Origin: Spirochaetia bacterium
Lineage (GTDB): Bacteria > Spirochaetota > Spirochaetia > SZUA-6 > Fen-1364
Length of the DNA stretch: 64,000 nucleotides
Direction of reading: 5' to 3'
Assembly: GCA_049515135.1 (NCBI GenBank)
Contig: JBEKUJ010000005.1
Span: 227,252-291,251 of the forward strand
Shown here: piece after piece, positions 1-64,000 of the stretch
Layout: each line of letters begins with the position of its first letter
Numbering within the stretch: the stretch's first letter is position 1
Program-made: the position numbers and the translations under genes
Notes under the pieces: generated by a model
Told to the model about the DNA's origin: nothing
Database searches by the model: none
The model's input: the letters and a program-made list of their open reading frames with translations, nothing else

Positions 1-648
1 CCCGCGCTGGTCGCCGATATCGTCAGCGGTGAAGATGAGGTCAACCTGCCCCGGGGCCGCTTCCAGGACCCGTGTGAAGAACTGGATGTAGAACCGCGCC
101 ACCCGATCCATGATCCGGTGAACCAGCTCCTCTTCCGCCATCACGTCCATCAGCATCTGCTCGAAGCCGCGCATATACCAGGAGGTCTCGAAGATGTTGC
201 CGTTGCCCACCATGACGCACTTGTCGGTGCCCGCAAGGGCCGCGTCGATCACCCCGGGGAGGCCATCGTAGTCGAACCAGTCAGGGTCGGGCCAGCGGTG
301 GGCATCAAGGTCCGGGATGCCGCCCGAGGCCGCGAGGGGATAGTCTGCAATCTCGTTGTAGCTGCCGGAGCCGTAGCTCACCACCCTGCGGCGCACCCCC
401 CAGATGTCGGTGTCCGGAGGCAGGGGAGGGCCGATGTACCGCGGGCTCACTTCAACGATGTCGATGATGGGGGTAAGATACTCCTCCACCGACAACCCCC
501 TCTCCGCCGCCAGAAAATCAGCCAGCGCGTTCATGGCCGGCGGGTTGATGCCGGCGCAGACCATGCCTACCGGTATCCTGTCTGTTGTGCGGTGCTGGAG
601 CGCAAGAGCCACCCTCTCCCGGCCTGGAAGCGTTTCTTTGCGCGGCAT
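1..648 (-). CDS. Uroporphyrinogen decarboxylase (URO-D) family protein, an MtaA/CmuA-like methyltransferase paralog. It is 5' complete; its C-terminus runs off the window start.
   Basis: Reverse-strand translation from the ATG at 648 reads MPRKETLPGRERVALALQHRTTDRIPVGMVCAGINPP...VMVGNGNIFETSWYMRGFEQMLMDVMAEEELVHRIMDRVARFYIQFF... and stays open through position 1. It is clearly paralogous to the + strand URO-D ORFs at 43246 and 46116. The listed + ORF 118..654 is its antisense shadow. Confidence 0.7.
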   Translation of the reverse strand, partial: MPRKETLPGRERVALALQHRTTDRIPVGMVCAGINPPAMNALADFLAAERGLSVEEYLTPIIDIVEVSPRYIGPPLPPDTDIWGVRRRVVSYGSGSYNEIADYPLAASGGIPDLDAHRWPDPDWFDYDGLPGVIDAALAGTDKCVMVGNGNIFETSWYMRGFEQMLMDVMAEEELVHRIMDRVARFYIQFFTRVLEAAPGQVDLIFTADDIGDQRG

Positions 649-723
649 GGATGAGGATTGTAGCCAGTGCGCGGCAGGTCAACAAGCGTACGGCCTGGTG
701 CCGATATTCAGAGTGACGGGCTT

Positions 724-1476
724 ATGCGCATGAAAGTCGCCTACGTGCGCCTTCTCTCGTCCCGGCGGGAAGACCTTGGGAGGGGCCAGGACCTTTACCG
801 GCTGCGGGAGAGGCGGGGGGAGAAGATTGCCGCGGTTGATCCCGAGACCGAACGGCCCCTGGGGTGGATCTCCATCTATCCCGACAGGGACGCCGGTGGC
901 GCTTTCTTTGCCCTGGCCGGCATCGAGGTTCTCCCCGCGTGGCGGGGAATGGGGATCGGCACGGGGCTCGTGAATCAGGCCGGGGACTACATGCGCGAGC
1001 ACAGGACATCGAGACTGAAGTTCGGAACCAGCCCGCTGCTGACGTGGAATGCCGGCCTCTACATGAGGCACTTCGGGATGCGTTATTCGTGGAAGGAAGG
1101 AGTCAGGACCTCCGAGGGGAAGCCCTGGCCATACATTTCCTGCGAGTGGGACCTGGACGATCCTCTGGTGAAGCCGCCGGACCTCAGCCTGGACGAGCTG
1201 GGCGCCCGAAGCGCCGTTGACTGGACGGGGCTCGTCCCGGCGCCGCGCCGGGGGCTTGTCTATTCAGGTTCGCTCTTTCTGCCCCTGCCGGACCTGACCA
1301 ACGATGACCTTGCGGACCTGGTGCAGCGCAGCCCGGAGTTCCTTTTCACCATGAACCGGGTATTCCAGGAGCTGTTCCGTCACGGGTACCGCTTCGCGTG
1401 GTTCGATACCGTCCCCGTTTCCGGTACGCTTCAGCGCCAGTGCTTCTATTTCATGGACAACCCCTTTGCCCTGTGA
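724..1476 (+). CDS. GNAT-family N-acetyltransferase-like protein
   Basis: Motif-A-like stretch IEVLPAWRGMGIGTGLVNQAGDYM. The listed ORF starts at GTG 667, but that would overlap the divergent gene starting at 648; ATG 724 (MRMKVAYV) is more plausible. Confidence 0.5.
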   Translation: MRMKVAYVRLLSSRREDLGRGQDLYRLRERRGEKIAAVDPETERPLGWISIYPDRDAGGAFFALAGIEVLPAWRGMGIGTGLVNQAGDYMREHRTSRLKFGTSPLLTWNAGLYMRHFGMRYSWKEGVRTSEGKPWPYISCEWDLDDPLVKPPDLSLDELGARSAVDWTGLVPAPRRGLVYSGSLFLPLPDLTNDDLADLVQRSPEFLFTMNRVFQELFRHGYRFAWFDTVPVSGTLQRQCFYFMDNPFAL

Positions 1477-1511
1477 TTGCACACGCCGGGAGAAATGGTT
1501 AGTATCCGTTC

Positions 1512-1781
1512 ATGGACAATACGCTCGCGGTGGAGCTCTCACGAAGCGAGAGGGAGCTTATGCTGAACATCCTCCACATCAGCCCGGATGTCGAGAAGAA
1601 ACTCATTTCAACCAGGATTACCGGCAACAGATACCACATCGATTTTTCCGCCGCCGAGCTCCAGGGGATCATCAACGGACTGGCTTCCGAATCGAACCAT
1701 ACGGACGACCGCACCCTTGCGCGCGCCTATGACGAGCTGCGCGAGAGGCTGGAGAAGATCCTGGAAAAGGACACGCCGTAG
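1512..1781 (+). CDS. Small hypothetical protein (89 aa) rich in K/E/R
   Basis: ATG start and an ORF with non-repetitive composition. It is co-directional and tightly spaced with the next two genes. I recognise no family. Confidence 0.4.
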   Translation: MDNTLAVELSRSERELMLNILHISPDVEKKLISTRITGNRYHIDFSAAELQGIINGLASESNHTDDRTLARAYDELRERLEKILEKDTP

Positions 1782-1795
1782 CGCAGCTGCCTGCC

Positions 1796-2308
1796 ATGCA
1801 GAGCGACCCGCAAGCCGTCGTCTACCTTGCTCTGCTTACCCTGGTTGCCATCCTTGCCCTGATCATCGTCGTCCTGGTCTGGCAATCCGAGCGCAGGCGC
1901 ACCGGCTCCCGCATCGAGGAGCTTCTCAAAGACCGTGACAGAGACCTCCTCTCTGCCCGCAGGGAGAGCGTGGAGAAGGCCAGGAGCTCCCTCAAGGGAC
2001 AGATCGCAGAGCAGATGGCGCCGCTCCTGCCGGGGTTCCTCTACCTGCCGGCCGACGCGAGGTTCCTGGGTGACCCGGTTGACTACATCGTCTTCGATGG
2101 GTACACGGGCGTCAGAGACGGGGGAGCTCTCGAAGAAGGGCTCGAGGTGGTCCTGCTGGAGGTCAAGCATGGCAAATCTGCCCTCTCGCCTTTCCAGCGC
2201 AGTATTGCGCGCTCGGTGGAGGAAGGGCGGGTGCGTTTCGAGGTGTGCAGGATCCTGGAGGACGGATCCATGACTCGTGAAACATGGCACCCGCGGCGGC
2301 GCTCATGA
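1796..2308 (+). CDS. Membrane-anchored endonuclease related to archaeal Holliday junction resolvase (Endonuc_Holl/PF10107-like)
   Basis: N-terminal TM helix VVYLALLTLVAILALIIVVLVW and a charged coiled linker. The C-terminal core DYIVFDG...VVLLEVKHGKSALSPFQRSIARSVEEGRVRFEV matches the D..FDG / E.K restriction-endonuclease-like signature of this family. Confidence 0.55.
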   Translation: MQSDPQAVVYLALLTLVAILALIIVVLVWQSERRRTGSRIEELLKDRDRDLLSARRESVEKARSSLKGQIAEQMAPLLPGFLYLPADARFLGDPVDYIVFDGYTGVRDGGALEEGLEVVLLEVKHGKSALSPFQRSIARSVEEGRVRFEVCRILEDGSMTRETWHPRRRS

Positions 2309-3048
2309 AACTGAGAGTCCCCATCTTCGCGTTTGCCCTCTGTCTTGCCGGGGCAGCGGGGCAGGAGCTTTCCGCGCAAAGCCCCTCCCTCGGTTCCATG
2401 CGTCCGGGAAGGCAGATCAGCCTTGCCAAGGTCAAGGACACTTTCTTTTCCTATGTGCTGGGAATTGTTCTGACCGGCCTCGAGGTGGACCTCGACAATG
2501 CGCAGATGAGGGAAATCCTGACCGAGTTCCAGACGAAGCTCAAGTTTCCCTTCGACATGGTGACCCGGGTCATCCAGCACACTGAGCCCGATTCGGGGGA
2601 GCGCACAATCTCCCTCATCTTCAACGGTGACGTGTTCATTCCGATCCCCTATTCGTTCTTTGGCTACCACCCCGGCACCCTCAGATCCACCGAAACGCTC
2701 AGTTTCCGGGTCACCCGCTTTGCGTATACAGACCCCAAGGACCCGCAGGCATATACACCGGTGTACGATCTTTCCCTTTCGGACGGGAGCATTCTCCTTG
2801 ACATTGATAGCTGGCTGGTCTACGTGCTTGGCAACCTCCTGGACAAGCTGGACGTCCGGCACGTCGTCTTTTTCAGCTATCAGGGCGCGTGGATCGGCCT
2901 CGTCGAGGGGAGAGGCAGGATCTGGAACCGGGACATGCGGGAGTATTTCGATTTCACCAACAACAGGATCGTCTATCCCGTGTCCGACAAGCTCGATGCG
3001 ATGGGTAAGGGGTTCATCGCTGCCAGCCGGCCGCTGGCGGATCACTAG
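2305..3048 (+). CDS. Secreted hypothetical protein (signal peptide)
   Basis: MKLRVPIFAFALCLAGAAGQ is a signal-peptide-like N-terminus. ATG 2305 overlaps the upstream stop as ATGA, implying translational coupling. I recognise no family. Confidence 0.5.
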   Translation: MKLRVPIFAFALCLAGAAGQELSAQSPSLGSMRPGRQISLAKVKDTFFSYVLGIVLTGLEVDLDNAQMREILTEFQTKLKFPFDMVTRVIQHTEPDSGERTISLIFNGDVFIPIPYSFFGYHPGTLRSTETLSFRVTRFAYTDPKDPQAYTPVYDLSLSDGSILLDIDSWLVYVLGNLLDKLDVRHVVFFSYQGAWIGLVEGRGRIWNRDMREYFDFTNNRIVYPVSDKLDAMGKGFIAASRPLADH

Positions 3049-3107
3049 CGCGCCCTTCCGGTCTTGATCCGAAACGGTCTCCGGGCGTACCCTTCCAGCG
3101 GGAGGGG

Positions 3108-3875
3108 ATGGTGAGCGTGGTTATTGCCTGCGCGCAGCTTGCGTGCGCTCCCGGTGATATTCCCCGAAATACTGCCCGCATGACCGAGATGACGGCCCAG
3201 GCGGCGCGCATGGGCGCCCGCGTGCTCGTTTTTCCCGAGCTCTGCCTCAGCGGATATCTTGCCCCCTCTGCGGCCATGCGCCTGGCAATCCCCGCGGACG
3301 GCCCGGATATATCGAAGCTTCGCGCCGCGGCAAAGGAGACCGGGGTCGCCCTGTGCTTTGGCTTTCCAGAGCGCGCTCCGGACGGGCTGTACAACAGCAT
3401 GGCATTCCTTGACAGGAGCGGAGCGCCGCCGATTGTCTACAGGAAGATCCATCTCTGGGTGACGGAGAGAGGCTGGGCCGCGGAAGGAAAGCAGCTCGTG
3501 TCCTTCGGCATGGATGGACTGCGCTGCGGCATGTGGATCTGCTATGACTGCCGGTTCCCCGAGGCGGCGCGCGCCCTCGCGCTGGGCGGCGTCAGGCTTG
3601 CGTTCGTCGGCTCCGCCTGGTTTGGCCCGGCAGCGGAGTGGGAGCTGGCGGCGAGGGCGCGCGCGCTGGACAACGGAATCTTTGTGGCCGCAGCTGCCGT
3701 CCAGGGCAGGTTCGGGGACGCTGCGTTCCACGGGGCAAGCCTCGTGGTGGACCCGCACGGCTTGCCGGGCAGGGATACACGGTGCGCAGCGAGGTCAGGG
3801 ACTGCGACATTGCGGCGCTCCGCGGGGACGAGCTTCTCATCGTCGAGATCAAGAAGACCCTTAACCTTGCCGTGA
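3108..3875 (+). CDS. Carbon-nitrogen hydrolase (nitrilase superfamily) with an aberrant C-terminus; possible truncation or frameshift after about residue 222
   Basis: Sequence MVSVVIACAQLA...VLVFPELCLSGY...WICYDCRFPE...SLVVDPHG is typical of CN hydrolases up to DPHG, including the ICYD catalytic Cys context. The last roughly 35 residues are low-complexity and do not look like a nitrilase. Confidence 0.55.
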   Translation: MVSVVIACAQLACAPGDIPRNTARMTEMTAQAARMGARVLVFPELCLSGYLAPSAAMRLAIPADGPDISKLRAAAKETGVALCFGFPERAPDGLYNSMAFLDRSGAPPIVYRKIHLWVTERGWAAEGKQLVSFGMDGLRCGMWICYDCRFPEAARALALGGVRLAFVGSAWFGPAAEWELAARARALDNGIFVAAAAVQGRFGDAAFHGASLVVDPHGLPGRDTRCAARSGTATLRRSAGTSFSSSRSRRPLTLP

Positions 3876-4414
3876 TAGTCCAGGCCGTGCAGCGCCAGCG
3901 GATGACGGATACTGTGTACGTCGCAATCCCACGGCCTCCCAGCAAATGGAAATGGTGGAGGGAGAGTCGCGGTGTCTTCCATCTTCTGCGGCGGCTGGAG
4001 CTCGGTCTCATCCTGGTGTCTCCTTCCAACGGCGCGCCCCCGGTGGATGTGGTGTTCCAACCCAGGCCGCTTGCGCGCAGAAGGCGGGCGCCATCCCGCC
4101 GCGCCGTGCTTGCCGAGATCTCGGGAAGGACCTCGGACCTCAACACCGCGGGAAGCTCCCGGAGGAAGCTCGTCACCGCGTACCGCGAAAGCGCAATCCG
4201 CATTGCCTGCTGCCTCATGTCCCGCGGCGGGATGGCGCCCGCGCAGCTTCGCGCTCTGGGCACGGGGCCCAAGACGCAATCCATCCTCCACTACAATCCG
4301 TATGGTTGGTTCACACGGGTCCGCAAGGGCGTGTACGCGCTGAGCGCTCGCGGCAGGCGCGAGCTCAAGGAGTACCCGCAGCTCACCGCGCATTACCTGT
4401 CTCTCATGGATTGA
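3778..4414 (+). CDS. Restriction-endonuclease-fold protein (DUF2161-like) with a C-terminal winged helix. Its start is undefined because its N-terminal motif overlaps the nitrilase 3' end.
   Basis: Frame of the listed ORF 3638..4414. GQGYTVRSEVRDCDIAALRGDELLIVEIKKTLNLAVIVQAVQRQRMTDTVYVAIPRP resembles the DUF2161 N-terminal nuclease-like core. The C-terminal segment TRVRKGVYALSARGRREL is wHTH-like. Confidence 0.4.
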
Positions 4415-4435
4415 TTCCGCCCCGGTTTCGGCGGT

Positions 4436-4750
4436 ATGCTTCCAGCAAGGGGGGACACCGTGGCTTTTCAACACGTGGAGGGGACTGACAAGGGAAAGAT
4501 CCTTGTCTATTCCCTCAGCACCTGCATGTGGTGCCGCATGGCGAAAAACCTCCTGAAAGATCTCGGGGTCAGCTACGAGTACGTCGACGTTGATCTTCTG
4601 CCCGTGGAGGAAAAGGATGCCGTCAAGAAGGAGATCCGCACGTGGAACCCCGACGGCTCCTACCCCACAATCGTCATAAACGACAAGGACTGCGTGTCGG
4701 GCTTCGATGAGACGGAAATCAAGGAGAAGATCGGAGTGAAGGGCGGATGA
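4436..4750 (+). CDS. Glutaredoxin-like protein (CxxC thioredoxin fold, NrdH/YruB-like)
   Basis: [20 protein letters not shown] has a CMWC active site followed by a Grx-like core. An alternative GTG start at 4460 is preceded by AAGGGGGG at good spacing. The stop overlaps the next gene's start as ATGA. Confidence 0.65.
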
Positions 4751-5343
4751 GCACGGGAGAGCAAAACCCCGTCATCACTCCCCAGCAGGTGCAGCAGCTC
4801 TTCGAGCGCCTCACGAAGGAGGCGGAGAGCGCCGGTTATCACCTGAACCCGGACGTTGATTTCACCAAAGGGCTGGTTGAGGGGCTCCTGGTGAACGAGG
4901 CGCGCTACGGTTACTGGGCGTGCCCGTGCAGGCTCGCTTCCGGCTCCAAGGAGCAGGACCTCGACATCATCTGTCCGTGCGACTACCGGGACCCTGACCT
5001 CGACCAATACGACACCTGCTACTGCGCCCTGTACGTTTCCCAGGACGTGGTGGAGGGAAAGAAAAAGGCGACCAGGATTCCCGAGCGCAGACCCGAGGGG
5101 CCCAGACCCGAGGCGCGCAGGCCCGGAGGCCAAAAGCCCCAGGGCGCAACTGCATCCGCAGACCGCGGGGCTGGCGGCGCGGGAAGCGCGGAGCCCTCCG
5201 CGGCTGGCGCTGGCCTGCGGGAGGCGCTGGGGTTCCCGGTCTGGCGCTGTCGGGTCTGCGGCTACCTGTGCGCCCGGGACCAGCCCCCGGCGGTCTGCCC
5301 TATCTGCAGGGCCAAGAAAGAGCGCTTCGAGCGGTTCCTCTGA
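4747..5343 (+). CDS. Ferredoxin:disulfide reductase: ferredoxin-thioredoxin-reductase catalytic-subunit-like domain fused to a C-terminal rubredoxin-like domain
   Basis: Cysteine pattern [40 protein letters not shown] (CPC..CPC..CYC, FTR-type [4Fe-4S]/disulfide). A Pro/Gly/Ala-rich linker follows, then the rubredoxin-type knuckles CRVCGY....CPIC. Confidence 0.65.
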
Positions 5344-5353
5344 GAGCTGCCAT

Positions 5354-6589
5354 TCACGGCGCAGCAAGGGACGGCAGATCCACCGGTGTTCCCTGGTCCT
5401 GCGAGATAAGGCCGGCGACCCGTCTTTGCGCCGCGCCAAGTGAGCCGGACCCCGCCATGCTCACCAGCTCCTGGAACCGTGTCTTGTCCGAGAGGCGAGA
5501 GAGAAAAGGGAAGGACTGGCGCAGGACCCAATAGCCCCATCCAGGATCCAGCTTGAAGCTCGGGGTTCGCGAGCTTCCTCGGGTTCCGCTCTCGAGGCTT
5601 CGAAGCCGGCGGTATTCCCTGTCGATCTCCGCGCTCACGCCACGACCCGCAATCCTGCGTACCACGTCCATGCGGACCAGCTCCATCTTCCTGTCCAGGT
5701 TGGTGCCGCTCCTGAAGCTGACCGGAACCGGGATGGAGACCAGGATCTCTCCGTCCTGCGTGAATCCGGTCATCCCTTCGGTATGGTAGCCCTTTTCCAG
5801 AGGGAGCACCGGTGCGGCCCGCGGCGAAACTCTCAGGCTCCTGTACCGCGCAAGCTGCTCGGCAACCCGGCGCACCTCTTCCTGGAGACCGGGGTGGCCC
5901 GGCTGTTCTGCGAGCCGGCGTTCGAGATCAGGCAGAAGCTCATTCTCCATGTAGTGGACGGCCTGCGAGAGGGGGAGGCGCATGGAAGGCGACGTGTATG
6001 TCACCTCTTCCCCCTCCTCGATCCCGTACGGAGGCTTCTGTGGCCTGAGCCGTATCATCACCGGGAAGAGGGAGAGGAGGATCCGCTGCAGGAAACGCGG
6101 GTAGCCCTCGATGTCCAGGGGAGGATAGCGATCGTCCTCACCCATGTACTTGCGGATGGAAGTGACGAGGGTCCGGGAAAGGATCCGCCTGCTGCGTTCA
6201 CTGATCTCCAGTGGCTCCAGGAATGCGTCGCCGCCCTGGACAAGGAACTCCTCGAAAAGCCTCTTCACCTCGATAAAGGAGGCGCTCTCCTGGACGACTC
6301 CTTCCTGATCACGCGAGATGTTCTGCGACGTCAGGCCGTCCACCAGGCGGATTGCCATCGAGGCCCGTCTGCCGATTGCCGCAGCCAGCTCCTCGAAGCC
6401 TGCCCCGGCCCCAGGCCTGGCGGCTCTTTTCATCAGGGCAAGGCACAGGCGCAGCTTCACGCCGGCCAGGGTCAGGGTGAGATCGATGTCCTTGAGCCCA
6501 GAGAGCCGGGAGTCCAAGGCCTCCACCAGGCCCTCCAACCTGCCTTCCTCAGCGAGAAGCTCCTGGGCCTGATGCGCAAGGTCGCTCAC
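5354..6589 (-). CDS. Hypothetical protein (411 aa)
   Basis: Long minus-strand ORF with balanced composition. The overlapping + ORF 5783..6784 is R/H/G/P-rich antisense-like. I recognise no family. Confidence 0.5.
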   Translation of the reverse strand: MSDLAHQAQELLAEEGRLEGLVEALDSRLSGLKDIDLTLTLAGVKLRLCLALMKRAARPGAGAGFEELAAAIGRRASMAIRLVDGLTSQNISRDQEGVVQESASFIEVKRLFEEFLVQGGDAFLEPLEISERSRRILSRTLVTSIRKYMGEDDRYPPLDIEGYPRFLQRILLSLFPVMIRLRPQKPPYGIEEGEEVTYTSPSMRLPLSQAVHYMENELLPDLERRLAEQPGHPGLQEEVRRVAEQLARYRSLRVSPRAAPVLPLEKGYHTEGMTGFTQDGEILVSIPVPVSFRSGTNLDRKMELVRMDVVRRIAGRGVSAEIDREYRRLRSLESGTRGSSRTPSFKLDPGWGYWVLRQSFPFLSRLSDKTRFQELVSMAGSGSLGAAQRRVAGLISQDQGTPVDLPSLAAP

Positions 6590-6601
6590 GGGGCAAGTAT
6601 A

Positions 6602-7081
6602 TTACTTTCCGGGCCAGGCCTTCAGGGCTCTGCGGACGTCGACGAGCTGGCCGAGATGGTAGGAATTGTGATCCACGACCAGAAGAGCCTCGCGGAGCAG
6701 GGTCTGGCCGTCGCCGTGGGGGATCGGCGCAAGAAGGTCGTTCTTTGGATCCTGCACCAGCTTGATGACGGCCTCACGGTCTGAGCGGAACTTCTTCACC
6801 GTTTCATCCCAACCCGAGTCGGCAACGGGTGCCGCCGTGCCGGGCCAGTAGCCTTGCGGCCATTCGGGAGACTTGTGCGCGGGATCTCTCACGAACTCCA
6901 GGATGTCCCACTGCGCCATCCAGAGATGGTACAGGATGTGCCACGCCGTGTGGGGAAGTCCCGCAACGCTGCGGCCGGCGAGCTCCACCGGGAAGCCGTC
7001 CACGGCTTTTTCGAATGGAACGTGCGCTCCACGGCCTCTGAGCGAGTCCGCAAGCTGGTCGCGAAGCTTTCCTTCGTCCAT
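6602..7081 (-). CDS. DinB/YfiT-family metal-dependent hydrolase-like protein
   Basis: WHILYHLWMAQWDILEF and VVDHNSYHLGQL are the His-rich DinB_2 motifs. ATG at 7081 (MDEGKLRD) is preceded by GGAGGA. Confidence 0.65.
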   Translation of the reverse strand: MDEGKLRDQLADSLRGRGAHVPFEKAVDGFPVELAGRSVAGLPHTAWHILYHLWMAQWDILEFVRDPAHKSPEWPQGYWPGTAAPVADSGWDETVKKFRSDREAVIKLVQDPKNDLLAPIPHGDGQTLLREALLVVDHNSYHLGQLVDVRRALKAWPGK

Positions 7082-7157
7082 GGCGTTTCCTCCTATCCCC
7101 TTCAATGTACTGCATCTGCTGTTCCAAGGCGCCCATTTCCTACTATAGTGAGGTCGA

Positions 7158-8396
7158 ATGGAACGCAAGGACATCGCCGGACCGCGGCCGCTCAGGACTT
7201 TCGCGGCTCTCGCATATCCCAACTACCGTCTCTGGTTTGTCGGGCAGATGACCTCCCTTTTCGGGACCTGGATGCAGACCACGGCGCAAGGCTACCTTGT
7301 CTACGAGCTCACACACTCGGAGGCGTACCTGGGCTACGTTGGGTTCGCTTCGGGGGTCGCCACATGGGCGTTCACTCTCTACGGTGGCGCAGTTGCCGAC
7401 AGGATGCCGCGGCGCAACCTCCTTGTGGTGACGCAGACCTTCGCCATGCTCCTGGCGTTCGTTTTGTCCCTTCTCACCTTCCTGCGCATCGTTGCCCCCT
7501 GGCACATCGTTGTCCTTGCGTTCTTCCTCGGCGTGGTAAATGCGTTCGACGCACCCGCCCGGCAGTCCTTCGTGCTGGAGATGGTGGACCGTCCCGTGCT
7601 TACCAACGCAATTGCGCTGAACTCCATGATGTTCAACACGGCCACGGCCATCGGACCGATGGTCGGCGGGCTCACATACTGGCTTTTCGGACCGGCCTGG
7701 TGCTTCGCCATCAACGGCCTTTCCTTCCTGGCCGTCATTGCCGCGCTCCTGGCCATGCGCCTTGCACCGTGGACACCGCCGGCCCGCAGGGGATCCACCT
7801 TCGGAGAGATCAGGGAAGGGTTCCGCGCCGTTGTTGCGGAGCGTCGGATCCTTGCCATCATCTGCCTGATGGCATCGATAAGCCTTTTCGGCATGTCGTT
7901 CGCAACCCTCGTCCCCGCCTGGGCGGTCCAGATCCTTCACGGGGACTCACGCATCAACGGCTTCCTCCAGTCTGCCCGCGGCATTGGGGCGCTGGGATCC
8001 GCGCTGTGGATCGCATCGATCGCCCATCGCCGCAGGAAAGGGCGGACCATAACGTTGGCCAGCTTCCTGTTCCCCGTGATGCTCTTCCTTTTTTCCCTGA
8101 CCCGCGTCCTTCCCCTGTCCCTCCTTGCCATCCTTGGCGTGGGGGCCGCGAACATCATGGTGAACAACCTGGCGAACGCGCTGGTGCAGACCCTGACCCC
8201 GGATGCCGTGCGCGGCCGGGTCATGAGCATCTACATGCTGGCCTTCTTCGGCTTCATGCCGGTGGGAGCGCTGCTTGCAGGGTCTATCGCGACGGTCATC
8301 GGGGTTCCGACCACAATCGTGATCGGCGCCTCGGGCACGCTCCTGTGTGCCCTGGCCGTGGCGCTCCTCGTGCCCTCGGTGCGAAGGCTGGACTAG
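7158..8396 (+). CDS. MFS transporter (EntS/MFS_3-like)
   Basis: 412 aa with 12 predicted TM segments and N-terminal YPNYRLWFVGQMTSLFGTWMQ typical of this MFS subfamily. RBS GAGG upstream. Confidence 0.8.
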   Translation: MERKDIAGPRPLRTFAALAYPNYRLWFVGQMTSLFGTWMQTTAQGYLVYELTHSEAYLGYVGFASGVATWAFTLYGGAVADRMPRRNLLVVTQTFAMLLAFVLSLLTFLRIVAPWHIVVLAFFLGVVNAFDAPARQSFVLEMVDRPVLTNAIALNSMMFNTATAIGPMVGGLTYWLFGPAWCFAINGLSFLAVIAALLAMRLAPWTPPARRGSTFGEIREGFRAVVAERRILAIICLMASISLFGMSFATLVPAWAVQILHGDSRINGFLQSARGIGALGSALWIASIAHRRRKGRTITLASFLFPVMLFLFSLTRVLPLSLLAILGVGAANIMVNNLANALVQTLTPDAVRGRVMSIYMLAFFGFMPVGALLAGSIATVIGVPTTIVIGASGTLLCALAVALLVPSVRRLD

Positions 8397-8397
8397 G

Positions 8398-8751
8398 ATG
8401 CAGTGGCTCGTGCACGCCGTCGTCGCGTGGATGGACAAGCTGATGGCGGCGGCCCGCGACAACTACGGGGTCAACCCGGTTGTCTTCCTTGTCATCCTTT
8501 TCGGCGCGAGCCCCGTGTTCTACTTCTCCATCTACCGGATGGTGCGGGCCCTGGCGAAAAAGCACTTGAACGGCGTCACTCTCTGGAGCATGGTATTCCT
8601 GCTCTCCACCGCGGCTCCGTACCTGTACGTCCTGCTTGCCGGAAGGAATCTTCCCTGGTGGGTGTACATCATCATCGGGCTACTGCTGGCTCAGGGGGTC
8701 TGGTCGCTGGTGCGCAGGCTGAAGAAAAGGCCGCAGCCCGACAAGTCATAG
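8398..8751 (+). CDS. Small membrane protein (about 117 aa, 3 TM helices)
   Basis: ATG 8398 lies immediately after the MFS stop. Hydrophobic helices VVFLVILFGASPVFYF and WVYIIIGLLLAQGVW. Confidence 0.45.
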   Translation: MQWLVHAVVAWMDKLMAAARDNYGVNPVVFLVILFGASPVFYFSIYRMVRALAKKHLNGVTLWSMVFLLSTAAPYLYVLLAGRNLPWWVYIIIGLLLAQGVWSLVRRLKKRPQPDKS

Positions 8752-8766
8752 GGGAGGGAGATTCGT

Positions 8767-9969
8767 ATGACGCGATTTTCTCGCAGGATGGGTCTGGCGC
8801 GCAGATCTTTTGTGCGCGAGATCCTCAAAGTCACGGAGGATCCGTCCATCATCTCCTTTGCCGGCGGCCTGCCCAACCCGAGGTTCTTCCCCGTGCAGGA
8901 GCTTTCACGCGCCTCTGAGAAGACGCTGGCGGAAGCCGGCGCCGCGGCGCTGCAGTATGCAACCACGGAGGGGTTCCCGCCTCTTCGGGAATACATTGCC
9001 CGGCGTTACGGGCGTCGTGGAGTGCGCGTGTCTCCCGAAGACATCCTCATTACCAACGGATCGCAGCAGGGGCTGGACCTGGTCGGCAAGGCGCTGCTGG
9101 ACCAGGGGGATGTCGCCCTGGTGGAGCGGCCTACGTACCTGGCCGCGATCCAGGCGTTCAGCCTTTTCGAGCCACGCTTTCATGCCCTGGAGCTGTGCGA
9201 GGACGGCGTCCGGGCAGAGCTGATTGCCACGGCGCTCAGAGAGCACAACCCGAAGGTTTTCTACGTCGTGCCGAACTTCCAGAACCCTTCCGGGATAACC
9301 TGGTCCGCGGCGCGGCGCCGGGAGGCGGCCTCCCTGATTGCCAAAAGCGACACCGTGCTGGTGGAAGACGACCCGTACGGAGAGCTGAGGTTCGCCGGGC
9401 AGGCTGTTGCGCCCATGGGACGGGAAGGGGACGGAACCCTGTCGCCCTGGGCCGTTCTCCTTGGCACTTTCTCCAAGACGGTGGCCCCCGGCCTCAGGCT
9501 GGGTTGGCTGTGTGCAGGGCATGAGATCATGGAGCGCCTCATCATTGCAAAGCAGGCCGCGGATCTTCACTCCAACGGGTTTGCGCAGCGGGTTCTGAAT
9601 CGCTACCTTGCGGACAACGATGTGGATGGACACATCGCCCGCATCCGCGAAGCCTACGGACGGCAGCGGGACCTCATGGTGCACATGGTGGAGACGCTCT
9701 TTCCGGCAGAGGTGCGCTGCACAAGGCCGCTGGGCGGGATGTTCCTCTGGATGACGCTGCCTGAGGAGATATCGGCCATTGCGCTCCTTGAGGAGGCCAT
9801 CAAAGAGAAGGTGGCGTTCGTGCCGGGCCAGGCCTTCTTCACCGATGACTGCGGCGCAAATACGATGAGGTTGAACTTCTCAAACGCGGATGAGCCAATG
9901 ATCGAGGAGGGAATGAAGCGTCTGGCCCGGGTGTTCGCGGGCATGCGGACCCCTGGGAAGGGCCGCTAA
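8767..9969 (+). CDS. PLP-dependent aminotransferase, class I/II (MocR/LysN-like 2-aminoadipate transaminase family)
   Basis: 400 aa. TFSKTVAPGLRLGW is the PLP-lysine motif, and the fold matches throughout. Confidence 0.8.
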   Translation: MTRFSRRMGLARRSFVREILKVTEDPSIISFAGGLPNPRFFPVQELSRASEKTLAEAGAAALQYATTEGFPPLREYIARRYGRRGVRVSPEDILITNGSQQGLDLVGKALLDQGDVALVERPTYLAAIQAFSLFEPRFHALELCEDGVRAELIATALREHNPKVFYVVPNFQNPSGITWSAARRREAASLIAKSDTVLVEDDPYGELRFAGQAVAPMGREGDGTLSPWAVLLGTFSKTVAPGLRLGWLCAGHEIMERLIIAKQAADLHSNGFAQRVLNRYLADNDVDGHIARIREAYGRQRDLMVHMVETLFPAEVRCTRPLGGMFLWMTLPEEISAIALLEEAIKEKVAFVPGQAFFTDDCGANTMRLNFSNADEPMIEEGMKRLARVFAGMRTPGKGR

Positions 9970-9975
9970 GCTGAA

Positions 9976-10752
9976 TCAGGTGAAAAAATCCCCGGTATGG
10001 GGAGCGGTCCAGTCGAGAATCAGCGGAGTCACGGCGACTTTTCTGTCTTTCACGAGCACATGCGCGTCTGTTCCCTCCGCGTAGCGCGACTCGTCAGTAT
10101 ACAGAGTCGCATCAGCCACCACGGCGTCATCTGACTGTCTGCCCATCCTGGTCAGATAATAGGGGCTGCGGTGGAGCCTGCATACCTTCCAGTCGGTCTG
10201 CCTGTCTGCGCCCATGGGAACGTCGATCTTCAGCAGGTCGAAGCCGGGAAACCCGCGTTTCTCGATGAAACGGCGGATGAAAAGAGAGAGAAAGAACTTC
10301 GCCGCGTTCCAGTCGATTGGAGCGTAGGTTCTGTGCCCGGTAATCTCTGTCTGCATGGAAACGGCTATGGCGGGAACTCCCCGTGCTGCGCATTCAAGAG
10401 CGGCTCCAACCGTTCCCGATGTGCTGATGTCGTACCCGATGTTCTCCCCGTAGTTGATCCCGGAAATGGCAAGGTCGATTTTCCTCTCTCTCAGGACCGT
10501 GGAGAACGCGTGCCGCACAACGAGCGCAGGGGTGCCCTCCAGGTGGAAGGCTGGGATCTTCTGGTCTCCCACGTTTATTTCGGTTATAGACAGCGGCGCC
10601 GTCCTGTCGCCTACGAGACTCCTTCCGGCGCCGGTCTTCTGGCTTGATGGTGCGGTGACCCAGACTCTGCCGAAATTCCGCGCTGCATCTACCGCAGCGA
10701 TCAGGCCAGGCGAGAGGACGCCGTCGTCGTTCGTGCACAGGATTTCCATCAT
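9976..10752 (-). CDS. surE: 5'/3'-nucleotidase SurE
   Basis: MMEILCTNDDGVLSPGL is the SurE N-terminal motif. The start overlaps the upstream stop as ATGA. The listed ORF's upstream extension is spurious. Confidence 0.8.
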   Translation of the reverse strand: MMEILCTNDDGVLSPGLIAAVDAARNFGRVWVTAPSSQKTGAGRSLVGDRTAPLSITEINVGDQKIPAFHLEGTPALVVRHAFSTVLRERKIDLAISGINYGENIGYDISTSGTVGAALECAARGVPAIAVSMQTEITGHRTYAPIDWNAAKFFLSLFIRRFIEKRGFPGFDLLKIDVPMGADRQTDWKVCRLHRSPYYLTRMGRQSDDAVVADATLYTDESRYAEGTDAHVLVKDRKVAVTPLILDWTAPHTGDFFT

Positions 10753-11540
10753 TTCCCCGGTTTCAGCGCATCGACTTCCAGGCGCACCATGCGGACAACT
10801 CCCTCTCCCTGAGGGCTCAGGGGGTGAACGGCAAGGTAGCGCTCCACAACCTCTGAGAGGAACTGCTGGCGGAGGTTTGCCGGGAGCCTTTCCGTATATG
10901 GCATCCACGTTGTGCGCAGCCATCCCAGGAGGCCTTCTCTGCCTTTCTGGCGCATATCTCGAGGGAGAAGCTCCACTCGCCTGGGCTCCAGGCCTGCTTC
11001 CGTCAGCCAGTGCCGGTATTCCTCAGGCCCGGAGAACGCCCAGGGGAACTCGAAATCACGGAAGAAAGACCGCCAGGCGTCTTTCTTCATTACCTGCGCG
11101 GCCGCGAAGAAGATCTCTTCCCCGTTCCCCCTGCCTCCCATCTGGAGAAGCAGTCGGCCTCCGGCTTTCAGGCTCCCAGCAACGCCGTGCAGCACGGCGC
11201 CATGATCCTTGACCCAGTGAAGGGCGGCGTTGGAGAAAACCACGTTGAAACCTTCCTTGAAGGAAAGGGCGCGGGCGTCCATGGTGAGGAAACGCACACC
11301 TGGAAACGCTGCGGCTGCTTTGCCGATCATGTCTTCCGAGCTGTCCACGCCGACCACCTCGCCGCGGGGGACGCGGCGCGCGAGCTCCGCGGTGACCTTG
11401 CCGTCCCCGCAGCCGATGTCCAGGATCCGTTCGTCTCCGCGGAGCGCAAGCTTTCCGATCAGCTCCAGAGCCCACTGAAACTGGGCGCTGGAGTTGCGCG
11501 CATACTGCTCCGCGTCCCAGCCGTATCCCTTTTCGGTCAT
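10749..11540 (-). CDS. SAM-dependent methyltransferase (trans-aconitate methyltransferase Tam-like)
   Basis: From MTEKGYGWDAEQYARNSSAQ... onward, ILDIGCGDGKVTAELARR is SAM-binding motif I. The start overlaps the upstream stop. Confidence 0.7.
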   Translation of the reverse strand: MTEKGYGWDAEQYARNSSAQFQWALELIGKLALRGDERILDIGCGDGKVTAELARRVPRGEVVGVDSSEDMIGKAAAAFPGVRFLTMDARALSFKEGFNVVFSNAALHWVKDHGAVLHGVAGSLKAGGRLLLQMGGRGNGEEIFFAAAQVMKKDAWRSFFRDFEFPWAFSGPEEYRHWLTEAGLEPRRVELLPRDMRQKGREGLLGWLRTTWMPYTERLPANLRQQFLSEVVERYLAVHPLSPQGEGVVRMVRLEVDALKPGK

Positions 11541-12787
11541 CTCCTGATGCTCCCAAGGGCATCGACGAGCTTTGCAATCTCCTCCGGTGTGTTGTAGTGG
11601 ACTGCGCCCACGCGCACCATGCCGCCCGAAGCCTCCAGGCCGAGGCGGGTTGTGACTTCCAGGGCATAGTAGTTCCCATCCGAAGCGCAGATCCCCTTCC
11701 TGTCCAGCTCCTCGCAGATGCGCCGGGGGTGCAAACCCTCCATGGTGAATGCGAATGTGGGCGCGCGCTCCCGCATCCGGGCAGGGTCCGTAATGCCGTG
11801 GATCCTCAAGCCCTTCACCGATGAGAGGCCGCTCAGCATCTCTCGCGCAAGCTGAGCCTCCCATTCCCTGATTTCGCACATGCCGGCCCGGATGGCCGAA
11901 GATCGATCAGAGGCCGCGATGTGCGGCGCGGGGCCGGGTCCGTGCCCGTGCCCGCCCAGGGAGGCGATGTACTCCACCGCTCCCATGGCGCCAGCGATGG
12001 ATTCGAAGCTCTGCGTTCCCGTTTCCCACCTGTCCGGGGACGCGTCACCGGCAGGCCGCACCTTGTACGCGAAGAGGCGCTCCATCAAGTCATGCGTCCC
12101 GTACATGACGCCGATGTGCGGGCCGAAGAACTTGTATGCGGAGCAGATCAGGATGTCGCAGCCAAGGCTGGCAACGTCGATTGGACCGTGCGGGGCAAAG
12201 TGCACGGCATCCACGAAGCACAGCGCGCCCGCCGAGTGGGCGATCTGGACAGCGCGAGCGATGGGAGAAATGGTGCCCGTGGCATTGGAGGCGTACCCGA
12301 CGGCAACGATCTTTGTGCGCGGACCGACCTGAGCCAGAAGGTCTTCCTCCCCCCAGGCGCAGTCAGCGGGGGCGAAGTCCACGTACCTCACCATGCATCC
12401 CCTGTCCCTGGCCGCGAGGACCCAGGGAGTAACGTTGGCGTCATGATCCAGCCGGGTGACCACGATCTCGTCTCCGGGGGAAAGCTCGCGGGCCAGGCTT
12501 CGGGAAATGTGCATGGTGAGGGAGGTCATGTTCTGGCCGAATGAGATCTCCTCCAGCCGTCGCGCCCCCAGGAAGTCGGCAAGGGCTCGCCGGGCTTCGA
12601 CAACCATTGCGTCCGATTCCCGGCTGGATCGGAACACTCCGCCGTGGTTGGCATTTCTTGCAACGAGGTAGTCGTTCATCCGGTCCAGCGCCTCCCGGCA
12701 GATCTGCGTGCCTGCCGGGTTGTCGAAATGGATGACGCCGGACTGCAGGGCCGGAAAATGCGCGCGCGCAACTTTGGGATCAATCAT
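11537..12787 (-). CDS. Cysteine desulfurase family protein (aminotransferase class V)
   Basis: Class V fold with SAYKFFGPHIGVMYG (PLP-lysine context) and a HYNTPEEI C-terminal motif. The likely start is MIDPKV at 12787. Confidence 0.7.
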   Translation of the reverse strand: MIDPKVARAHFPALQSGVIHFDNPAGTQICREALDRMNDYLVARNANHGGVFRSSRESDAMVVEARRALADFLGARRLEEISFGQNMTSLTMHISRSLARELSPGDEIVVTRLDHDANVTPWVLAARDRGCMVRYVDFAPADCAWGEEDLLAQVGPRTKIVAVGYASNATGTISPIARAVQIAHSAGALCFVDAVHFAPHGPIDVASLGCDILICSAYKFFGPHIGVMYGTHDLMERLFAYKVRPAGDASPDRWETGTQSFESIAGAMGAVEYIASLGGHGHGPGPAPHIAASDRSSAIRAGMCEIREWEAQLAREMLSGLSSVKGLRIHGITDPARMRERAPTFAFTMEGLHPRRICEELDRKGICASDGNYYALEVTTRLGLEASGGMVRVGAVHYNTPEEIAKLVDALGSIRR

Positions 12788-13767
12788 GATATCTCCTTCC
12801 ATCTCCGACAGGCCGTCCTGTGCCCCGGACTGACTTCAACCAACCCGGGCTCTGGCGCGAGCCTGCACTCCCTGGTGACAAAAATGCACCGCGGGTGGAA
12901 CCTGCACCCCTGCGGGATGGCTGAAGCGGACGGGATTTCTCCGCGGATCGGCAGCTCCCGCATCTCTTTCACCCGGCCGGGAACCGGCTCGCATACGGCC
13001 TGGATCAACGCCCGGGTGTAGGGATGCGCCGGACGGTCCACGATATCGTCCGGCGTTCCGATCTCCACGATCCGGCCAAGGTACATGACGGCGAGCCTGT
13101 GTGTGAAGAACCTCGCCGTCGAGATGTCGTGCGTGATGTAGAGATAGCTGAGCCCCCGCGCCCTCTGCACCTCTTTCATCATGGAAAGGATTTCCGCGCG
13201 CGTGGACAGGTCGATCATGGAGACCGGCTCGTCTGCAACCAGAAGCGACGGGGAAAGGATGAGCGTGCGCGCCGTGGCCACCCGCTGTCTCTGTCCGCCG
13301 GAGAGCATGTGGGGAAACCTGTCCAGGTACTCCTCTGCCGGCTCAAGCTTCACTTCGGACAGGGCCCTGCGGACCATCTCCTCCTGCTCGGCGCGGGTCC
13401 TGCCGATGCGATGGATGGCAAGCGGCTCCCGAAGCACATCGCGGATCCGAAACCGCGGGTTCATCGAGGCATACGGGTCCTGGAAGATCATCTGCGCCCG
13501 CCGGCGAAACGCCGCGGTCTCCGCCCGCGAGGACTTTGCCATGTCCCTTCCTTCGAACCGGATTTCACCCCCGGTGGGCGAAAGGAGCCTGACCACGAGC
13601 CTGCCTGTGGTGGTCTTCCCGCAGCCGGATTCCCCGATAAGCCCCAGGATCTCTCCGCGGCGGATCTCGAAGCTGACTCCGTCCACGGCGCGCACCACCC
13701 GCCGCCCGCGCCGTGCTATGAAATGCATGGAGAGGTCTGTGACAGAAAGAACGGGCTCTTCCGGCAT
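12784..13767 (-). CDS. ABC transporter ATP-binding protein (OppF/DppF type)
   Basis: Walker A GESGCGKTT, signature LSGGQRQRVATAR, and a C-terminal oligopeptide-ABC Cys-rich tail. Start is ATG 13767 (MPEEP) or 13776. The long N-terminal extension in the listed ORF is spurious. Confidence 0.8.
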   Translation of the reverse strand: MPEEPVLSVTDLSMHFIARRGRRVVRAVDGVSFEIRRGEILGLIGESGCGKTTTGRLVVRLLSPTGGEIRFEGRDMAKSSRAETAAFRRRAQMIFQDPYASMNPRFRIRDVLREPLAIHRIGRTRAEQEEMVRRALSEVKLEPAEEYLDRFPHMLSGGQRQRVATARTLILSPSLLVADEPVSMIDLSTRAEILSMMKEVQRARGLSYLYITHDISTARFFTHRLAVMYLGRIVEIGTPDDIVDRPAHPYTRALIQAVCEPVPGRVKEMRELPIRGEIPSASAIPQGCRFHPRCIFVTRECRLAPEPGLVEVSPGHRTACRRWKEIS

Positions 13768-14738
13768 CAGCCGCATCTCCAGCAGGCAGCGAAGTGTCCC
13801 GGGGCCACTTCCCGAAGGGTTGGATCGTCGGTGCAGCGGTCGAACGCAAACGGACAGCGCGGACGGAACCTGCAGCCGGAGGGCGGCACCAGCAGGTCCG
13901 GAGGGTTGCCGGGAATGAAAGCAAGCTCGTTCACTTTCTCCCTGAGGCGCGGCGTGGCTTCGAGCAGCATCCGGGTGTAGGGATGGCACGCTCTGCCGCC
14001 GAAGATGATTTCGTTTGACGCTGTCTCCACGGCTCTTCCTGCGTACATCACCAGGATCCGGTCTGCCACATCCGCTTCCGTGGCAAGGTCGTGCGTGATG
14101 AAGATGAGAGAGAGGTCCAGCCGTCTCTTCAGCTCTTTCACCGTGTTGAGTATCTGGGCCTGCACGATGACATCGAGGGCCGTGGTCGGCTCGTCCAGCA
14201 CCACGACCCGCGGCTCCAGGAAAAGCGCGGTTGCAATCACCACCCGCTGCTTCATGCCACCGGAAAGCTCGTGGGGGTAGCGGTTGATCACTTCCGGGGC
14301 AAGTCCGACCAGTTCCAGGTATCGCTCGATGATCCGCCGCGCCTCGGCCCGGGTTGTTCGTCTGTGATGCTGCAGCGTCTGGCTCATCTGCCTGCCCACC
14401 GTGTAGACTGGGGTCAGGCTGTTCATGGCGCCCTGGAAGACCATCGAGACTTTCTCCCACCGCACCTGCCGGCGCACCTCCTCGTCGCTGAGAGACAGGA
14501 TGTCCGTCCCGTCGATGACAATCCTTCCCGCCACGATCCTCCCCGGAGGCGCCGGCATGGCCAGCATCGCCGTAGCGAGGCTCGTCTTGCCGCAGCCGGA
14601 CTCCCCGACAAGCCCCAGGGTTTCCCCGCGCAGCAGCTCGAAGCTCACGCCGTCCACCGCGCGGACTGGGCCGCGCCGCGTGAAATAGTGCAGCGCGAGG
14701 TCCTGGACGACGACCACGGGATCTGCCATGCCTGCCAT
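13767..14738 (-). CDS. ABC transporter ATP-binding protein (OppD/DppD type)
   Basis: Walker A GESGCGKTS, signature LSGGMKQRVVIA and a CRFRPRCPFA C-terminal motif. Start is MAGMADPVVVV at about 14738. Confidence 0.8.
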   Translation of the reverse strand: MAGMADPVVVVQDLALHYFTRRGPVRAVDGVSFELLRGETLGLVGESGCGKTSLATAMLAMPAPPGRIVAGRIVIDGTDILSLSDEEVRRQVRWEKVSMVFQGAMNSLTPVYTVGRQMSQTLQHHRRTTRAEARRIIERYLELVGLAPEVINRYPHELSGGMKQRVVIATALFLEPRVVVLDEPTTALDVIVQAQILNTVKELKRRLDLSLIFITHDLATEADVADRILVMYAGRAVETASNEIIFGGRACHPYTRMLLEATPRLREKVNELAFIPGNPPDLLVPPSGCRFRPRCPFAFDRCTDDPTLREVAPGHFAACWRCG

Positions 14739-14740
14739 CC

Positions 14741-16165
14741 CTATCGCGTCCTCAACTTCGGGTGGAGGATCCTGTCCATCGCGAAGCCGATGAAGGAAAA
14801 CGTCATGCCCATCAGGGCGATCATGAGCCCGGGCGGCGCGACCCACCACCACAATCCGCCCAGGACGGCGCCACCCGTGAACGCGTCATGAAGGATCTGG
14901 CCCCAGGTCACGATGGTTGCATCCCCGAGGCCCAGGAGGCTGACGGTGGATTCATACACAACGGCGCCGGGAACAGAGAGCGCCATTGATGCGAACGCGT
15001 ACGGGATGAGCAGCGGGACCATGTGGCGGAAGATGAGCCGCGCGCTTCCCGCCCCGAGGGCGCGGGAGGCTTCGATGTAGGTCTCCTCCCTGATGGAAAG
15101 CGCCATCGCGTAGACCGTCTTCACGGGTCCTGTCCAGAAGAAGGCGGACATGATCACAATAAGAAACCAGATGCTCGGCTTAAAGACTGCGCTGATCACG
15201 ATGAGAAGAGGAAGGACCGGCTGGTTGGAAAAGATCTCGAACACCCGCTGCATCAGCCAGTTGACGGGCCCGCCGAAATACGCTGCCGTGATCCCCCACA
15301 CCACGCCGATGGCCACGGAGACGAACGCGGTCAGGAGCCCGATCAGAAGGGCCCACTTGATGCCGGCAATCACGCCGCTCCACAGGTCCCTCTTGGAGTT
15401 GTCCGTGCCCAGGAGGCCGCTCACCCGGCCCGTGACAAGGAGCATCGGGTTCGACACTTGCGCGCCCTCCGTGGTCAACACGGCGAGCAGGGTGACCTGG
15501 TAGCCGCCTTTGAGCGGCCGGGGCGCTGCAAGCATTCCCTGCCTGGCCTGGGAAAAGAGCACGGTGGTCGGACGGATACGGTCAACGTCCGCGCCAGTCA
15601 TGGTTTCGGCGGATTCATACCCCTGGAGGAACCCCAGCGCGGCTTGCCCCGCGCTCTTGTCCACGGAGATGCGAATGTCGGTCCCACTGCCGGCGGAAAC
15701 CTGCTCCTGGTCCAGGGTGATCTCCTGGCCGTCGGGACGGGTGAGCGTGAGGGCCACGGGTATCTCGCCCGATCCCGCAAACCGGACAACGAGGTCGCGG
15801 GGGGGAAGGTCGAAGCCGTAGTTGTATGTGAAGACACAGGTCACAAGCCGGGCGCTGTCCGACGTCTCCTGCCTGCTTTGGGACGGGGACAACAGAAGGG
15901 AGACTGCGGATTTCTGCCGCGCGAACGCGTTGGTCCACGCAGGCGGGGCGTTTGCGGGCTGCTCATCCCAATAGGTGATGTCATGCCATCGGGAGTCAGT
16001 CTGGGGAAATGTGATGAGGCGCCTTTCGAATACAGCGCCTGCCAGAAACAGGACCAGCATGAGGAAGCCGGCAATGCCCGCCGGCTCGCGGCCCAGGCTG
16101 GCAAAGAGGTCGCGCATCCACGGCCGGGCAGGAAGCCGATCGGGCGCAGGGTGAGCGCCGCTCAT
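14741..16165 (-). CDS. ABC transporter permease (OppC/DppC type) with an extended N-terminal periplasmic domain
   Basis: The C-terminal half carries permease motifs (ASRALGAGSARLIFRHMVPL). The true start MSGAHPAPD at 16165 overlaps the OppB stop as ATGA. The listed 709-aa ORF is over-extended. Confidence 0.75.
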   Translation of the reverse strand: MSGAHPAPDRLPARPWMRDLFASLGREPAGIAGFLMLVLFLAGAVFERRLITFPQTDSRWHDITYWDEQPANAPPAWTNAFARQKSAVSLLLSPSQSRQETSDSARLVTCVFTYNYGFDLPPRDLVVRFAGSGEIPVALTLTRPDGQEITLDQEQVSAGSGTDIRISVDKSAGQAALGFLQGYESAETMTGADVDRIRPTTVLFSQARQGMLAAPRPLKGGYQVTLLAVLTTEGAQVSNPMLLVTGRVSGLLGTDNSKRDLWSGVIAGIKWALLIGLLTAFVSVAIGVVWGITAAYFGGPVNWLMQRVFEIFSNQPVLPLLIVISAVFKPSIWFLIVIMSAFFWTGPVKTVYAMALSIREETYIEASRALGAGSARLIFRHMVPLLIPYAFASMALSVPGAVVYESTVSLLGLGDATIVTWGQILHDAFTGGAVLGGLWWWVAPPGLMIALMGMTFSFIGFAMDRILHPKLRTR

Positions 16166-17202
16166 GGGGAAGCCCCGGTCTTTATCCGGGGATCCAGGAG
16201 CCCGTAGATGAGGTCCAGGAAGGCAAGTCCTGCGATGTACATGGCGGTGGTCACTGCAAGCAGACCGAGTGTCACGGCGGTGTCCCCCTGCTCGACGGAA
16301 ATCCAGTACAGGTTCCCCATTCCCGGCCAGCTGAAGATCCCCTCGAAGATGATGTTGCCGAACACCGAAGACAGGAGGGAGAGGAGCGCGATGGTGGTGA
16401 GAGGCGGCGCCGCCGTCCTCATGGCATGGCCAAAGAGCACTGTCCGTTCGGTGAGCCCTCGGGCCCTGGCGGCGCTGATGTAATCCTCCTGGAGGATGCT
16501 CAGGACGATGTTGCGTGCCAGGAGAGCTACGCCCCAGAAGTTCACAAGGACAAGCGTGATGACTGGCAGGGCCATATGCCAGACCAGGTCGACCGCAGAG
16601 GAAAGTCCCTGCGGGGGCGGAAGGACGTGCATGCCACCGGACGGGAAGATTGGCAGCTTGTACGCCAGGAGCATGATGAAGATCATTGCCACCCACCACG
16701 TGGGAAGACCGTAGACCACCATGGTGACGATGGAAGCGGACCTGTCCAGCGTCCTGCCTGCCCTCTGCGCCTGCTTCAGGCCAAGCCAGACCCCCAGCAG
16801 CACCTGCAGCGCGATGGACGTCGTGAACAGGAGCACCGTGCGCGGAACGGTCTCCATGATGATGCGCCACACATTGCGCTCCCCCTGCGAGCTCTTGATC
16901 GTTATGGAATTGCCGAACTGGAAGGTCACCGTGTCCGCCGTCCGCCAGAGGACCCGGACCGGCATGGGCCGGTCCAGATGGGAGACGCGGTACAGGTAGG
17001 CCCGTCTTTCAGCAACGAACCTCTGCACCTGTTCCGCGGATGCGTTTCTGAGCCTTGCCGCTTCCGGCTGCAGGGACTCCTCGATTTGCGCGCGCACCGT
17101 CTTTTCCGCGGTGGCCGTAAAGAGGACGGAGAAGATGAACATCTCGATCACGAAGATGGCAAGGGCGTTCAGGACGCGTCGAACGGCGTATCGCAGGTAC
17201 AT
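16162..17202 (-). CDS. ABC transporter permease (OppB/DppB type)
   Basis: True start MYLRYAVRRVLNALAIFV. Conserved segments ISAARARGLTERTVLFGHAMR and LLDPRIK. Confidence 0.8.
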   Translation of the reverse strand: MYLRYAVRRVLNALAIFVIEMFIFSVLFTATAEKTVRAQIEESLQPEAARLRNASAEQVQRFVAERRAYLYRVSHLDRPMPVRVLWRTADTVTFQFGNSITIKSSQGERNVWRIIMETVPRTVLLFTTSIALQVLLGVWLGLKQAQRAGRTLDRSASIVTMVVYGLPTWWVAMIFIMLLAYKLPIFPSGGMHVLPPPQGLSSAVDLVWHMALPVITLVLVNFWGVALLARNIVLSILQEDYISAARARGLTERTVLFGHAMRTAAPPLTTIALLSLLSSVFGNIIFEGIFSWPGMGNLYWISVEQGDTAVTLGLLAVTTAMYIAGLAFLDLIYGLLDPRIKTGASP

Positions 17203-17209
17203 CGGAGGC

Positions 17210-19738
17210 CTAGAACAGGACGATGGTGGACGACTCCACGGACGGGGTCTCCCCGTGGAGCTGCGACTCCGCGATGATGGTATAGGTGCCAGCGGAAAGG
17301 GTTTTTGTGTCCGGAGCCGGAATGATGACCGAATACTGCCCCGGCCGCACGAAAACTCCTTTGTACGTCTTGTCCTCGCCGGGGAGGACGAAGGTGAGCT
17401 TGACCCGCGCCGTTGCATCCCCTGGCGCAGCGGTCGTCTCGGGGTACTCGATTGTCGAAACTCTGATGGTGAGGCTCAAGGGCTTCCCGCGCAGGGCAAG
17501 CGGGGGCGGCGTGACCGCGTCTATCCTCGTCGTTGCCGTCCTGAAGTGCCTGTTCCAGTAACCGGCCTCGAAGGGATAGGACGGGTCACGGAAGGCTTTC
17601 AGCTCCACGAAGCTGGCGTTCGGATCCACGTTGTCGATGGAGAAGGGACCATTGTTGATGTACGCGTTGTGGTGCGCGTCCATCCAGGCGATTGCCGCCT
17701 TGTAACGCGCCACGCATTCCTGCGGCGTCGTGAACTGCCGGATGGAGGCGGGCACGTAGGAGGTGTCAATGAACTCCTGGAGCTTTGCCTTGATGTCCTC
17801 CAGGCACCGGGGGGCCAGGACGTCCACCTCCGTGTACGCGGGGTCGGAGGAGAAGCTCCACGCGGTTCCCGACTTTCCCCCCTCTGCTACCATCTTTGCC
17901 AGAGCCTCAATGATTTCCCAGGAGCAGTTCACCTGCTGGCCCGAGGCACTCACCGACGTGTACAGTGCTCCGGATGCCCCGATGCGGTCCGGGTCCATGT
18001 GGTTGAAGTTGTAATAGACAGTGATGCTCTTGTCCGGGTTCATGACGATCCCCTTGAGAATATCCTGCCCGGGCCGCATGACGCTTTCATATCCGGCGTC
18101 GTAGTATCGATCCTTGTCCCCGACCTTCGTGATCCATTTCCAGATGAAGGCCTGCGCGTACAGCACGTCCGCTGTCCCCATGGGAATTCCGGTGTGCCAG
18201 TTTCCCCACTTGTAGTCATACGTGGCCCTGCTGAATGAGGTGACCCCCGGTCCGACCTGCACCCACGCTGCTTCCCGGGGGTCATATACGATGGCGTCCG
18301 CGGGAACCGGAATCTGTCCTTCCAAGGCAGGATCGCCATTGTCCCCTGTGCCCATTTTCACTTTTGTCAGAACGTCGCGCCAGCTCGCGCGAAGCGGTGC
18401 ATCCTCCGCGGTGTTGGGTGTCACGAAGGTCGCCTTGTCCACCGTGGGGGCGGAAATGAACAGGCTGTACATGTCCTTGAATCCGTCCACCCCGACGGGA
18501 TCCCACGCGCTTGCGAAAAGCGATCCGCGAGCGGACAGCTGGGTGACGCGCAGGACCTTCTCCCCGGATTTTTCCGGTTTCACGTCCGCGGTCACGAGCG
18601 ACCACGGGTCCAGGCCGTCTCCCAGTCCATACACCATGCGTCGCAGGAACCGCGCCTTGTTTGCGGTGTACAGCTGGGACTGGCAGGAGATCTGGATTCG
18701 GGTGGCCTCCTTCAAGCCGAGCTCGGTTGCCTGAAGGATTGCGTCCCAGTAGTCGCGCGCGTCCTTGAACTGGCCGTTCTGGATCCTGCGGGTGAGGGAG
18801 TCGATCTGGTCGTTCTTGTAGCGCCAGAAATGCGGGTTGGTCCCGCCGGCCTGGTAGCCCTGCCAGGGCGCATACCACTGCGAGACGATGTTGTCCCAGT
18901 ACTGTCGGGTCTCCCCCGCGCCCCACCCTTCGGTGTAGATATTCCATTCATAGCGGGCCGGATCCGTGTTGTATGCCACCTCGACGCACTTGGCCCTGTC
19001 CCACTCCAGCCTCTCCACCCGGATGCCCGCTTTTTCGATCTGGTTCGCGATATAGCGGCCTTCTTTCAAGCGGCCGTTCGGCTCGTCCACCCGGAAGAGG
19101 AACTTCACCGACAGATCCGAGCCGTTCCACTGCCAGTACTTTTCCCCTTTGACAAGCCTTCCCTGGAGGGCTGGAAGCTCCGATGCTTTCTGCAGCGCCG
19201 CGGTTATGTCCAGGATGGCTTTTTTCTCGTTCCCGCCCGGCGTCATTCCGAGCCTTACGGGGATGAGGTTGTAGCGGTACGTGCCGGGCTGGCCGGGGGT
19301 TGCCATTGTGAACATCGGGCCGCCCGCGCCTCCCAGGATCTCGTCCACGATATACTTCCTGTTGATGAGGAAGTTGAGGGCGTAACGCACCTCCCTGATG
19401 GCAAAGGGATTGAAGGAGTCCTTGCCGTCCACGGTCACCGTGTACGGCCCCGCGTCCGGGATGGGGTTGAGCATGAGGGACCAGCTGCCGGAAGGGACGT
19501 TATACACGTCGAGCTTCCTCTGCGTTTCAGCCGGGAGTGACCTGAACGTGTTGCCCTGGACGGGATACATGAAGACATCCGTCCTGCCCTCCGCAACGTC
19601 CTTCAGCGCGATGTCTTCCTGCATCCGCACGTCGAACAGGACCCTGTCGACGATGGGCCCTTTCTTCTGCTCTTGCGCCGACAGGACTGAAGCCGCGCTG
19701 ATCAACAGAATGAAGATCGCAGAGAACCGCATCCGCAT
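17210..19738 (-). CDS. ABC transporter substrate-binding protein, family 5 (Opp/Dpp/Nik-like), unusually large (about 840 aa), with signal peptide
   Basis: MRMRFSAIFILLISAASVLSAQ is a signal peptide. The central SBP_bac_5-like region has extra N- and C-terminal beta-rich segments. It is the first gene of the operon. Confidence 0.7.
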   Translation of the reverse strand: MRMRFSAIFILLISAASVLSAQEQKKGPIVDRVLFDVRMQEDIALKDVAEGRTDVFMYPVQGNTFRSLPAETQRKLDVYNVPSGSWSLMLNPIPDAGPYTVTVDGKDSFNPFAIREVRYALNFLINRKYIVDEILGGAGGPMFTMATPGQPGTYRYNLIPVRLGMTPGGNEKKAILDITAALQKASELPALQGRLVKGEKYWQWNGSDLSVKFLFRVDEPNGRLKEGRYIANQIEKAGIRVERLEWDRAKCVEVAYNTDPARYEWNIYTEGWGAGETRQYWDNIVSQWYAPWQGYQAGGTNPHFWRYKNDQIDSLTRRIQNGQFKDARDYWDAILQATELGLKEATRIQISCQSQLYTANKARFLRRMVYGLGDGLDPWSLVTADVKPEKSGEKVLRVTQLSARGSLFASAWDPVGVDGFKDMYSLFISAPTVDKATFVTPNTAEDAPLRASWRDVLTKVKMGTGDNGDPALEGQIPVPADAIVYDPREAAWVQVGPGVTSFSRATYDYKWGNWHTGIPMGTADVLYAQAFIWKWITKVGDKDRYYDAGYESVMRPGQDILKGIVMNPDKSITVYYNFNHMDPDRIGASGALYTSVSASGQQVNCSWEIIEALAKMVAEGGKSGTAWSFSSDPAYTEVDVLAPRCLEDIKAKLQEFIDTSYVPASIRQFTTPQECVARYKAAIAWMDAHHNAYINNGPFSIDNVDPNASFVELKAFRDPSYPFEAGYWNRHFRTATTRIDAVTPPPLALRGKPLSLTIRVSTIEYPETTAAPGDATARVKLTFVLPGEDKTYKGVFVRPGQYSVIIPAPDTKTLSAGTYTIIAESQLHGETPSVESSTIVLF

Positions 19739-19824
19739 TAATGTGAGTATATTAAGGATCGATGAGGCATACAACGAATACAGCTGTTCCGACGTCGGTT
19801 GCACAGTCCATTCACCCGCAAACC

Positions 19825-20658
19825 ATGCTGGGTCCCGTCACCATCCGGGTGGCAGATGTGTCTCGCTCCCTGCGCTTCTACAAGGAGGCCCTCGGGTTCC
19901 AGCCCGTCAGTGATGCTGCCGGTCTGCCCGCGCTGGGCGTGCCCGGCGCCGAGGGCGCGGACTTTCCCATCGTCGTGCTGAAGGAGACCCCTGAGGCCGG
20001 CCCGGCTCGCCATGCATCGGGCCTCTATCACTTCGCGATCCTCGTGCCCAGCCGCCCCGCCCTCGGGAGGGCCCTGCGCCTGCTGGCGCGCGCGGAGGTT
20101 CCGATCGGCCAGGCCGACCACCTTGTCAGCGAAGCCCTGTATCTCTCGGACCCCGACGGAAACGGCATTGAGATCTACCGTGACAGGCCGCGCGACCAGT
20201 GGAAATGGGACAACGGCACGGTGCAGATGGCCACTGAGCCTCTGGACCTTGAGGATCTGCTTCGGGAAGCCGAGAGTGAGCCCGGGGCGTCGGGTCAGCT
20301 GACCTCCGGCACGCGCATCGGTCACGTCCACCTGCAGGTCTCCGACGTTCAGAAGGCGGTCCGGTTCTATCATGGCATCCTCGGCTTTGACATTGTTGCC
20401 ACATGGCAGGGGGCTGCTTTCGTGAGCGCGGGCGGCTACCACCATCACCTGGGGCTGAACAGCTGGAGCTCACGCGGCGCTCCTCCGGCCCCTCCGGGCT
20501 CCTCGGGGCTGGAGTCGTTTGTCATCAAGGTGCCGACCACGGAGGAACAGTCGCGCCTTGCCGGACGGCTGCAGGACGCCGGAGTGGGAGTGAGCGAATC
20601 CGGCGGTGCGCTGCGCGCCCGGGATCCCTGGAACATAGGGTTGGAGGTAACTGTATGA
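19825..20658 (+). CDS. VOC-family protein with tandem glyoxalase/extradiol-dioxygenase-like domains
   Basis: Two repeats, MLGPVTIRVADVSRSLRFYKEALGF and IGHVHLQVSDVQKAVRFYHGILGF. An upstream promoter-like AT-rich stretch lies at 19738-19760. Confidence 0.65.
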   Translation: MLGPVTIRVADVSRSLRFYKEALGFQPVSDAAGLPALGVPGAEGADFPIVVLKETPEAGPARHASGLYHFAILVPSRPALGRALRLLARAEVPIGQADHLVSEALYLSDPDGNGIEIYRDRPRDQWKWDNGTVQMATEPLDLEDLLREAESEPGASGQLTSGTRIGHVHLQVSDVQKAVRFYHGILGFDIVATWQGAAFVSAGGYHHHLGLNSWSSRGAPPAPPGSSGLESFVIKVPTTEEQSRLAGRLQDAGVGVSESGGALRARDPWNIGLEVTV

Positions 20659-21296
20659 AAATCGCGGTATTCGGAATAACGGGGCGGATCGGGAGCCGCA
20701 TCGCCCAGGAAGCGCTCTCCCGAGGGCACGAAGTGACAGGCATCGCGCGTGATCCCACAAAGGTGAATCTCTCCCATCCGAAGCTGCGCGTGACCCAGGG
20801 AGACGCGACCGACCCCGCCTCTGTTGCCGCAACGATGTCGGGTCATGATGTGACGGTGAGCGCAGTCGGGCCCGACATGCAGAAGGGCGTCGGGACACTG
20901 CTGGTGGATGCGGCGCATTCGCTCATCGAGGGAGCGAAGCGCGCCCGGGCCGGGAGGCTGGTGATCGTGGGCGGGGCCGGCAGCCTGGAAGTTGCTCCCG
21001 GAGTGAAGCTCATGGATTCCCTGCAATTCCCTGCTGACTGGAAACCGATTGCCAGGTCACACGCTGATGCGCTGGACGCCTATCGCAGAGAGAAGTCGCT
21101 GGAATGGACGTATCTGTCACCAGCAGCCATGATCGAACCTGGCAAGCGCACCGGCTCGTACCGCACGGGAGATGAGAAGCTTTTGAGCGACGCGCAGGGA
21201 AACAGCAGGATCAGCATGGAAGATTTCGCCGTTGCGCTTCTGGACGAGGTGGAGAAGCCACGCCACACGCGAAAGCGCTTTACTGTGGCCAACTGA
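20655..21296 (+). CDS. NAD(P)H-binding oxidoreductase (atypical SDR / NmrA-YwnB-like)
   Basis: MKIAVFGITGRIGSRIA is a GxxGxxG Rossmann motif. RBS GGAGGT. ATGA overlap with the upstream stop. Confidence 0.75.
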   Translation: MKIAVFGITGRIGSRIAQEALSRGHEVTGIARDPTKVNLSHPKLRVTQGDATDPASVAATMSGHDVTVSAVGPDMQKGVGTLLVDAAHSLIEGAKRARAGRLVIVGGAGSLEVAPGVKLMDSLQFPADWKPIARSHADALDAYRREKSLEWTYLSPAAMIEPGKRTGSYRTGDEKLLSDAQGNSRISMEDFAVALLDEVEKPRHTRKRFTVAN

Positions 21297-21314
21297 GAAA
21301 GGATCGAGTGCGAT

Positions 21315-21764
21315 ATGAACAGGGCATTTCTGATTGCAGCAAGCCTGATTTTCGCTGTCTTTTCTGCGGGATATCTCGCAGCCGAATGCACCGCCACGCA
21401 GGGAGAGACGCTTGACGCAAACTATAAACCGGAAGCTCCCAAGCGTGCCAGCGTGGGGTCGGGGTACGTCCTTACCGGAACAGTGCGCGCATCAGGCGAT
21501 TGTCAGCCAATCGCAGGGGCCACAGTCGAGCTGTGGCTCGCAGGACCGAACGGATATTCGGACAACTACACGGGGACCGTGGTTGCCGACAAGAGCGGTC
21601 ACTACAGGTTCCAGAGTCCGTTTCCGTCCGCCTCCACCGGACGGCCTCCCCACATCCACATGAGGATTGCCGCTGACGGCTTCCTGCCCATCCAGACCGA
21701 GTGCTTTCCGCGTCAGGGCACGGCTACCGGTGTGTTCGACATCGTCCTGGAGCCCGGGGGGTAG
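21315..21764 (+). CDS. Secreted intradiol ring-cleavage dioxygenase-domain protein (small, 149 aa)
   Basis: Signal peptide MNRAFLIAASLIFAVFSAG. GATVELWLAGPNGYS...SGHYRF...RPPHIHMRI matches the intradiol dioxygenase core. Confidence 0.55.
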   Translation: MNRAFLIAASLIFAVFSAGYLAAECTATQGETLDANYKPEAPKRASVGSGYVLTGTVRASGDCQPIAGATVELWLAGPNGYSDNYTGTVVADKSGHYRFQSPFPSASTGRPPHIHMRIAADGFLPIQTECFPRQGTATGVFDIVLEPGG

Positions 21765-22015
21765 GCCGCCAACAGACGGGGCTGTTCCGTCGTGGGCTCA
21801 AGACGCAGAATCGCCGGGCTGAGGGCCTGGATGACCACCGTGCCTCCGCGGGCAAAGCTCGCGCTCTGGCCTGCGGCAACCACGTAGTCCGCCGCGTTCC
21901 CGTCAATGGTTGCCCAGATGTGCCCCGCCAGGCACGTTATGCGAGGCGGCCGTGCCCTGAATCTGAATGAAATCAGCTGCCCACGGGCCAGCGCGAATGT
22001 CGTGTTGTTGCGCAT
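21713..22015 (-). CDS. Small hypothetical protein (about 100 aa)
   Basis: ATG at 22015 is preceded by GAGGAG. Sequence MRNNTTFALARGQLISFRFRA... Its 3' end overlaps the convergent dioxygenase-like gene by about 50 nt. Confidence 0.35.
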   Translation of the reverse strand: MRNNTTFALARGQLISFRFRARPPRITCLAGHIWATIDGNAADYVVAAGQSASFARGGTVVIQALSPAILRLEPTTEQPRLLAAYPPGSRTMSNTPVAVP

Positions 22016-22093
22016 CGTCTTCTCCTCAATGGAAAGGCTACACGGGGAGCGAGAGGAGAACCACCCGATTCTTGCGCAACGATCCGGTGCACC

Positions 22094-23488
22094 ATGAAGC
22101 TTTCTGAACTGATTGCATCCCTCCCGCCGCCTCTCGCGATTCCCGGTGCGCGCCGCTCCATCAGGGAGGCGCTTGTTCGGTCCGGGACCAGACTGGTCGT
22201 GATCGATGATGATCCCACGGGGACCCAGACCGTGCATGACACGCGCGTCCTGCTGGATTGGTCAGCTGCCGCGCTCAGCCAGGCTCTTGCCCGTCCCGAT
22301 CCGTTGTTCTTCATTTCCACAAACTCGCGGAGCCTGCCCCGGGCTGACGCCGAGGCGCTAGCGCATGAGGTGGGCCGCAACCTTCGGACGGCAGCGCGGC
22401 AGGCTGGGGCCCGTGTGCGCATTGCTTCGCGCAGCGACAGCACGCTGCGCGGCCACTTCCCGGCCGAAGTGGACGCCCTGGCGGCAGAGCTTCCCGCGGC
22501 GGTTGACGGCGTGATCCTGGTTCCAGCCTTTTTCGACGCCGGCCGATACACCATCAACAACGTGCACTGGGTGGAGCTGGGCGGGGAGCTTGTCCCTGCG
22601 CACCTGACCGAGTTTGCCAGGGATCCTGATTTCGGGTTCGCTCATGGTGACCTTCGCGAATGGGTCCAGGAAAAAACCGCCGGACGCATCAACGCCGGCC
22701 GGGTCATCTGCGTTTCGATAGAAGATCTCCGCCGCGGGGGACCTGAGAGAGTTGCCGCGCTGCTGTCGAGCGCCCGAAACGGCGCCGCGATCGTTGCAAA
22801 CGCCGCGTGCGACGAGGACCTCGAAGTTCTTGCGCTGGCCGCGCAGGCGGCGGAGGAGAACGGCAGGAGCTTCATCTATCGCACCAGCGCATCGTTCGTC
22901 AAAGTCCGCGCCGGGGTGAATGACAGGCCGCTCCTTTCCCGGAATGAGATGCAGCCCGGCCCTGGACCGGGACTCATCATTGCCGGCTCCTATGTCGCTC
23001 GAACGTCCGCCCAGATAGAACGGCTGGCAGCCTCGGGGCGGGTCCTGCCGATTGAAATATCGGTTCAGCGGCTCCTTGACGGGCGCGCGCGCCCGGGAGA
23101 GATTCGCCGTGTGAGCCGCGCGGCCTCCGAGTCCCTTGCCGGCGGAGTTACGGTCCTTGTGCACACGTCGCGCAAGAGGCACGACGCCTCGGACTTCCTT
23201 GATGCCGGCAGGAGCGTCATGGCGGGACTCTGCGAGGTGGTGGCCGGCATCGAGGGGAAGCCCGGCTTCCTGGTGGCAAAGGGCGGAATCACCAGCATCG
23301 CTGTTGCGAAGACCGCGCTGGGCTGCGGCGAGGCAATGGTCCTTGGCCAGGCCCTCAAGGGAGTCCCTGTATGGCGCCTGGGTCTCGGATCGAAATGGAG
23401 CGACATTCCCTACGTGGTGTTCCCCGGCAATGTGGGAAAACCGGATTCACTCCTCACGGTGGTGGAGACGCTCATGGAACGGGGGTAG
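22094..23488 (+). CDS. Four-carbon acid sugar kinase family protein (DUF1537/DUF4392; OtnK-like 3-oxo-tetronate kinase family)
   Basis: N-terminal VVIDDDPTGTQTVHD is the family hallmark. 464 aa with a C-terminal nucleotide-binding domain. Confidence 0.75.
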   Translation: MKLSELIASLPPPLAIPGARRSIREALVRSGTRLVVIDDDPTGTQTVHDTRVLLDWSAAALSQALARPDPLFFISTNSRSLPRADAEALAHEVGRNLRTAARQAGARVRIASRSDSTLRGHFPAEVDALAAELPAAVDGVILVPAFFDAGRYTINNVHWVELGGELVPAHLTEFARDPDFGFAHGDLREWVQEKTAGRINAGRVICVSIEDLRRGGPERVAALLSSARNGAAIVANAACDEDLEVLALAAQAAEENGRSFIYRTSASFVKVRAGVNDRPLLSRNEMQPGPGPGLIIAGSYVARTSAQIERLAASGRVLPIEISVQRLLDGRARPGEIRRVSRAASESLAGGVTVLVHTSRKRHDASDFLDAGRSVMAGLCEVVAGIEGKPGFLVAKGGITSIAVAKTALGCGEAMVLGQALKGVPVWRLGLGSKWSDIPYVVFPGNVGKPDSLLTVVETLMERG

Positions 23489-23645
23489 GGTCACCGCATG
23501 CCCCATCCCTGATCATTCACGCTATTATACGAAACATGAATTGACGATGCATCGTTTTCGACGTACATATTTCCTTGGGCGATGGAGTTCACCCTAACCG
23601 CTGCAACGCTGATAACTCCTGATCTCACGGTTAGGAGTCGCAGGC

Positions 23646-24518
23646 ATGCCTCATCCAACCGATGTTCGCCCTCGGGATCCTGCCGAGACATGGGAAATCC
23701 GCTTCACAGAGGCGGAAGGCGGCTCGTACTTTCGAGCCGAGCGCGCAAGTCACCCCTATACTCCGCGTCGCGCGGAAGACATCCCTGCGGGCGCCCTGGA
23801 GTCTGTGGAAGAAGTCTGCGGCATTCGGGATCTGAGCCAGATCTTCATCATCCCGCAGGCGGTGCGTTCCATTGGATGGCTCAGTCAGAAGGTGATATCC
23901 CCCAACAGCGTCCTGGCCATCGGGGATCGGGCGGTCGGTCTCTGGACAGAGAAACCCCAACCGGGAGTGAAGCTCTTGATTCATCTGGAAAGGGTTGCGG
24001 CCATTGAAGACATCACAATCCTTCTCTACGGGAGGCTCAGCTTTGTCCCGTTCGGGGACCGCTTGACGATCCGATACAATACCGTGGCCCGCCAGGAAAT
24101 GGAGCCGGCTCTTCTGGCGCTCAGGAAAAGGTTGGCCGGATCTGCCCAGCAGATGCCTCCGCAAGAATATGCGGATGGTGAGCTGCCTTTCAAATGGAAA
24201 GTCCTGCTCGAGGAGCCTCTGGTCCGACTTGAAAAGGGCTCTCCTGTTGCTTTTTCGTTCGCGCGTGTCCCAGGACGGTCCCGGCATGAGGCTGAACGCC
24301 GGCAACTCCTCGCGTTGAATCCCTTTGAGCTCGTGTATCTGTGCGACCCCACGGAGTCAACGGAACGATATGGGGTGGACTCCCTTATTGTTCCACGGTC
24401 CAGGATAACAGGAGCACGAATGCAGGGAAACGGCCTGGAGGTCAGCTCAAACGGTGCCAATATCCTGCTCTCGATGGCACCCCCACTTCGCGAGGCGGCG
24501 GTTCGTTGGATTGGATGA
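23646..24518 (+). CDS. Hypothetical protein (290 aa)
   Basis: ATG preceded by AGGAG at spacing 8. I recognise no family. Confidence 0.45.
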   Translation: MPHPTDVRPRDPAETWEIRFTEAEGGSYFRAERASHPYTPRRAEDIPAGALESVEEVCGIRDLSQIFIIPQAVRSIGWLSQKVISPNSVLAIGDRAVGLWTEKPQPGVKLLIHLERVAAIEDITILLYGRLSFVPFGDRLTIRYNTVARQEMEPALLALRKRLAGSAQQMPPQEYADGELPFKWKVLLEEPLVRLEKGSPVAFSFARVPGRSRHEAERRQLLALNPFELVYLCDPTESTERYGVDSLIVPRSRITGARMQGNGLEVSSNGANILLSMAPPLREAAVRWIG

Positions 24519-24576
24519 ATCGCAGGCGCGCTTCCACGCTTTCGGGGAAAGTGCTGTGACTTCTTGCTGCAATCTC

Positions 24577-24606
24577 TTGACGGAAATTCCCCGCTCATCT
24601 TAGAGT
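24577..24606 (+). promoter_or_regulatory. Putative sigma70-type promoter of eno (TTGACG-N18-TAGAGT), followed by a structured roughly 90-nt leader
   Basis: Hexamers read directly from the sequence. The leader contains hairpins GGGGATGGAGTCCCC and CCTTCATCCGAAGG before the AGGAGG RBS. Confidence 0.3.
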
Positions 24607-24662
24607 GAGGACAGGGGATGGAGTCCCCCCCAATCCAACCGCCTTCATCCGAAGGCCGATGA

Positions 24663-25988
<1,326 letters not shown>

Positions 25989-26004
25989 GAGTCCGGCCGC
26001 GTTC

Positions 26005-27504
26005 TTAGTCGTTCCCGGTTCCGAAGACTTTCCTGTAGAGATCTTCGCCAAAGCTTGTCTCCAGGGGCTCGCCTTCGAATATCTTGAAAGAGCGGGCTCC
26101 GTTGCTTTTCCTCTCAGCTCGCAGGAAGATGGCGTTTTCCATTTTTCTGTCAAAGAAGCTGTGCGCGAAGTCGTGCAGGTGGGTGACATAGAAAACCCTG
26201 ATCCGTTTCTCCGACAATGCGCGGACAATCTGCCGCGCGATCTCTGAGCCCTCTCTCTCGTTTGTCGCGGCAAACGATTCATTAAAGAGCAGGAGGGAAT
26301 TGGAGGTCAGGTGGTCGACGATCTCGCTCATTCGTTTCAACTCCTCGTCGAGCTTTCCGCTCTTCATCGAGGCGTCTTCTTCCCGCTTGTAGTGCGTGAA
26401 AATTCCATCGCAGACATTGGACCGGAAGGACTCTGCGGGCACGAACATTCCGCATTGCATCATGAGCTGGGCCAGACCGATGGCGCGCAGCAGGGTGGAT
26501 TTGCCTCCATGGTTGGCTCCGGTAATTATCACGAGGGCCCTTCCGTCGGCATTCGTATCGTTGCCCACGACTCTCTGTGCCATATGCAAGGTCAGGCAGG
26601 CGTCGTACAGCCCCCGAAATGACAGACTATTATCGCCGGCCTGGACAGGCTCCGGAAAGGACGTCGGCTCCCCTTTGCCTGCAAGACGGTTGGCGAGGTT
26701 CAAACACCCTACATGGAAGGCAAGCTCTGTTCTCATCATGGTAAAGAAGCTGACAATATGGTCCGTTGACTGCGCAAGCGCGTTGGCAACAAGATTGATG
26801 CCCCGGTCTCGCAGCTCCGACAGCGCCTTTGCCCCGCTCTCATCCCTTTCGCTGATGGAGAACGAATAGGACGGGGATCTCTTCGTAAAAACCCGTTTCA
26901 TCAGGCCCTGCTTGCCGTGCGTCTTGCGAAGCACGTAGTTCCTGCCTTTGTTTCCCTTTCCAAGCTCAGCGCTTATCAGGACCCCATCACGGAAGGCAAG
27001 CGTCTTGAGGTGATGCTGGATGGTGGTGAAATATCCTTCATCCAGCTCCGCTTTGAGCATTGCAAAAAATCTCGTGAACCCCTCAGACACGAACTCATTC
27101 GCATGCTCATCCGCGATGTTCCTGAGTCTTTTGAGTTGACCGACAAACAACTGCAGGACGTCCACCGATCGATGCAGTATCGTTGAGGGATAATTGCTGA
27201 AAATCCCCAGGAAAGTCGTCTTTTCCTTTTCAATGGATTCCACGGCGAGATCATACATCTCGCGGACAATCCCCGGGTTTTTCAGGCAATCCTTCAGGAC
27301 ATCCTGGCGATAGTGGATGGAATCCGCGTCGTTCAAGCTCGAAAGGACAACCTTCCTAGCCACTTCAAAGAGAACCTTGTCGTCAAGCGCCATGGCGGTG
27401 AACAGCGTTTCAAGCTCTAGGTCCTGCGTCAGGGCCAGCTCATTGGATGGCAAGTTCCGTTGGAGGTCAAAGTCCTGATCCTTGTACAGGAGAAAAGCTT
27501 TCAT
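26005..27504 (-). CDS. MutS-domain protein (MutS core and ABC-ATPase domains, no mismatch-recognition domain), paralog 1
   Basis: ALVIITGANHGGKSTLLRAIGLAQLMMQCGMFVPA is the MutS family Walker A context, and FNESFAATNEREGSEIA is Walker B/D-loop-like. Locally reduced GC. ATGA-type overlap with paralog 2. Confidence 0.7.
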   Translation of the reverse strand: MKAFLLYKDQDFDLQRNLPSNELALTQDLELETLFTAMALDDKVLFEVARKVVLSSLNDADSIHYRQDVLKDCLKNPGIVREMYDLAVESIEKEKTTFLGIFSNYPSTILHRSVDVLQLFVGQLKRLRNIADEHANEFVSEGFTRFFAMLKAELDEGYFTTIQHHLKTLAFRDGVLISAELGKGNKGRNYVLRKTHGKQGLMKRVFTKRSPSYSFSISERDESGAKALSELRDRGINLVANALAQSTDHIVSFFTMMRTELAFHVGCLNLANRLAGKGEPTSFPEPVQAGDNSLSFRGLYDACLTLHMAQRVVGNDTNADGRALVIITGANHGGKSTLLRAIGLAQLMMQCGMFVPAESFRSNVCDGIFTHYKREEDASMKSGKLDEELKRMSEIVDHLTSNSLLLFNESFAATNEREGSEIARQIVRALSEKRIRVFYVTHLHDFAHSFFDRKMENAIFLRAERKSNGARSFKIFEGEPLETSFGEDLYRKVFGTGND

Positions 27505-29036
27505 GACAGTATTCGCTCCCTCAGGAAATCGTAGGTCAGCCGGTACTTTTCAGCAAGCGATATCGCGTACGACAGCCCGTCCGCGCGCTTGCGGACGACT
27601 TTGTAGGTTCGAACCGCAGGGTTTCCGGGGTCGACCGTGCTGACCATGCTGACAGTTTTGTCGCTCATGGTGGAGAGCTCATCGATGAAGGTCACGCAAA
27701 TGCACACCAGATCCAGCTGGATTATCCTTTCCATCACTTTCTTGCCCAGGAAGATTGCATCTTTCAGCGTGGTTGAATTGAAGATTTCATTCATGATTAT
27801 GACGCTGTTCGACGTGGCCTCGCGGAGGATGCGATGAATTCGAACCAGATCGTCTTCGAGCTTTCCTCTGAGATTCCTGATGTCTTCTTCCTTTTCAAAA
27901 TGGGTGAACAATTTGTCAAAAAGGAGAAGTCGAACTTCCCTGCCCTGGACAGGACAGCCGAGGCTTGCAAGGTAATGCATCTGCCCGAAGGCGCGGGCGA
28001 AGGTCGTTTTACCGCCCTGGTTCGGACCGGACACGATGAAAATGCGCTCCCTGCCGTTCAGGCAAAAATCGTTGCAGACAGGTGAGGAATCCTCCGCGGC
28101 GAGCTTGCGGGCCAGGGCCAAGTCGAATCCCTCAGAGCAGGAGACTTCCTTGCGGATGTCGGAAACGCTGGGATAGCAGAATTGCAGCCCCACCCGTTTC
28201 ACGCCTGCAATAAAGTCCAGATACGAGATGTAGAATTGTACCTCGCGGTCAAAGGCGGCGACTGTTTCATCCAGGTAGCCGGCGTTGCGAGCGCAGTAGT
28301 CGTCGAGGTCCTGAAATATCTCGGGATGCAGTCGGGCAACCAGGTCCAGCACCTGCGCCTCGACGTGATTCATGTCGGATCCGTTTCGGAACTTTGTCAG
28401 GTAATCCTTGACCGCGCCTTGGTTGAACTTCTCGAATGTCCGTTCCACCTCGGCGCTGTAGTCGATTTCAGACTCATATTTCCGGACCCTGACGCGGCCG
28501 GCACTCACAAGCGTGCAGTATTGCACGGAGGGAAGATCCGCCTGCAGCTTCTTTGTCTGCGCGAGAAGTGAGGAAAAGCCTTCGGATGCGGCGTACCCGG
28601 CAAGATACGTGCAAAAGGACACAAGCCCGCGGGATTTCACTTCAAGGACGGATATGTCGCGCGCAAGGGATTGAACCGCGTCACAATAGATCTCCACGGC
28701 ATCCAGGAACCATCTTTCCTTCTGGCGGGCGTAATGGAGCTTGTTTTCCAGGGCAATGTGCTGGCGCATCGTCTGCATCTTCTGCGCGAATGTCTCTATT
28801 GCCTCATTGATGGGCCTGTTTTCGAGATCCCGCATGACTTCCTGGCGATACAAGATCTCATCGACGTCATTCAGTGAGGTGTGGAAGAACGGCTTCAGGT
28901 TGTATTCGTCCTTGCCGACGGTAATTGCGTCTATGATCTGGTCCAGGTTCAAGTCAACGAAGAAATCCGGCGCTTCCGGAGTTTCTTTGGAGAAGCCGGC
29001 ATCCGTTCTTCTGGAAAGCACGCTGCAGAAAATCAT
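27501..29036 (-). CDS. MutS-domain protein, paralog 2
   Basis: IFIVSGPNQGGKTTFARAFGQMHYLASLGCPVQ (Walker A) and MNEIFNSTTLKDA. Same architecture as paralog 1, first in the pair. Confidence 0.7.
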   Translation of the reverse strand: MIFCSVLSRRTDAGFSKETPEAPDFFVDLNLDQIIDAITVGKDEYNLKPFFHTSLNDVDEILYRQEVMRDLENRPINEAIETFAQKMQTMRQHIALENKLHYARQKERWFLDAVEIYCDAVQSLARDISVLEVKSRGLVSFCTYLAGYAASEGFSSLLAQTKKLQADLPSVQYCTLVSAGRVRVRKYESEIDYSAEVERTFEKFNQGAVKDYLTKFRNGSDMNHVEAQVLDLVARLHPEIFQDLDDYCARNAGYLDETVAAFDREVQFYISYLDFIAGVKRVGLQFCYPSVSDIRKEVSCSEGFDLALARKLAAEDSSPVCNDFCLNGRERIFIVSGPNQGGKTTFARAFGQMHYLASLGCPVQGREVRLLLFDKLFTHFEKEEDIRNLRGKLEDDLVRIHRILREATSNSVIIMNEIFNSTTLKDAIFLGKKVMERIIQLDLVCICVTFIDELSTMSDKTVSMVSTVDPGNPAVRTYKVVRKRADGLSYAISLAEKYRLTYDFLRERILS

Positions 29037-29054
29037 CTCTAACCTCCCGGGTCA

Positions 29055-30253
29055 TCACGAGCGGAGCTTTCGCCTGGCGACGTGCCAGAACCATGGCACG
29101 GCAGCCAATTGCAGAACCACTGATACGGCAATCAGGGAAACCAGCGAAACGCCGTAGAGAAATCCGAGCGCTGCGCTTCCCAGGAACCAGAATGTGCCGT
29201 ACGCCGCAGTGAACAACCCATATGCGGACGCGCGTCGATTCGAAGCGACCATCGGCGCCACGGCGGCGGGGATGATCGATTCGTGCACGCCCATGCCGAG
29301 CCCCCAGAGAGCCATGCCAATGAGCGCGCCCCAGAAGCCGCCAAGGAACACCAGCGGTGCAAAAAGGGCTGAAGCGATTGTCAGGACGATCAACACACGG
29401 AACCCGAAACGGTCGAAAAGCCGTCCGAACGCCAGTGAGCCAACGCCGCTGACGCCCATCGCCACCGCGTAGAAAACGGGGATGACATCTGATGAAACCG
29501 TCGACGCCTTTGCGAAGTGATATGCAATGAGCGGAAAATCAGCAAACCCGGCTGCGACAAGGGCTGCGCCGGCCAGATAGATCCAGAAAATGCGCGGCAG
29601 TCCCCGCGCCTGGACATCCGAGGTTTTTGCTTCATTTTTTCGGGGTGAGCGTACAGCAGGCGGGCCGTCATCACGAGGCAGAGGTTGATGGCGGCAGGAA
29701 CAACGAGCGCCGCAAACGCGAGGCGATAATCGCCGCGGAGCGCGAGGACCCCGGCAACCGCCAAAGGCCCGAAAAGAGCGCCGAACTGATCAAGTGCCTC
29801 GTGAAGACCGAACGCCCAGCCATATCCCTTCATCCAGCTCCCGGCGTGCGCCAACATGGCATCACGCGGCGGATTGCGGGTGGCCTTGCCCATCCGCTCG
29901 AGGATGATGAGCACCGCAGCCATCTGCCAGTTTCCCGCGAGGGCAAGGAGCGGCACGGAGGCCATCTGGACGACATACCCCGCTATCGTGATCGGCCAGA
30001 ACTTCTGCGTCCGATCGGCAACACGCCCTGAGACCAGCCGCAGGCCGTATCCGAGGAACTCACCCAGCCCGGCCACCACGCCCACGATGAAAGCGTTGGC
30101 CTGCAAGACCGCCAGGAAGGGCCCAAGGATGCTGCGTGAGCCTTCATAGGTGAAATCCGCGAAAAAGCTCAGGATGCCGATCAGGATGACGAACCTGAGC
30201 GCTGTCTTCCTGCCTTCTCTGACTTGCGGCTCGCTCATTTCACTCATGGGCAT
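29055..30253 (-). pseudogene. MFS transporter split by a frameshift at a T6/A6 homopolymer (29634-29639)
   Basis: Listed ORFs 29390..30253 (TM1-6) and 29055..29465 (TM10-12) are in different frames. Reading the second frame upstream gives ...KTSDVQARGLPRIFWIYLAGAALVAAGFADFPLIAYHFAK..., which joins the first half precisely at the GAAAAAATG run. Confidence 0.6.
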
Positions 30254-30689
30254 GCATCTCGCCGCTCATTCCACGATCCACGTATTCCGTGAGTTGGCCA
30301 AGGATCAATTGCAACCCCGCCAGGGCCTGCTTCGTCTCTTGAGCCGCGTCTGCATCGAGGGCGCCATAGTTTCCCAGTCGTTTCGGCTCCACCTCAGCAA
30401 GGGCTATCCAGACGAAATCGAGAGCTACGCGAAATGTCCATAGGCCCCCCTTCGACGGGGCGTCTGGGTGGACCGGAACAGCTTCGAGGAAGCGGCGCGC
30501 GACGCGGCGGAAGGATGCAAGGTAGTCGGCAATAACGCGCCGCTGGGTCGGGCTTACATCGGGCAGGCAGGAAGGAAAAAGCAAGTCTCCGTCCGCTTGT
30601 CCGAGGCCGGCCACCGCTTGCGCCAGAAGCTTGTCAACGTGTTGAAATGCGGCGAGAAGATAACGTTTGTGGTTTTCATTAAATGGCAT
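30240..30689 (-). CDS. Hypothetical protein (149 aa)
   Basis: ATG preceded by AAGGAGG. It overlaps the MFS start, suggesting an operon. I recognise no family. Confidence 0.45.
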   Translation of the reverse strand: MPFNENHKRYLLAAFQHVDKLLAQAVAGLGQADGDLLFPSCLPDVSPTQRRVIADYLASFRRVARRFLEAVPVHPDAPSKGGLWTFRVALDFVWIALAEVEPKRLGNYGALDADAAQETKQALAGLQLILGQLTEYVDRGMSGEMHAHE

Positions 30690-30840
30690 TGCCTCCTTAC
30701 CCCCTCATGCCCCGGCCGCGCAGGCCTCTCACACGGCCAGCTCATCATGTGCTCAGGCATCATCAGCCAGCAGGGCGTTTAACGGAGGAATGCCATCTCC
30801 ACCGCTCAATGTATAAGCAATCAAGACATTGAACAAGAGG

Positions 30841-31476
30841 TTAAAGGCGCGGCTGAGACTTCACGTGGCAAGTCTCGTTCATCGACGCAAGCGAAAAATC
30901 GTTCCCGTCGATCTCGATTTCGCTGACCGCGCAATTGTCTTGCTTGAGATGCCATAGGCGATCGTTTCCCAGGCCCAGGACAACAAGAAGCATTGTCCTG
31001 TTCACGTCGGTGTGCGCCACGGCCACGACCGTCTCACCGGCATGTCGGGATGAGATCTCGGCAAGCGCCGTCACGCATCTCCGGCGGACCTCGTCAAGCG
31101 ATTCGCCGCCCGGCATCTTCACCGTCTGAGGGGTTGTGTACCACGCAGAAAGAAGCTCAGGCCATCGCGCTTTGACTTCACGAGGGGACAGGCCTTCCCA
31201 TTCGCCAAAACTCATGTCGATCAGGGCAGGCAATATCTCAACCGCTAGAGAGAAAGGGCGCGCAATTGCCTTTGCCGTGTCCAAAGCGCGGGAAAGAGGG
31301 CTCGAGTAGATGGCTGTCGGCTTCCATTCCGCTTCGATGCGCCGGGCGGTGAGCTCCGCTTGGCGCACGCCAACGTCGTTCAGCGGAACGTCCGTGTGCC
31401 CCCGGAATCGCTCGTTCACATTCCAATCGGTCTGTCCGTGTCGCACGAGAATGATCCGTGTCCGGTTTTCGCTCAT
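30841..31476 (-). CDS. Histidine phosphatase family protein (phosphoglycerate-mutase-like)
   Basis: ILVRHGQTDWN is the RHG catalytic motif, and there is a later His. Confidence 0.8.
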   Translation of the reverse strand: MSENRTRIILVRHGQTDWNVNERFRGHTDVPLNDVGVRQAELTARRIEAEWKPTAIYSSPLSRALDTAKAIARPFSLAVEILPALIDMSFGEWEGLSPREVKARWPELLSAWYTTPQTVKMPGGESLDEVRRRCVTALAEISSRHAGETVVAVAHTDVNRTMLLVVLGLGNDRLWHLKQDNCAVSEIEIDGNDFSLASMNETCHVKSQPRL

Positions 31477-31829
31477 CGAGGCGTGTCCGTTTTTTCTTGG
31501 ATTCTTGCGAGTATGTGCCTGCTGTCCATATCATTCGGTTTTCGTTCGATGACTTCGACGATGCATCTTCTGGCCTCATCATACTTCCCCATCTTGTACA
31601 GACACCACGCGAGATGTTGGAGGAACATCGGCTCGTAAGGATTCAGATACATGGCCCGTCGGAACTGCGATTCGGCGACATCGAACATTTCTCTCTGCAA
31701 GGCGTACATACCTAGCGAATCGCGGTCATAGCCAAGGAAACGGCTTGGCCGCATCTGCTCTTCTCTGCGTTCGTCCCGGTTTGGACTGACGGATACTTTT
31801 CGCCGCATGGTCACTGACGCAGATGGCAC
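31473..31829 (-). CDS. Tetratricopeptide-repeat protein (small)
   Basis: FRRAMYLNPYEPMFLQHLAWCLYKMGKYDEARRCIVEVIERKPND is TPR-like. A 4-nt overlap with the downstream gene. Confidence 0.5.
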   Translation of the reverse strand: MPSASVTMRRKVSVSPNRDERREEQMRPSRFLGYDRDSLGMYALQREMFDVAESQFRRAMYLNPYEPMFLQHLAWCLYKMGKYDEARRCIVEVIERKPNDMDSRHILARIQEKTDTPR

Positions 31830-31991
31830 GGTATGCGCGGGGACAGCTGACTGTCAACACTTCGCTCTTGACCGCCGCGGAGCTTTTCGATACCTTCGCC
31901 GCAGACAAGTTGGCGATGGGGTTCGCCATAAAAACGCCCTCATGGGGCTGATAACTCCTACCTGACACATTCTGCCAGCTGGAGGAGCTCC

Positions 31992-33197
31992 ATGGAACCG
32001 CTTTTCTTTATTGCCGGTATCTGGCTTTGCATCTCTGTCATTGCAGCAATCATTGCGTACCACCTTGATATCTCGATAGCCCTGGTAGAGATCTGCCTCG
32101 GGGTGGCAGCTGCTGCGATTGCCGACCATTTCTTCGGCAAAGGATCGCTCGGAAGCAGTCAGCCATGGCTGCAATTCCTCGCCTCTGCAGGCGCGGTGTT
32201 GTTAACCTTCCTTGCCGGCGCTGAGCTTGATCCCGCCGTGATGCGCGCGAAGATCAGAGAGGTGAGCATCATCGGGATTGTCGGCTTCCTCGCTCCTTTC
32301 GCCGGGGGGACTGCGGTAGCGAGGTTCTTCCTGGGCTGGTCGATTTCTTCCAGTTTGCTGGGAGGCATTGCTCTTTCCACAACTTCCATGGCAGTGGTAT
32401 ATGCCGTGATGCTGGAGACAGGGCTGAACAAAACGGACTTCGGGAAAGGGATCCTCGGGGCCTGTTTCGTGAACGATCTTGGGACCGTCATCGCTCTGGG
32501 TCTGATGTTCTCTCCGTTCACCTACAAGACGCTCGCGTTCATCGTCGTGAGCGCCCTTGTTATCGGATTCCTGCCCACGGTGACAAAGTTCCTCACTCGC
32601 GTCTACGGCAACAGGACGGCTGCCATCAGGACCAAGTGGATCATCGCCGTGCTCCTGGGGCTCGGGACCCTGGCGTACTGGTCGGGAAGCGAGGCCGTCC
32701 TCCCCGCGTATGTCGTGGGCATCGTGCTGGCTGAGTTCGTCACAGCGGAGCACCTGTGGCTTCGCCGGCTTCGCACGTTGACAACTGGGCTCCTCACGCC
32801 TTTTTATTTCATCCGCGCCGGTTCGTTCATTTCGGTCCCTGCCCTGATTGCCGCTCCGGCGATGGTGCTCATGCTCTTCCTGGCGAAAGTGATCTCCAAG
32901 ATCTTCGGATTATTCCCCCTGATCGGCAGGTTCCGCGGGCAGACCCAGGAACGGTGGTACTACACTCTCATGATGTCGACCGGGCTCACCTTCGGGACAA
33001 TTTCCTCCCTGTACGGGCTGAGCCATGGCATCATCGACCAGGCCCAGTATTCCGCGCTTGTGGCCACGGTAATTGCCAGCGCTGTGATCCCGACTCTGAT
33101 TGCCCAGCGCGCGTTCCTTCCGAAACACCTGCTTGCCCCTGCGGAGTTGAAGAAGCATGTTCTGAGGGTCCCCGAGGGAAGTCCCGCGGACGAATAA
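31992..33197 (+). CDS. Cation:proton antiporter (CPA1/CPA2, Na+/H+ or K+/H+ exchanger family)
   Basis: 401 aa polytopic protein. FLAGAELD and later segments are Na_H_Exchanger-like. RBS GGAGGAG. Confidence 0.75.
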   Translation: MEPLFFIAGIWLCISVIAAIIAYHLDISIALVEICLGVAAAAIADHFFGKGSLGSSQPWLQFLASAGAVLLTFLAGAELDPAVMRAKIREVSIIGIVGFLAPFAGGTAVARFFLGWSISSSLLGGIALSTTSMAVVYAVMLETGLNKTDFGKGILGACFVNDLGTVIALGLMFSPFTYKTLAFIVVSALVIGFLPTVTKFLTRVYGNRTAAIRTKWIIAVLLGLGTLAYWSGSEAVLPAYVVGIVLAEFVTAEHLWLRRLRTLTTGLLTPFYFIRAGSFISVPALIAAPAMVLMLFLAKVISKIFGLFPLIGRFRGQTQERWYYTLMMSTGLTFGTISSLYGLSHGIIDQAQYSALVATVIASAVIPTLIAQRAFLPKHLLAPAELKKHVLRVPEGSPADE

Positions 33198-33202
33198 GAT
33201 AG

Positions 33203-34474
33203 ATGCTGCGGCTGTTCTTTGGCGTTGGCATATTCCTCGCCACTCTCGTCGTCATCGTGGTCAGGCCGTACAGGGTCACCGAAGCCATGGCGTCCGCAGG
33301 CGGAGCTCTGCTCATGATTGCCGGCGGGTTCGTTGGCATTCGCGAGGCGGCTTCCGTGCTGATCGGGCAGTGGAATACTCTTGGATTCTTCCTGGGGTTG
33401 ATGGCCATTTCCGCCGTTGCCGAGGAAGCTGGGGTCTTTGAGACGCTGGCATTCCAGGCTGCGCGGTGGGGGAGGGGGAACTCGACCCGGCTGTACATCG
33501 CTGTTTTTTCCGTCGGGACGGTCATCAGCGCCTTTCTCTCCAACGATGCAACAGCCCTGATCCTTACCCCCGTTGTCTATGCGCTTGTGACACGGCTTCG
33601 CCTTCCCGTTCTCCCGTTCATGTTTGCATGCACCTTCATTGCCGACACGGCCTCCTTCATCCTTCCGGTGAGCAACCCCATCAACATCCTGATCCTGCAC
33701 TCCTTTGGCGGCGGGCTGGTGACCTTTCTTCGCTACCTGGCCCTTCCAAGCCTTGCAGCCGTGGTGCTCAACTGCATCATCTTCCTCTGGCTCTTCCGGA
33801 GCGACCTTGCACAGGACTATTCGCTGTCGGCCCTGCCCGCACCTCGTATTGTTGACACGCGATTCCTTGCAGTCACCGCTTGCATCCTTGCGCTCATCGT
33901 CGTCTCCTACCTCGCGGCTTCCCTGACAGGAGTGCCGCTGTCCTATGTTGCGCTGGGCGGGGGGATCCTGATGGCCGCGGCCGCTCTCCTCCTTCGGCGT
34001 CTCCGGCCGGCAGTGCTGGTCCGAAAGATATCCTGGTCGCTTTTCATCTTTGTCGGAGGCATGTTCATTGTTGTGAAGGCTGTGGAGGACCTGGGGCTCA
34101 CGGCGGCATTCGGGCGCATGCTCCTGGGCCTTGCGGCCGGCCGGCCCCTTGCGGCAGTGCTCCTTGTGGCGGGCGGCACGGCACTCGGCGCGAACCTCAT
34201 CAACAACGTGCCGATGGCCCTGGTAATGACTTCCGCGCTGCATGGCCTCCCGCCTTCATTTACGGGGCACGAGTCGCTTGCGTATGCGGCCATTTTCGGC
34301 GCTGACCTTGGCCCGAACCTCACGACCGTCGGCTCGCTGGCCACCATGCTCTGGCTCCTGATCCTCCGGCGCCGCGGGCTGGAGGTATCCACTCGTCAGT
34401 ACTTCAGGCTTGGCATTACATTCGTCCCGGCGCTCATTGTACTCGGCTCCCTGCTGATATGGGCCCGGTTGTAA
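33203..34474 (+). CDS. ArsB/NhaD-superfamily permease (arsenite efflux / anion permease family)
   Basis: 423 aa polytopic protein. SNDATALILTPV and a repeated two-half topology are characteristic of ArsB/NhaD/CitMHS. Confidence 0.75.
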   Translation: MLRLFFGVGIFLATLVVIVVRPYRVTEAMASAGGALLMIAGGFVGIREAASVLIGQWNTLGFFLGLMAISAVAEEAGVFETLAFQAARWGRGNSTRLYIAVFSVGTVISAFLSNDATALILTPVVYALVTRLRLPVLPFMFACTFIADTASFILPVSNPINILILHSFGGGLVTFLRYLALPSLAAVVLNCIIFLWLFRSDLAQDYSLSALPAPRIVDTRFLAVTACILALIVVSYLAASLTGVPLSYVALGGGILMAAAALLLRRLRPAVLVRKISWSLFIFVGGMFIVVKAVEDLGLTAAFGRMLLGLAAGRPLAAVLLVAGGTALGANLINNVPMALVMTSALHGLPPSFTGHESLAYAAIFGADLGPNLTTVGSLATMLWLLILRRRGLEVSTRQYFRLGITFVPALIVLGSLLIWARL

Positions 34475-34483
34475 GGAGGGGAC

Positions 34484-34957
34484 ATGCGTATCCTGTGCGC
34501 CATAGGCATTCGTCGCGGAGGGGAACTGGTCCGGCGGGTGAGTCGCATCACGCGGACCGGCGATGAGCTGGTCATCGTGCATGTCCTGGAAACCGGCCCT
34601 CGCCATGACCTGAACCACCTGGAAGGCACCATCCGCCCTCATCACGACCATCGGCGGGAGCTTGACGCCGCCGAGCAGGAAGCGGGGGGCGCCGCCCTGA
34701 AGGAAGCTGGCGAGGAGGCAGGCCTGGCGGGGATCCCCGCCACGACCAGGCTGGAACGCGGGAGACCCGAGCAGGTTATCGTGGCGCTTGCGCGCGAGCT
34801 TTCAGCCGATCTGGTGGCCCTGATGGCTCGGGAAATGCCGCACGGACATCCCCTGCAGGGGCCTCCCTCCATCGGCCACACGGCGCGTTTCGTCTTTGAT
34901 CACGCGCCGTCAGACGTGCTGGTCTTCCGCGAGAAGTCAGAACCCCCATGGGGATGA
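34484..34957 (+). CDS. Universal stress protein (UspA family)
   Basis: 157 aa, MRILCAI...ELVIVHV...DLVALMARE...SDVLVF, a Usp-like alpha/beta pattern. Confidence 0.6.
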   Translation: MRILCAIGIRRGGELVRRVSRITRTGDELVIVHVLETGPRHDLNHLEGTIRPHHDHRRELDAAEQEAGGAALKEAGEEAGLAGIPATTRLERGRPEQVIVALARELSADLVALMAREMPHGHPLQGPPSIGHTARFVFDHAPSDVLVFREKSEPPWG

Positions 34958-36445
34958 TGTGACCCGGTAGCCGTTGGCCGCCGCCCAGAGGCGCGCCGCG
35001 TCATCAAGCTTCCTGCTGCCTGAGTTCAGGAACCGTGTCCCGATCTCCGTGCTGCCAGATCTCTCCAGGGCAGCGATGAGAAGCCAGGTGTCCTTTGCCC
35101 TACCCTCCTTGAGAAGCTTCTCATAGTCTTTTGCAGCCTGCGCCGGGTCGGCGCCGAGCAGCTCGGCGGAGGCGGCCTGCATTTCGTCCGTATCTGCCAT
35201 TTCCAGCACCCAGGCGCAGGCGCCACGCACGTCCCGGTCCTTCGATGCTTTGCCGATCTCCAGCACGCGCGGCAGGACCTCTTCCCCCATCCGGCCCAGA
35301 ACGAATGCCACCCAGAGCCGGGCTGCCTGGTCCTTGCCCCCGAGCATGGCGTACAGTTTCTCCTTTCCCGGGTCCCCCATGTTGCGCAGCGCGTCGAGGG
35401 CAATGAAGGTCGATTCGGAGCTGGCTTCGGTGACAAGGAACTTTGCAATGGCGTTGATGGCACGCTCATCCTTCATCTGTCCCAGGGCAATCGTCGCTGC
35501 TGCTCTGTCATTCCATTCGGAGCTCTTGAACAACGCCATGAGAGGACTGAAGGATGCCGGTCCGATCTCCACGAGCGCTTCTTCAATTGCCGCTGCCTTT
35601 GGCGACTGGGGATGGTTCGGTTTGATTGCGAGGACAAGGGGGTTGACTGCCTTGTCCCCAAAGGAAACAAGCATCTTGCGCGCGCTCTCGGAGGTCGTGT
35701 CGCTGTCAAGCCCGAGAATCAGGACCGGGATGGCCTTCTCTCCGAAAGAAGAAAGAGTGTCCCAGTCATGCATCTGGAGAGAGACGAGCATCTTTTCCCT
35801 GTCGGTCTTCGCCACCCAGCCAACGTTTTCCAGCGCGTTGGCCGCCGCATCCCGCACCGTGCCGTTCTCATCTCCCAGGAAGAGAACGAGCCCCTTTGCA
35901 GCCCGGGGCTCCCCCAGTTCCCCCAACGCCTCGGCGATTGCCGCTCTGCCCGCGATGTCATTCTGGTCGGACTGGCTTGCGGGAATGGCTGCCACAAGGC
36001 CATCCACGGCGCGCAGGTCACCAATGAGAGTAAGCGACTTCGCAGCATTTTCCCGCCAGAGGAAGCCCTTTTTCAGCGCCGCTATGAGCGGCAGCACAGC
36101 CTTCCCGCTCTTCATTGCTCCCAGGGCTTTTGCCGCCGCGCTTCCTCTGACGGGCGAGTCTCCGCGAAGCTCGGCGAGCATCACCGTCTCGGCCTGCGCG
36201 CCGCCGATTGCTCCTATCGCTTCCGCGGCATCCTCCTGGATGGCGCTGGAATCGTCCTGGAAGGCGGCAATCAGCGCTTTCAAGGCCTTTGGGCCCCCCA
36301 GGGAGCCGAGGCGCTGGCAGGCCTCCTGCTTAGCCGCAAAATCGTCGGACTTCAGGACGGCCACGGCATCGTCCACGTCATCTGCCAGGACAGGGGAGAC
36401 GGCGAAACACATTGCGGAAAGGAGGAGCAGCGCGCGGATTTTCAT
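34937..36445 (-). CDS. HEAT-repeat (PBS-lyase-like) protein, secreted
   Basis: Signal peptide MKIRALLLLSAMCFAVSPVLA. Multiple degenerate repeats (AAEALGELGEPRAAKGLV, AANALENVG...) are HEAT_2-like. Confidence 0.65.
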   Translation of the reverse strand: MKIRALLLLSAMCFAVSPVLADDVDDAVAVLKSDDFAAKQEACQRLGSLGGPKALKALIAAFQDDSSAIQEDAAEAIGAIGGAQAETVMLAELRGDSPVRGSAAAKALGAMKSGKAVLPLIAALKKGFLWRENAAKSLTLIGDLRAVDGLVAAIPASQSDQNDIAGRAAIAEALGELGEPRAAKGLVLFLGDENGTVRDAAANALENVGWVAKTDREKMLVSLQMHDWDTLSSFGEKAIPVLILGLDSDTTSESARKMLVSFGDKAVNPLVLAIKPNHPQSPKAAAIEEALVEIGPASFSPLMALFKSSEWNDRAAATIALGQMKDERAINAIAKFLVTEASSESTFIALDALRNMGDPGKEKLYAMLGGKDQAARLWVAFVLGRMGEEVLPRVLEIGKASKDRDVRGACAWVLEMADTDEMQAASAELLGADPAQAAKDYEKLLKEGRAKDTWLLIAALERSGSTEIGTRFLNSGSRKLDDAARLWAAANGYRVTSSPWGF

Positions 36446-36527
36446 GCCCGGAGTTTACATGGTCCCTAGAGCGCGTCAAGCGGTATATACTCCAGGGAGG
36501 AAATCCTGTCATGTCAGGGGGAAGAGA

Positions 36528-37346
36528 ATGGCCATCAAGAGTGAATGGGTGAGCTATGGGGATGAAATCGGTTACATTGCCGTGCCAGAACGCGCGGCGA
36601 CACCATTGCCCGGCGTCGTTGTCATCCAGGAGATCATGGGAGTGAACGAGCACATAGAGGACGTGACGCGCCGGATCGCCGCGGCCGGCTATGTCGCGCT
36701 GGCTCCCGACCTTTTCAGCGTCAAGGGAACGCGACCCCCGGCTCTGACCCGCGAGCGGGTGGCCAAGGCCATGGCCTTCATGGGCCGGCTGCCTCCCGCT
36801 GCCATGGGGGATCCGGCGATGAGGGACGCGGAGCTGGCCAAGCTGCCCGAACCGGACCGTCAGCAGATCGGTGAGAGCTTCGGGCAGATCTGGGGCTCTA
36901 CTGCGCCGGCTCGCATAGAAGCCGTGGTCGGCCAGCTGAGAAAGGCTGTTCATTACCTCCGTTCCGAACGCCAGGAGACCCGTCAGCAGCCCGTGGGATG
37001 CGTGGGTTTCTGCATGGGTGGAGGGCTTTCGGCGCTGCTTGCATGCGAAGAGCCCGAGCTGTCAGCCGCCGCGGTGTATTACGGGAACGCTCCCTCCGCG
37101 GAGAAGGTCGCAAAGATCGCCTGCCCCGTCCTTGCCTTCTACGGGGAAAAGGACCAGCGGGTCAACGCCGGCATACCCGGCTTCGAGGAGGCAATGCGCA
37201 AGGGAGGGAAATCATTCGAGCATCACATCTACCCTGACGCAACCCACGCATTCTTCAACGATGACGGACCGAGATACAACGTGCGGGCGGCCCGGGATTC
37301 CTTTGCCCGGCTCCTCATGTTCTTCGCAAAGACCCTCTCCGGATAG
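36528..37346 (+). CDS. Dienelactone hydrolase family protein
   Basis: GFCMGGG is the nucleophile-Cys motif, within an alpha/beta hydrolase pattern. The listed 698-aa ORF 35250..37346 is the antisense of the HEAT gene fused to this gene; the true start is ATG 36528. Confidence 0.75.
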   Translation: MAIKSEWVSYGDEIGYIAVPERAATPLPGVVVIQEIMGVNEHIEDVTRRIAAAGYVALAPDLFSVKGTRPPALTRERVAKAMAFMGRLPPAAMGDPAMRDAELAKLPEPDRQQIGESFGQIWGSTAPARIEAVVGQLRKAVHYLRSERQETRQQPVGCVGFCMGGGLSALLACEEPELSAAAVYYGNAPSAEKVAKIACPVLAFYGEKDQRVNAGIPGFEEAMRKGGKSFEHHIYPDATHAFFNDDGPRYNVRAARDSFARLLMFFAKTLSG

Positions 37347-37355
37347 GCTTTCCTC

Positions 37356-38534
37356 GTGAGCACCGAATGCCTCGTCATGGCAAAACCGGCGGGTCCGGGC
37401 TGCAACATGCGCTGCGCCTACTGCTATTACCTTGGGAAAGCCGCGCTTTTTCCCCAGGGTCCTTGGCGAATGCCTGAAGCCCTGCTGGAGCGATATGTCG
37501 TCCAGCGTCTGGAGTCCTCACCCGGTCCCGTGACTCATTTCGAGTGGCACGGCGGAGAGCCCACCCTTCTGGGACTGGATTATTTCCGTACGATCGTGCG
37601 CGTACAGAGAGCCCACCGTCCCGCAGGCCGCAGGGTGTCAAACGGAATCCAGACCAACGGCCTGCTTCTGGATGAAGCCTGGGCCGGGTTCCTGAGTGAG
37701 GAGGGCTTTTCCGTCGGTCTGAGCCTCGACGGACCGGCGGACCTCCACGATGAGTTTCGAAAGGCCGCCGGCGGCGGCGCCACGCATGCCCAGGCGACTG
37801 CTGCTTTCCGCCTTCTCAGGCGGCGTGGAGTGTTCTGCAACGCCTTGTGCGTGCTCCATTCGGCGAATGCTGCTGAGCCTGACAGGGTGTACGACTTTTT
37901 CCGCGATCTGGGGGTGAAATACCTCCAGTTCCTTCCCCTGGTGATCCCGGCTGGGGGAGGCGGAGTACGCGCTCCCACCGCCTCCCCCGAGGCCCTTGGG
38001 GCTTTCCTTTGCCGGGTGTTCGACCGGTGGCTGCAGCACGACGTGGGACGGATCGTGATCCAGACCTTTGACGAAGCGCTGCGCCCGATCTACGGGATCC
38101 CGCATGCGCTGTGCATCCATAGGGAAACCTGTGGCGATGTCGCCGTCCTGGAGCATGACGGTGGATTCTACGCGTGCGATCACTTCGTGGACGCCGACCA
38201 CCTCATGGGGAACCTGAAGGACCTGACCCTTTCGGAAATGATTGCTGATCCTCGCATGAAGCGCTTCGGCCAGGACAAACGGGATACGCTTCCCCGAACC
38301 TGCAGAGAGTGCGACGTGCTTTCCTCATGCAACGGCGGCTGTCCGAAGGACCGCATCGCCGCGTCGCCCGACGGCGAAGCAGGCCTGAGCTACCTGTGCC
38401 CTGCGTACCGGAGGTTCTTCCGCCACAGCCAACCAGGCCTTGCCCGCCTGGCCCAGCACATGAAGCTGGGCAGGTCTCTCAGGTCCTTCGCAGCGACTCC
38501 AGGTTCGAGCGGGCAGCCGGCACCGACGCCATGA
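37356..38534 (+). CDS. Anaerobic sulfatase-maturating enzyme-like radical SAM / SPASM-domain protein
   Basis: CNMRCAYCY is a CxxxCxxC radical SAM cluster motif. HFEWHGGEPTL, plus C-terminal Cys clusters (CDHF...CRECDVLSSCNGGCPKD), match the anSME/SPASM architecture. Confidence 0.8.
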   Translation: MSTECLVMAKPAGPGCNMRCAYCYYLGKAALFPQGPWRMPEALLERYVVQRLESSPGPVTHFEWHGGEPTLLGLDYFRTIVRVQRAHRPAGRRVSNGIQTNGLLLDEAWAGFLSEEGFSVGLSLDGPADLHDEFRKAAGGGATHAQATAAFRLLRRRGVFCNALCVLHSANAAEPDRVYDFFRDLGVKYLQFLPLVIPAGGGGVRAPTASPEALGAFLCRVFDRWLQHDVGRIVIQTFDEALRPIYGIPHALCIHRETCGDVAVLEHDGGFYACDHFVDADHLMGNLKDLTLSEMIADPRMKRFGQDKRDTLPRTCRECDVLSSCNGGCPKDRIAASPDGEAGLSYLCPAYRRFFRHSQPGLARLAQHMKLGRSLRSFAATPGSSGQPAPTP

Positions 38535-38667
38535 ACGCCTCCAGTTTCCCACATGCGAACTCTGGACACTCCGCGCACGTGGAAAAGCCCGGCCGATGCC
38601 GCAGAGTCTGATCTGGCACATCGCGCAGTATCCCTGTACGCCTGGGACACGGGAAGCCTGTCGATTT

Positions 38668-39300
38668 TCATGTCTTTCCTGGGCCGCTTCTGGTCCCACG
38701 ATACAGCGAATCGATTGATTCCGCGAGGAAGGAATCGAACGTTATCCTGAACGGCGCGAGGGTCCTGTCCGCGTTAATCAGGGCCTGCACGTTCTCCGGC
38801 GGGAAGGCGAGCTGGGAGACGCCCACAACCAGGGCGTAGATTCCCATCAGGAGCGTGAAGCCTTTTCCATCGATCCCTGGATATCTCGCCTCCATGTCCC
38901 GGGAGGCGCGCAGGGCGAAATCACGGAACCAGCTTTTCATCCGGCGAAGACCGGGGGGGCTCAAGCCGGGCTCGATGGTCATGTGGAGACTCGCGAGGAG
39001 CCGGACCAGGAGGCTGCGGTCCGCAAGGCCTCTGGTGAGGTCCTTCCCGAGAGAGCGTGTTGCCCTTCTCTCCGTGAGGGCTTTCCACCAGGCCTCCATT
39101 TCATCCACCAGGATGGATGCAAAGAGGTCCTGTTTTGTCGGGAAGTAGAGGTAGAGCGTGCCCTTGACGAGGTCCAGCTCGCGTGCAAGATCGCTCAAGC
39201 GGACCTCGTCGAAGGACCGGGTGGCAATATAGGCGCGGGCGCGCTCCACGATGGATGCGCGGCGCTGCTCCTTTTTCTTTTCAGTCGATGCCCTCTTCAT
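38668..39300 (-). CDS. TetR/AcrR-family transcriptional regulator
   Basis: True start MKRASTEKKK at 39300. HTH FDEVRLSDLARELDLVKGTLYLYFPTKQDLF. The listed 329-aa ORF is over-extended. Confidence 0.75.
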   Translation of the reverse strand: MKRASTEKKKEQRRASIVERARAYIATRSFDEVRLSDLARELDLVKGTLYLYFPTKQDLFASILVDEMEAWWKALTERRATRSLGKDLTRGLADRSLLVRLLASLHMTIEPGLSPPGLRRMKSWFRDFALRASRDMEARYPGIDGKGFTLLMGIYALVVGVSQLAFPPENVQALINADRTLAPFRITFDSFLAESIDSLYRGTRSGPGKT

Positions 39301-39322
39301 TAATGACCCAGGGTTATTAGTA

Positions 39323-39366
39323 TTGACTCGTTCCCTCTGCTCCAATATATTCTGACCTGAAGTCAG
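39323..39366 (+). promoter_or_regulatory. Putative sigma70 promoter (TTGACT-N17-TATATT) with an adjacent inverted repeat CTGACctgaaGTCAG, likely the TetR operator, controlling the SDR gene
   Basis: Hexamers at 39323-39328 and 39346-39351. A perfect 5-bp inverted repeat at 39352-39366 between the -10 and the RBS AAGGAGG. The region is divergent from the TetR gene. Confidence 0.45.
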
Positions 39367-39382
39367 TAACAAGGAGGCATTC

Positions 39383-40168
39383 ATGGCAACGGAAATCACG
39401 GGAAAGTGGGCCCTCGTGACAGGGGCTTCGTCAGGGATCGGCGCCGAGATGGCGCGGGAGCTTGCATCCCGGGGGGCAAACCTGGTTCTGGTTGCCCGCC
39501 GACGGGAGGCGCTGGAGTCGCTTGCGGCGCAGCTTGCGAAGCAGCATGGGACCGAGGTCCAGGGGGAGGCATCCGACCTTGCCAGGGCCGGCGAACCGGA
39601 GCGGCTCTTCACAACGCTCAGCGCCCGGGGGATCACGGTTTCGATCCTCGTGAACAATGCCGGGTTCGGCGCCTATGGGCTTTTCGACTCGATAGACGCA
39701 GCAACCGAGGAAGCGATGCTGGACCTCGACGTGAAAGCGGTTGCCCGAATGACCCGGCTCTTTGTCGGGCCCATGCGCGCCACGGGTTTCGGCCGGATCC
39801 TCCTCACTGCTTCCACCGGCGCGTATATGCCGGGCCCGCTGTACGCCACCTACTGCGCGGCCAAGGCCTTTGTGCTCAGCTATGGTCATGCGATCCGGCG
39901 CGAGCTGCGCGGAACGGGCGTCACTGTCACCGTGGTTTCACCCGGGGTGACCAATACAGAGTTCCATCGGATTTCCGGCCTTGAAACGAACACCTTCAAG
40001 CGAGCGACCATGATGGCGGCGGCTCCCGTTGCAAAGGCGGCCGTCAAAGCTCTCCTGCGCGGCAGGGCAGAGATCGTGACTGGATTGTTGAACAAGGTCA
40101 TCGTGTTCACCACCCGCTTCACGCCCCGGACTGTGGCGGCGTCGATAGCCGCTCGAGCGATGGCGTAG
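39383..40168 (+). CDS. SDR-family oxidoreductase (short-chain dehydrogenase)
   Basis: TGASSGIG cofactor motif, NNAG, S...YCAAK catalytic triad. RBS AAGGAGG. Confidence 0.85.
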   Translation: MATEITGKWALVTGASSGIGAEMARELASRGANLVLVARRREALESLAAQLAKQHGTEVQGEASDLARAGEPERLFTTLSARGITVSILVNNAGFGAYGLFDSIDAATEEAMLDLDVKAVARMTRLFVGPMRATGFGRILLTASTGAYMPGPLYATYCAAKAFVLSYGHAIRRELRGTGVTVTVVSPGVTNTEFHRISGLETNTFKRATMMAAAPVAKAAVKALLRGRAEIVTGLLNKVIVFTTRFTPRTVAASIAARAMA

Positions 40169-40172
40169 AGTC

Positions 40173-41399
40173 TCAGCGCGACAAGTCAGGGTACAGCTTC
40201 TGCATGCAATCCGGGCACAGGCCGTGGCTGAACTCCACGTCAGAGTGGTCCTCCATGTAGCTTTCCACCTGGTGCCAGTATCCCTTGTCGTCGCGGATCT
40301 TCTTGCACGAGGCGCAGATGGGGAGCAGGCCGCTCAACCTCTTTACATTCGCAAGTGCGTCCTGGAGGTCGACAATCAGCTTCTCCCGTTCCTTCTCGGC
40401 TTTCCGCCGTTCCGTGATGTCGCGCACCAGAAGGATGGTCCCGGTCTGCCTGCCGGTCCTGCTGGTCAGAGGCGTTGCGGAGACCTCCAGCGTCCTTCCC
40501 GGATCGTGAGGTGCTCCCAGGGTCTGGGTGGGCAGGAGGGCCCCGCCGAGAGTCGGGATGACATCACTCATCGCCTTTCCAATGGCAGGGGGGGCGATCT
40601 GGAACATCCGCGCCGCGGTGGAGTTGAAGTCTATGATCCGGTTCAGCAGGTCCACGACGAGGAACCCGTCCCGCATGTTTTCCACCAGGGCTGCCCGAGC
40701 CCGGGGGACAATGTCCAGGAGACGCAGGCGGTTGAAGGCGGCTAGAATCAGAAGCGCGCTGACTGCGAACCCAAGCGACATCGTGTCCAGCCCGGGAACC
40801 GGATCGCTGGGGAGAACAAAGAGGAGAAACCCGATCCAGGGGATGAGGACGGAGGCGATGAGGATGAAAGCCTGTAGCACATAGAGACGCGCAGCCCGTA
40901 TTGCGACGCGCAGGATATGGTACATCCCGAGCAGGCAGGTCACGAGGAACCAGAAAACCGCCAGGAAGTACCACGCGCCGTAGCTGTACACCACCGTGTT
41001 CGTACCCGGGATCGGCCCCGGAACGAACCCGGTCCATATGAGGTGATGCCAGCTGTTTGTGAATGCAAGGGCAATCGTGGCGACAGGGACTGACCAGAGG
41101 AACGCGATCATCCACGGGGAAAGAGGCCAGCGGGAGTCGGAGTACTGAATCGCGAAGACAAGGAACAAGGGGGCAACGTTGCACAGACCGATGTAGCTGA
41201 TCGCGTTCCACAGATACCTGTGCCATGCATCGGGAGAGGTGGTCTCTATTGCGGAAAAGAAACACCAGACCGCGATTGCAAACAGCGTGAGGCTCAAGGC
41301 AAAGCCGCCAGGGACATCGCGCCTGCGCCAGGCCGATCCGCCGGCGAACAGGACCGTGAATGATGCGGCAAAGAGCAAAAGCGAGTACGGAGTGATCAT
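40173..41399 (-). CDS. Membrane sensor protein: histidine-kinase N-terminal 7TM domain, then a PAS-like domain and a C-terminal Cys/His-rich zinc-ribbon-like module. No kinase catalytic domain.
   Basis: Seven hydrophobic helices over residues 1-200. The C-terminus reads LPICASCKKIRDDKGYWHQVESYMEDHSDVEFSHGLCPDCMQKLYPD. No H-box or HATPase motifs. Confidence 0.6.
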   Translation of the reverse strand: MITPYSLLLFAASFTVLFAGGSAWRRRDVPGGFALSLTLFAIAVWCFFSAIETTSPDAWHRYLWNAISYIGLCNVAPLFLVFAIQYSDSRWPLSPWMIAFLWSVPVATIALAFTNSWHHLIWTGFVPGPIPGTNTVVYSYGAWYFLAVFWFLVTCLLGMYHILRVAIRAARLYVLQAFILIASVLIPWIGFLLFVLPSDPVPGLDTMSLGFAVSALLILAAFNRLRLLDIVPRARAALVENMRDGFLVVDLLNRIIDFNSTAARMFQIAPPAIGKAMSDVIPTLGGALLPTQTLGAPHDPGRTLEVSATPLTSRTGRQTGTILLVRDITERRKAEKEREKLIVDLQDALANVKRLSGLLPICASCKKIRDDKGYWHQVESYMEDHSDVEFSHGLCPDCMQKLYPDLSR

Positions 41400-41479
41400 T
41401 TCCCCGGTATCATATCACAATCGGCCCGGCTTTCTTGAACACCGCCCTTCCTCCCGCTATAGTCGGTTGCATGGAGCAC

Positions 41480-43249
41480 ATGAAGAGAACCGACACCTGC
41501 GGCGCGCTTCGCGCCAAGGACGCCGGCAGACGCGTCACACTGAACGGCTGGGTGCACAGGCACCGCGACCACGGCGGCATCAGATTCTTCGACCTTCGGG
41601 ACCGCTATGGCCTCACGCAGGTAGTCGTGGACTCGGACGCCTCGGCGGACCTTGCGGAGACAGGCAGGCAGCTGAAGTTCGAATACTGCGTCGCCGTGGA
41701 GGGGACGGTCCGCCCCCGGCCGCCCGCAATGGCAAACTCCGCCATGCCCACCGGAGAGATCGAGGTGAAGGCGGAAAGGATCGACATCCTCAGCCGGTGC
41801 GAAGTCCTTCCGTTCATGGTTGATGAGAAGGCGGACGCAAAGGAGGACACCCGGTTCAAGTACCGCTACATTGACCTGCGCACGGCCCGGATGCAGCGGA
41901 ACATCGCGCTGCGCCATGCTGCCGCGTTCGCGGCGCGGGAGTTCCTGGTATCCCAGGGCTTCTATGAGATCGACACGCCGATGTTCATCAAGTCCACCCC
42001 AGAAGGTGCGCGGGACTACCTGGTGCCTTCCCGGCTGAACCCGGGGCGCTTCTACGCGCTTCCCCAGTCGCCGCAGCTCTACAAGCAACTGCTGATGGTC
42101 TCTGGGTTCGACAGGTATTTCCAGATCGCGCGGTGTTTCCGCGACGAGGATGCGCGCGGGGACAGGCAGCCTGAGTTTACGCAGATCGACATCGAGATGA
42201 GCTTCGTGTCGCGTGAGGACGTGTTCCTTCTGGTGGAAGGCCTCATGGCGCATATCTTCAAGAAGTCGATAAACACGGATATCGCCGTCCCTTTCCAGAG
42301 GCTGGCCTACGACGATGCAATGAGCCGCTACGGCTCCGATAAGCCGGACCTGAGATTCGGGCTGGAATTGAAGGATTTCGGAGATTTTGCCGCAAAAGGC
42401 AGCTTCGAGGTCTTCAGGAAGGTGATGGAATCCGGCGGAGCCGTGAAGGCGCTGGTTGCCCCGGGCTGCGGGGATTACTCCAGAAAGCAGATCGCGGAGC
42501 TGGAGTCGGTTGCCAAGGTTTATGGCGCGGCCGGGCTTGCTTCCATGAAGGTGTCCGAGCAGGGTCTGGAAGGCGGGGTCTCAAAGTTTTATACGGACCA
42601 GGCGGCGGCCATCCGGCAGGCCCTGGGGGCAAAGCCGGGGGACCTCATCCTCATGGTCGGCGCAGATCAGCGCAAGGCGTGCATTTCCCTGGGCGCTGTA
42701 CGCACGCAGCTCGGCAAGGACCTCAAGCTTGCCGCCGAGGGGGATTTCCGCTTCTGCTGGATCATAGACTTTCCGTTGTTCGAGTGGAACGAGGAGGAGA
42801 AGAAATGGGACCCTGCGCACCATATGTTCACCATGCCGCAGGAGAGTTTCGTCGCGGACTTCGAGAGCAGGCCTGCCGAGGTCAAGGGAGATCTGTACGA
42901 CCTGGTCTGCAACGGCGTTGAGCTCGCCTCAGGCTCCATCAGGATCCACGACCCCGAGCTTCAGAAGAGGATCTTCCGGTTCCTCGGGCTTTCCGAGGAG
43001 CAGGCGCAGAAGAGATTCGGCTTCCTCCTGGAAGCCTTCCGTTACGGGCCTCCTCCCCATGGGGGGATCGCTCCGGGCTTCGACAGGCTTGTGGCCATGA
43101 TGGCGGGGGAAGGGACAATTCGGGAGGTCATTGCCTTTCCCAAGAACACCCTCGGCCAATGCCCCATGGACGATTCCCCTTCGGAAGTGGATCCGAAGCA
43201 GCTGCAGGAGCTGCATCTCGCCATCACCGGCCAGGAGCCGGCGAAATGA
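41480..43249 (+). CDS. aspS: Aspartate--tRNA ligase
   Basis: MKRTDTCGALRAKDAGRRVTLNGWVHRHRDHGGIRFFDLRDRYG..., with class II motifs FRDEDARGDRQPEFTQIDIEMSF and GGIAPGFDRLVAMM. Confidence 0.9.
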   Translation: MKRTDTCGALRAKDAGRRVTLNGWVHRHRDHGGIRFFDLRDRYGLTQVVVDSDASADLAETGRQLKFEYCVAVEGTVRPRPPAMANSAMPTGEIEVKAERIDILSRCEVLPFMVDEKADAKEDTRFKYRYIDLRTARMQRNIALRHAAAFAAREFLVSQGFYEIDTPMFIKSTPEGARDYLVPSRLNPGRFYALPQSPQLYKQLLMVSGFDRYFQIARCFRDEDARGDRQPEFTQIDIEMSFVSREDVFLLVEGLMAHIFKKSINTDIAVPFQRLAYDDAMSRYGSDKPDLRFGLELKDFGDFAAKGSFEVFRKVMESGGAVKALVAPGCGDYSRKQIAELESVAKVYGAAGLASMKVSEQGLEGGVSKFYTDQAAAIRQALGAKPGDLILMVGADQRKACISLGAVRTQLGKDLKLAAEGDFRFCWIIDFPLFEWNEEEKKWDPAHHMFTMPQESFVADFESRPAEVKGDLYDLVCNGVELASGSIRIHDPELQKRIFRFLGLSEEQAQKRFGFLLEAFRYGPPPHGGIAPGFDRLVAMMAGEGTIREVIAFPKNTLGQCPMDDSPSEVDPKQLQELHLAITGQEPAK

Positions 43250-44250
43250 ACAGGCGTCAGCGCGTGGCAGAGGCAATCGCCCACCGGCAGCCGGACAAGG
43301 TGCCCTACCACATCAGTTTCACCGTGCCTGCCAGAGAAGCCATGACGCGCTGGTACAGGGACCCGCAGTTCGAAGCCTTGCTGGGCAACTGCCTGCTCCT
43401 CCTGGAGACCGAGCCGAAAAACTCCTGGAAAAGGGTGCGGGGGGAGGTCTGGGAAGACCAGTTCGGCGTCCAGTGGGACAGGACCATCGATGCCGACATC
43501 GGCACTGTCTGCAACTCTCCGCTCACCCGGGACAACCTCGCGACATATCCTTTCCCTGATCCGCTGGACCCGTCGCGCTTCGAGGACTGGGCTGCGCTTC
43601 TGGCCGGCCGCCCTGACTCCTTTGTCGTTGCGAACATCGGGTTCAGCCTTTTCGAGCGGGCGTGGACCCTGGCCGGCATGGAGACCGTGCTCATGGCAAT
43701 GGTGGATGACAGGCGCTTCCTGGACCATCTCCTGGACAGGATCCTGGACTTCAACCTGAAGCTCATCGAAAAAGCCTGCTCGTTTCCGATCGACGCCATG
43801 CGCTTCGGGGACGACTGGGGCCAGCAGCGCGGCCTCATCATGGGGCCTGTCCTGTGGCGCGAGCTGATCGGACCACGGGTCCGGCAGATGTACAGCCTGG
43901 TGAAATCGAAAGGGAAGAAGGTGTTCATTCACTCCTGCGGAAAAGTCGACGAGCTTTTTCCAGATCTGATCGAAAGCGGCCTTGACGTGTTCAACCCGTT
44001 CCAACCCGAGGTCATGGACGTGTACGAGATGAAGCGCCGCTACGGAGACAGGCTTTCATTCTTCGGCGGGATCAGCACGCAGAAGACGCTTCCTTATGGG
44101 ACCATCCCGCAGGTGAAGGAGGAGGTCAGGCGCCTCCTGGATGCCATCGGCAGGAACGGCGGGTACATTGCATCTCCAGCGCACGACATTCCCAGGGACG
44201 CGAAGCCTGAGAACATTGCCGCCATGATCGAAGTGCTGCAGGCGCAGTAG
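43246..44250 (+). CDS. Uroporphyrinogen decarboxylase (URO-D) family protein, MtaA/CmuA-like methyltransferase paralog
   Basis: 334 aa. Its start ATG overlaps the aspS TGA as AATGA. Family-typical segments HSCGKVDELFPDLIESGLDVFNPFQPEV and SFFGGIST. Confidence 0.8.
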   Translation: MNRRQRVAEAIAHRQPDKVPYHISFTVPAREAMTRWYRDPQFEALLGNCLLLLETEPKNSWKRVRGEVWEDQFGVQWDRTIDADIGTVCNSPLTRDNLATYPFPDPLDPSRFEDWAALLAGRPDSFVVANIGFSLFERAWTLAGMETVLMAMVDDRRFLDHLLDRILDFNLKLIEKACSFPIDAMRFGDDWGQQRGLIMGPVLWRELIGPRVRQMYSLVKSKGKKVFIHSCGKVDELFPDLIESGLDVFNPFQPEVMDVYEMKRRYGDRLSFFGGISTQKTLPYGTIPQVKEEVRRLLDAIGRNGGYIASPAHDIPRDAKPENIAAMIEVLQAQ

Positions 44251-44252
44251 GA

Positions 44253-44999
44253 TCAGGAGGCGGGGCCATCGCGCCGCTGCTCCAGCACGCCCATCACGAT
44301 CCGTGCGACGATGTCCACCAGCCGGGGGTCCACGTCTTCCAGCCCCGGCTTCGGCTTTCCCCAGCCCTGCTGTTCCCGCACTTTTTGCAGGGTGGTGATC
44401 TCGCTCTGGCTCAAGGGCTTGGGCTCTCCCAGGATCTTCGTGACCAGCCGCACCCGGGCGTACATCTCAAGCACTTCCATGCGGTAGTAGGCCTGCATCA
44501 CGTCGGCGCCGACGGTGAGCGCGCCATGGTTCGAGAGGAGAACAGCGTCGCAGCCGGGGATCTCTTTTTCGACGGCATTGGGGATCTCCTCCGTGGTGGG
44601 GGTCCCGTACTCGGCGAACCCCACTCTGCCCAGGCCGAACACGATTTCGGGCAGGATCACGTCGGCGTCAAGCCGGATATGACACGCTGCAAACCCGGTG
44701 GCGGCCGGGGGATGAGCGTGCACGATGGCCGTCACATCGGGCCGGGTCCTGTACACGGCCAGGTGCATCTTCGTTTCCGAGCTCGGAAGCATGCTTCCCG
44801 AGATGACCTTGCCCTGCATGTCTATCATCAATATCTGTTCCACCGTGACGTCGCCCTTGTTCACGCTGGTGGGAGTGATGAGAATCCGGTCTGCGGACAG
44901 CCGCGCGCTGATGTTGCCGTCGTTCGCTGCCACGAAAAACCGGTCGCGCAGTCTCCTGCCGGCCTCCACGATCTGCCGCCTGGCTTCCTCTTCCTGCAT
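44253..44999 (-). CDS. Class II aldolase/adducin-family protein (MtnB dehydratase or Ald2 methylthioribulose-1-P aldolase-like)
   Basis: 248 aa. ITPTSVNKGD, HLAVYRTRPDVTAIVHAHPPAATGFA and LSNHGALTVG include the metal-binding His residues of the class II aldolase fold. Confidence 0.8.
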   Translation of the reverse strand: MQEEEARRQIVEAGRRLRDRFFVAANDGNISARLSADRILITPTSVNKGDVTVEQILMIDMQGKVISGSMLPSSETKMHLAVYRTRPDVTAIVHAHPPAATGFAACHIRLDADVILPEIVFGLGRVGFAEYGTPTTEEIPNAVEKEIPGCDAVLLSNHGALTVGADVMQAYYRMEVLEMYARVRLVTKILGEPKPLSQSEITTLQKVREQQGWGKPKPGLEDVDPRLVDIVARIVMGVLEQRRDGPAS

Positions 45000-45002
45000 G
45001 AA

Positions 45003-45285
45003 GGCGATAGTAGCCCTTCAGGACGACCGCGTCCAACGCCGGCGGGCTGTCCTAGGCCATAGGCCGAAATAGGCACGCTGATAAAAAAACCCGCGGACTG
45101 ACCTCCCAGTTTGCATCAGTCAACGGGTAAGGATTGTTATTTTTGTTACAGTTACGTGCATAGTTGACTAGATATTATCAATTGTCAAGATACTAATTAA
45201 ACATTATTGGCAATCTTACCGAAAATAATGTTGTTAGATAACAATACAAATGTTACTATAAACGCCCTTTGGGGTTGGCCAGCGA
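45003..45285. promoter_or_regulatory. AT-rich divergent control region (24% GC over 45161-45260) between the class II aldolase gene and the DeoR gene. It holds palindromes TTGTTAgaTAACAA and ATTGgCAAT and direct TTGTTA repeats.
   Basis: GC counted by hand. The palindrome at 45231-45244 was verified base by base. TTGACT and TATCA/TACTAAT-like hexamers are present. Confidence 0.5.
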
Positions 45286-46068
45286 ATGGCGACAAGAAAC
45301 AGGCAGGGAAGGATCGCTCGAATTCTCGAGTCTCTTCAGACTGGCAGCGCGGCGACAATACAGGAGCTGTCACAAAGACTTTCCGTCTCCGAGATGACCA
45401 TCAGGCGCGATCTAACCCTCCTTGCTGCCCAGAACAAGGTCAGGCTCGTCAGGGCAGGGGCCATCCTCCGGGCTGGGTTCCTTGATGCTCCCCTGGGCGC
45501 ATACTCCCTGGCATCGGACCGGGAACAAGGCGCACAGGAAAGGTCCAGGATCGGGACCAAGGCTGCATCGCTCGTGGAACCAGGCGACGTTGTGATCATT
45601 GACTCGGGTTCCACCACCGAGTGGCTTGCCCGCAGTCTGCCCTACGACATGCCCCTGACGGTGATCTGCTTTGCGCTCAACATCGTCCTGGAAGTGGGAA
45701 GCCGGGAAAAGTGCACGGTGGTGTTCGCGGGCGGGACCCTGCGCAGTGATACGCTTGTCTGCGAAAGCGCCGAGGGCATTCAGCTCATCCGGCGCTACCG
45801 TGCCAACAAGGCCTTTCTATCCGCCGGAGGCGTCAGCGATGCGCTTGGCGTCACATGCGTCGATACAGCGGAGGCGGAGCTGAAGAAGGCTGCAATGCAG
45901 TCAGCCCAATCCAGGATCCTCCTGGTTGATTCGAGCAAGCTCGGACGGGTCACGCCCTCATGGTTTGCGGCGCTTGAGGACTTCGACGCCATTATCACGG
46001 ATTCGGGAATCTCCCTCGAATACGTGGAGATCGCTCGCGCGCGCGGAATTGCGCTTCACGTGACATGA
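45286..46068 (+). CDS. DeoR/GlpR-family transcriptional regulator
   Basis: N-terminal HTH (RIARILESLQTGSAATIQELSQRLSVSEMTIRRDL). C-terminal sugar-phosphate sensor domain with IIDSGSTT. Confidence 0.8.
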   Translation: MATRNRQGRIARILESLQTGSAATIQELSQRLSVSEMTIRRDLTLLAAQNKVRLVRAGAILRAGFLDAPLGAYSLASDREQGAQERSRIGTKAASLVEPGDVVIIDSGSTTEWLARSLPYDMPLTVICFALNIVLEVGSREKCTVVFAGGTLRSDTLVCESAEGIQLIRRYRANKAFLSAGGVSDALGVTCVDTAEAELKKAAMQSAQSRILLVDSSKLGRVTPSWFAALEDFDAIITDSGISLEYVEIARARGIALHVT

Positions 46069-46115
46069 GCAGACTCCTGACGATGGAACCGGGCCGAGAG
46101 TTGACGGCACTGTAA

Positions 46116-47210
46116 ATGAGCGTGATGAGCTTTTCCCGCGCGGTCCAGCCCGATGTATCCGAGCTGGTCGACATTCTGTTCCGACGCAGGCTTCCCGCGC
46201 GAGTCCATCACATCGAGCTTTTCCTCGACCCGGAGATCAAGGAAGCGGTTGTCCGGCGTTTCGGGCTGTGCGCAGATCTCGACAGGGCGGACCCGCTTTT
46301 CGAGACAAAACGGGACTTTGCCCTGCACTCCTTCCTGGGCTACGACGTGTTCCGTGTGGGTGTGGCCAGAAAGACTGTTTTCCAGACCGCAACAATTTCC
46401 GCGGCGGACACCACCAACCAGCCCGGCCAGAAACGGTCCGCGCGCGACTGGCAGGAAGAGCACGCGGGTCCCATCCAGGGATGGAAGGACTTCGAGAGCT
46501 ACCGCTGGCCCCGGGTGTCGGATATCAACTTCTCTCCCCTGGAGTGGCTGGAGCGCAACCTGCCGCCCTCCATGGGGTGTTTCGAGCTGACCGCTCATAT
46601 TTTCGAGATCCTCTCATTTCTCCTGGGCTATGAGACCCTCTGCTACGCCGTGGTCGATCAACCTGACCTCGTTGACGCCATACTGGAAAAGGCGGGCAGC
46701 TTCTACGTGGATTTCACAAGGACGCTGGTGGATTTTTCCCGCGTGGCGGTTGTCTGGGGCTCGGATGACCTGGGGTTCAGGTCCGGCACCATGATGTCGC
46801 CCGGCTTCCTCCGACAGAAGATCCTTCCCTGGCACAAGCGCTGCGCAGAGATTGCTCACGCAAAGGGAAAGCCGTACCTTCTTCACTCCTGCGGCAACCT
46901 GGATGAGATCATGGAGGACCTCATCACGGATGTCGGAATCGATGGGAAGCATTCGTTCGAGGATGCGATACTCCCGGTCACCGAGGCCAAGCGCCTCTAC
47001 GGCCAGCGCATTGCGCTCCTCGGCGGCATCGACATGGACTTCCTATGCAGGTCGGATGAGGCTTCCATCCGCCAGCGCGTGCGGGAAACGCTTTCGATCT
47101 GCGCGAGGGGAGGCGGGTATTGCCTCGGCACGGGCAACACGGTTGCCAACTTCGTGCCGCTGGACAACTACCTCTGCATGATTGATGAGGGGCGGCGATT
47201 CGCCGTGTGA
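46116..47210 (+). CDS. Uroporphyrinogen decarboxylase (URO-D) family protein, MtaA/CmuA-like methyltransferase paralog
   Basis: 364 aa. HSCGNLDEIMEDLITDVGIDGKHSFEDAI and LLGGIDMDFL match the family. It is immediately downstream of the DeoR gene. Confidence 0.8.
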   Translation: MSVMSFSRAVQPDVSELVDILFRRRLPARVHHIELFLDPEIKEAVVRRFGLCADLDRADPLFETKRDFALHSFLGYDVFRVGVARKTVFQTATISAADTTNQPGQKRSARDWQEEHAGPIQGWKDFESYRWPRVSDINFSPLEWLERNLPPSMGCFELTAHIFEILSFLLGYETLCYAVVDQPDLVDAILEKAGSFYVDFTRTLVDFSRVAVVWGSDDLGFRSGTMMSPGFLRQKILPWHKRCAEIAHAKGKPYLLHSCGNLDEIMEDLITDVGIDGKHSFEDAILPVTEAKRLYGQRIALLGGIDMDFLCRSDEASIRQRVRETLSICARGGGYCLGTGNTVANFVPLDNYLCMIDEGRRFAV

Positions 47211-47220
47211 GTGACCCCGG

Positions 47221-47661
47221 TCACTCGTCCAGCAGGCAGGGCAGGTAGAAACGCCGCATTGCCTTCAGAAGCTCGTCGGGTCCTTCCACCGTCCCCCGGG
47301 CGCTCGACAGCCTGTACAGGAGGGTATAGTTGCCCATGTAGCGGAAGGAGAAAGTGAACCTCTCGGACTCCGCGCCGTTTCGCTTCATGATGAAATCGAT
47401 GACGGCCTCGTTTCCGCTCATGCTTCGTGTTTCCAGCTGGAAGCTCACGATCGTTCCATCTCGCATGACGACCTGCTGGAACTTCGCGTCGCGGAACAGG
47501 GCCGCGAAGGTCCGGTTGCTGAAGTCTGAAACGCCGTCCTTCACGCACAGCCGGGAGCTCCAGACCGAGTCCGAGATGGCCGGGGCGGTCATTGCTGCGC
47601 CTGCTGGGAGGATGAGCAGCAGCAGGAGCAGGCCGGTAAACAGTTTTTTGTGCCTTTTCAT
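47221..47661 (-). CDS. Secreted hypothetical protein (146 aa)
   Basis: Signal peptide MKRHKKLFTGLLLLLLILPAGAAMTAPA. I recognise no family. Confidence 0.45.
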   Translation of the reverse strand: MKRHKKLFTGLLLLLLILPAGAAMTAPAISDSVWSSRLCVKDGVSDFSNRTFAALFRDAKFQQVVMRDGTIVSFQLETRSMSGNEAVIDFIMKRNGAESERFTFSFRYMGNYTLLYRLSSARGTVEGPDELLKAMRRFYLPCLLDE

Positions 47662-47750
47662 ACCGTCGGTACCTTGTATCGGGCGGCAAAATCATAATCT
47701 GAAACCGGAAATCGGCCCTTCCGTGACCACTCCCCGAGGCTGGTACCCAT

Positions 47751-47781
47751 CTTGACCTGGCTGGAAGGCCAAACTCATAAT
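47751..47781 (+). promoter_or_regulatory. Putative promoter of mtnA (TTGACC-N17-TCATAAT). The -10 element is one copy of a repeated AAA(T/C)TCATAATC motif.
   Basis: Hexamers read directly. The second repeat copy lies at 47688-47700. Confidence 0.3.
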
Positions 47782-47786
47782 CGCGC

Positions 47787-48902
47787 GTGCTTATGATAGA
47801 TCCTGTCCGGCTGGATGATGACGCCGGCGTCCTTGTCATTCTGGACCAGACCCGTCTTCCCGGCGAGACCGTTTTCCTGCGCTTGGGCAGCCCGGAGGAG
47901 ATCTGGGAGGCGATTTATGAGCTTCGCGTCCGGGGCGCTCCCGCCATCGGCATAGCGGCGGCGTACGGGGCCTATCTCGGAATCCGCGGCTCCACGGCAA
48001 AAACCTACGCGGAGCTGACTGAAGAGTTTGCCCGGGTGAAGAAATACCTTGCCTCGGCCCGTCCAACGGCTGTGAACCTCTTCTGGGCCCTGGACCGCAT
48101 GGAAGCGCGCCTGGCCAGGGCGCGGGGAGTAGCTCCTGCAGAGGCCAAGGCCGCATTAAAGGCTGAAGCGGAAGCCATCCGCGCGGAGGATGAGGAGGTG
48201 TGCCGCAGCATTGGAGAGCACTCCCTGGGACTCTTGCGGAAAGGCTGGGGTCTTCTCACGCATTGCAACGCCGGCGCACTGGCCACTGCGCGCTGGGGCA
48301 CTGCCACGGCGGCGATCTACCTTGGCAACCAGCGGGGGTACGCCTTCAAGGTCTATGCGGATGAGACCCGGCCGCTGCTGCAGGGATCCCGCCTTACGGC
48401 ATGGGAGCTGGTGCAGGCGGGAATCGACGTCACAGTCATTTGCGACAACATGGCTTCCATTGTCATGAAGCAGGGATGGGTTCAGGCCGTCCTGGTAGGC
48501 TGTGACCGGGTTGCGGCCAACGGCGATGCCGCCAACAAGATCGGCACGTCCGGCGTCGCCATCCTGGCGCGTCACTATGGGATTCCCTTCTATGTCCATG
48601 CGCCGCTTTCCTCTATCGACCTGAAATGCCCCACCGGCGCAGACATCCCCATCGAGTTGAGGAAAGAGGAGGAAGTTACCCGGAAGTGGTACTCCAGGCC
48701 CATGGCGCCCGAGGGGGTGAAGGTTTACAACCCCGCCTTCGACGTCACCGACCACGAGCTGATCACCGCAATAGTGACGGAGGGGGGGATCGCATGCCCG
48801 CCGTTCAGCGATTCGCTTGCGAAGCTTGCGTCGGCTCCCGTGGCGCTTCATCCCGGCCGGCAGACTTCCCCGCATCAAGGGCAGGCCGGTTGCGGCTCAT
48901 GA
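47787..48902 (+). CDS. mtnA: S-methyl-5-thioribose-1-phosphate isomerase (MtnA; eIF-2B alpha/beta/delta family)
   Basis: RGAPAIGIAAAYG, THCNAGALAT and GCDRVAANGDAANKIGT are hallmark motifs of the family. Start is GTG 47787 or ATG 47793. Confidence 0.8.
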   Translation: MLMIDPVRLDDDAGVLVILDQTRLPGETVFLRLGSPEEIWEAIYELRVRGAPAIGIAAAYGAYLGIRGSTAKTYAELTEEFARVKKYLASARPTAVNLFWALDRMEARLARARGVAPAEAKAALKAEAEAIRAEDEEVCRSIGEHSLGLLRKGWGLLTHCNAGALATARWGTATAAIYLGNQRGYAFKVYADETRPLLQGSRLTAWELVQAGIDVTVICDNMASIVMKQGWVQAVLVGCDRVAANGDAANKIGTSGVAILARHYGIPFYVHAPLSSIDLKCPTGADIPIELRKEEEVTRKWYSRPMAPEGVKVYNPAFDVTDHELITAIVTEGGIACPPFSDSLAKLASAPVALHPGRQTSPHQGQAGCGS

Positions 48903-48968
48903 GAGCGCTCGGCGCGAGAAGGGAGAACGCGGCGACGGATCGAGGGACGGTTCATGACAGCGCTGTTT

Positions 48969-51218
48969 TCAGGCTATGGGTCGCGCGCCGCCCGGCTGCG
49001 TTCCGGCTTTTGGGCGGACACGGGCAGAAGGAAGGACCGGCTTTGAAGGTGCGGCCGGCGCGGTCAATTCCTGTGCAGCAGCCGCCCGCTGAATCTCCTC
49101 ATTGGGTGCCTGATCGGCCTGAGCGGGGACCCGGGCAAAAGCCCTGGCCATCCCTTCGGCGTCCGCGGCTATCCTGAACTGCCCCACCAGCTTCTGCAGG
49201 TCCTGCGCCATGTGCGACAGCTCCTCCGTGGCCCCAGACATCTCCTCCGCAGAGGAGGCGGCCGCCTGCGTCAGCTCGTTCACGTGCTCCACCGCGCGCG
49301 ATACCTGGCGCGAGTTTGCCGTCTGCTCCTGGGTTGCCGCAGAGATGCCCTGGCTCATCTGGCTGACCTTCTCCAGCGCCCTGGCCAGCTCCCGAATGGC
49401 GGCTATCTGGCGCGACATGCTCCCCGACAGCTCCCCGATCATCTGCTGAACCTTCTGCGAGCTCTGCCGTATCTGCTCCATGGCCCCCGCCGAGCCGTTG
49501 GCAATTTCCACCCCCAGGGTCACGTTCTTCACGCTCTCCTTGATCAGTCCCTCGATCTCCTTGGTGGAGGCCGAGGAGCGGTCAGCCAGCTTGCTGACCT
49601 CCTGGGCCACAACCGCAAACCCCCGCCCGTGCTCACCAGCCCTGGCCGCCTCGATGGAGGCGTTCAGGGCCAGAAGGTTTGTCTGATCTGCGATGTCGGA
49701 GATGACCTCCACGATCCCCCCGATCTTCTGCGAGCTCTCGGCGATGCGCGTGATGCCCTCCACCACCTGGTTGACCGCCTGCGCCCCTTCCTGGCTCTTC
49801 TGCACCGACTGGTTGGCAAGCGTGGAGATCTCCCCCAGGCTGTGGGAGACCTCATCGATGGACTTCTGCACGTGCTCCATGGAGGTGGCTCCCTGGGTGA
49901 CCGCAGCCACCTGCGTCTTGGCATGCTCGCTGACCTGGTCCACGCTGGCCGAAAGCTCTTCCACCGATGCGGAAGTCTGTTCCAGGGTGGAGGCCTGGCT
50001 CTGCGCCCCCTCGGCCAGCGACTGCGCGCTGGCCGATATCTGCCCGCTTGCGCTTGCCACCTGGTGGGCGCTCTCCTGCACCGTGGCCACCATGGTGGCA
50101 AGCCGCGTGGACATTCCGTTCAGCGCCTCGGCAAGCCTGCCCACCTCGTCGCGCTGGTTGATGGGCAGCCGCTGGGTGAAGTCCCCCGAGGCGATGGTCT
50201 GGGCAAAGGCCACCCCCTTGGCCAGGGGCACGGTGATGGAGCGGGAGAAAAGCACGTAGATGAAGAAGGCCAGCACCAGAGCCCCGACACTGATGACCAG
50301 AAAGAGGGTGCGCAGGCTCGCTGCCGTGAGGATGTAGGTGTCTTCGGTCTCATCCATGGAAAGAGCCGCGCTCCATCCAATTCCTTTCACGGACGCGTAC
50401 CCCGCCTTCTTGGACTGGCCTTCAAAAGTGAACAGGCCGACGCCTGATCCGCCGGCGACCATGCTTGTCGCGAGGTTCTTCATCCCAGGATCCTGGAGCG
50501 CGTTCAACGTCAGGATGTACTTCACCTCGGGATGCGCAATCACTTCGCCATTCTGATCAAGGACGAAGGCATATCCCCTCAGCCCGATCCTCTCGTCCGC
50601 GATGACCTCATTGAGGAACGTGATGTTGATGAAAATGACGTAGACGCCAACGATGGTGCCGCTGTCTGAAATGCGGATGGGCGTCGCGATGGGGACAACG
50701 GGCAGGCTGGTAACCTTGCTGGAGAAGATCTCTCCGATGTTCGTCACCCCGCTGAAAGCCTGCTGGAAGTACGGTGTTCCGGCGATGGACGTTCCCGTCC
50801 AGCCGGGATTCGAAGAAGAGAAAACGTCACCGTTCTTGTCCGCCACGACAGCGGCTTCGTAGGTCCAGTGGATCAGGGGGTTCGTTTCGAAGGGGGACAG
50901 CCTCCTGCTGATCTCACCGACGACGTCCCCTGCCTTGGCGACTCCCTTTTCATTCACGGCGCTGGCAGCCTGAATGATATCGAAATCATTTGCCTGAACC
51001 AGAGCGAATCTCCTCTCCTCCGTGAGGACGCGATCGATGTTCCGGGAGATTTCCTGTGATCGGCTGATCAGCTGATCATTTCCAAGTTTTGCGAGGGCGG
51101 CGCTGGATCGCGTGATGGCAAGAAAGGCCAGCAGAGCAAGCGGCACGATCATGAGAATTGTTCCCACGATGACCAGCTTGAAGCCGATGCGGATGTTCCT
51201 CATATTCCTGTCTCCCAT
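48969..51218 (-). CDS. Methyl-accepting chemotaxis protein (periplasmic Cache-like sensor, HAMP, MCP signalling domain)
   Basis: An N-terminal TM, a roughly 270-aa periplasmic domain and a second TM are followed by [35 protein letters not shown] is the conserved MCP core. The start is more likely ATG 51203 (MRNIRIG, preceded by AGGA). Confidence 0.8.
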
Positions 51219-51314
51219 CGCGTCTGAGAGTAGCGGACATTATACCACGGAAATGGATATAATTGAACAATTTTAGAAAAACCGGTTTCGAAAAAAGGCC
51301 ACGGGGCGACAGAC

Positions 51315-52109
51315 TTAATCCTCGGACAGATGGAACCTTACACTAATAACGACGCTTGAAGCAACAGGTTTTCCGTTTTTTACAGCAGGGAGAAACCGGG
51401 TTCTCTTGACGGCATCGAGAGCGGCATTGTCAAGGGACGCGAAGCCCGAGGAAGCTCTTATCGCTTCTTCAATGACAATTCCCCGGTCGTCGATGTCTGC
51501 GCGGACCTTGACCAGCCCCTGCTGGCCGAGTTTCCTCGCTGAAGCGGGGTAGGGAGCCGAGATCGATTGCAAGGGCACTGGATCGATATCGGAGATCGTG
51601 GGAGGGGGCTCGCCAGCCGGCCCGGACATCGATTCACCGGCCCCGCCGTTCCCTGATCCGCCAGGGCCCGCGTTTCCTAAGCCGTCTCCTGCAGGTGCAG
51701 CTCCGCTGGTCCCCGTGCTTGCACCCGCGCCGGCTTCCGTCGGCGCGGCCTGCCCGCCCGGCTCAACAGCGCCTTGAGCCGGGGGAGGTGATGGTTGCGG
51801 GACAGCGAGCTGCGGCGGCGTGGGCTGCGGCAGCGTCAGCGTTCTGGGAGCCGGGGCGGCGGCAGGCCGCGGGGGTGTTCGCGAGGCAGAAGCCGCGGAG
51901 CGCCGGGCCGCCGATCGCGGCACGGACGAGCCTCCATCGCCGCCTTGCCCTCCAGTGCCGGAAAGCTGCACCTCCACCAGCTCTATCCTTGCTCTGGTGA
52001 CGGCCGGGGTACCGGTCGTGAGGAGACGCGTGAAAACCAGGAAGAGAAGGGCGTGCGCCGCAAGCGCAAGCGCGACAGAGGGGATGAAATGGCCACCCTT
52101 CTCTTTCAT
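51315..52109 (-). CDS. tonB: Energy transducer TonB
   Basis: N-terminal TM, a long Pro/Ala-rich spacer and a C-terminal TonB_C-like domain (LVKVRADIDDRGIV...VVISVRF). Confidence 0.7.
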   Translation of the reverse strand: MKEKGGHFIPSVALALAAHALLFLVFTRLLTTGTPAVTRARIELVEVQLSGTGGQGGDGGSSVPRSAARRSAASASRTPPRPAAAPAPRTLTLPQPTPPQLAVPQPSPPPAQGAVEPGGQAAPTEAGAGASTGTSGAAPAGDGLGNAGPGGSGNGGAGESMSGPAGEPPPTISDIDPVPLQSISAPYPASARKLGQQGLVKVRADIDDRGIVIEEAIRASSGFASLDNAALDAVKRTRFLPAVKNGKPVASSVVISVRFHLSED

Positions 52110-52115
52110 TTCTTT

Positions 52116-54140
52116 CTACAGCTTCAGCTGCATGCCCGTCACGATCGAGAACGGGGGCATGGGGTAGCCGGGATCGGATGGGCCGAAGCCCGCCTCAGTA
52201 TAGTAGGTTGCGTTCAAAATGTTCAGCAGCTTTATCGAGAAAGACATGCTTTCCGACACCGTGAGCGCATATTCGGCGTTCAGGAGAACATACCCGGGGA
52301 GCATCCATGAGGGGTAATTGACAGGACTGACGAGCTTCCGGCCTACGTACTGCACCTCTATTCCAGCGCTGTTGATCTTGTCTAGGTACCGGGCAGCGAT
52401 GCTCGCATTGTGCACGGGGATATACGGAACCCGCAGGTCGTCGGAAGGGCCGTAGCTCTGCCCAAGGTACTGAAGCAGCAGGCTGTAGATGAAAGTGTAG
52501 CTGGCCTGCAGGGACACCCGATCCGTCAGAGCCGCCGTGGCGTGGATCTCGGCCCCGGGGAGAAAGGATTCCTGGATATTCACGGGCGTTTCGACATAGA
52601 CGGCGGGCTGGCTCGGAGAGTTGTTGTAGCTGCCCCATCCGATCTGGTTGAACAGAAGTCTCGCAAAGACGGCCATCTCGAATGAGAACACCTTGCCGGC
52701 ATGCGCCGCTCCGATCTCACTATTGTACGATGTCTCGGGCTTCAGGCTCTGATTGCCATAAGAATAGTAGGTGTTGCCAGCATAGGAGCCGTCATAAGAA
52801 TACCAGTAAAGATCCTCGAAAGTCGGCACCCGGTATGCGCTGCCGACGGAGGCCTTGAGTGAGGTCACATCCGAGAGAAGGAGCACGGTCCCGATCTGCC
52901 AGGAAAAGGAGCCGGTAAAATCCGAATAATAGTCATAGCGCACCGAGGGGGTGACCATGAGAGGCTGCACGGGGGAGAAGGGCAGTGAGACGAAACCGGC
53001 CAGCGTGAGCCTGTCCTTCTGCGAGGAAAGATTGGTGCTGTCCACAGCCTCATACGACCCTGTGCCTCCGTAGACAGCCGACGCAGCATCAGCGAAGGCG
53101 AACTTCTGCGTGAGATCGATGCTGGCGGCGTTGCCGGTATGGGTGCTGGTGAACGCGGAGGGTTGAACCGGGTTTTGAAGATACTCCGTGGAATATCGAT
53201 ACGAGCCTTTCACGTCCAGCGAGAGCCTGTCATTGAAGAAGCTGCTCGTGCCGTACGAAAATGAGCCGGTCGCGGAAGTATCTTCCTGCGTCTCCTGGCT
53301 GCTGACTCCCAACAGCGAGCCCGGTACGCCAATGAAGGAATGGGTGAATGTGCCCCTGGTGGAGAACGAGCCTCCCAGGAGCGGAAGATCCAGTCCCGCA
53401 TATGCGCTCTGGGCAAGGTCCTGGGCATTGTTCCTCACCCTCCAGTCCCCGAGGTTCGCCGTGTCGTCCCAGACGAAGGCGTTCATTGCCCGGGTGAAGG
53501 AACCACCCCCGGTCAGGCCGACATCGCCCAGCTTGCCGGCAAGTGAAAAGTTCACGTTCTGGTTGTCGAAAAGACTCATGGCGGAGGCGGGGACGAAATA
53601 GCTCCCTGATTCATTGACCCCATTCGCGTCATGGGGAACATAGCTGCCATTCGTAATGGCCAGGTTGATGCCCGGCGCGCCGGCCTTCTTTGTTATGATG
53701 TTGATTACTCCGCCCACGGCGCCGGTCCCCCAGAGGGAGCTTGCGCCGCCGCGCACAATCTCGATGTGGTCGATGGCGTCAACCGGGATCTGTGAGAGGT
53801 CCACGGACCCGTCAAAGCTCGAGTTCAGCCGGTTCCCGTCCACCAGGACAAGGACCTGGGACGACGTGGATCCACGGATGCTGACGGTCTTTGTCTGGCC
53901 CTGAGGACCGTAGTCGTTGACCACGACGCCGCTCTGAGCTGCGAGCACGGCGGAAAGATCAGCGGCGCCGGACTGCTGGATATCCTTGTCAGTGATGACC
54001 GTGACAAAGCTCGGCGAGTTGAGGATGTCGGTGGGTTCCCGGGTGGCAGTGATGACCACCTCCGGCAGCTCGGGCAGGTCTTCCGCCCACGCGCGAGCGC
54101 TCAAGAGGGCCACGGCAAAAAGCGCGATCCTTGTGTCCAT
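52116..54140 (-). CDS. TonB-dependent outer-membrane receptor
   Basis: Signal peptide MDTRIALFAVALLSARAWA. The plug region is VVITATREPTDILNSPSFVTVI...AADLSAVL. A long beta-barrel rich in Y/G/S/T follows. Confidence 0.75.
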   Translation of the reverse strand: MDTRIALFAVALLSARAWAEDLPELPEVVITATREPTDILNSPSFVTVITDKDIQQSGAADLSAVLAAQSGVVVNDYGPQGQTKTVSIRGSTSSQVLVLVDGNRLNSSFDGSVDLSQIPVDAIDHIEIVRGGASSLWGTGAVGGVINIITKKAGAPGINLAITNGSYVPHDANGVNESGSYFVPASAMSLFDNQNVNFSLAGKLGDVGLTGGGSFTRAMNAFVWDDTANLGDWRVRNNAQDLAQSAYAGLDLPLLGGSFSTRGTFTHSFIGVPGSLLGVSSQETQEDTSATGSFSYGTSSFFNDRLSLDVKGSYRYSTEYLQNPVQPSAFTSTHTGNAASIDLTQKFAFADAASAVYGGTGSYEAVDSTNLSSQKDRLTLAGFVSLPFSPVQPLMVTPSVRYDYYSDFTGSFSWQIGTVLLLSDVTSLKASVGSAYRVPTFEDLYWYSYDGSYAGNTYYSYGNQSLKPETSYNSEIGAAHAGKVFSFEMAVFARLLFNQIGWGSYNNSPSQPAVYVETPVNIQESFLPGAEIHATAALTDRVSLQASYTFIYSLLLQYLGQSYGPSDDLRVPYIPVHNASIAARYLDKINSAGIEVQYVGRKLVSPVNYPSWMLPGYVLLNAEYALTVSESMSFSIKLLNILNATYYTEAGFGPSDPGYPMPPFSIVTGMQLKL

Positions 54141-54505
54141 TCGGACTCTCCGGCAGTTCTCCCCGGGCCTTCTTTCCGGATCCTGACAGGATGTGAAAGG
54201 TGTGGTGATGAAAGGCAAAAGACAGCGCCATGCAACCCTTTCCTCGAAGGCACTCGGGTTCCCGGGATCGTCTCCTGGCTCTCGGATCACCTTACTTGCA
54301 GCGCCTTCTCACCCCTCCTGGGACGAGGTGATGGCTGTCAGAACGTCGCCGTTCCTGCTGCTTTCATCCCCGATGACAGTGGCGGGACCGCTGCGGAATT
54401 GCACCGCATTCCGTTGTCCCTGGAACGAACAGCGCAGGTCCTTCATACGTGAATTGCCCCCGCGCGTCAAGGCCGGTTATGATAGGCGGGAAAGGAGGGG
54501 ACCCG

Positions 54506-54876
54506 TGGCTGAGAATCAGAAGTATTCAATCAACCTGGACGCCAAGTTCGGCCCCCTGGAGCTGATCGATGTCCCGGGGCTGGTCGCAGCGTGCACGGAG
54601 GAATGGTTCAACCAGACTCTCTGCCAGGTGAACCAGAGCGTGGTCCGGCTAGGGATCCTGCACGGCGAGTTCCATTGGCACAAGCATGACCAGGAGGACG
54701 AGTTTTTCCTTGTCCTCCAGGGCAGGCTCCTCATCGACCTGGAGGGGCGCGTGGTGACCCTTGAGCAGCACCAGGGTTTCATGGTCCCGCGCACGGTGCT
54801 CCACAGGACCAGGGCGCCTGAGCGGACGGTGGTCCTGATGGTGGAGAAAAGCTCGGTACAACCCACCGGGGATTGA
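54506..54876 (+). CDS. Cupin-domain protein
   Basis: GTG start preceded by AGGAGG. HGEFHWHKHDQEDEFFLVLQGRL is a cupin motif with metal-binding His residues. Confidence 0.6.
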
Positions 54877-54885
54877 GCTGGAAGA

Positions 54886-56766
54886 ATGGTTGCCGTTTCA
54901 GGATCACGCTTCATCGATGAGCATGGCCGCGCGCTCATGCTGCGCGGCGCAAACCTCGGCGGGTCCAGCAAGGTCCCGCGAAGACCGGACGGCGCCACGC
55001 ACGTGCGCGAGGGGTTCCTGGACCACCGCCACGTCTCCTTTGTCGGGCGGCCTTTTGCGCTGGAAGAGGCGGAGGAGCATTTCGCGCGGCTTTCGCAGTG
55101 GGGGCTGACCTTCCTGCGGTTTCTGGTCACCTGGGAGGCCGTGGAGCATGCCGGACCGGGGATCCATGACCAGGAGTACCTGGACTATCTCCGCGCAGTG
55201 ATCGCCGGGGCGGGCCGGCATGGCATTCACGTTCTCATCGACCCTCACCAGGACGTGTGGAGCAGGTGGTGCGGCGGCGACGGGGCTCCCGGATGGACTC
55301 TGGAAGCCGCCGGGTTCGACCTCGCGCGTCTTGATGAAACCGGGGCTGCCATCACCCATCAGGCCATCGGAGATCCCCTCCCGCAGATGATCTGGCCAAC
55401 GAACAGCGGCAAGCTCGCGGCCGCAACCATGTTCACGCTTTTTTTCGGGGGGAACGATTTCGCGCCCCGCACGACAGTGAGGGGCGAAGCGATCCAGGAA
55501 TACCTCCAGCGTCATTACATCGCGGCCGTCAGCGCCGTTGCGCGCCGTCTCAAGGACCTGCCGAATGTCGTCGGATATGACACAATGAACGAGCCGCTTC
55601 CCGGCTACATCGGCTGGAAGGACCTCGATGCGGCAGGCGGGATCGTCACGCTGGGCGACTGTCCGACAGCTTTCCAGGGAATGCTCCTTGGCGCCGGCTG
55701 CCCCCAGGACGTGGAAGTGCGGCGCATGGGGTTTGCCCGCATCAGGCGCGTCGGGACCAGGACGGTAAATCCCGAGGGGCTCCGTGCGTGGCTTCCCGGG
55801 CATGATTGCGTTTGGCGGCAGAACGGGGTGTGGGACGTGGACCCCTCCGGAAAGCCCTTCCTTCTGCGCCCGGACCATTTCACCCGCGGACCGACCGGCA
55901 ACGCCGACTTTACAGAGGATTACTACCGCCCGTTCGCCCGGCGTTTTACCCGCGCAATCCGTGAAGCAGATCCGCGCGCAGTGATATTCATCGAAGCTGA
56001 AGCGAACCGCCGGCCCCCGAGCTGGTCAGCGGAGGACGGAGCAAACGTGGTCTTTGCGCCTCACTGGTATGATGATCTGGTCCTTGCAAAGAAGCATTTT
56101 TCCCCCTGGATGGCCGTGGATTCCGCACGGATGAAGGTCGTGCTGGGCCTCGGGGCGGTCCGCCGGTCCCTGCGGAAGCAGTTGTCACGGCTTTTGCGCG
56201 TGGCGCGGGAGCGCGCGGGAGGCATCCCGACCCTGCTGGCGGAGTTCGGGACGCCGTTCGACCTCGACAGACGCGGGGCGTATCGGACGGGCGACTTCAG
56301 CGCGCAGGAGAACGCTCTGGATCGGAGCTTCGCTGCCATCGAAGAGAACCTGCTGTCCTGCGCAATCTGGAATTACTGCGCGGACAACACAAACGCGCGC
56401 GGCGACCAGTGGAACGCGGAGGACCTGTCCATCTTCAGCAGGGACCAGCGCACGGAGGCGGCAGACATCAATTCCGGAGGCCGGGCGCTGCGCGCGTTCG
56501 TGCGGCCGTATCCGCGCGCAACGGCAGGGGAGATTGTGCGCATGCGCTTCGACATGAGGCGCCGCGTCTTCGAGCTTGTGCTCCGTCACAACCCGCTGGT
56601 CAACGCGCCAACAGAAATTTTTGTTCCACGGCTGCAGTATCCGCGCGGCTTTCACGCCCGGGTGAGCGACGGCGTGGTGGTGCCCAGACCGGAGTGCCAG
56701 ATCCTGGAATACCATCACGGGACACGGCGGGCAGAGCACTGGCTCCGCCTTGCGCCGAAAACCTGA
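54886..56766 (+). CDS. Glycoside hydrolase family 5 protein (endoglycoceramidase/cellulase-like) with a C-terminal beta-sandwich domain
   Basis: VVGYDTMNEP has the catalytic acid/base NEP, and TLLAEFG is a nucleophile-Glu context. Confidence 0.7.
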   Translation: MVAVSGSRFIDEHGRALMLRGANLGGSSKVPRRPDGATHVREGFLDHRHVSFVGRPFALEEAEEHFARLSQWGLTFLRFLVTWEAVEHAGPGIHDQEYLDYLRAVIAGAGRHGIHVLIDPHQDVWSRWCGGDGAPGWTLEAAGFDLARLDETGAAITHQAIGDPLPQMIWPTNSGKLAAATMFTLFFGGNDFAPRTTVRGEAIQEYLQRHYIAAVSAVARRLKDLPNVVGYDTMNEPLPGYIGWKDLDAAGGIVTLGDCPTAFQGMLLGAGCPQDVEVRRMGFARIRRVGTRTVNPEGLRAWLPGHDCVWRQNGVWDVDPSGKPFLLRPDHFTRGPTGNADFTEDYYRPFARRFTRAIREADPRAVIFIEAEANRRPPSWSAEDGANVVFAPHWYDDLVLAKKHFSPWMAVDSARMKVVLGLGAVRRSLRKQLSRLLRVARERAGGIPTLLAEFGTPFDLDRRGAYRTGDFSAQENALDRSFAAIEENLLSCAIWNYCADNTNARGDQWNAEDLSIFSRDQRTEAADINSGGRALRAFVRPYPRATAGEIVRMRFDMRRRVFELVLRHNPLVNAPTEIFVPRLQYPRGFHARVSDGVVVPRPECQILEYHHGTRRAEHWLRLAPKT

Positions 56767-56782
56767 TGCCGGAGGTCAAGGG

Positions 56783-57475
56783 ATGAAGACAATCGGCCTG
56801 ATTGGCGGGATGAGCTGGGAATCCTCCATCGAGTACTACAGGATCATCAACGAAGAAGCCCGCGCGCGGCTGGGCAAGCTGCACTCCGCGCAAAGCCTCA
56901 TGTACTCCGTGGATTTTGCGGGGATCGAGGAGATGCAGCGGGAGGGCCGGTGGGAAGAGGCTACGGAGTGCATGATCGACGCCGCGCGGCGGCTGGAGAA
57001 AGGCGGAGCCGATTTCGTTGTCATCTGCACCAACACCATGCACCGGATGGCGGACGAGGTGCAGGCCAGCATCGGCATCCCGGTCCTTCACGTGGTGGAT
57101 GCGGCTGCCGATGCCGTGAAGAGCAAGGGCCTTCGCTCCGTGGGTCTGCTGGGCACTCGGTTCACCATGGAAGAAGAGTTCTACCGGGGCCGGCTGGCCA
57201 GGAAGCACGGGCTGGAGGTCCATGTGCCCGAGCCCGGCGATCGGGAGCGCGTGCATCGTGTCATCTACGATGAGCTTATTGCCGGAGAGCTGAGGCAGCA
57301 GTCCAGGGAAGCGTTCCTGCGAATCATCGAGGCCCTTGTCGCACGCGGAGCGCAAGGGATCATCCTGGGGTGCACGGAGATCGGGCTCCTGGTCAAAGAC
57401 GGGGATTGCTCTGTGCCGCTGTTCGACACCACGCGGATCCACGCGCTTGCCGCGGTGGAGCGGGCGCTCGCTTGA
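56783..57475 (+). CDS. Aspartate/glutamate/hydantoin racemase family protein
   Basis: MKTIGLIGGMSWESSIEYY and GADFVVICTNTMH match the family. RBS GGAGG. Confidence 0.8.
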   Translation: MKTIGLIGGMSWESSIEYYRIINEEARARLGKLHSAQSLMYSVDFAGIEEMQREGRWEEATECMIDAARRLEKGGADFVVICTNTMHRMADEVQASIGIPVLHVVDAAADAVKSKGLRSVGLLGTRFTMEEEFYRGRLARKHGLEVHVPEPGDRERVHRVIYDELIAGELRQQSREAFLRIIEALVARGAQGIILGCTEIGLLVKDGDCSVPLFDTTRIHALAAVERALA

Positions 57476-57480
57476 GAGCC

Positions 57481-58950
57481 TCAGGGACCCTCGGGGCGGA
57501 GGGCAAAGGAGAAGCGGGTTCCCCTGTTCATTCTGCTTTCAACCTTGAGCGCGCTTCCGTGCAGCTCCACGATCTCGCGCGCAATGGCAAGCCCGAGCCC
57601 TGCGCCTCCGCGTGAGCGGTCCCTGCTCGGGTCAGCGCGATAGAACCTGTCGAATATGTGGGGGAGGTCCTCTGGCCCGATTCCGCTGCCCGTGTCGGCA
57701 ACGCTGACTTCCACGGCCTCGCCCTGCCGCGACAGGGCAATACGCACCGAGCCCCCTGCCGGTGTGTAGGCCAGGGCGTTCTCTATCAGGTTGGTGAGCA
57801 CGCGCTCGACAAGCCCGATGTCTCCCGTGACAAGGGGCAGGCTCTCCGGCGCGTCCACCGTCAGCAGCACGCCGGCGCCGTCGGCACCCGGTTTCAGCTT
57901 CAGCACGGCATCCTGGGCAAGCTCAGCCACCTGGAAAGGCTCACACTTCAGCTGCACCTGGCGGGTGTCCAGCTTCACCAGCTCGAACAGCTCTTCCACC
58001 AGCCGCTGCAGGCTGGCCGTGTTTTTCAGGCTGATCTCCAGAAACCGCCGCCGCTCTTCGGGGCCAAGGGAGGAATCCTTCAGCAGTATCGTCTCCAGGT
58101 ATCCGCGGATGGATGCAAGCGGGCTGCGAAGGTCGTGCGATATGTTGCCGATCAGCTCCTTGCGCATGCGCTCGGCCTCCCGCAACTTTTCCATGTCCGC
58201 CTCGATGGTGGCCGCCATCTCGTTGAAAGACCGTCCCAGCCCGGCCAGCTCGTCCCTGCCGCGGACCGCGACCCGCCGGTCGCGCTCTCCCTTTTCGAAC
58301 GCGCGAACGGCTTCGCTCAGGGCCCGAAGCGGCCGGGTGAGGAGGAAGAAGAGGGAGAGCCCGACGATGAGAGTGCAGAGAAGGGCAAGGAGGAGGGCGA
58401 TGATTCCCGCGCGAAGGATGTAGCTCTGGCGGATCATCCGCAGCGTGGCATCGTAGTGCTCCCCGCCCAGGATGATGTAGACATACCCCGTGGCGTCTCC
58501 CATGGCGAGCGGTGCCGCGGAAAACGGCTTTGCCCGGCCCGTGCTCCTGGGGTCGTCGCCAAGGATCAGCTGTTCTCCGCCAGAGTCCACAAACCTTCGA
58601 ACGGGTCCCATGTCAACGGAGCTTCGCAGCACGCGGTCTGAGGGTCCGGTGAAATAGGCAAGGATTTTTCCCAGCGCATCCAGGAGGTAGATCTCCACCA
58701 TCGGATTCAACACCATCATGTAGTGGATGGCGCCGCGCACGCGGCTCTCGTCGAACCCTCCGGCAACCATGGGCTGGATCTCAGCGGCAATGCTGCGCGC
58801 GTATTCCCGGTTCAGGACCTGCTCAACCGCGCTGAAGAGCTGGCGGGCGGAGTTGAACGCAATGCCGACCCAGCCCAGGCCAAGGACCACGACGAGGAGG
58901 AGGAAAATCGTCGAGATGCGGGCGTAGAAGGACCTGAAAATCTGACTCAC
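57481..58950 (-). CDS. Sensor histidine kinase (2 TM, HAMP, HisKA, HATPase_c)
   Basis: H-box ISHDLRSPLASIRGY. N-box LIENALAYTP. G-boxes DTGSGIGPEDL and GGAGLGLAIAREIV. Confidence 0.8.
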   Translation of the reverse strand: MSQIFRSFYARISTIFLLLVVVLGLGWVGIAFNSARQLFSAVEQVLNREYARSIAAEIQPMVAGGFDESRVRGAIHYMMVLNPMVEIYLLDALGKILAYFTGPSDRVLRSSVDMGPVRRFVDSGGEQLILGDDPRSTGRAKPFSAAPLAMGDATGYVYIILGGEHYDATLRMIRQSYILRAGIIALLLALLCTLIVGLSLFFLLTRPLRALSEAVRAFEKGERDRRVAVRGRDELAGLGRSFNEMAATIEADMEKLREAERMRKELIGNISHDLRSPLASIRGYLETILLKDSSLGPEERRRFLEISLKNTASLQRLVEELFELVKLDTRQVQLKCEPFQVAELAQDAVLKLKPGADGAGVLLTVDAPESLPLVTGDIGLVERVLTNLIENALAYTPAGGSVRIALSRQGEAVEVSVADTGSGIGPEDLPHIFDRFYRADPSRDRSRGGAGLGLAIAREIVELHGSALKVESRMNRGTRFSFALRPEGP

Positions 58951-59666
58951 CGGCCAAGCTCCGCCGGCTCGGCGAACCTGTATCCCACGCCCCAGACCGT
59001 CTTCAGGTAGCGCGGCTGGCCAGGGTCCTCCTCGATCTTGCTGCGGAGGCGGTTGATATGCGAGTTGACCGTGTGGTCATAGCCTTCGTACTGGTAGCCC
59101 CATACCAGGTTGAGCAGGTCCGTCCTGCTGTATGTCCTGCCCGGGTTGCGGGCAAAAAGGGCAAGGAGGTCGAACTCCTTCACGGTCAGCTCTACCGTCC
59201 TGTCAGAAAGGGTCACCTTCCGCTTTTCGAAGTCTATCGAGATCTCACCCACGCGAACCCGGCCGCCTGCGGGCTTGCCGGCCGCGGCCTCCCGGTCGGT
59301 CTCCACACGGCGCAGAAGAGCCTTCACCCTGGCCATCAGCTCCCGGACGCTGAAGGGCTTTGTCATGTATTCATCCGCGCCAAGCTCCAGCCCCAGGACC
59401 CTGTCCACCTCCTCAGATTTCGCGGTCAGCATGAGAATGGGAGTGTACGGGTTTCTCTCCCTGATGCGCCGGCACACGGAAATCCCGTCCAGCTCCGGGA
59501 GCATGATGTCCAGGATGATCAGAGAGTGCCCGCCGGTGAGCGCTTTCTGGAGGCCCACTTTTCCGTCATGAGCGCGTTCGGTCCGAAACCCCAGGTCACG
59601 CAGGTTCATTGCAACAACGTCAGAGATTTCGCGGTCGTCATCTATGATGAGGACGCTGCCTTCCAT
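58947..59666 (-). CDS. Response regulator, OmpR/PhoB family (REC plus winged-helix DNA-binding domain)
   Basis: True start MEGSVLIIDDD at 59666, preceded by GGAGG. LMLTAKSEEVDRVLGLELGADEYMTKPF plus a C-terminal trans_reg_C. A 4-nt overlap with the kinase gene. Confidence 0.85.
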   Translation of the reverse strand: MEGSVLIIDDDREISDVVAMNLRDLGFRTERAHDGKVGLQKALTGGHSLIILDIMLPELDGISVCRRIRERNPYTPILMLTAKSEEVDRVLGLELGADEYMTKPFSVRELMARVKALLRRVETDREAAAGKPAGGRVRVGEISIDFEKRKVTLSDRTVELTVKEFDLLALFARNPGRTYSRTDLLNLVWGYQYEGYDHTVNSHINRLRSKIEEDPGQPRYLKTVWGVGYRFAEPAELGR

Positions 59667-59712
59667 CTCTCGGCCTCCGAATGAAATGTACGAAAATGAT
59701 ATACTCGCGGCC

Positions 59713-60741
59713 ATGAAAGCGGTGCGCATGGTTGGTGCGGGCAGGCCTCTGGAACTTTTCGATGTCCCTGTTCCCGCAGTCGGTGACAGGGACGTCCTTG
59801 TCCGGGTGAAGGCGGCTGGCATCTGTCATTCCGACGCCCACTACCGGGCAGGCACGGTCCCCGTCCGGCCGCTGCCAATGACGCTTGGCCACGAGGTGGC
59901 CGGCGTTGTCGAAAAGGCCAGCGCCGGGGCAGCCAGGGCGAAGCCGGGAGACCGGGTGGTGCTGCACTACAACATCACGTGCGGGGACTGCTATTTCTGC
60001 AGCACCGGAAACGAGCAGTTCTGCCCCACCGGCCTCATGCTGGGTCATTTCACCGACGGCGGATTCGCCGAGTTTATCGCCGTGCCTGCCCGCAACGCGC
60101 TCCCCCTTCCACCGGAAATCCCCTTCGAGCAGGGAGCAACCCTCATGTGCGCCTCGGCAACCTCGTTCCATGCGCTTCGAAAAGCGCGGCTCAGGGCAGG
60201 GGAGAAGGCAGCCGTGTTCGGTATCGGGGGGCTGGGCTTGTCTGCTGTCCAGCTCGCAATGGCCTTTGGCGCGGTGGAGGTTTTTGCAGTGGACAGGCTG
60301 GAGGAGAAGCTGGAGCTGGCGGCTCGCTACGGAGCCGTCCCTGTGAACGCCGCCCGGGTCGACCCTGTCGAAGAGATCCGTCGATTCACCGGCGGCCGGG
60401 GGGTGGATGTGGCCGTGGAGGTCATAGGCCGCGCCTCTACCATGCACCAGGCCCTGCGCTGCGTCGGGCCCATGGGCAGGGCTGTCATCGTGGGAATCGG
60501 AAAAGAGCCGCTGTCAGTGGACACCTATGGCGAGCTGCTGGGCAACGAGGTCGAGCTGATCGGCTCCAATGACCACCTGCTGCAGGAGCTGCCGCAGCTG
60601 CTTGAGATGGCGCGAAGAGGCATCCTGGACACTTCCCGGGTGGTGACGCGGACCATCCCCCTGGACGCCGCCGCGATCAACGGCGCCCTTGACGCGCTTG
60701 AAGGATACGAGGGCGGCCTGCGGACCGTCATAGTTCCGTAG
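59713..60741 (+). CDS. Zinc-binding alcohol dehydrogenase (MDR family)
   Basis: GICHSDAH (catalytic Zn), a structural-Zn Cys cluster CGDCYFCSTGNEQFC, and GIGGLG (NAD binding). Confidence 0.8.
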   Translation: MKAVRMVGAGRPLELFDVPVPAVGDRDVLVRVKAAGICHSDAHYRAGTVPVRPLPMTLGHEVAGVVEKASAGAARAKPGDRVVLHYNITCGDCYFCSTGNEQFCPTGLMLGHFTDGGFAEFIAVPARNALPLPPEIPFEQGATLMCASATSFHALRKARLRAGEKAAVFGIGGLGLSAVQLAMAFGAVEVFAVDRLEEKLELAARYGAVPVNAARVDPVEEIRRFTGGRGVDVAVEVIGRASTMHQALRCVGPMGRAVIVGIGKEPLSVDTYGELLGNEVELIGSNDHLLQELPQLLEMARRGILDTSRVVTRTIPLDAAAINGALDALEGYEGGLRTVIVP

Positions 60742-61666
60742 GCACAGTCTCGTTTATCCTGGTGAGGTCAAGGACCAGCTCGCCGCGATGGTCCGCGTGG
60801 AACGCGGGAACGAAGCGAGCCCCCCAGACGATCTCGTCCCAGCGGAACGAGGTGCGGGCATTCACGACCTGGTTGAAGGAGTCGTCGAAGCCCGTGATAA
60901 GGACCAGGAGCTCCGCGGAGCGCTCGGCGAGCTGTTCTTTTGCCAGCCCGGAGAGAGGGCTCGATTCGTTGATTGGATGAACGATGGTCCACGTCAGGGG
61001 AAGGAAGTAGACAGTGGACCGCTCAAGCTCCAACCGCACATACCTGCGCTTCTGCTGGCCCTCCACCTGCTCGACGGTCATCAGAAGCACCGTTGCCTCC
61101 AGGTTTACGATTGCGTTCGACCTCCTGTTTGCAATGCGGAACTGCAGGCTGACGCCGTCGTGGAAAGGGCAGATGATTGCGCGGTCGCTGAAGAGGATCC
61201 TGGCGGAAGGCCGCGAGAACCGCCCGTACAGAAGCCCTGCGGCAAACGCGAAACCCATGACCCCCATCATCGCCTCGAGGCTGGCTATCGCATTTGTCGC
61301 AATCCCCCGGGGCGAGATGGCTCCGTAACCGACCGTGGTCAGGGTCTGCACGCTGAAGAAGAATGCGTTCAGCAACGATTCTCCGCGAGTCAGTGCGTGA
61401 GCTCCGGCAAGGTTCTCAAGCCCTGCCGCAATGTAAAGGCCCGCGAAGATCAGGTTCACGCCGATAAAGAGAGCCAGGACCAGGCCCATGAAAGCGGGCC
61501 ATGACAGAGAGAGCAGCAGCTGGTAGACGTGCAGGTCCTTGAGGCTTCCGCCCTTCCTGCGCACATTAAAGGAACCGTCCCGGTTGATGACCCTGCGAAG
61601 CTCGCCGGCGTAGGTCTGCGTTATCCCAGGATCGAACTGCTGCTGGTTCAAAGGCGCGCTGCTCAT
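60728..61666 (-). CDS. Inward-rectifier-type potassium channel (KirBac-like)
   Basis: Selectivity filter TTVGYG between two TM helices. The cytoplasmic C-terminal Ig-like domain (FSDRAIICPFHDG...VNLEATVLLM) is typical of the Kir family. Confidence 0.75.
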   Translation of the reverse strand: MSSAPLNQQQFDPGITQTYAGELRRVINRDGSFNVRRKGGSLKDLHVYQLLLSLSWPAFMGLVLALFIGVNLIFAGLYIAAGLENLAGAHALTRGESLLNAFFFSVQTLTTVGYGAISPRGIATNAIASLEAMMGVMGFAFAAGLLYGRFSRPSARILFSDRAIICPFHDGVSLQFRIANRRSNAIVNLEATVLLMTVEQVEGQQKRRYVRLELERSTVYFLPLTWTIVHPINESSPLSGLAKEQLAERSAELLVLITGFDDSFNQVVNARTSFRWDEIVWGARFVPAFHADHRGELVLDLTRINETVPTEL

Positions 61667-61673
61667 GGAAGCC

Positions 61674-62444
61674 TCAGGGATTCAGGACGTAGATAACGCC
61701 AAAGGACGCGACCCACCTGCTGTAGGTGACCCGGTACGGACTATTGCCCGCCGCCAGCCATTGCTGTGACGAGCTCCAGGCAGTAGCCTTGTAGGAGCCG
61801 CCAAGCTCCAGCATCAGCTCGGGGGTGAGGTGGTAGTGGACCCCGACCCAGGGGTAGCTCTCGTACATGAGCGTGGTTCCGTAGTTCAGCGGAAACCAGG
61901 CCTCGTAGGCTGCCGAAAAATCCATGAAAGGCTGCCGATCCACAAGCCAGAAGAAGGTGAGCTCCGGCCGCGCCACGATCGACTGCTGGTTTTCGAAGGT
62001 GTTGTATATATAGCGGCCTTTCAGCATGAGCACCCACGAGCGTCCGGGAAGAAAATCCAGGAGGAAGCGCGGGCTTGCATCGAGCATGAGCTCGTTCTCG
62101 AAACGCCCGACCGTGCTCTGCCAGGACCAGGGAAGAGGGCTCGGGTTGGAAACCCAGTCATCGTCGTGGCGCACCCCGGCCTGGAGGCGATAGAAGGCGC
62201 CCACCTTCAGGTTCTTCAAAGGCCGGTAATAGCCGCCGATGGTGAGGGCCCGATACTGGAAAGTCATACCAGCGTCCTCCAGCCTGCCGGTGATGTCAGC
62301 AAGAAAATCGAAGCTGCCCGACTGGAGGATGAGAGCGGTCCGGCCTTCCAGCTCCAGTGTTCCGTTCGGAGCAGAGGGGAGGTTGTCCGCAAAGCAGGGC
62401 GCTGAAACCAGGGCCGCCAGGAGAAGGAAGGAGCCTGTTCTCAT
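61674..62444 (-). CDS. Outer-membrane beta-barrel-like hypothetical protein
   Basis: Signal peptide MRTGSFLLLAALVSAPCFA. Alternating aromatic/hydrophobic beta-strand pattern. The C-terminal residue is preceded by YVLNP. Confidence 0.4.
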   Translation of the reverse strand: MRTGSFLLLAALVSAPCFADNLPSAPNGTLELEGRTALILQSGSFDFLADITGRLEDAGMTFQYRALTIGGYYRPLKNLKVGAFYRLQAGVRHDDDWVSNPSPLPWSWQSTVGRFENELMLDASPRFLLDFLPGRSWVLMLKGRYIYNTFENQQSIVARPELTFFWLVDRQPFMDFSAAYEAWFPLNYGTTLMYESYPWVGVHYHLTPELMLELGGSYKATAWSSSQQWLAAGNSPYRVTYSRWVASFGVIYVLNP

Positions 62445-63115
62445 TGGTAGTCGTGGTTCAGCAGGTCGCTGTAGGCCTGATCGAGGCTCGTATGGTCTTG
62501 CACGCCGCCGTTGGCTGCGTCCATGTTCCAGTTGAGCCCGCGGGTCCACGTGTAGCTGCGCGCCGGCGTCAGCTTCTCACCGCCGACGATGTTGATCCCC
62601 TTGCCGGCCGGAACCAGGGTATGCTGGTTCGCCGCTGGGATCGAGACGTCGACGAGCCCCGAATTGACGCACAGCCAGATGTCGCGCTGACTGTCGATGG
62701 TTCTTCCATACGCCACGAAGAACTCCGTCCCGCGAACGCCGGCCACAACGCGTTCCACCTGCACGGAGAAGCTGCCGGAAAGCTTCCCGAGGATTCGGGT
62801 GAAAACCGCGCCCGTGGTGAGAGAGACTTTCGTATCGCTCCCGATGGCGTCGATGACAACGCTGGTGCTCTCCCTGAGCTTGAGCTGTGTTGCGTTGGAC
62901 AGGTCGATCACGGCAAGGCCGTCCGGTCCTGTCGTGACCAGGTCACCCTGGGACAGCCTGGTGCCGGGCCCGGCATCCTGCGAGCTGCCCCCGCTCGTCA
63001 CGGTCACCGTCCCTTCGGTGTAAATCACCTGGCCTTCCAGCGCAAAAACAGCGGCGGGACCTGCGAGTGCGGAGATCACAAGTGCTCCCAGCGTCAATCG
63101 GCGGACCGCGCCCAT
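62441..63115 (-). CDS. FecR-domain protein (secreted/periplasmic)
   Basis: True start MGAVRRLTLGALVISALAGPAAVFA, preceded by AGGAGG. Central GDLVTTGPDGLAVIDLSNATQLKLRESTSV is FecR-fold-like. Confidence 0.5.
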   Translation of the reverse strand: MGAVRRLTLGALVISALAGPAAVFALEGQVIYTEGTVTVTSGGSSQDAGPGTRLSQGDLVTTGPDGLAVIDLSNATQLKLRESTSVVIDAIGSDTKVSLTTGAVFTRILGKLSGSFSVQVERVVAGVRGTEFFVAYGRTIDSQRDIWLCVNSGLVDVSIPAANQHTLVPAGKGINIVGGEKLTPARSYTWTRGLNWNMDAANGGVQDHTSLDQAYSDLLNHDYQ

Positions 63116-63240
63116 AGTCGCCTCCTGTGCCTTGAATATACTCCTCTCGTGTGGCGTAGCCACTCTAGGAGCGTGTCGGGCGATGGTACGTCTGATTCGG
63201 GCAGACACTTCTACCGGATATCGCGCTTTGCGCGATTTGC

Positions 63241-64000
63241 CTAGAGGAGGTATCCCCAGGTCTGCAGGAGGTCGCCGTCCCTATGCCAGCGCTCCCCGAT
63301 ATCGGTGCGATAGAACATGTTGGGGATGACGATGTTCTTGACCCGGTTATACGCTTCCTTCCTGGCATCGTCCATGGTGGAGCCGGAGCCGGTGACCACA
63401 AGGGCATAACCCGAGTTGCCGGCAAGGCGCCAGTCCCCGTCAACCAGCCGCACATCGCAGGGGTGGACCCCGCCGTTCACGGGCTTGCGGAAGATGACCA
63501 CGGCGTCTTCGGAGAACTTCTTGAATGCCTCGGAGTCCACGAAGGGAAACGGGGGGACGGCAATGACGACGCAGATCTGGAACCCCTTCTTGGTGCGCAC
63601 GGTGATCCCCTGCCCGCGCGCCATTGCAGCAAGGAGGTCCGACCATCGCGAGAGCATCCCCTCGATCTGCAGGTTGATGGTGGGATAGCCGAACCGGCAG
63701 GTGAACTCCAGCGGAAAGATCCCCCGGGAGTTGGCGATGCAGTTGATGTCGATATAGCCGGTGTAGCGTACCGCGGCCAGCCGGTCTTTCATCTTCAGCA
63801 GCGTCTGCTGGAACAGGGTGCTGGAGCCGTGCCAGAAGCCCGAGGTCCCCATTTCACCCGTCTGCGGACCGATGTCATCGTTGAACATCCGTTTGTGCTC
63901 GAAGTTGACGAAGACAGGCTGGAGGAACTCCTTCCCATTGAAGAAGGCGCCGACAGCCACCTCGACTCCGGAGGCGTACTTCTGGAGCTGGAAGTTCTTG
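63241..64000 (-). CDS. purD: Phosphoribosylamine--glycine ligase (PurD), C-terminal part. The N-terminus lies beyond the window end.
   Basis: ATP-grasp and C-domain segments GYIDINCIANSRGIFPLEFTCRFGYP and DDARKEAYNRVKNIVIPNMFYRTDIG resemble PurD. The reading frame stays open to position 64000. Confidence 0.65.
   Translation of the reverse strand, partial: KNFQLQKYASGVEVAVGAFFNGKEFLQPVFVNFEHKRMFNDDIGPQTGEMGTSGFWHGSSTLFQQTLLKMKDRLAAVRYTGYIDINCIANSRGIFPLEFTCRFGYPTINLQIEGMLSRWSDLLAAMARGQGITVRTKKGFQICVVIAVPPFPFVDSEAFKKFSEDAVVIFRKPVNGGVHPCDVRLVDGDWRLAGNSGYALVVTGSGSTMDDARKEAYNRVKNIVIPNMFYRTDIGERWHRDGDLLQTWGYLL

Follow-up and report, generated by a model that had tools for sequence, protein, structure and literature searches.

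The two overlapping MutS-type ATPase genes at positions 26,005 to 29,036 are the already described MutS4A/MutS4B pair, a known family in a known regulon, and they are the distal cistrons of a probable fluoride-riboswitch operon inside a fluoride-response island of about 11 kb. The window (the whole analyzed stretch of 64,000 nt from a Spirochaetia bacterium) holds a fluoride-response island of textbook quality, with four riboswitches in 8.4 kb. Recognizing it corrects two misreadings, namely the database label "DNA mismatch repair protein MutS" and the interpretation as a defense island. We assign a probability of about 0.85 to the identity, the fluoride regulation, and the heterodimer formation of the pair taken together, a figure that leaves the substrate aside.

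The MutS4 genes and the fluoride-response island

MutS4A (27,501..29,036, minus strand) encodes 511 amino acids with a MutS_V ATPase domain and the Walker A motif GPNQGGKTT, and MutS4B (26,005..27,504, minus strand) encodes 499 amino acids with the same type of ATPase and the motif GANHGGKST. The stop codon of MutS4A and the start codon of MutS4B share the four nucleotides ATGA (27,501..27,504), and both reading frames, their overlap, and the two motifs are as a preliminary description of this DNA had given them. MutS_V was the sole Pfam domain in both proteins, covering residues 334-497 of MutS4A and 325-474 of MutS4B. MutS_I (PF01624), MutS_II (PF05188), and Smr had no Pfam match in either protein, in agreement with the earlier claim that the mismatch-binding and Smr domains are lacking. 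MutS_III, which had been expected alongside MutS_V, was absent from the Pfam search of both proteins even at E ≤ 1, as was MutS_IV. Alignments to the NCBIfam MutS models began only at about residue 223 of MutS4A and residue 260 of MutS4B, and thus comprised the last lever segment and the ATPase. The two proteins share 23% identity with each other and 66% full-length identity with the pair of Thermoanaerobacter sp. A7A (locus L007), which on sequence grounds makes orthology with the latter pair very likely. It had been stated earlier that such pairs have no assigned function. This holds for the molecular function, but the pairs themselves are not new: MutS4A and MutS4B were defined in 2007 as adjacent paralogs in which the stop of A overlaps the start of B (Lin, Nei & Ma 2007, PMC2190696), and a 2010 paper (PMC2864571) already linked the crcB (fluoride) riboswitch to mutS genes.

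The context that had been overlooked is provided by four Rfam fluoride riboswitches (RF01734), all scoring above the gathering score of 34 and located within 23.5-32 kb, one of which probably controls the MutS4 operon. This riboswitch (30,747..30,809, minus strand; 47.5 bits, E = 4.8e-10) is followed by a 149-amino-acid ORF, an MFS transporter gene, MutS4A, and MutS4B, all co-directional and with overlaps or gaps of at most 18 nt; its distance to MutS4A is 1.7 kb and includes two genes. As part of this probable operon, the pair belongs to a fluoride-stress island rather than to phage defense or mismatch repair. The first cistron (30,240..30,689, minus strand) has a strong Shine-Dalgarno sequence, GGAGG, 7 nt upstream and belongs to no Pfam family. 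In BLAST searches, its product matched stand-alone proteins of about 145-205 amino acids as well as the N-termini of dynamin-like proteins of 696 and 739 amino acids; its homolog in other fluoride loci is the N-terminal domain of dynamin-like GTPases, and the family occurs in 19 loci. The MFS gene (29,055..30,253, minus strand) is frameshifted by one nucleotide in an A6 run (29,635..29,640) that corresponds to the central loop, and both halves match MFS_1 (PF07690). An assembly artifact was ruled out, as the frameshift is identical in four independent assemblies; 22 of 85 loci combine the pair with an intact MFS ortholog of about 400 amino acids. MutS4A follows the MFS stop codon by 18 nt and has a Shine-Dalgarno sequence of its own, GGGAGG.

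The minimum-free-energy structure without ligand has the core of the aptamer base-paired to the Shine-Dalgarno sequence and the start codon (AUG) of the first ORF (z = -3.1). A rise of cytoplasmic fluoride would fold the aptamer and free the sequestered Shine-Dalgarno sequence and start codon, so that the operon would be expressed, and translational coupling would deliver MutS4A and MutS4B in a ratio of about 1:1. Scans of the island for sigma-70 promoters and intrinsic terminators remained at chance level, with no excess of terminator-like sites; an internal promoter may lie ahead of the MutS4 genes.

The weakest of the other three riboswitches (23,569..23,628, plus strand; 36.8 bits with Rfam and 37.1 bits with our covariance model R1) precedes an ORF without Pfam family (23,646..24,518, plus strand), which encodes up to 290 amino acids, or 237 according to a second gene caller. 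The next (24,605..24,675, plus strand; 51.3 bits, E = 2.7e-11) precedes the gene of a 429-residue enolase with the Pfam domains Enolase_N and Enolase_C (24,699..25,988, plus strand), which converges with MutS4B at a 16-nt gap. The last (31,903..31,967, plus strand; 54.7 bits, E = 2e-12) heads an operon (31,992..34,957, plus strand) that, by Pfam and same-organism gene calls, encodes a Na_H_Exchanger protein (401 amino acids), an ArsB/CitMHS-type transporter (423 amino acids), and a universal stress protein (Usp, 157 amino acids). Upstream of the MutS4 operon riboswitch, Pfam identified genes for a TPR protein (118 amino acids) and a His_Phos_1 phosphatase (211 amino acids; both within 30,841..31,829, minus strand), ahead of which no riboswitch was detected. 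No gene for CrcB, a CLC-F exporter, or PpaC lies inside the island, and Pfam revealed no kam genes. The pair had been described as wedged between a glycolytic gene and a broken transporter gene. This is factually right, and the frameshift is fixed, but with four riboswitches around the pair, the enolase and the "broken transporter" belong to the same regulon and are functionally linked to it.

The low GC content noted earlier is real, but the dip is smaller than the hand counts had indicated and not limited to the pair. The gene-wide GC content was 0.535 and 0.540 for the MutS4 genes, compared with 0.617 across the window and 0.578 in eno, for which the hand count had given 0.62. The block of about 11 kb at 23.6-35.0 kb had a mean GC of 0.581 versus 0.627 elsewhere (p = 5e-4) and a GC3 of 0.682 versus 0.746 elsewhere (p = 0.0035). 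Within the MutS4 genes, it is codon position 2 that deviates most (0.36-0.37, z about -2.5), which is a matter of amino acid composition, and GC3 is only about 1 SD low. We therefore rejected the idea that the two genes are sharply delimited foreign DNA, as the dip covers the whole island and is mostly a GC2 effect in MutS4.

Distribution of the pair and its fluoride link

The pair was found in at least 595 species from nearly all bacterial phyla, in an archaeal MAG (locus L083), and on 46 plasmids, 21 of which are conjugative, with conjugative Klebsiella and Enterobacter plasmids among the carriers; there was no real phage match. This distribution and the modest shift in GC and GC3 agree with the earlier view of an acquired module and support the conclusion that the pair is accessory, not core, and has a history of horizontal transfer. 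Both genes were present in 84 of 84 related loci, and of 66 loci, 59 have ATGA and 4 have GTGA as the stop/start overlap. The sequence conservation of the pair equals that of enolase from the same loci. In both spread and conservation, the pair ranks near the top of the fluoride regulon.

Rfam detected 19 fluoride riboswitches in the test loci, with all eight loci being positive. Our covariance model R1 gave 185 matches across 1.49 Mb of MutS4 locus sequence and no match in the approximately 52 kb that the window comprises beyond the island. In 47 loci, or in 50 once three over-extended ORF starts are corrected, MutS4A is immediately preceded by a riboswitch, and in 19 further loci only co-directional genes are found between the two. 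Among the 85 loci, which represent nearly all bacterial phyla, the MutS4A/B leader contains an R1 riboswitch in 66-69 (about 80%), or in about 50 if only scores of at least 30 bits are counted, and about 20% of the 85 loci have no riboswitch detectable with R1 in this leader. A compact example is a Klebsiella IncFII plasmid with a riboswitch (56.6 bits), antiporter, Usp, MutS4A, and MutS4B.

The recurrent neighbors, scored as present within ±10 kb because immediate-neighbor counts were blurred by spurious ORFs of a simple gene caller, comprise enolase, Na+/H+ antiporter, Usp, CrcB, DUF190, phosphatases, and MFS transporters, as well as Complex-I/hydrogenase-like modules and dynamin-like GTPases (28 loci). 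The Na+/H+ antiporter and Usp accompany the pair in 10-12 loci, and the histidine phosphatase family recurs in 11. Enolase is the most frequent enzyme neighbor, with 27 of 85 loci containing it no more than 10 kb away. According to the preliminary description, a ubiquitous core synteny with eno in the lineage would have spoken against an acquired module; the association does recur, but across phyla, and it reflects shared regulation and not a lineage-specific core synteny.

Active sites and possible roles of the pair

In MutS4A, the Walker B motif contains Asn416-Glu417 and the H-loop histidine is replaced by Phe450, whereas MutS4B has Asn408-Glu409 and keeps the H-loop residue His442; the MutS4B sequence FNES aligns with LDEV of Taq MutS. 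In an alignment-based count, these states were invariant across 65 pairs, with a Walker B asparagine in both subunits and the H-loop histidine only in MutS4B. This pattern suggests, at the level of sequence, an asymmetric MutS4A/MutS4B heterodimer. For E. coli MutS, Lebbink et al. reportedly found in 2010 that Mg2+ is coordinated less tightly and hydrolysis is slower when the Walker B Asp-Glu is changed to Asn-Glu. In the predicted MutS-type heterodimer, the site built by MutS4B would have the H-loop histidine, the site built by MutS4A would have the phenylalanine, and both would have Walker B Asn-Glu. The invariant motif pattern, the strict coupling of A and B, and the availability of culturable and plasmid-borne carriers, such as Neomoorella glycerini, Thermoanaerobacter, Paraburkholderia phenazinium, and the Klebsiella plasmid, offer handles for experiments.

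The N-terminal halves had been claimed to be MutS core regions. In a profile search against the PDB, the N-terminal 315-320 residues of either protein matched nothing at E ≤ 10, and profile comparison showed them to be homologous to each other. AlphaFold2 models generated from 30-sequence alignments were poor, with pLDDT values of 55.9 for MutS4A and 47.8 for MutS4B. A Foldseek comparison of the low-confidence MutS4A model with MutS and MutS2 gave weak TM-scores of 0.2-0.34, and we draw nothing from the models beyond a fold that appears MutS-family-like. Both proteins are acidic overall, and MutS4B has a basic patch at residues 166-210.

Our favored, albeit tentative, proposal, which we would put at somewhat below even odds, is that the pair acts as an ATP-gated lever or clamp on nucleic acid, most plausibly DNA, which it would contact via the basic tip of MutS4B. 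Such a clamp would stabilize or process nucleic acid while fluoride poisons Mg2+-dependent enzymes, and it would work without mismatch recognition and without a nuclease of its own. Counting against this role are the lack of a PDB match for the N-terminal ~250 residues, the poor AlphaFold2 models, the low TM-scores to MutS and MutS2, and the acidic nature of both proteins. Substrates other than DNA occur among MutS-family ATPases, as exemplified by MutS2 on ribosomes (title of PDB 7qv3), and another MutS-like ATPase of this kind is represented by the NCBIfam model "KamC reactivase". Literature searches on fluoride and MutS yielded no functional, expression, or phenotype study of any MutS4 pair.

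We regard it as unlikely, though worth stating, that MutS4A/B is a fluoride-specific ATP-driven machine, i.e. a fluoride-proof clamp or a KamC-like reactivase, and not a generic DNA-repair paralog. As a clamp of this type, the pair would keep working despite the trapping of NTPases by Mg-, Al-, or Be-fluoride, owing to the Walker B asparagine and the missing H-loop histidine of MutS4A; as a reactivase, it would restore the activity of enzymes poisoned by fluoride, for instance the co-regulated enolase. Either version, if true, would be a new anti-fluoride strategy beside export, enzyme over-production, and pH homeostasis.

The reactivase idea, by analogy with KamC, a MutS-like ATPase named by NCBIfam as lysine 5,6-aminomutase reactivase, supposes that the fluoride-induced heterodimer consumes ATP to free poisoned enzymes, e.g. 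enolase, of dead-end complexes of the Mg-fluoride-phosphate or metal-fluoride-nucleotide type. We consider this a long shot. The KamC model NF052383, with about 508 residues in the same length class, is the best NCBIfam similarity of the MutS4B ATPase domain, but the scores of 84.5 bits for MutS4B and 38.7 bits for MutS4A fall far short of the equivalog cut-off of 300, with alignments confined to the ATPase region. The frequent proximity of enolase would fit, yet it is explained by shared regulation, and 58 of 85 loci have no adjacent enolase. N-terminal halves without detectable DNA-binding MutS domains speak for the idea, and an enolase-like conservation would be in line with a putative target protein that is itself universally conserved; a literature search on KamC found no relevant paper.

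Similarly improbable is a MutS2-like ribosome or RNA factor that senses or splits fluoride-stalled ribosomes, for example those with metal-fluoride-trapped translational GTPases. The MutS4A model had its top Foldseek match in B. subtilis MutS2 bound to a collided disome, and target-normalized scores were highest for MutS2 core regions of the same size, but these matches stem from a low-confidence model with TM-scores of at most 0.34. The recurrent dynamin-like GTPases and the basic patch of MutS4B would also agree with such a role. However, the pair has neither the KOW nor the Smr domain that MutS2 carries, its score with the MutS2 model TIGR01069 was 79.6 and 49.6 bits compared with a cut-off of 400, and its archaeal occurrence (PMC2190696; locus L083) argues for a target common to both domains of life, such as DNA.

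The preliminary description had favored a horizontally acquired DNA-surveillance or defense module against phages or plasmids, placed between unrelated genes. Accessory and mobile distribution, the base composition shift, and the frequency of ABC-type ATPases in defense systems are compatible with it, but we now consider it very improbable. PADLOC similarities were limited to the P-loop, with E ≥ 2e-4 for MutS4B and none for MutS4A, and the pair contains no nuclease or effector domain according to Pfam. A fluoride riboswitch heads the operon here and in about 80% of loci, the neighborhoods of 85 loci showed fluoride-regulon genes instead of the suspected enrichment of defense genes, no phage-borne copies were found, and the enolase-level conservation is unlike the fast evolution typical of defense genes. 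The least probable role is mismatch repair, be it canonical or as a back-up, which the MutS_V domain, the source annotations, and the database names would suggest. It is refuted at the level of domains, as the MutS_I mismatch-binding and MutS_II connector domains are lacking, the NCBIfam MutS1 models gave 65-83 bits compared with cut-offs of 480-642, and a mutL-like partner is absent among the recurrent neighbors.

Comparison with known systems

Eukaryotic MSH4-MSH5 is a heterodimer of divergent MutS paralogs without the mismatch-binding domain I that forms an ATP-gated clamp on non-mismatch DNA. In contrast to MutS4, it keeps recognizable domains II-IV, is specific to meiosis, and has no relation to fluoride. 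MutS2, a homodimer with the canonical Walker B Asp-Glu, carries KOW and Smr domains at its C-terminus, whereas MutS4 is a predicted heterodimer encoded by two genes whose products both have Walker B Asn-Glu, with the H-loop histidine missing from MutS4A and without a nuclease. The core of MutS2 (PDB 7vuf, 9kce, 7qv3), which comprises lever, clamp, and ATPase and gave the best, albeit weak, Foldseek matches, resembles MutS4 in its ~480-500 residues, its lack of mismatch-binding and connector domains, and its C-terminal MutS ATPase, ahead of which lies a long stretch of helices that contains a small beta insert. KamC (NF052383) likewise has about 500 amino acids and a C-terminal MutS-type ATPase, but only the ATPase aligns with MutS4, and no kam genes are nearby.

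With respect to gene content, a parallel is GI3 of Enterobacter cloacae FRM, a fluoride-induced eno/gpmA/uspA/crcB island that was shown experimentally to raise fluoride tolerance (PMC5533749). GI3, which is horizontally acquired, and the island of the window have a riboswitch-activated enolase, a phosphoglycerate-mutase-type phosphatase, and Usp in common; GI3 has crcB and ppaC but no MutS4, whereas the island described here has MutS4A/B, a Na+/H+ exchanger, and an MFS transporter but neither crcB nor ppaC. The fluoride (crcB-motif) riboswitch regulon itself was reportedly described by Baker et al. in Science in 2012. As in this regulon, where RF01734 serves as an ON-switch in the 5' leaders of mutS-like, ion-transporter, enolase, Usp, and formate-hydrogenlyase-like genes, the aptamers of the window precede such genes, but the MutS4 pair is located two genes downstream of its aptamer, and four aptamers are clustered within 8.4 kb. 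Weinberg et al. 2010 (PMC2864571) had already connected the crcB motif to mutS, ion-transport, and formate-hydrogenlyase genes.

The pair itself corresponds to MutS4A/MutS4B (PMC2190696) in that the ATPase domain (MutSac/MutS_V, PF00488) alone is detectable and the same-strand paralogs overlap at stop and start. We see no structural difference from the 2007 description, which was given without the fluoride context. That study found MutS4 in five bacterial species, with Thermoanaerobacter listed as positive, and in some archaea, a patchy occurrence across distant lineages that suggests horizontal gene transfer, and it judged MutS4 to be less conserved than MutS1; with at least 595 species now on record, the pair turns out to be as conserved as enolase.

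Identity of the ATPase pair

The two overlapping genes of the preliminary description were confirmed on the minus strand, with a 511-aa ORF upstream (27501..29036) and a 499-aa ORF downstream (26005..27504) that share an ATGA in their 4-base overlap, and the Walker A motifs read as described (GPNQGGKTT in the 511-aa protein, GANHGGKST in the 499-aa protein). Mismatch-recognition and nuclease domains are indeed absent, with no MutS_I, MutS_II, or Smr found in Pfam even at E<=1. A Pfam content of MutS_III and MutS_V had been expected, of which MutS_V (PF00488) was detected as the sole Pfam domain of each protein (E=2.6e-17 and 4.3e-24), but MutS_III went undetected at E<=1. With MutS_IV also missing at this threshold, the claimed "MutS core" cannot be demonstrated from sequence. 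A profile search with the N-terminal ~320 residues of both proteins gave no match to a solved structure at E<=10. The two N-termini are mutually homologous (hhalign 97%, E=7e-11), and the identity between the two proteins is 23%.

Lin, Nei & Ma (2007; PMC2190696) defined the MutS4 subfamily, in which no domain but the ATPase is recognisable and two neighbouring genes, MutS4A and MutS4B, overlap at the A stop codon and the B start codon; they knew it from distantly related bacteria and from a small number of archaea, and suspected horizontal gene transfer. Three of their four defining features were checked on the window pair and all three were present. With the pair of a Thermoanaerobacter genome it shares 66% identity, and Thermoanaerobacter is among the genera that these authors give as MutS4-positive. 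Judged by these characters, the 511-aa protein is MutS4A and the 499-aa protein MutS4B. The window protein is already in public databases, where its label as a mismatch-repair MutS is a mislabelling.

Fluoride riboswitches and the recurrent neighbourhood

The flanks had been regarded as unrelated to the pair, a view that did not survive clustering of the ORFs of 85 MutS4-bearing loci, as the flanking families of the window recur around the pair across phyla. These neighbours were a dynamin-like GTPase, DUF6062, or an N-domain of ~150 aa (42/85 loci), enolase (27/85), an MFS transporter (22/85), DUF190 (17/85), a Complex-I or [NiFe]-hydrogenase-like module of NuoH/K/L/CD/B type (11-18 of 85, depending on the subunit), CrcB and a Na+/H+ exchanger (12/85 each), a histidine phosphatase (11/85), Usp (10/85), and HEAT-repeat proteins (8-10 of 85). 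As this list is that of the fluoride-riboswitch regulon, the window was searched for fluoride riboswitches with Rfam.

Four were found, all exceeding the Rfam gathering score. The one at 30747..30809(-) (47.5 bits) heads a co-directional string of the 149-aa ORF (30240..30689), the MFS gene (29055..30253), MutS4A, and MutS4B, in which each cistron start overlaps the previous stop or follows it within 18 nt; MutS4A has its own Shine-Dalgarno sequence, GGGAGG. The others precede enolase (24605..24675(+), 51.3 bits), a Na+/H+ exchanger/ArsB-like/Usp operon (31903..31967(+), 54.7 bits), and a 290-aa ORF of no known family (23569..23628(+), 36.8 bits). When the leader of the MutS4 operon is folded without ligand, its predicted minimum-energy structure pairs the aptamer core GGAGAUGGCAUUCCUCC with the first-cistron Shine-Dalgarno sequence and AUG (GGAGGCAAUGCCAU; z=-3.1), as would be expected if it worked as a translational ON switch.

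Four riboswitches for four separate predicted transcription units in 8.4 kb make the fluoride-response island an unusually dense one, and no crcB or CLC-F exporter gene was found inside the block. The ORF at 23646..24518(+), directly behind its riboswitch, is 290 aa long at most, or 237 aa in the prediction of a second gene caller, and had neither a Pfam family nor a homolog in the 84 other loci; its product is a candidate fluoride-response protein. Enolase (24699..25988) and MutS4B are transcribed towards each other with their stop codons only 16 nt apart, too short a distance for a conventional bidirectional terminator to fit between the coding regions. A cobalamin riboswitch (RF00174, 54248..54437(-), 67.9 bits) upstream of a 724-aa minus-strand ORF (52116..54290) is unrelated to the MutS4 finding.

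The first cistron encodes, as a protein of its own, a domain found elsewhere as the N-terminal part of dynamin-like GTPases; MutS4 loci listed with this domain include L055 (16973..19063), L068 (18141..20360), and L001 (13064..15599). Near MutS4, the dynamin-like GTPase, the Cys-rich DUF6062, and the N-domain often stand behind a fluoride riboswitch of their own; our search returned no literature on DUF6062. The "broken transporter" of the preliminary description carries a genuine, fixed 1-nt frameshift in an A6 run (29635..29640) of the MFS gene; the break lies in the central loop between two six-helix halves and is identical in four independent assemblies. The split gene could be a pseudogene, encode two half-transporters, or contain a slippage-prone site.

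The riboswitch link is general. Rfam detected 19 fluoride riboswitches in eight of eight test loci, and a covariance model built from these and the four of the window (23 aptamers) gave 185 matches across 1.49 Mb of MutS4 loci; the ~52 kb of window sequence beyond the island returned no match. A plus-strand match lay directly 5' of MutS4A in 47 loci (50 when three over-extended ORF starts were corrected), and in 19 further loci only co-directional genes separated the two, giving 66-69 riboswitch-linked MutS4 units in 85 loci, or about 50 counting only matches of at least 30 bits. The association of the riboswitch motif with mutS was already published by Weinberg et al. (2010; PMC2864571), and later work identified this motif as a sensor of fluoride (summarised in PMC5533749). 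An eno/gpmA/uspA/ppaC/crcB island under its control confers fluoride resistance experimentally, eno being induced 176-fold (PMC5533749). A literature search found no study of the role of fluoride-linked MutS proteins.

The hydrogenase-like module comprises NuoH, NuoK-like, NuoL-like, and NuoB-like proteins and a fused NuoC/D with similarity to the NiFe large subunit. It stands beside the pair in L002, L011, L024, L028, L033, L036, L039, L051-L053, L080, L082, L084, and other loci, often with a fluoride riboswitch ahead, and probably corresponds to what was called "formate hydrogen lyase" in 2010 (PMC2864571).

Distribution and origin of the module

Full-length homologs at 65-80% identity fall into more than 8,000 database clusters for each protein, with sources including Spirochaetia, Moorella, Thermoanaerobacteraceae, Chloroflexota, Thermodesulfobacteriota, and Verrucomicrobiota; a 100% identical MAG protein in Spirochaetia is the source itself. 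Scanning one genome per species, we found the pair in at least 595 species (a lower bound) from nearly all bacterial phyla and in one Woesearchaeota MAG. All 84 fetched loci contained both genes, and the ATGA overlap was seen in 59 of the 66 in which both were complete. Across phyla, the pair is conserved at 59% and 61%, compared with 58% for enolase from the same loci, and is among the most widespread and best-conserved members of the fluoride regulon.

MutS4A homologs also occur on eighteen Klebsiella plasmids and several Citrobacter, Enterobacter, and Salmonella plasmids. On the clinical K. pneumoniae IncFII plasmid NZ_CP147604.1 (L089), a cassette at 78500..83641 consists of a fluoride riboswitch (56.6 bits), a cation:proton antiporter, Usp, MutS4A, and MutS4B, and adjoins IS26 and a P-type ATPase.

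The low-GC island claimed earlier is real as a dip, but smaller and broader than hand counts had suggested, and it spans the whole block. The ten genes of the block (23.6-35.0 kb) have a GC of 0.581 and a GC3 of 0.682, against 0.627 and 0.746 for the 35 other window genes (p=5e-4 and p=0.0035); the whole window has a GC of 0.617. Values for MutS4B and MutS4A are 0.535 and 0.540 (GC3 0.686 and 0.695), and for enolase 0.578 (0.709). The MutS4 genes deviate mostly at codon position 2 (GC 0.36-0.37, z about -2.5), an effect of amino-acid composition, and their GC3 is only ~1 SD low. A sharp two-gene insertion does not fit this pattern, whereas an old, largely ameliorated acquisition of the whole island, combined with strong protein-level constraint, does. 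It is reasonable to regard the module as an acquired accessory, given its patchy distribution, 46 plasmid records (21 of them conjugative), and the compositionally shifted island.

Catalytic signature and putative function

Across 65 orthologous pairs, considered together with an alignment to Taq MutS, the Walker A Lys was invariant in both subunits. Walker B is Asn-Glu instead of the canonical Asp-Glu (A 416-417, B 408-409; Asn 65/65 in each), and the H-loop position is Phe450 in MutS4A (Phe 65/65) and His442 in MutS4B (His 65/65). The Walker B Asn and the H-loop asymmetry predict two non-equivalent ATP sites with unusual Mg2+ coordination. Lebbink et al. reportedly found in 2010 that E. coli MutS with an Asp-to-Asn exchange shows weaker Mg2+ binding and weaker hydrolysis. 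The conserved signature is possibly relevant to Mg-fluoride chemistry. MutS4B also has a conserved basic patch (residues 166-210, net +5) within a predicted beta-insert between long helices.

Dimers with composite ATP sites are the active form of all MutS-family ATPases, and on this ground we infer an A-B heterodimer. Fluoride binding would open the operon leader, A and B would be co-translated, and the heterodimer may act during fluoride poisoning as a nucleic-acid clamp gated by ATP, with DNA as the most plausible substrate, working without mismatch recognition and without a nuclease of its own. Enolase-level conservation and presence in archaeal hosts argue for a universal target and, together with the basic patch of B, lead us to favour this clamp as a tentative reading, with a probability of roughly 0.4.

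A MutS2-like role at the ribosome is improbable, and a KamC-like role as a protein reactivase equally so; other roles also count among the alternatives. The NCBIfam MutS1, MutS2, and "KamC reactivase ATPase" models align to the C-terminal 190-240 residues alone, with scores far under their cut-offs. AlphaFold2 models of the two proteins were poor (pLDDT 56 and 48), and Foldseek with the better one (pLDDT 56) returned only MutS-family chains at TM-scores of 0.2-0.34, the ~480-aa "core region" of MutS2 giving the best target-normalised scores, a hint at a possible lever/clamp/ATPase layout. The defence or anti-mobile-element role proposed earlier finds no support, as PADLOC matches were at P-loop level only, the neighbours are fluoride-regulon genes, the pair is without an effector domain, no phage copies were found, and conservation is far above that usual for defence genes.

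For the nucleic-acid clamp and its alternatives, the asymmetric motifs, the Asn in Walker B, and tractable carriers such as Neomoorella glycerini, Thermoanaerobacter, Paraburkholderia phenazinium LMG 2247, and K. pneumoniae with its plasmid make the question of biochemical function directly testable. Both the subfamily (2007) and its riboswitch association (2010) were already known. The window pair matches the MutS4 arrangement of Lin et al. (2007) exactly and is an ordinary member, to which the Asn of Walker B and the one-sided H-loop His add new detail on MutS4.

Follow-up and report, generated by a model that had tools for sequence, protein, structure and literature searches.

The closest described counterpart of the locus studied here is the DHAP shunt, a route that also disposes of 5-deoxyribose and that runs through MtnP or MtnN plus MtnK, MtnA/DrdI and Ald2/DrdA (Beaudoin et al. 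2018, PMC6079011). The E. coli shunt is known from work of the North laboratory (PMC10986504, PMC12632272), and its control by a repressor filed as DeoR family, MtnR (YjhU), has been described as well (PMC12632272); RefSeq lists YjhU as a sugar-binding transcriptional regulator. Other relevant systems are the coenzyme M methyltransferases MtaA, MtbA and MtsA and the bacterial Mlp clusters (Kountz and Balskus, PMC10418091). MtaA-like gene clusters, at times with MarHDK homologs acting on methylthioethanol, have been described in the same work. A His-Cys-Cys zinc site is typical of S-methyltransferases of the URO-D family, and zinc sites in which one Cys is replaced are similar to the pattern described for O-methyltransferases (PMC10418091).

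In this study we analysed a 64-kb stretch of a Spirochaetia metagenome-assembled genome (the window) in which genes related to both kinds of system lie side by side. From the patterns described below we infer, with a probability of roughly 0.65, that the locus holds two functionally separate gene sets, brought together in a single shallow lineage of Spirochaetia and nowhere else, the first set being part of the DHAP shunt for the disposal of 5'-methylthioadenosine and 5'-deoxyadenosine. The isomerase, the aldolase and the DeoR regulator look like the ordinary, already described pathway for disposal of SAM by-products, and the MtaA-like genes appear to stand beside them by lineage-specific accident and not as part of a new methyl-sulfur pathway.

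Gene content of the locus

The five genes of the original prediction (mtnA, a class II aldolase gene, a DeoR-type repressor gene and two URO-D genes) are all present at the coordinates given there, and domain matches confirm each of them. The features of the locus are as follows:

43246-44250, plus strand: URO-D1, 334 aa, MtaA-like, URO-D superfamily (PF01208, 79 bits)
44253-44999, minus strand: class II aldolase (PF00596, 165 bits)
45075-45138, minus strand: conserved leader hairpin with U-run, resembling an intrinsic terminator; loop ACUGGGAGG invariant
45133-45262, no strand assigned: divergent, AT-rich control region in which TGTTA/TAACA half-sites recur, candidate DeoR operators
45183-45188, minus strand: TTGACA, conserved, candidate -35 box of a predicted aldolase promoter
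45286-46068, plus strand: DeoR-family repressor (HTH_DeoR and DeoRC domains)
46116-47210, plus strand: URO-D2, 364 aa (PF01208, 64 bits)
47221-47661, minus strand: secreted-looking, unannotated protein of 146 aa whose N-terminus has a hydrophobic, signal-like segment
47787-48902, plus strand: MtnA (TIGR00512, 413 bits, cut-off 279)

The gene for the 146-aa protein was absent from the original prediction. It is kept between URO-D2 and mtnA in three related loci (L005, L006, L091), and its product matched no Pfam or NCBIfam model. The gene order of the window recurs in seven relatives with proteins ~71-90% identical (L005, L006, L007, L015, L087, L090, L091) and was not met beyond them. MtnK, an MtnP-type phosphorylase and a B12-binding protein are not encoded in the 64-kb window, which bears out the earlier statement that MtnP, MtnK and a corrinoid protein are missing from it.

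The isomerase and the aldolase

Judged by its sequence, the isomerase is an S-methyl-5-thioribose-1-phosphate isomerase of the true MtnA type. In addition to TIGR00512 it passes the PRK05720 cut-off (454 bits against 271), and its best PDB match is B. subtilis MtnA (339 bits). The alternative of an eIF2B-like ribose-1,5-bisphosphate isomerase, which matched with 109 bits, was rejected on this ground, as the original assignment had it. The substrate range probably also takes in 5-deoxyribose-1-phosphate. MtnA is common to the shunt and to canonical methionine salvage; however, MtnC, MtnD, MtnW and MtnX of the latter are all missing from the window, and the model for the dehydratase MtnB leaves the C-terminal half of the aldolase unmatched (87 bits, cut-off 137).

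The aldolase itself has invariant metal and catalytic residues (E75, H94, H96, H158) and a conserved C-terminal extension of ~35 aa, and its most probable identity is an aldolase of the Ald2/DrdA type for 5-methylthio-/5-deoxy-ribulose-1-phosphate. It reached the cut-off of no NCBIfam model, FucA, MtnB and AraD included. Its top PDB match is S. pneumoniae FucA (97 bits), with DrdA (6BTD) third at 92 bits. Its identity to E. coli Ald2, an enzyme itself 58% identical to FucA, is just 26%. The aldolase is at an equal distance (43-45%) from a homolog encoded in a genuine fucose operon, and its substrate is accordingly assigned from gene context. The closest informative relative, 60% identical, belongs to an mtnK-mtnA-aldolase-deoR cluster (L151; likewise L149; mtnK by TIGR01767, 519 bits against 275), and one that is 45% identical to a Brevibacillus PNP-nupC-deoR-mtnA-aldolase cluster (L176), whose MtnA, adjoining the aldolase there, is 59% identical to that of the window. 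In agreement with the original prediction the aldolase has no firm grouping with FucA or RhaD, and the two shunt proteins have relatives in clusters that unite kinase or phosphorylase, isomerase and aldolase. Unlike these, the window has no kinase or phosphorylase gene, and its isomerase and aldolase genes do not form one operon, being 3 kb apart on opposite strands. Outside the closest relatives, mtnA was found near the aldolase only in L149, L151 and L176.

Predicted control of the aldolase gene

The deoR gene is divergent from the aldolase gene, a pairing kept in at least 20 loci (DeoR 53-77% identical). All aligned aldolase-deoR intergenic regions carry plus-strand TGTCAA, consistent with the candidate -35 box. 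Across seven related loci, TGTTA/TAACA half-sites lie upstream of deoR and the aldolase gene only and are absent upstream of mtnA, URO-D2, aspS and the 146-aa gene. These half-sites are candidate DeoR operators, as is the palindrome TGTTAGATAACA at 45232-45243, which occurs once in the 64-kb window (0.01 expected). The gene mtnA has a promoter-like site of its own (TTGACC-18-CATAAT, 47752-47781).

As in the E. coli shunt operon, the gene for a sugar-phosphate-type repressor adjoins shunt genes, with an overlap between the probable operator and the promoter region. However, MtnR (YjhU) has no detectable similarity to the HTH_DeoR/DeoRC protein of the window, which is divergent from the aldolase gene only, and the leader terminator hairpin is an additional element of the window.

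Taken together, we infer the following route and its regulation. MtnA would convert methylthioribose-1-P or 5-deoxyribose-1-P to the ketose-1-P, which the aldolase would cleave to dihydroxyacetone phosphate and 2-(methylthio)acetaldehyde or acetaldehyde. MtnP, or MtnN plus MtnK, which would supply the ribose-1-P, would necessarily be encoded outside the window. The divergent DeoR would repress the aldolase gene through the TGTTA/TAACA operators, and mtnA would be expressed from its own promoter, which has no such operator. The two MtaA-like proteins of the second set would stand outside the shunt, URO-D1 being co-translated with aspS and URO-D2 following deoR.

The two URO-D genes

URO-D1 and URO-D2 are distant paralogs (27-30% identical). 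That they are MtaA-like and not true HemE, as predicted, agrees with our results: the hemE model gave URO-D1 20 bits, with 303 as its cut-off, on which HemE was rejected, and the AlphaFold2 model of URO-D1 (pLDDT 94.6) has MtaA (4ay7) as its best fold match (E 9.5e-14). However, both lie far under the cut-off of the MtaA/CmuA model (61 bits for URO-D1 and 52 for URO-D2, against 235). Both proteins keep HxC of the zinc motif, with H229, C231 and H313 invariant in URO-D1 and an HSCG motif in URO-D2, but the third ligand position holds His in URO-D1 and Asn in URO-D2, not Cys. Neither protein thus has the His-Cys-Cys site of S-methyltransferases, and the sites found, His-Cys-His and His-Cys-Asn, point away from thiol/thioether chemistry.

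The ATG of URO-D1 and the stop codon of aspS have a 4-nt overlap (ATGA), and the gene is translationally coupled to aspS. URO-D2 starts 47 nt downstream of deoR, the two probably being on one transcript in the window. Homologs of URO-D1 number more than 6,400 and are 60-70% identical across phyla. Among 80 URO-D1 loci this aldolase or its DeoR is adjacent in 4 and MtnA in 2, all close relatives, and 4 of 68 aldolase-centred loci contain URO-D1. Co-localisation with shunt genes is restricted to a single shallow lineage of Spirochaetia. What lies between aspS and the aldolase gene varies: in sister lineages the two genes directly adjoin (L097, L100, L102) or have a GH9 glycosidase gene between them (L170). 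In Anaerolineae and in further Spirochaetia, homologs of URO-D2 (43-53% identical) adjoin URO-D1 with no MtnA alongside. URO-D1 is surrounded by housekeeping genes alone in many genomes; elsewhere it is tied to genes of sugar or glycan catabolism and, in Planctomycetota, to DUF1638. A part in the shunt is improbable for URO-D1.

Alternative explanations

It is rather unlikely that the aldolase and DeoR serve the catabolism of a fuculose-like deoxy-sugar or another sugar phosphate and not of MTA, MtnA 3 kb away being independent. Such a role would fit the leading PDB match to FucA, a member of the same Pfam family with a similar score range, the JGI family name (L-fuculose-phosphate aldolase) and the 43% identical homolog in a fucI-kinase-aldolase-fucU operon with DeoR (L174). 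It would also fit a clade with 66-67% identical aldolases encoded after an unannotated 326-aa gene instead of mtnA, the absence of DeoR half-sites upstream of mtnA, and five loci (L007, L087, L097, L102, L170) with no mtnA in the stretch examined, at most 10 kb on each side. However, fucI, fucK, fucU and rhamnose genes are missing from the window and the Spirochaetia loci, FucA models scored 76-125 bits against cut-offs of 264-400, and mtnA accompanies the closer relatives as described above. Very unlikely, in our view, is a unit of both URO-D genes, deoR and the aldolase gene for a methylated or modified sugar, with O-demethylase-type URO-D enzymes, the reading of the aldolase as an MTA enzyme then being secondary. 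With one Cys replaced, the zinc sites resemble the O-methyltransferase pattern (PMC10418091), and URO-D1 closes an ABC-FGGY-AP_endonuc_2-DeoR-PF01116 aldolase operon of overlapping genes in other Spirochaetia. URO-D1 also abuts sulfatase genes in 7 loci from 6 phyla and neighbours genes for AP_endonuc_2, zinc-type alcohol dehydrogenase and GFO_IDH_MocA oxidoreductase. In the window, however, no sugar transporter, kinase or corrinoid protein gene adjoins, URO-D1 is convergent with the aldolase gene and not co-transcribed, and its solitary position in many genomes argues against such a unit.

Least probable is the model of the original prediction, a variant MTA pathway in which the URO-D paralogs, as corrinoid-dependent methyltransferases, would demethylate or transmethylate 2-(methylthio)acetaldehyde, -ethanol or methanethiol. 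The MtaA-like fold and the HxC motif are compatible with it, as are the MarHDK-containing clusters, and 18 Planctomycetota loci have URO-D1 directly beside DUF1638, a family with a genetic tie to cobalamin-dependent methyl transfer. Furthermore, URO-D-like genes of three subfamilies lie at most 3 kb from the aldolase gene in 11 of 68 aldolase-centred loci, at a density per 10 kb of 0.54, compared with 0.06 at greater distance and 0.24 in flanks from Spirochaetota. This enrichment exceeds a simple chance model, yet represents only about three independent events, and the window has at least three URO-D-like genes, so that these paralogs are abundant. In none of the 68 loci is a URO-D gene inside the aldolase operon, and ~95% of URO-D1 loci and most aldolase loci lack the association. 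The window and nearly all related loci lack genes for a corrinoid protein, a Ram/RACE-type activase and DUF1638; among ~170 loci only 2, the window not included, encode a B12-binding protein. Together with the zinc sites this speaks against URO-D processing of a methylthio product. The original prediction is supported for the MtnA type, for an aldolase without firm FucA affiliation and for the non-HemE URO-D proteins, and is not supported for the role of the latter in a methylthio pathway.

A conserved hairpin in the aldolase leader

We also observed a conserved terminator hairpin in the aldolase leader, between the predicted promoter and the aldolase ATG. A covariance model (R1) had one match per locus in ~30 loci, always heading the aldolase-side transcript beside the divergent deoR, and no Rfam 15 family matched. 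The leader RNA forms a helix: its stem is 95.7% paired with compensatory changes at 6 of 10 pairs, a covariation equalled in 0 of 500 shuffles. The hairpin is a candidate attenuator or riboswitch and probably also controls the aldolase gene.

Gene content of the interval

All five genes that the original prediction had named in this interval of a Spirochaetia metagenome-assembled genome, which derives from wetland or peat samples, are present where they had been placed, and one further gene for a 146-aa protein lies among them.

Genes of the interval 43246-48902
43246-44250, + strand: URO-D1, MtaA-like, 334 aa
44253-44999, - strand: class II aldolase, full-length match to PF00596
45286-46068, + strand: DeoR
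46116-47210, + strand: URO-D2, 47 nt 3' of deoR
47221-47661, - strand: 146-aa signal-bearing protein, absent from the original prediction
47787-48902, + strand: MtnA (TIGR00512)

URO-D1 and URO-D2, the two MtaA-like proteins of the URO-D superfamily (PF01208), are 27-30% identical to each other. The stop codon of aspS (aspartyl-tRNA synthetase) and the start codon of URO-D1 share an ATGA, an overlap that is kept in relatives, and the two genes are therefore probably co-translated.

MtnA and the aldolase

As predicted, the isomerase is of the MtnA type and not a ribose-1,5-bisphosphate (R15P) isomerase: it passes the TIGR00512 equivalog model (413 bits, cut-off 279), and in structure matches it scores 339 bits to B. 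subtilis MtnA versus 109 bits to R15P isomerase. In the aldolase the catalytic Glu is intact, as are three His that bind the metal (E75, H94, H96 and H158, invariant in our protein alignment), and the protein falls below every curated cut-off tested, those of FucA, MtnB, AraD, OtnC and RhaD. It does not reach the MtnB model, with 87 bits to TIGR03328 against a cut-off of 137 in an alignment limited to residues 10-101, nor the FucA models (TIGR01086, 76 bits vs 400; NF005302, 125 vs 264), and fucI, fucK and fucU were found neither in the window nor in related loci. Similarity to characterised enzymes was uninformative for placing it. The aldolase is 26% identical to Ald2 of E. coli ATCC 25922 and 30% to FucA, FucA and this Ald2 share 58% identity with each other, and the scores to B. 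thuringiensis DrdA (6BTD, 92 bits) and S. pneumoniae FucA (97 bits) in the PDB are nearly equal.

Gene context is more telling than similarity. On two low-GC contigs (27-30% GC) a 60%-identical aldolase is found in the order mtnK-mtnA-aldolase-DeoR gene, with the mtnK reaching 519 bits to TIGR01767 (cut-off 275). Brevibacillus laterosporus has an aldolase of 45% identity 3' of an MtnA with 59% identity to that of the window, and upstream of the pair are a divergent DeoR, the nucleoside transporter NupC and a purine-nucleoside phosphorylase (PNP). These relatives favour the DHAP shunt or 5-deoxyribose disposal pathway, which disposes of 5'-methylthioadenosine (MTA) as well as 5'-deoxyadenosine, and their mtnK and PNP clusters match its published kinase and phosphorylase versions (PMC6079011, PMC12632272). 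The predicted activity of the aldolase would be cleavage of 5-methylthio- or 5-deoxy-ribulose-1-phosphate into DHAP and an aldehyde. Because a 43%-identical homolog is part of a genuine fucose operon, assignment to a shunt sugar phosphate is probable rather than proven. As to the first step, no MtnK-like kinase (tblastn) and no PNP-family gene were found in the 64-kb window. The proposed methylthio- or deoxy-sugar module of MtnA, aldolase and DeoR is supported, yet the pathway is already known; what the data support is that uncultured Spirochaetia of wetlands hold a further, loosely organised case of the DHAP shunt, an expected result that has value for annotation.

In a clade of 66-67%-identical aldolases (loci L136, L138, L140, L142, L143 and L144 from other genomes) a 326-aa gene is located directly 5' of the aldolase on the same strand. 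Its product in these loci has no Pfam match, shows NagB-like motifs (FNMDEW) by eye and may partner the aldolase as an alternative sugar-phosphate isomerase.

Fold, zinc site and partners of the URO-D proteins

The predicted structure of URO-D1 (pLDDT 94.6) has the URO-D/MtaA TIM-barrel fold, and its best fold match is MtaA of Methanosarcina (4ay7; E 9.5e-14, TM 0.73), followed by HemE. That the paralogs are not true HemE was borne out, since URO-D1 reaches 20.4 bits to TIGR01464 (cut-off 303) and URO-D2 has no match to it. In the model, URO-D1 has its fold in common with the MtaA-type corrinoid:thiol methyltransferases, but both proteins miss the family cut-offs (TIGR01463, 61.5 bits for URO-D1 and 52.3 for URO-D2 vs 235; NF040654, 47 and 37 vs 400). 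H229, C231 and H313 of URO-D1 and a His, a Cys and an Asn of URO-D2 align to residues in the 4ay7 structure that we take to be the zinc ligands of MtaA. At the third position the Cys of MtaA is replaced by His313 in URO-D1 and by Asn in URO-D2, and on this point the MtaA zinc-ligand comparison went against the prediction. In the URO-D superfamily, S-methyltransferases have a His-Cys-Cys zinc site, and in O-methyltransferases one or both Cys are replaced (PMC10418091). The alignment to MtaA revealed no His-Cys-Cys site in either protein. With His-Cys-His and His-Cys-Asn instead of the S-type site, neither URO-D1 nor URO-D2 resembles an enzyme that acts on thiols or thioethers.

The MetH B12 domain and the motif DxHxxG...SxL...GG served as queries for corrinoid partners in the window and in about 170 fetched loci. 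Only two of these loci gave B12-binding matches (L038 and L147); there is no B12-binding protein in the window, and the Pfam lists of neighbouring genes are also free of B12-binding domains. MtnK and DUF1638 were likewise absent from the window when it was searched together with all loci. DUF1638 has been tied by genetics to cobalamin-dependent methyl transfer, and it adjoins URO-D1 in 18 Planctomycetota loci only, where URO-D1 is also next to an Ada-type zinc-domain protein. A literature search on URO-D-family proteins with corrinoid methyltransferase returned no papers.

The URO-D1 family and its proposed linkage to the shunt

URO-D1 is a member of a family of uncharacterised 334-aa proteins, for which more than 6,400 homologs were detected, with an invariant His-Cys-His triad and 60-70% identity across Spirochaetota, Planctomycetota, Verrucomicrobiota, Lentisphaerota, Chloroflexota, Caldisericota and others (at least 10 phyla). 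In other Spirochaetia it is the last gene of a sugar operon with an ABC transporter, an FGGY kinase, AP_endonuc_2, DeoR and a PF01116 aldolase. A sulfatase adjoins it in 7 loci of 6 phyla, and in other genomes it is found amid housekeeping genes. In Anaerolineae and other Spirochaetia, URO-D1 has URO-D2 homologs of 43-53% identity next to it, and no MtnA. This MtaA-like family, with its His-Cys-His triad and its links to sulfatases, sugar operons and DUF1638, is to us more interesting than the original claim.

That claim was a novel coupling of the URO-D proteins to the shunt, in which a shunt product, e.g. 2-(methylthio)ethanol or methanethiol, would lose its methyl group, or have it transferred, through an MtaA-like enzyme working with a corrinoid partner whose gene lies elsewhere. 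If true, this would be an undescribed variant of MTA recycling, and anaerobes would have a new sulfur/methyl recycling route, in which corrinoid methyl transfer is joined to MTA disposal; the evidence is unsupportive. The aldolase and its DeoR occur in 4 of 80 URO-D1-centred loci and MtnA in 2 of 80, all from close Spirochaetota relatives, and URO-D1 occurs in 4 of 68 aldolase-centred loci that were found independently. The site 3' of aspS is a variable insertion site, because it is empty in loci L097, L100 and L102 of the sister clade, where aspS immediately adjoins the aldolase, and in L170 a GH9 glycosidase occupies the slot between aspS and the aldolase.

In favour of a coupling, URO-D-like genes recur near the aldolase: by profile search of the 68 aldolase-centred loci, 11 were found to carry URO-D-like ORFs within 3 kb of it, and these belong to three subfamilies, found in separate sub-lineages of Spirochaetota.

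URO-D-like subfamilies near the aldolase
L090, L091, L093, L094: URO-D1 type
L108: a different URO-D subfamily
L107, L117, L120, L121, L131, L135: 392-aa URO-D type

URO-D-like ORFs number 0.54 per 10 kb close to the aldolase and 0.06 per 10 kb at greater distance; the flanks of Spirochaetota URO-D1 loci have 0.24. URO-D paralogs are abundant in this genome, since the window holds a third, partial URO-D-like ORF, which runs off its left end (1-678, - strand; 74 bits to the URO-D profile built here, no match in one NCBIfam scan). Five paralogs occur within 21 kb in locus L088. As the 11 loci amount to about three independent events, none has the URO-D-like gene in the aldolase operon and paralogs are common, the recurrence speaks weakly for the predicted coupling. 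Conserved co-localisation, which the original prediction had itself set as a test, is not seen, and the coupling also lacks a zinc site of the S type and corrinoid partners. The coupling as predicted is therefore not supported, and we regard it as very unlikely that the recurrence reflects a real one.

Control of the interval and a conserved leader hairpin

The divergent aldolase-DeoR pair is a conserved core that was found in at least 20 loci, with DeoR identities of 53-77%. Its intergenic region is AT-rich and contains a conserved TTGACA and TGTTA/TAACA half-sites, among which is a palindrome with no second copy in the window. No DeoR half-sites were detected upstream of mtnA, URO-D2, aspS/URO-D1 or the 146-aa gene in 7 related loci, and mtnA has a promoter-like site of its own. 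A single DeoR regulon for the entire interval is therefore unsupported. The description of the module as DeoR-regulated seems to apply to the aldolase, as we infer from the half-sites and the divergent pair, but not to the interval as a whole. URO-D2, whose position 47 nt 3' of deoR is an arrangement of this genome only, may also be under DeoR control. In E. coli the shunt is already known to be controlled by a repressor, MtnR (PMC12632272). The window DeoR is no homolog of MtnR, as similarity between the two was not detected.

The leader of the aldolase transcript contains a terminator-like hairpin followed by a U-run (aldolase sense strand 45138-45075; window 45075-45138, - strand). The stem is GCCCGYGRWC / GWYCRCGGGC and the loop opens with an invariant ACUGGGAGG; longer leader variants carry extra, variable inserted hairpins. 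A covariance model gave one match per locus in about 30 loci, always heading the aldolase-side transcript beside a divergent deoR, and the hairpin keeps this position also in loci with tetR and matE inserted ahead of the aldolase.

Examples of the leader hairpin in loci of other genomes
L005: 13898-13983
L090: 3107-3167
L097: 5074-5167
about 25 other loci

Pairing in the stem is 95.7%, with compensatory changes in 6 of 10 pairs, a result reached by none of 500 shuffles. The folding energy of the whole leader is ordinary (z = -1.26), and the covariation supports the hairpin only and not a whole-leader fold. A search of Rfam 15 with the short and long variants gave matches at chance level. The element may act as an attenuator or riboswitch of a new kind, tied to the disposal of S-adenosylmethionine by-products. 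This Rfam-absent, terminator-embedded RNA motif in the aldolase leader is likewise of more interest than the coupling first claimed.

A second conserved element, GGTAYC...GTATCGGGC, lies at 47662-47700 of the window, between mtnA and the divergent gene for the 146-aa protein; it is kept at the same position in loci L005, L006 and L091 and is distinct from the DeoR half-sites. In the sister clade a gene for a 332-aa APH-family kinase is found near deoR (L170, 7956-8954; also L097, L102, L118 and L133). It overlaps the end of deoR in L170 and is at most 50 nt away from it in L097 and L102. As the shunt kinase we rejected it, since it is not MtnK-like and is missing from the window.

Other observations in the window

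A radical SAM/SPASM protein (37473-38534, + strand) scores 345.9 bits to the anaerobic sulfatase maturase model, narrowly short of its 349.45 cut-off; among the window's annotated genes we saw no sulfatase. Beside enolase, two overlapping tandem genes (26005-29036, - strand) encode proteins of 499 and 511 aa that have a MutS_V domain only. The region of about 24000-34000 that contains them has a GC content of 0.53-0.59 compared to about 0.62 elsewhere, and this low-GC stretch may be acquired DNA.
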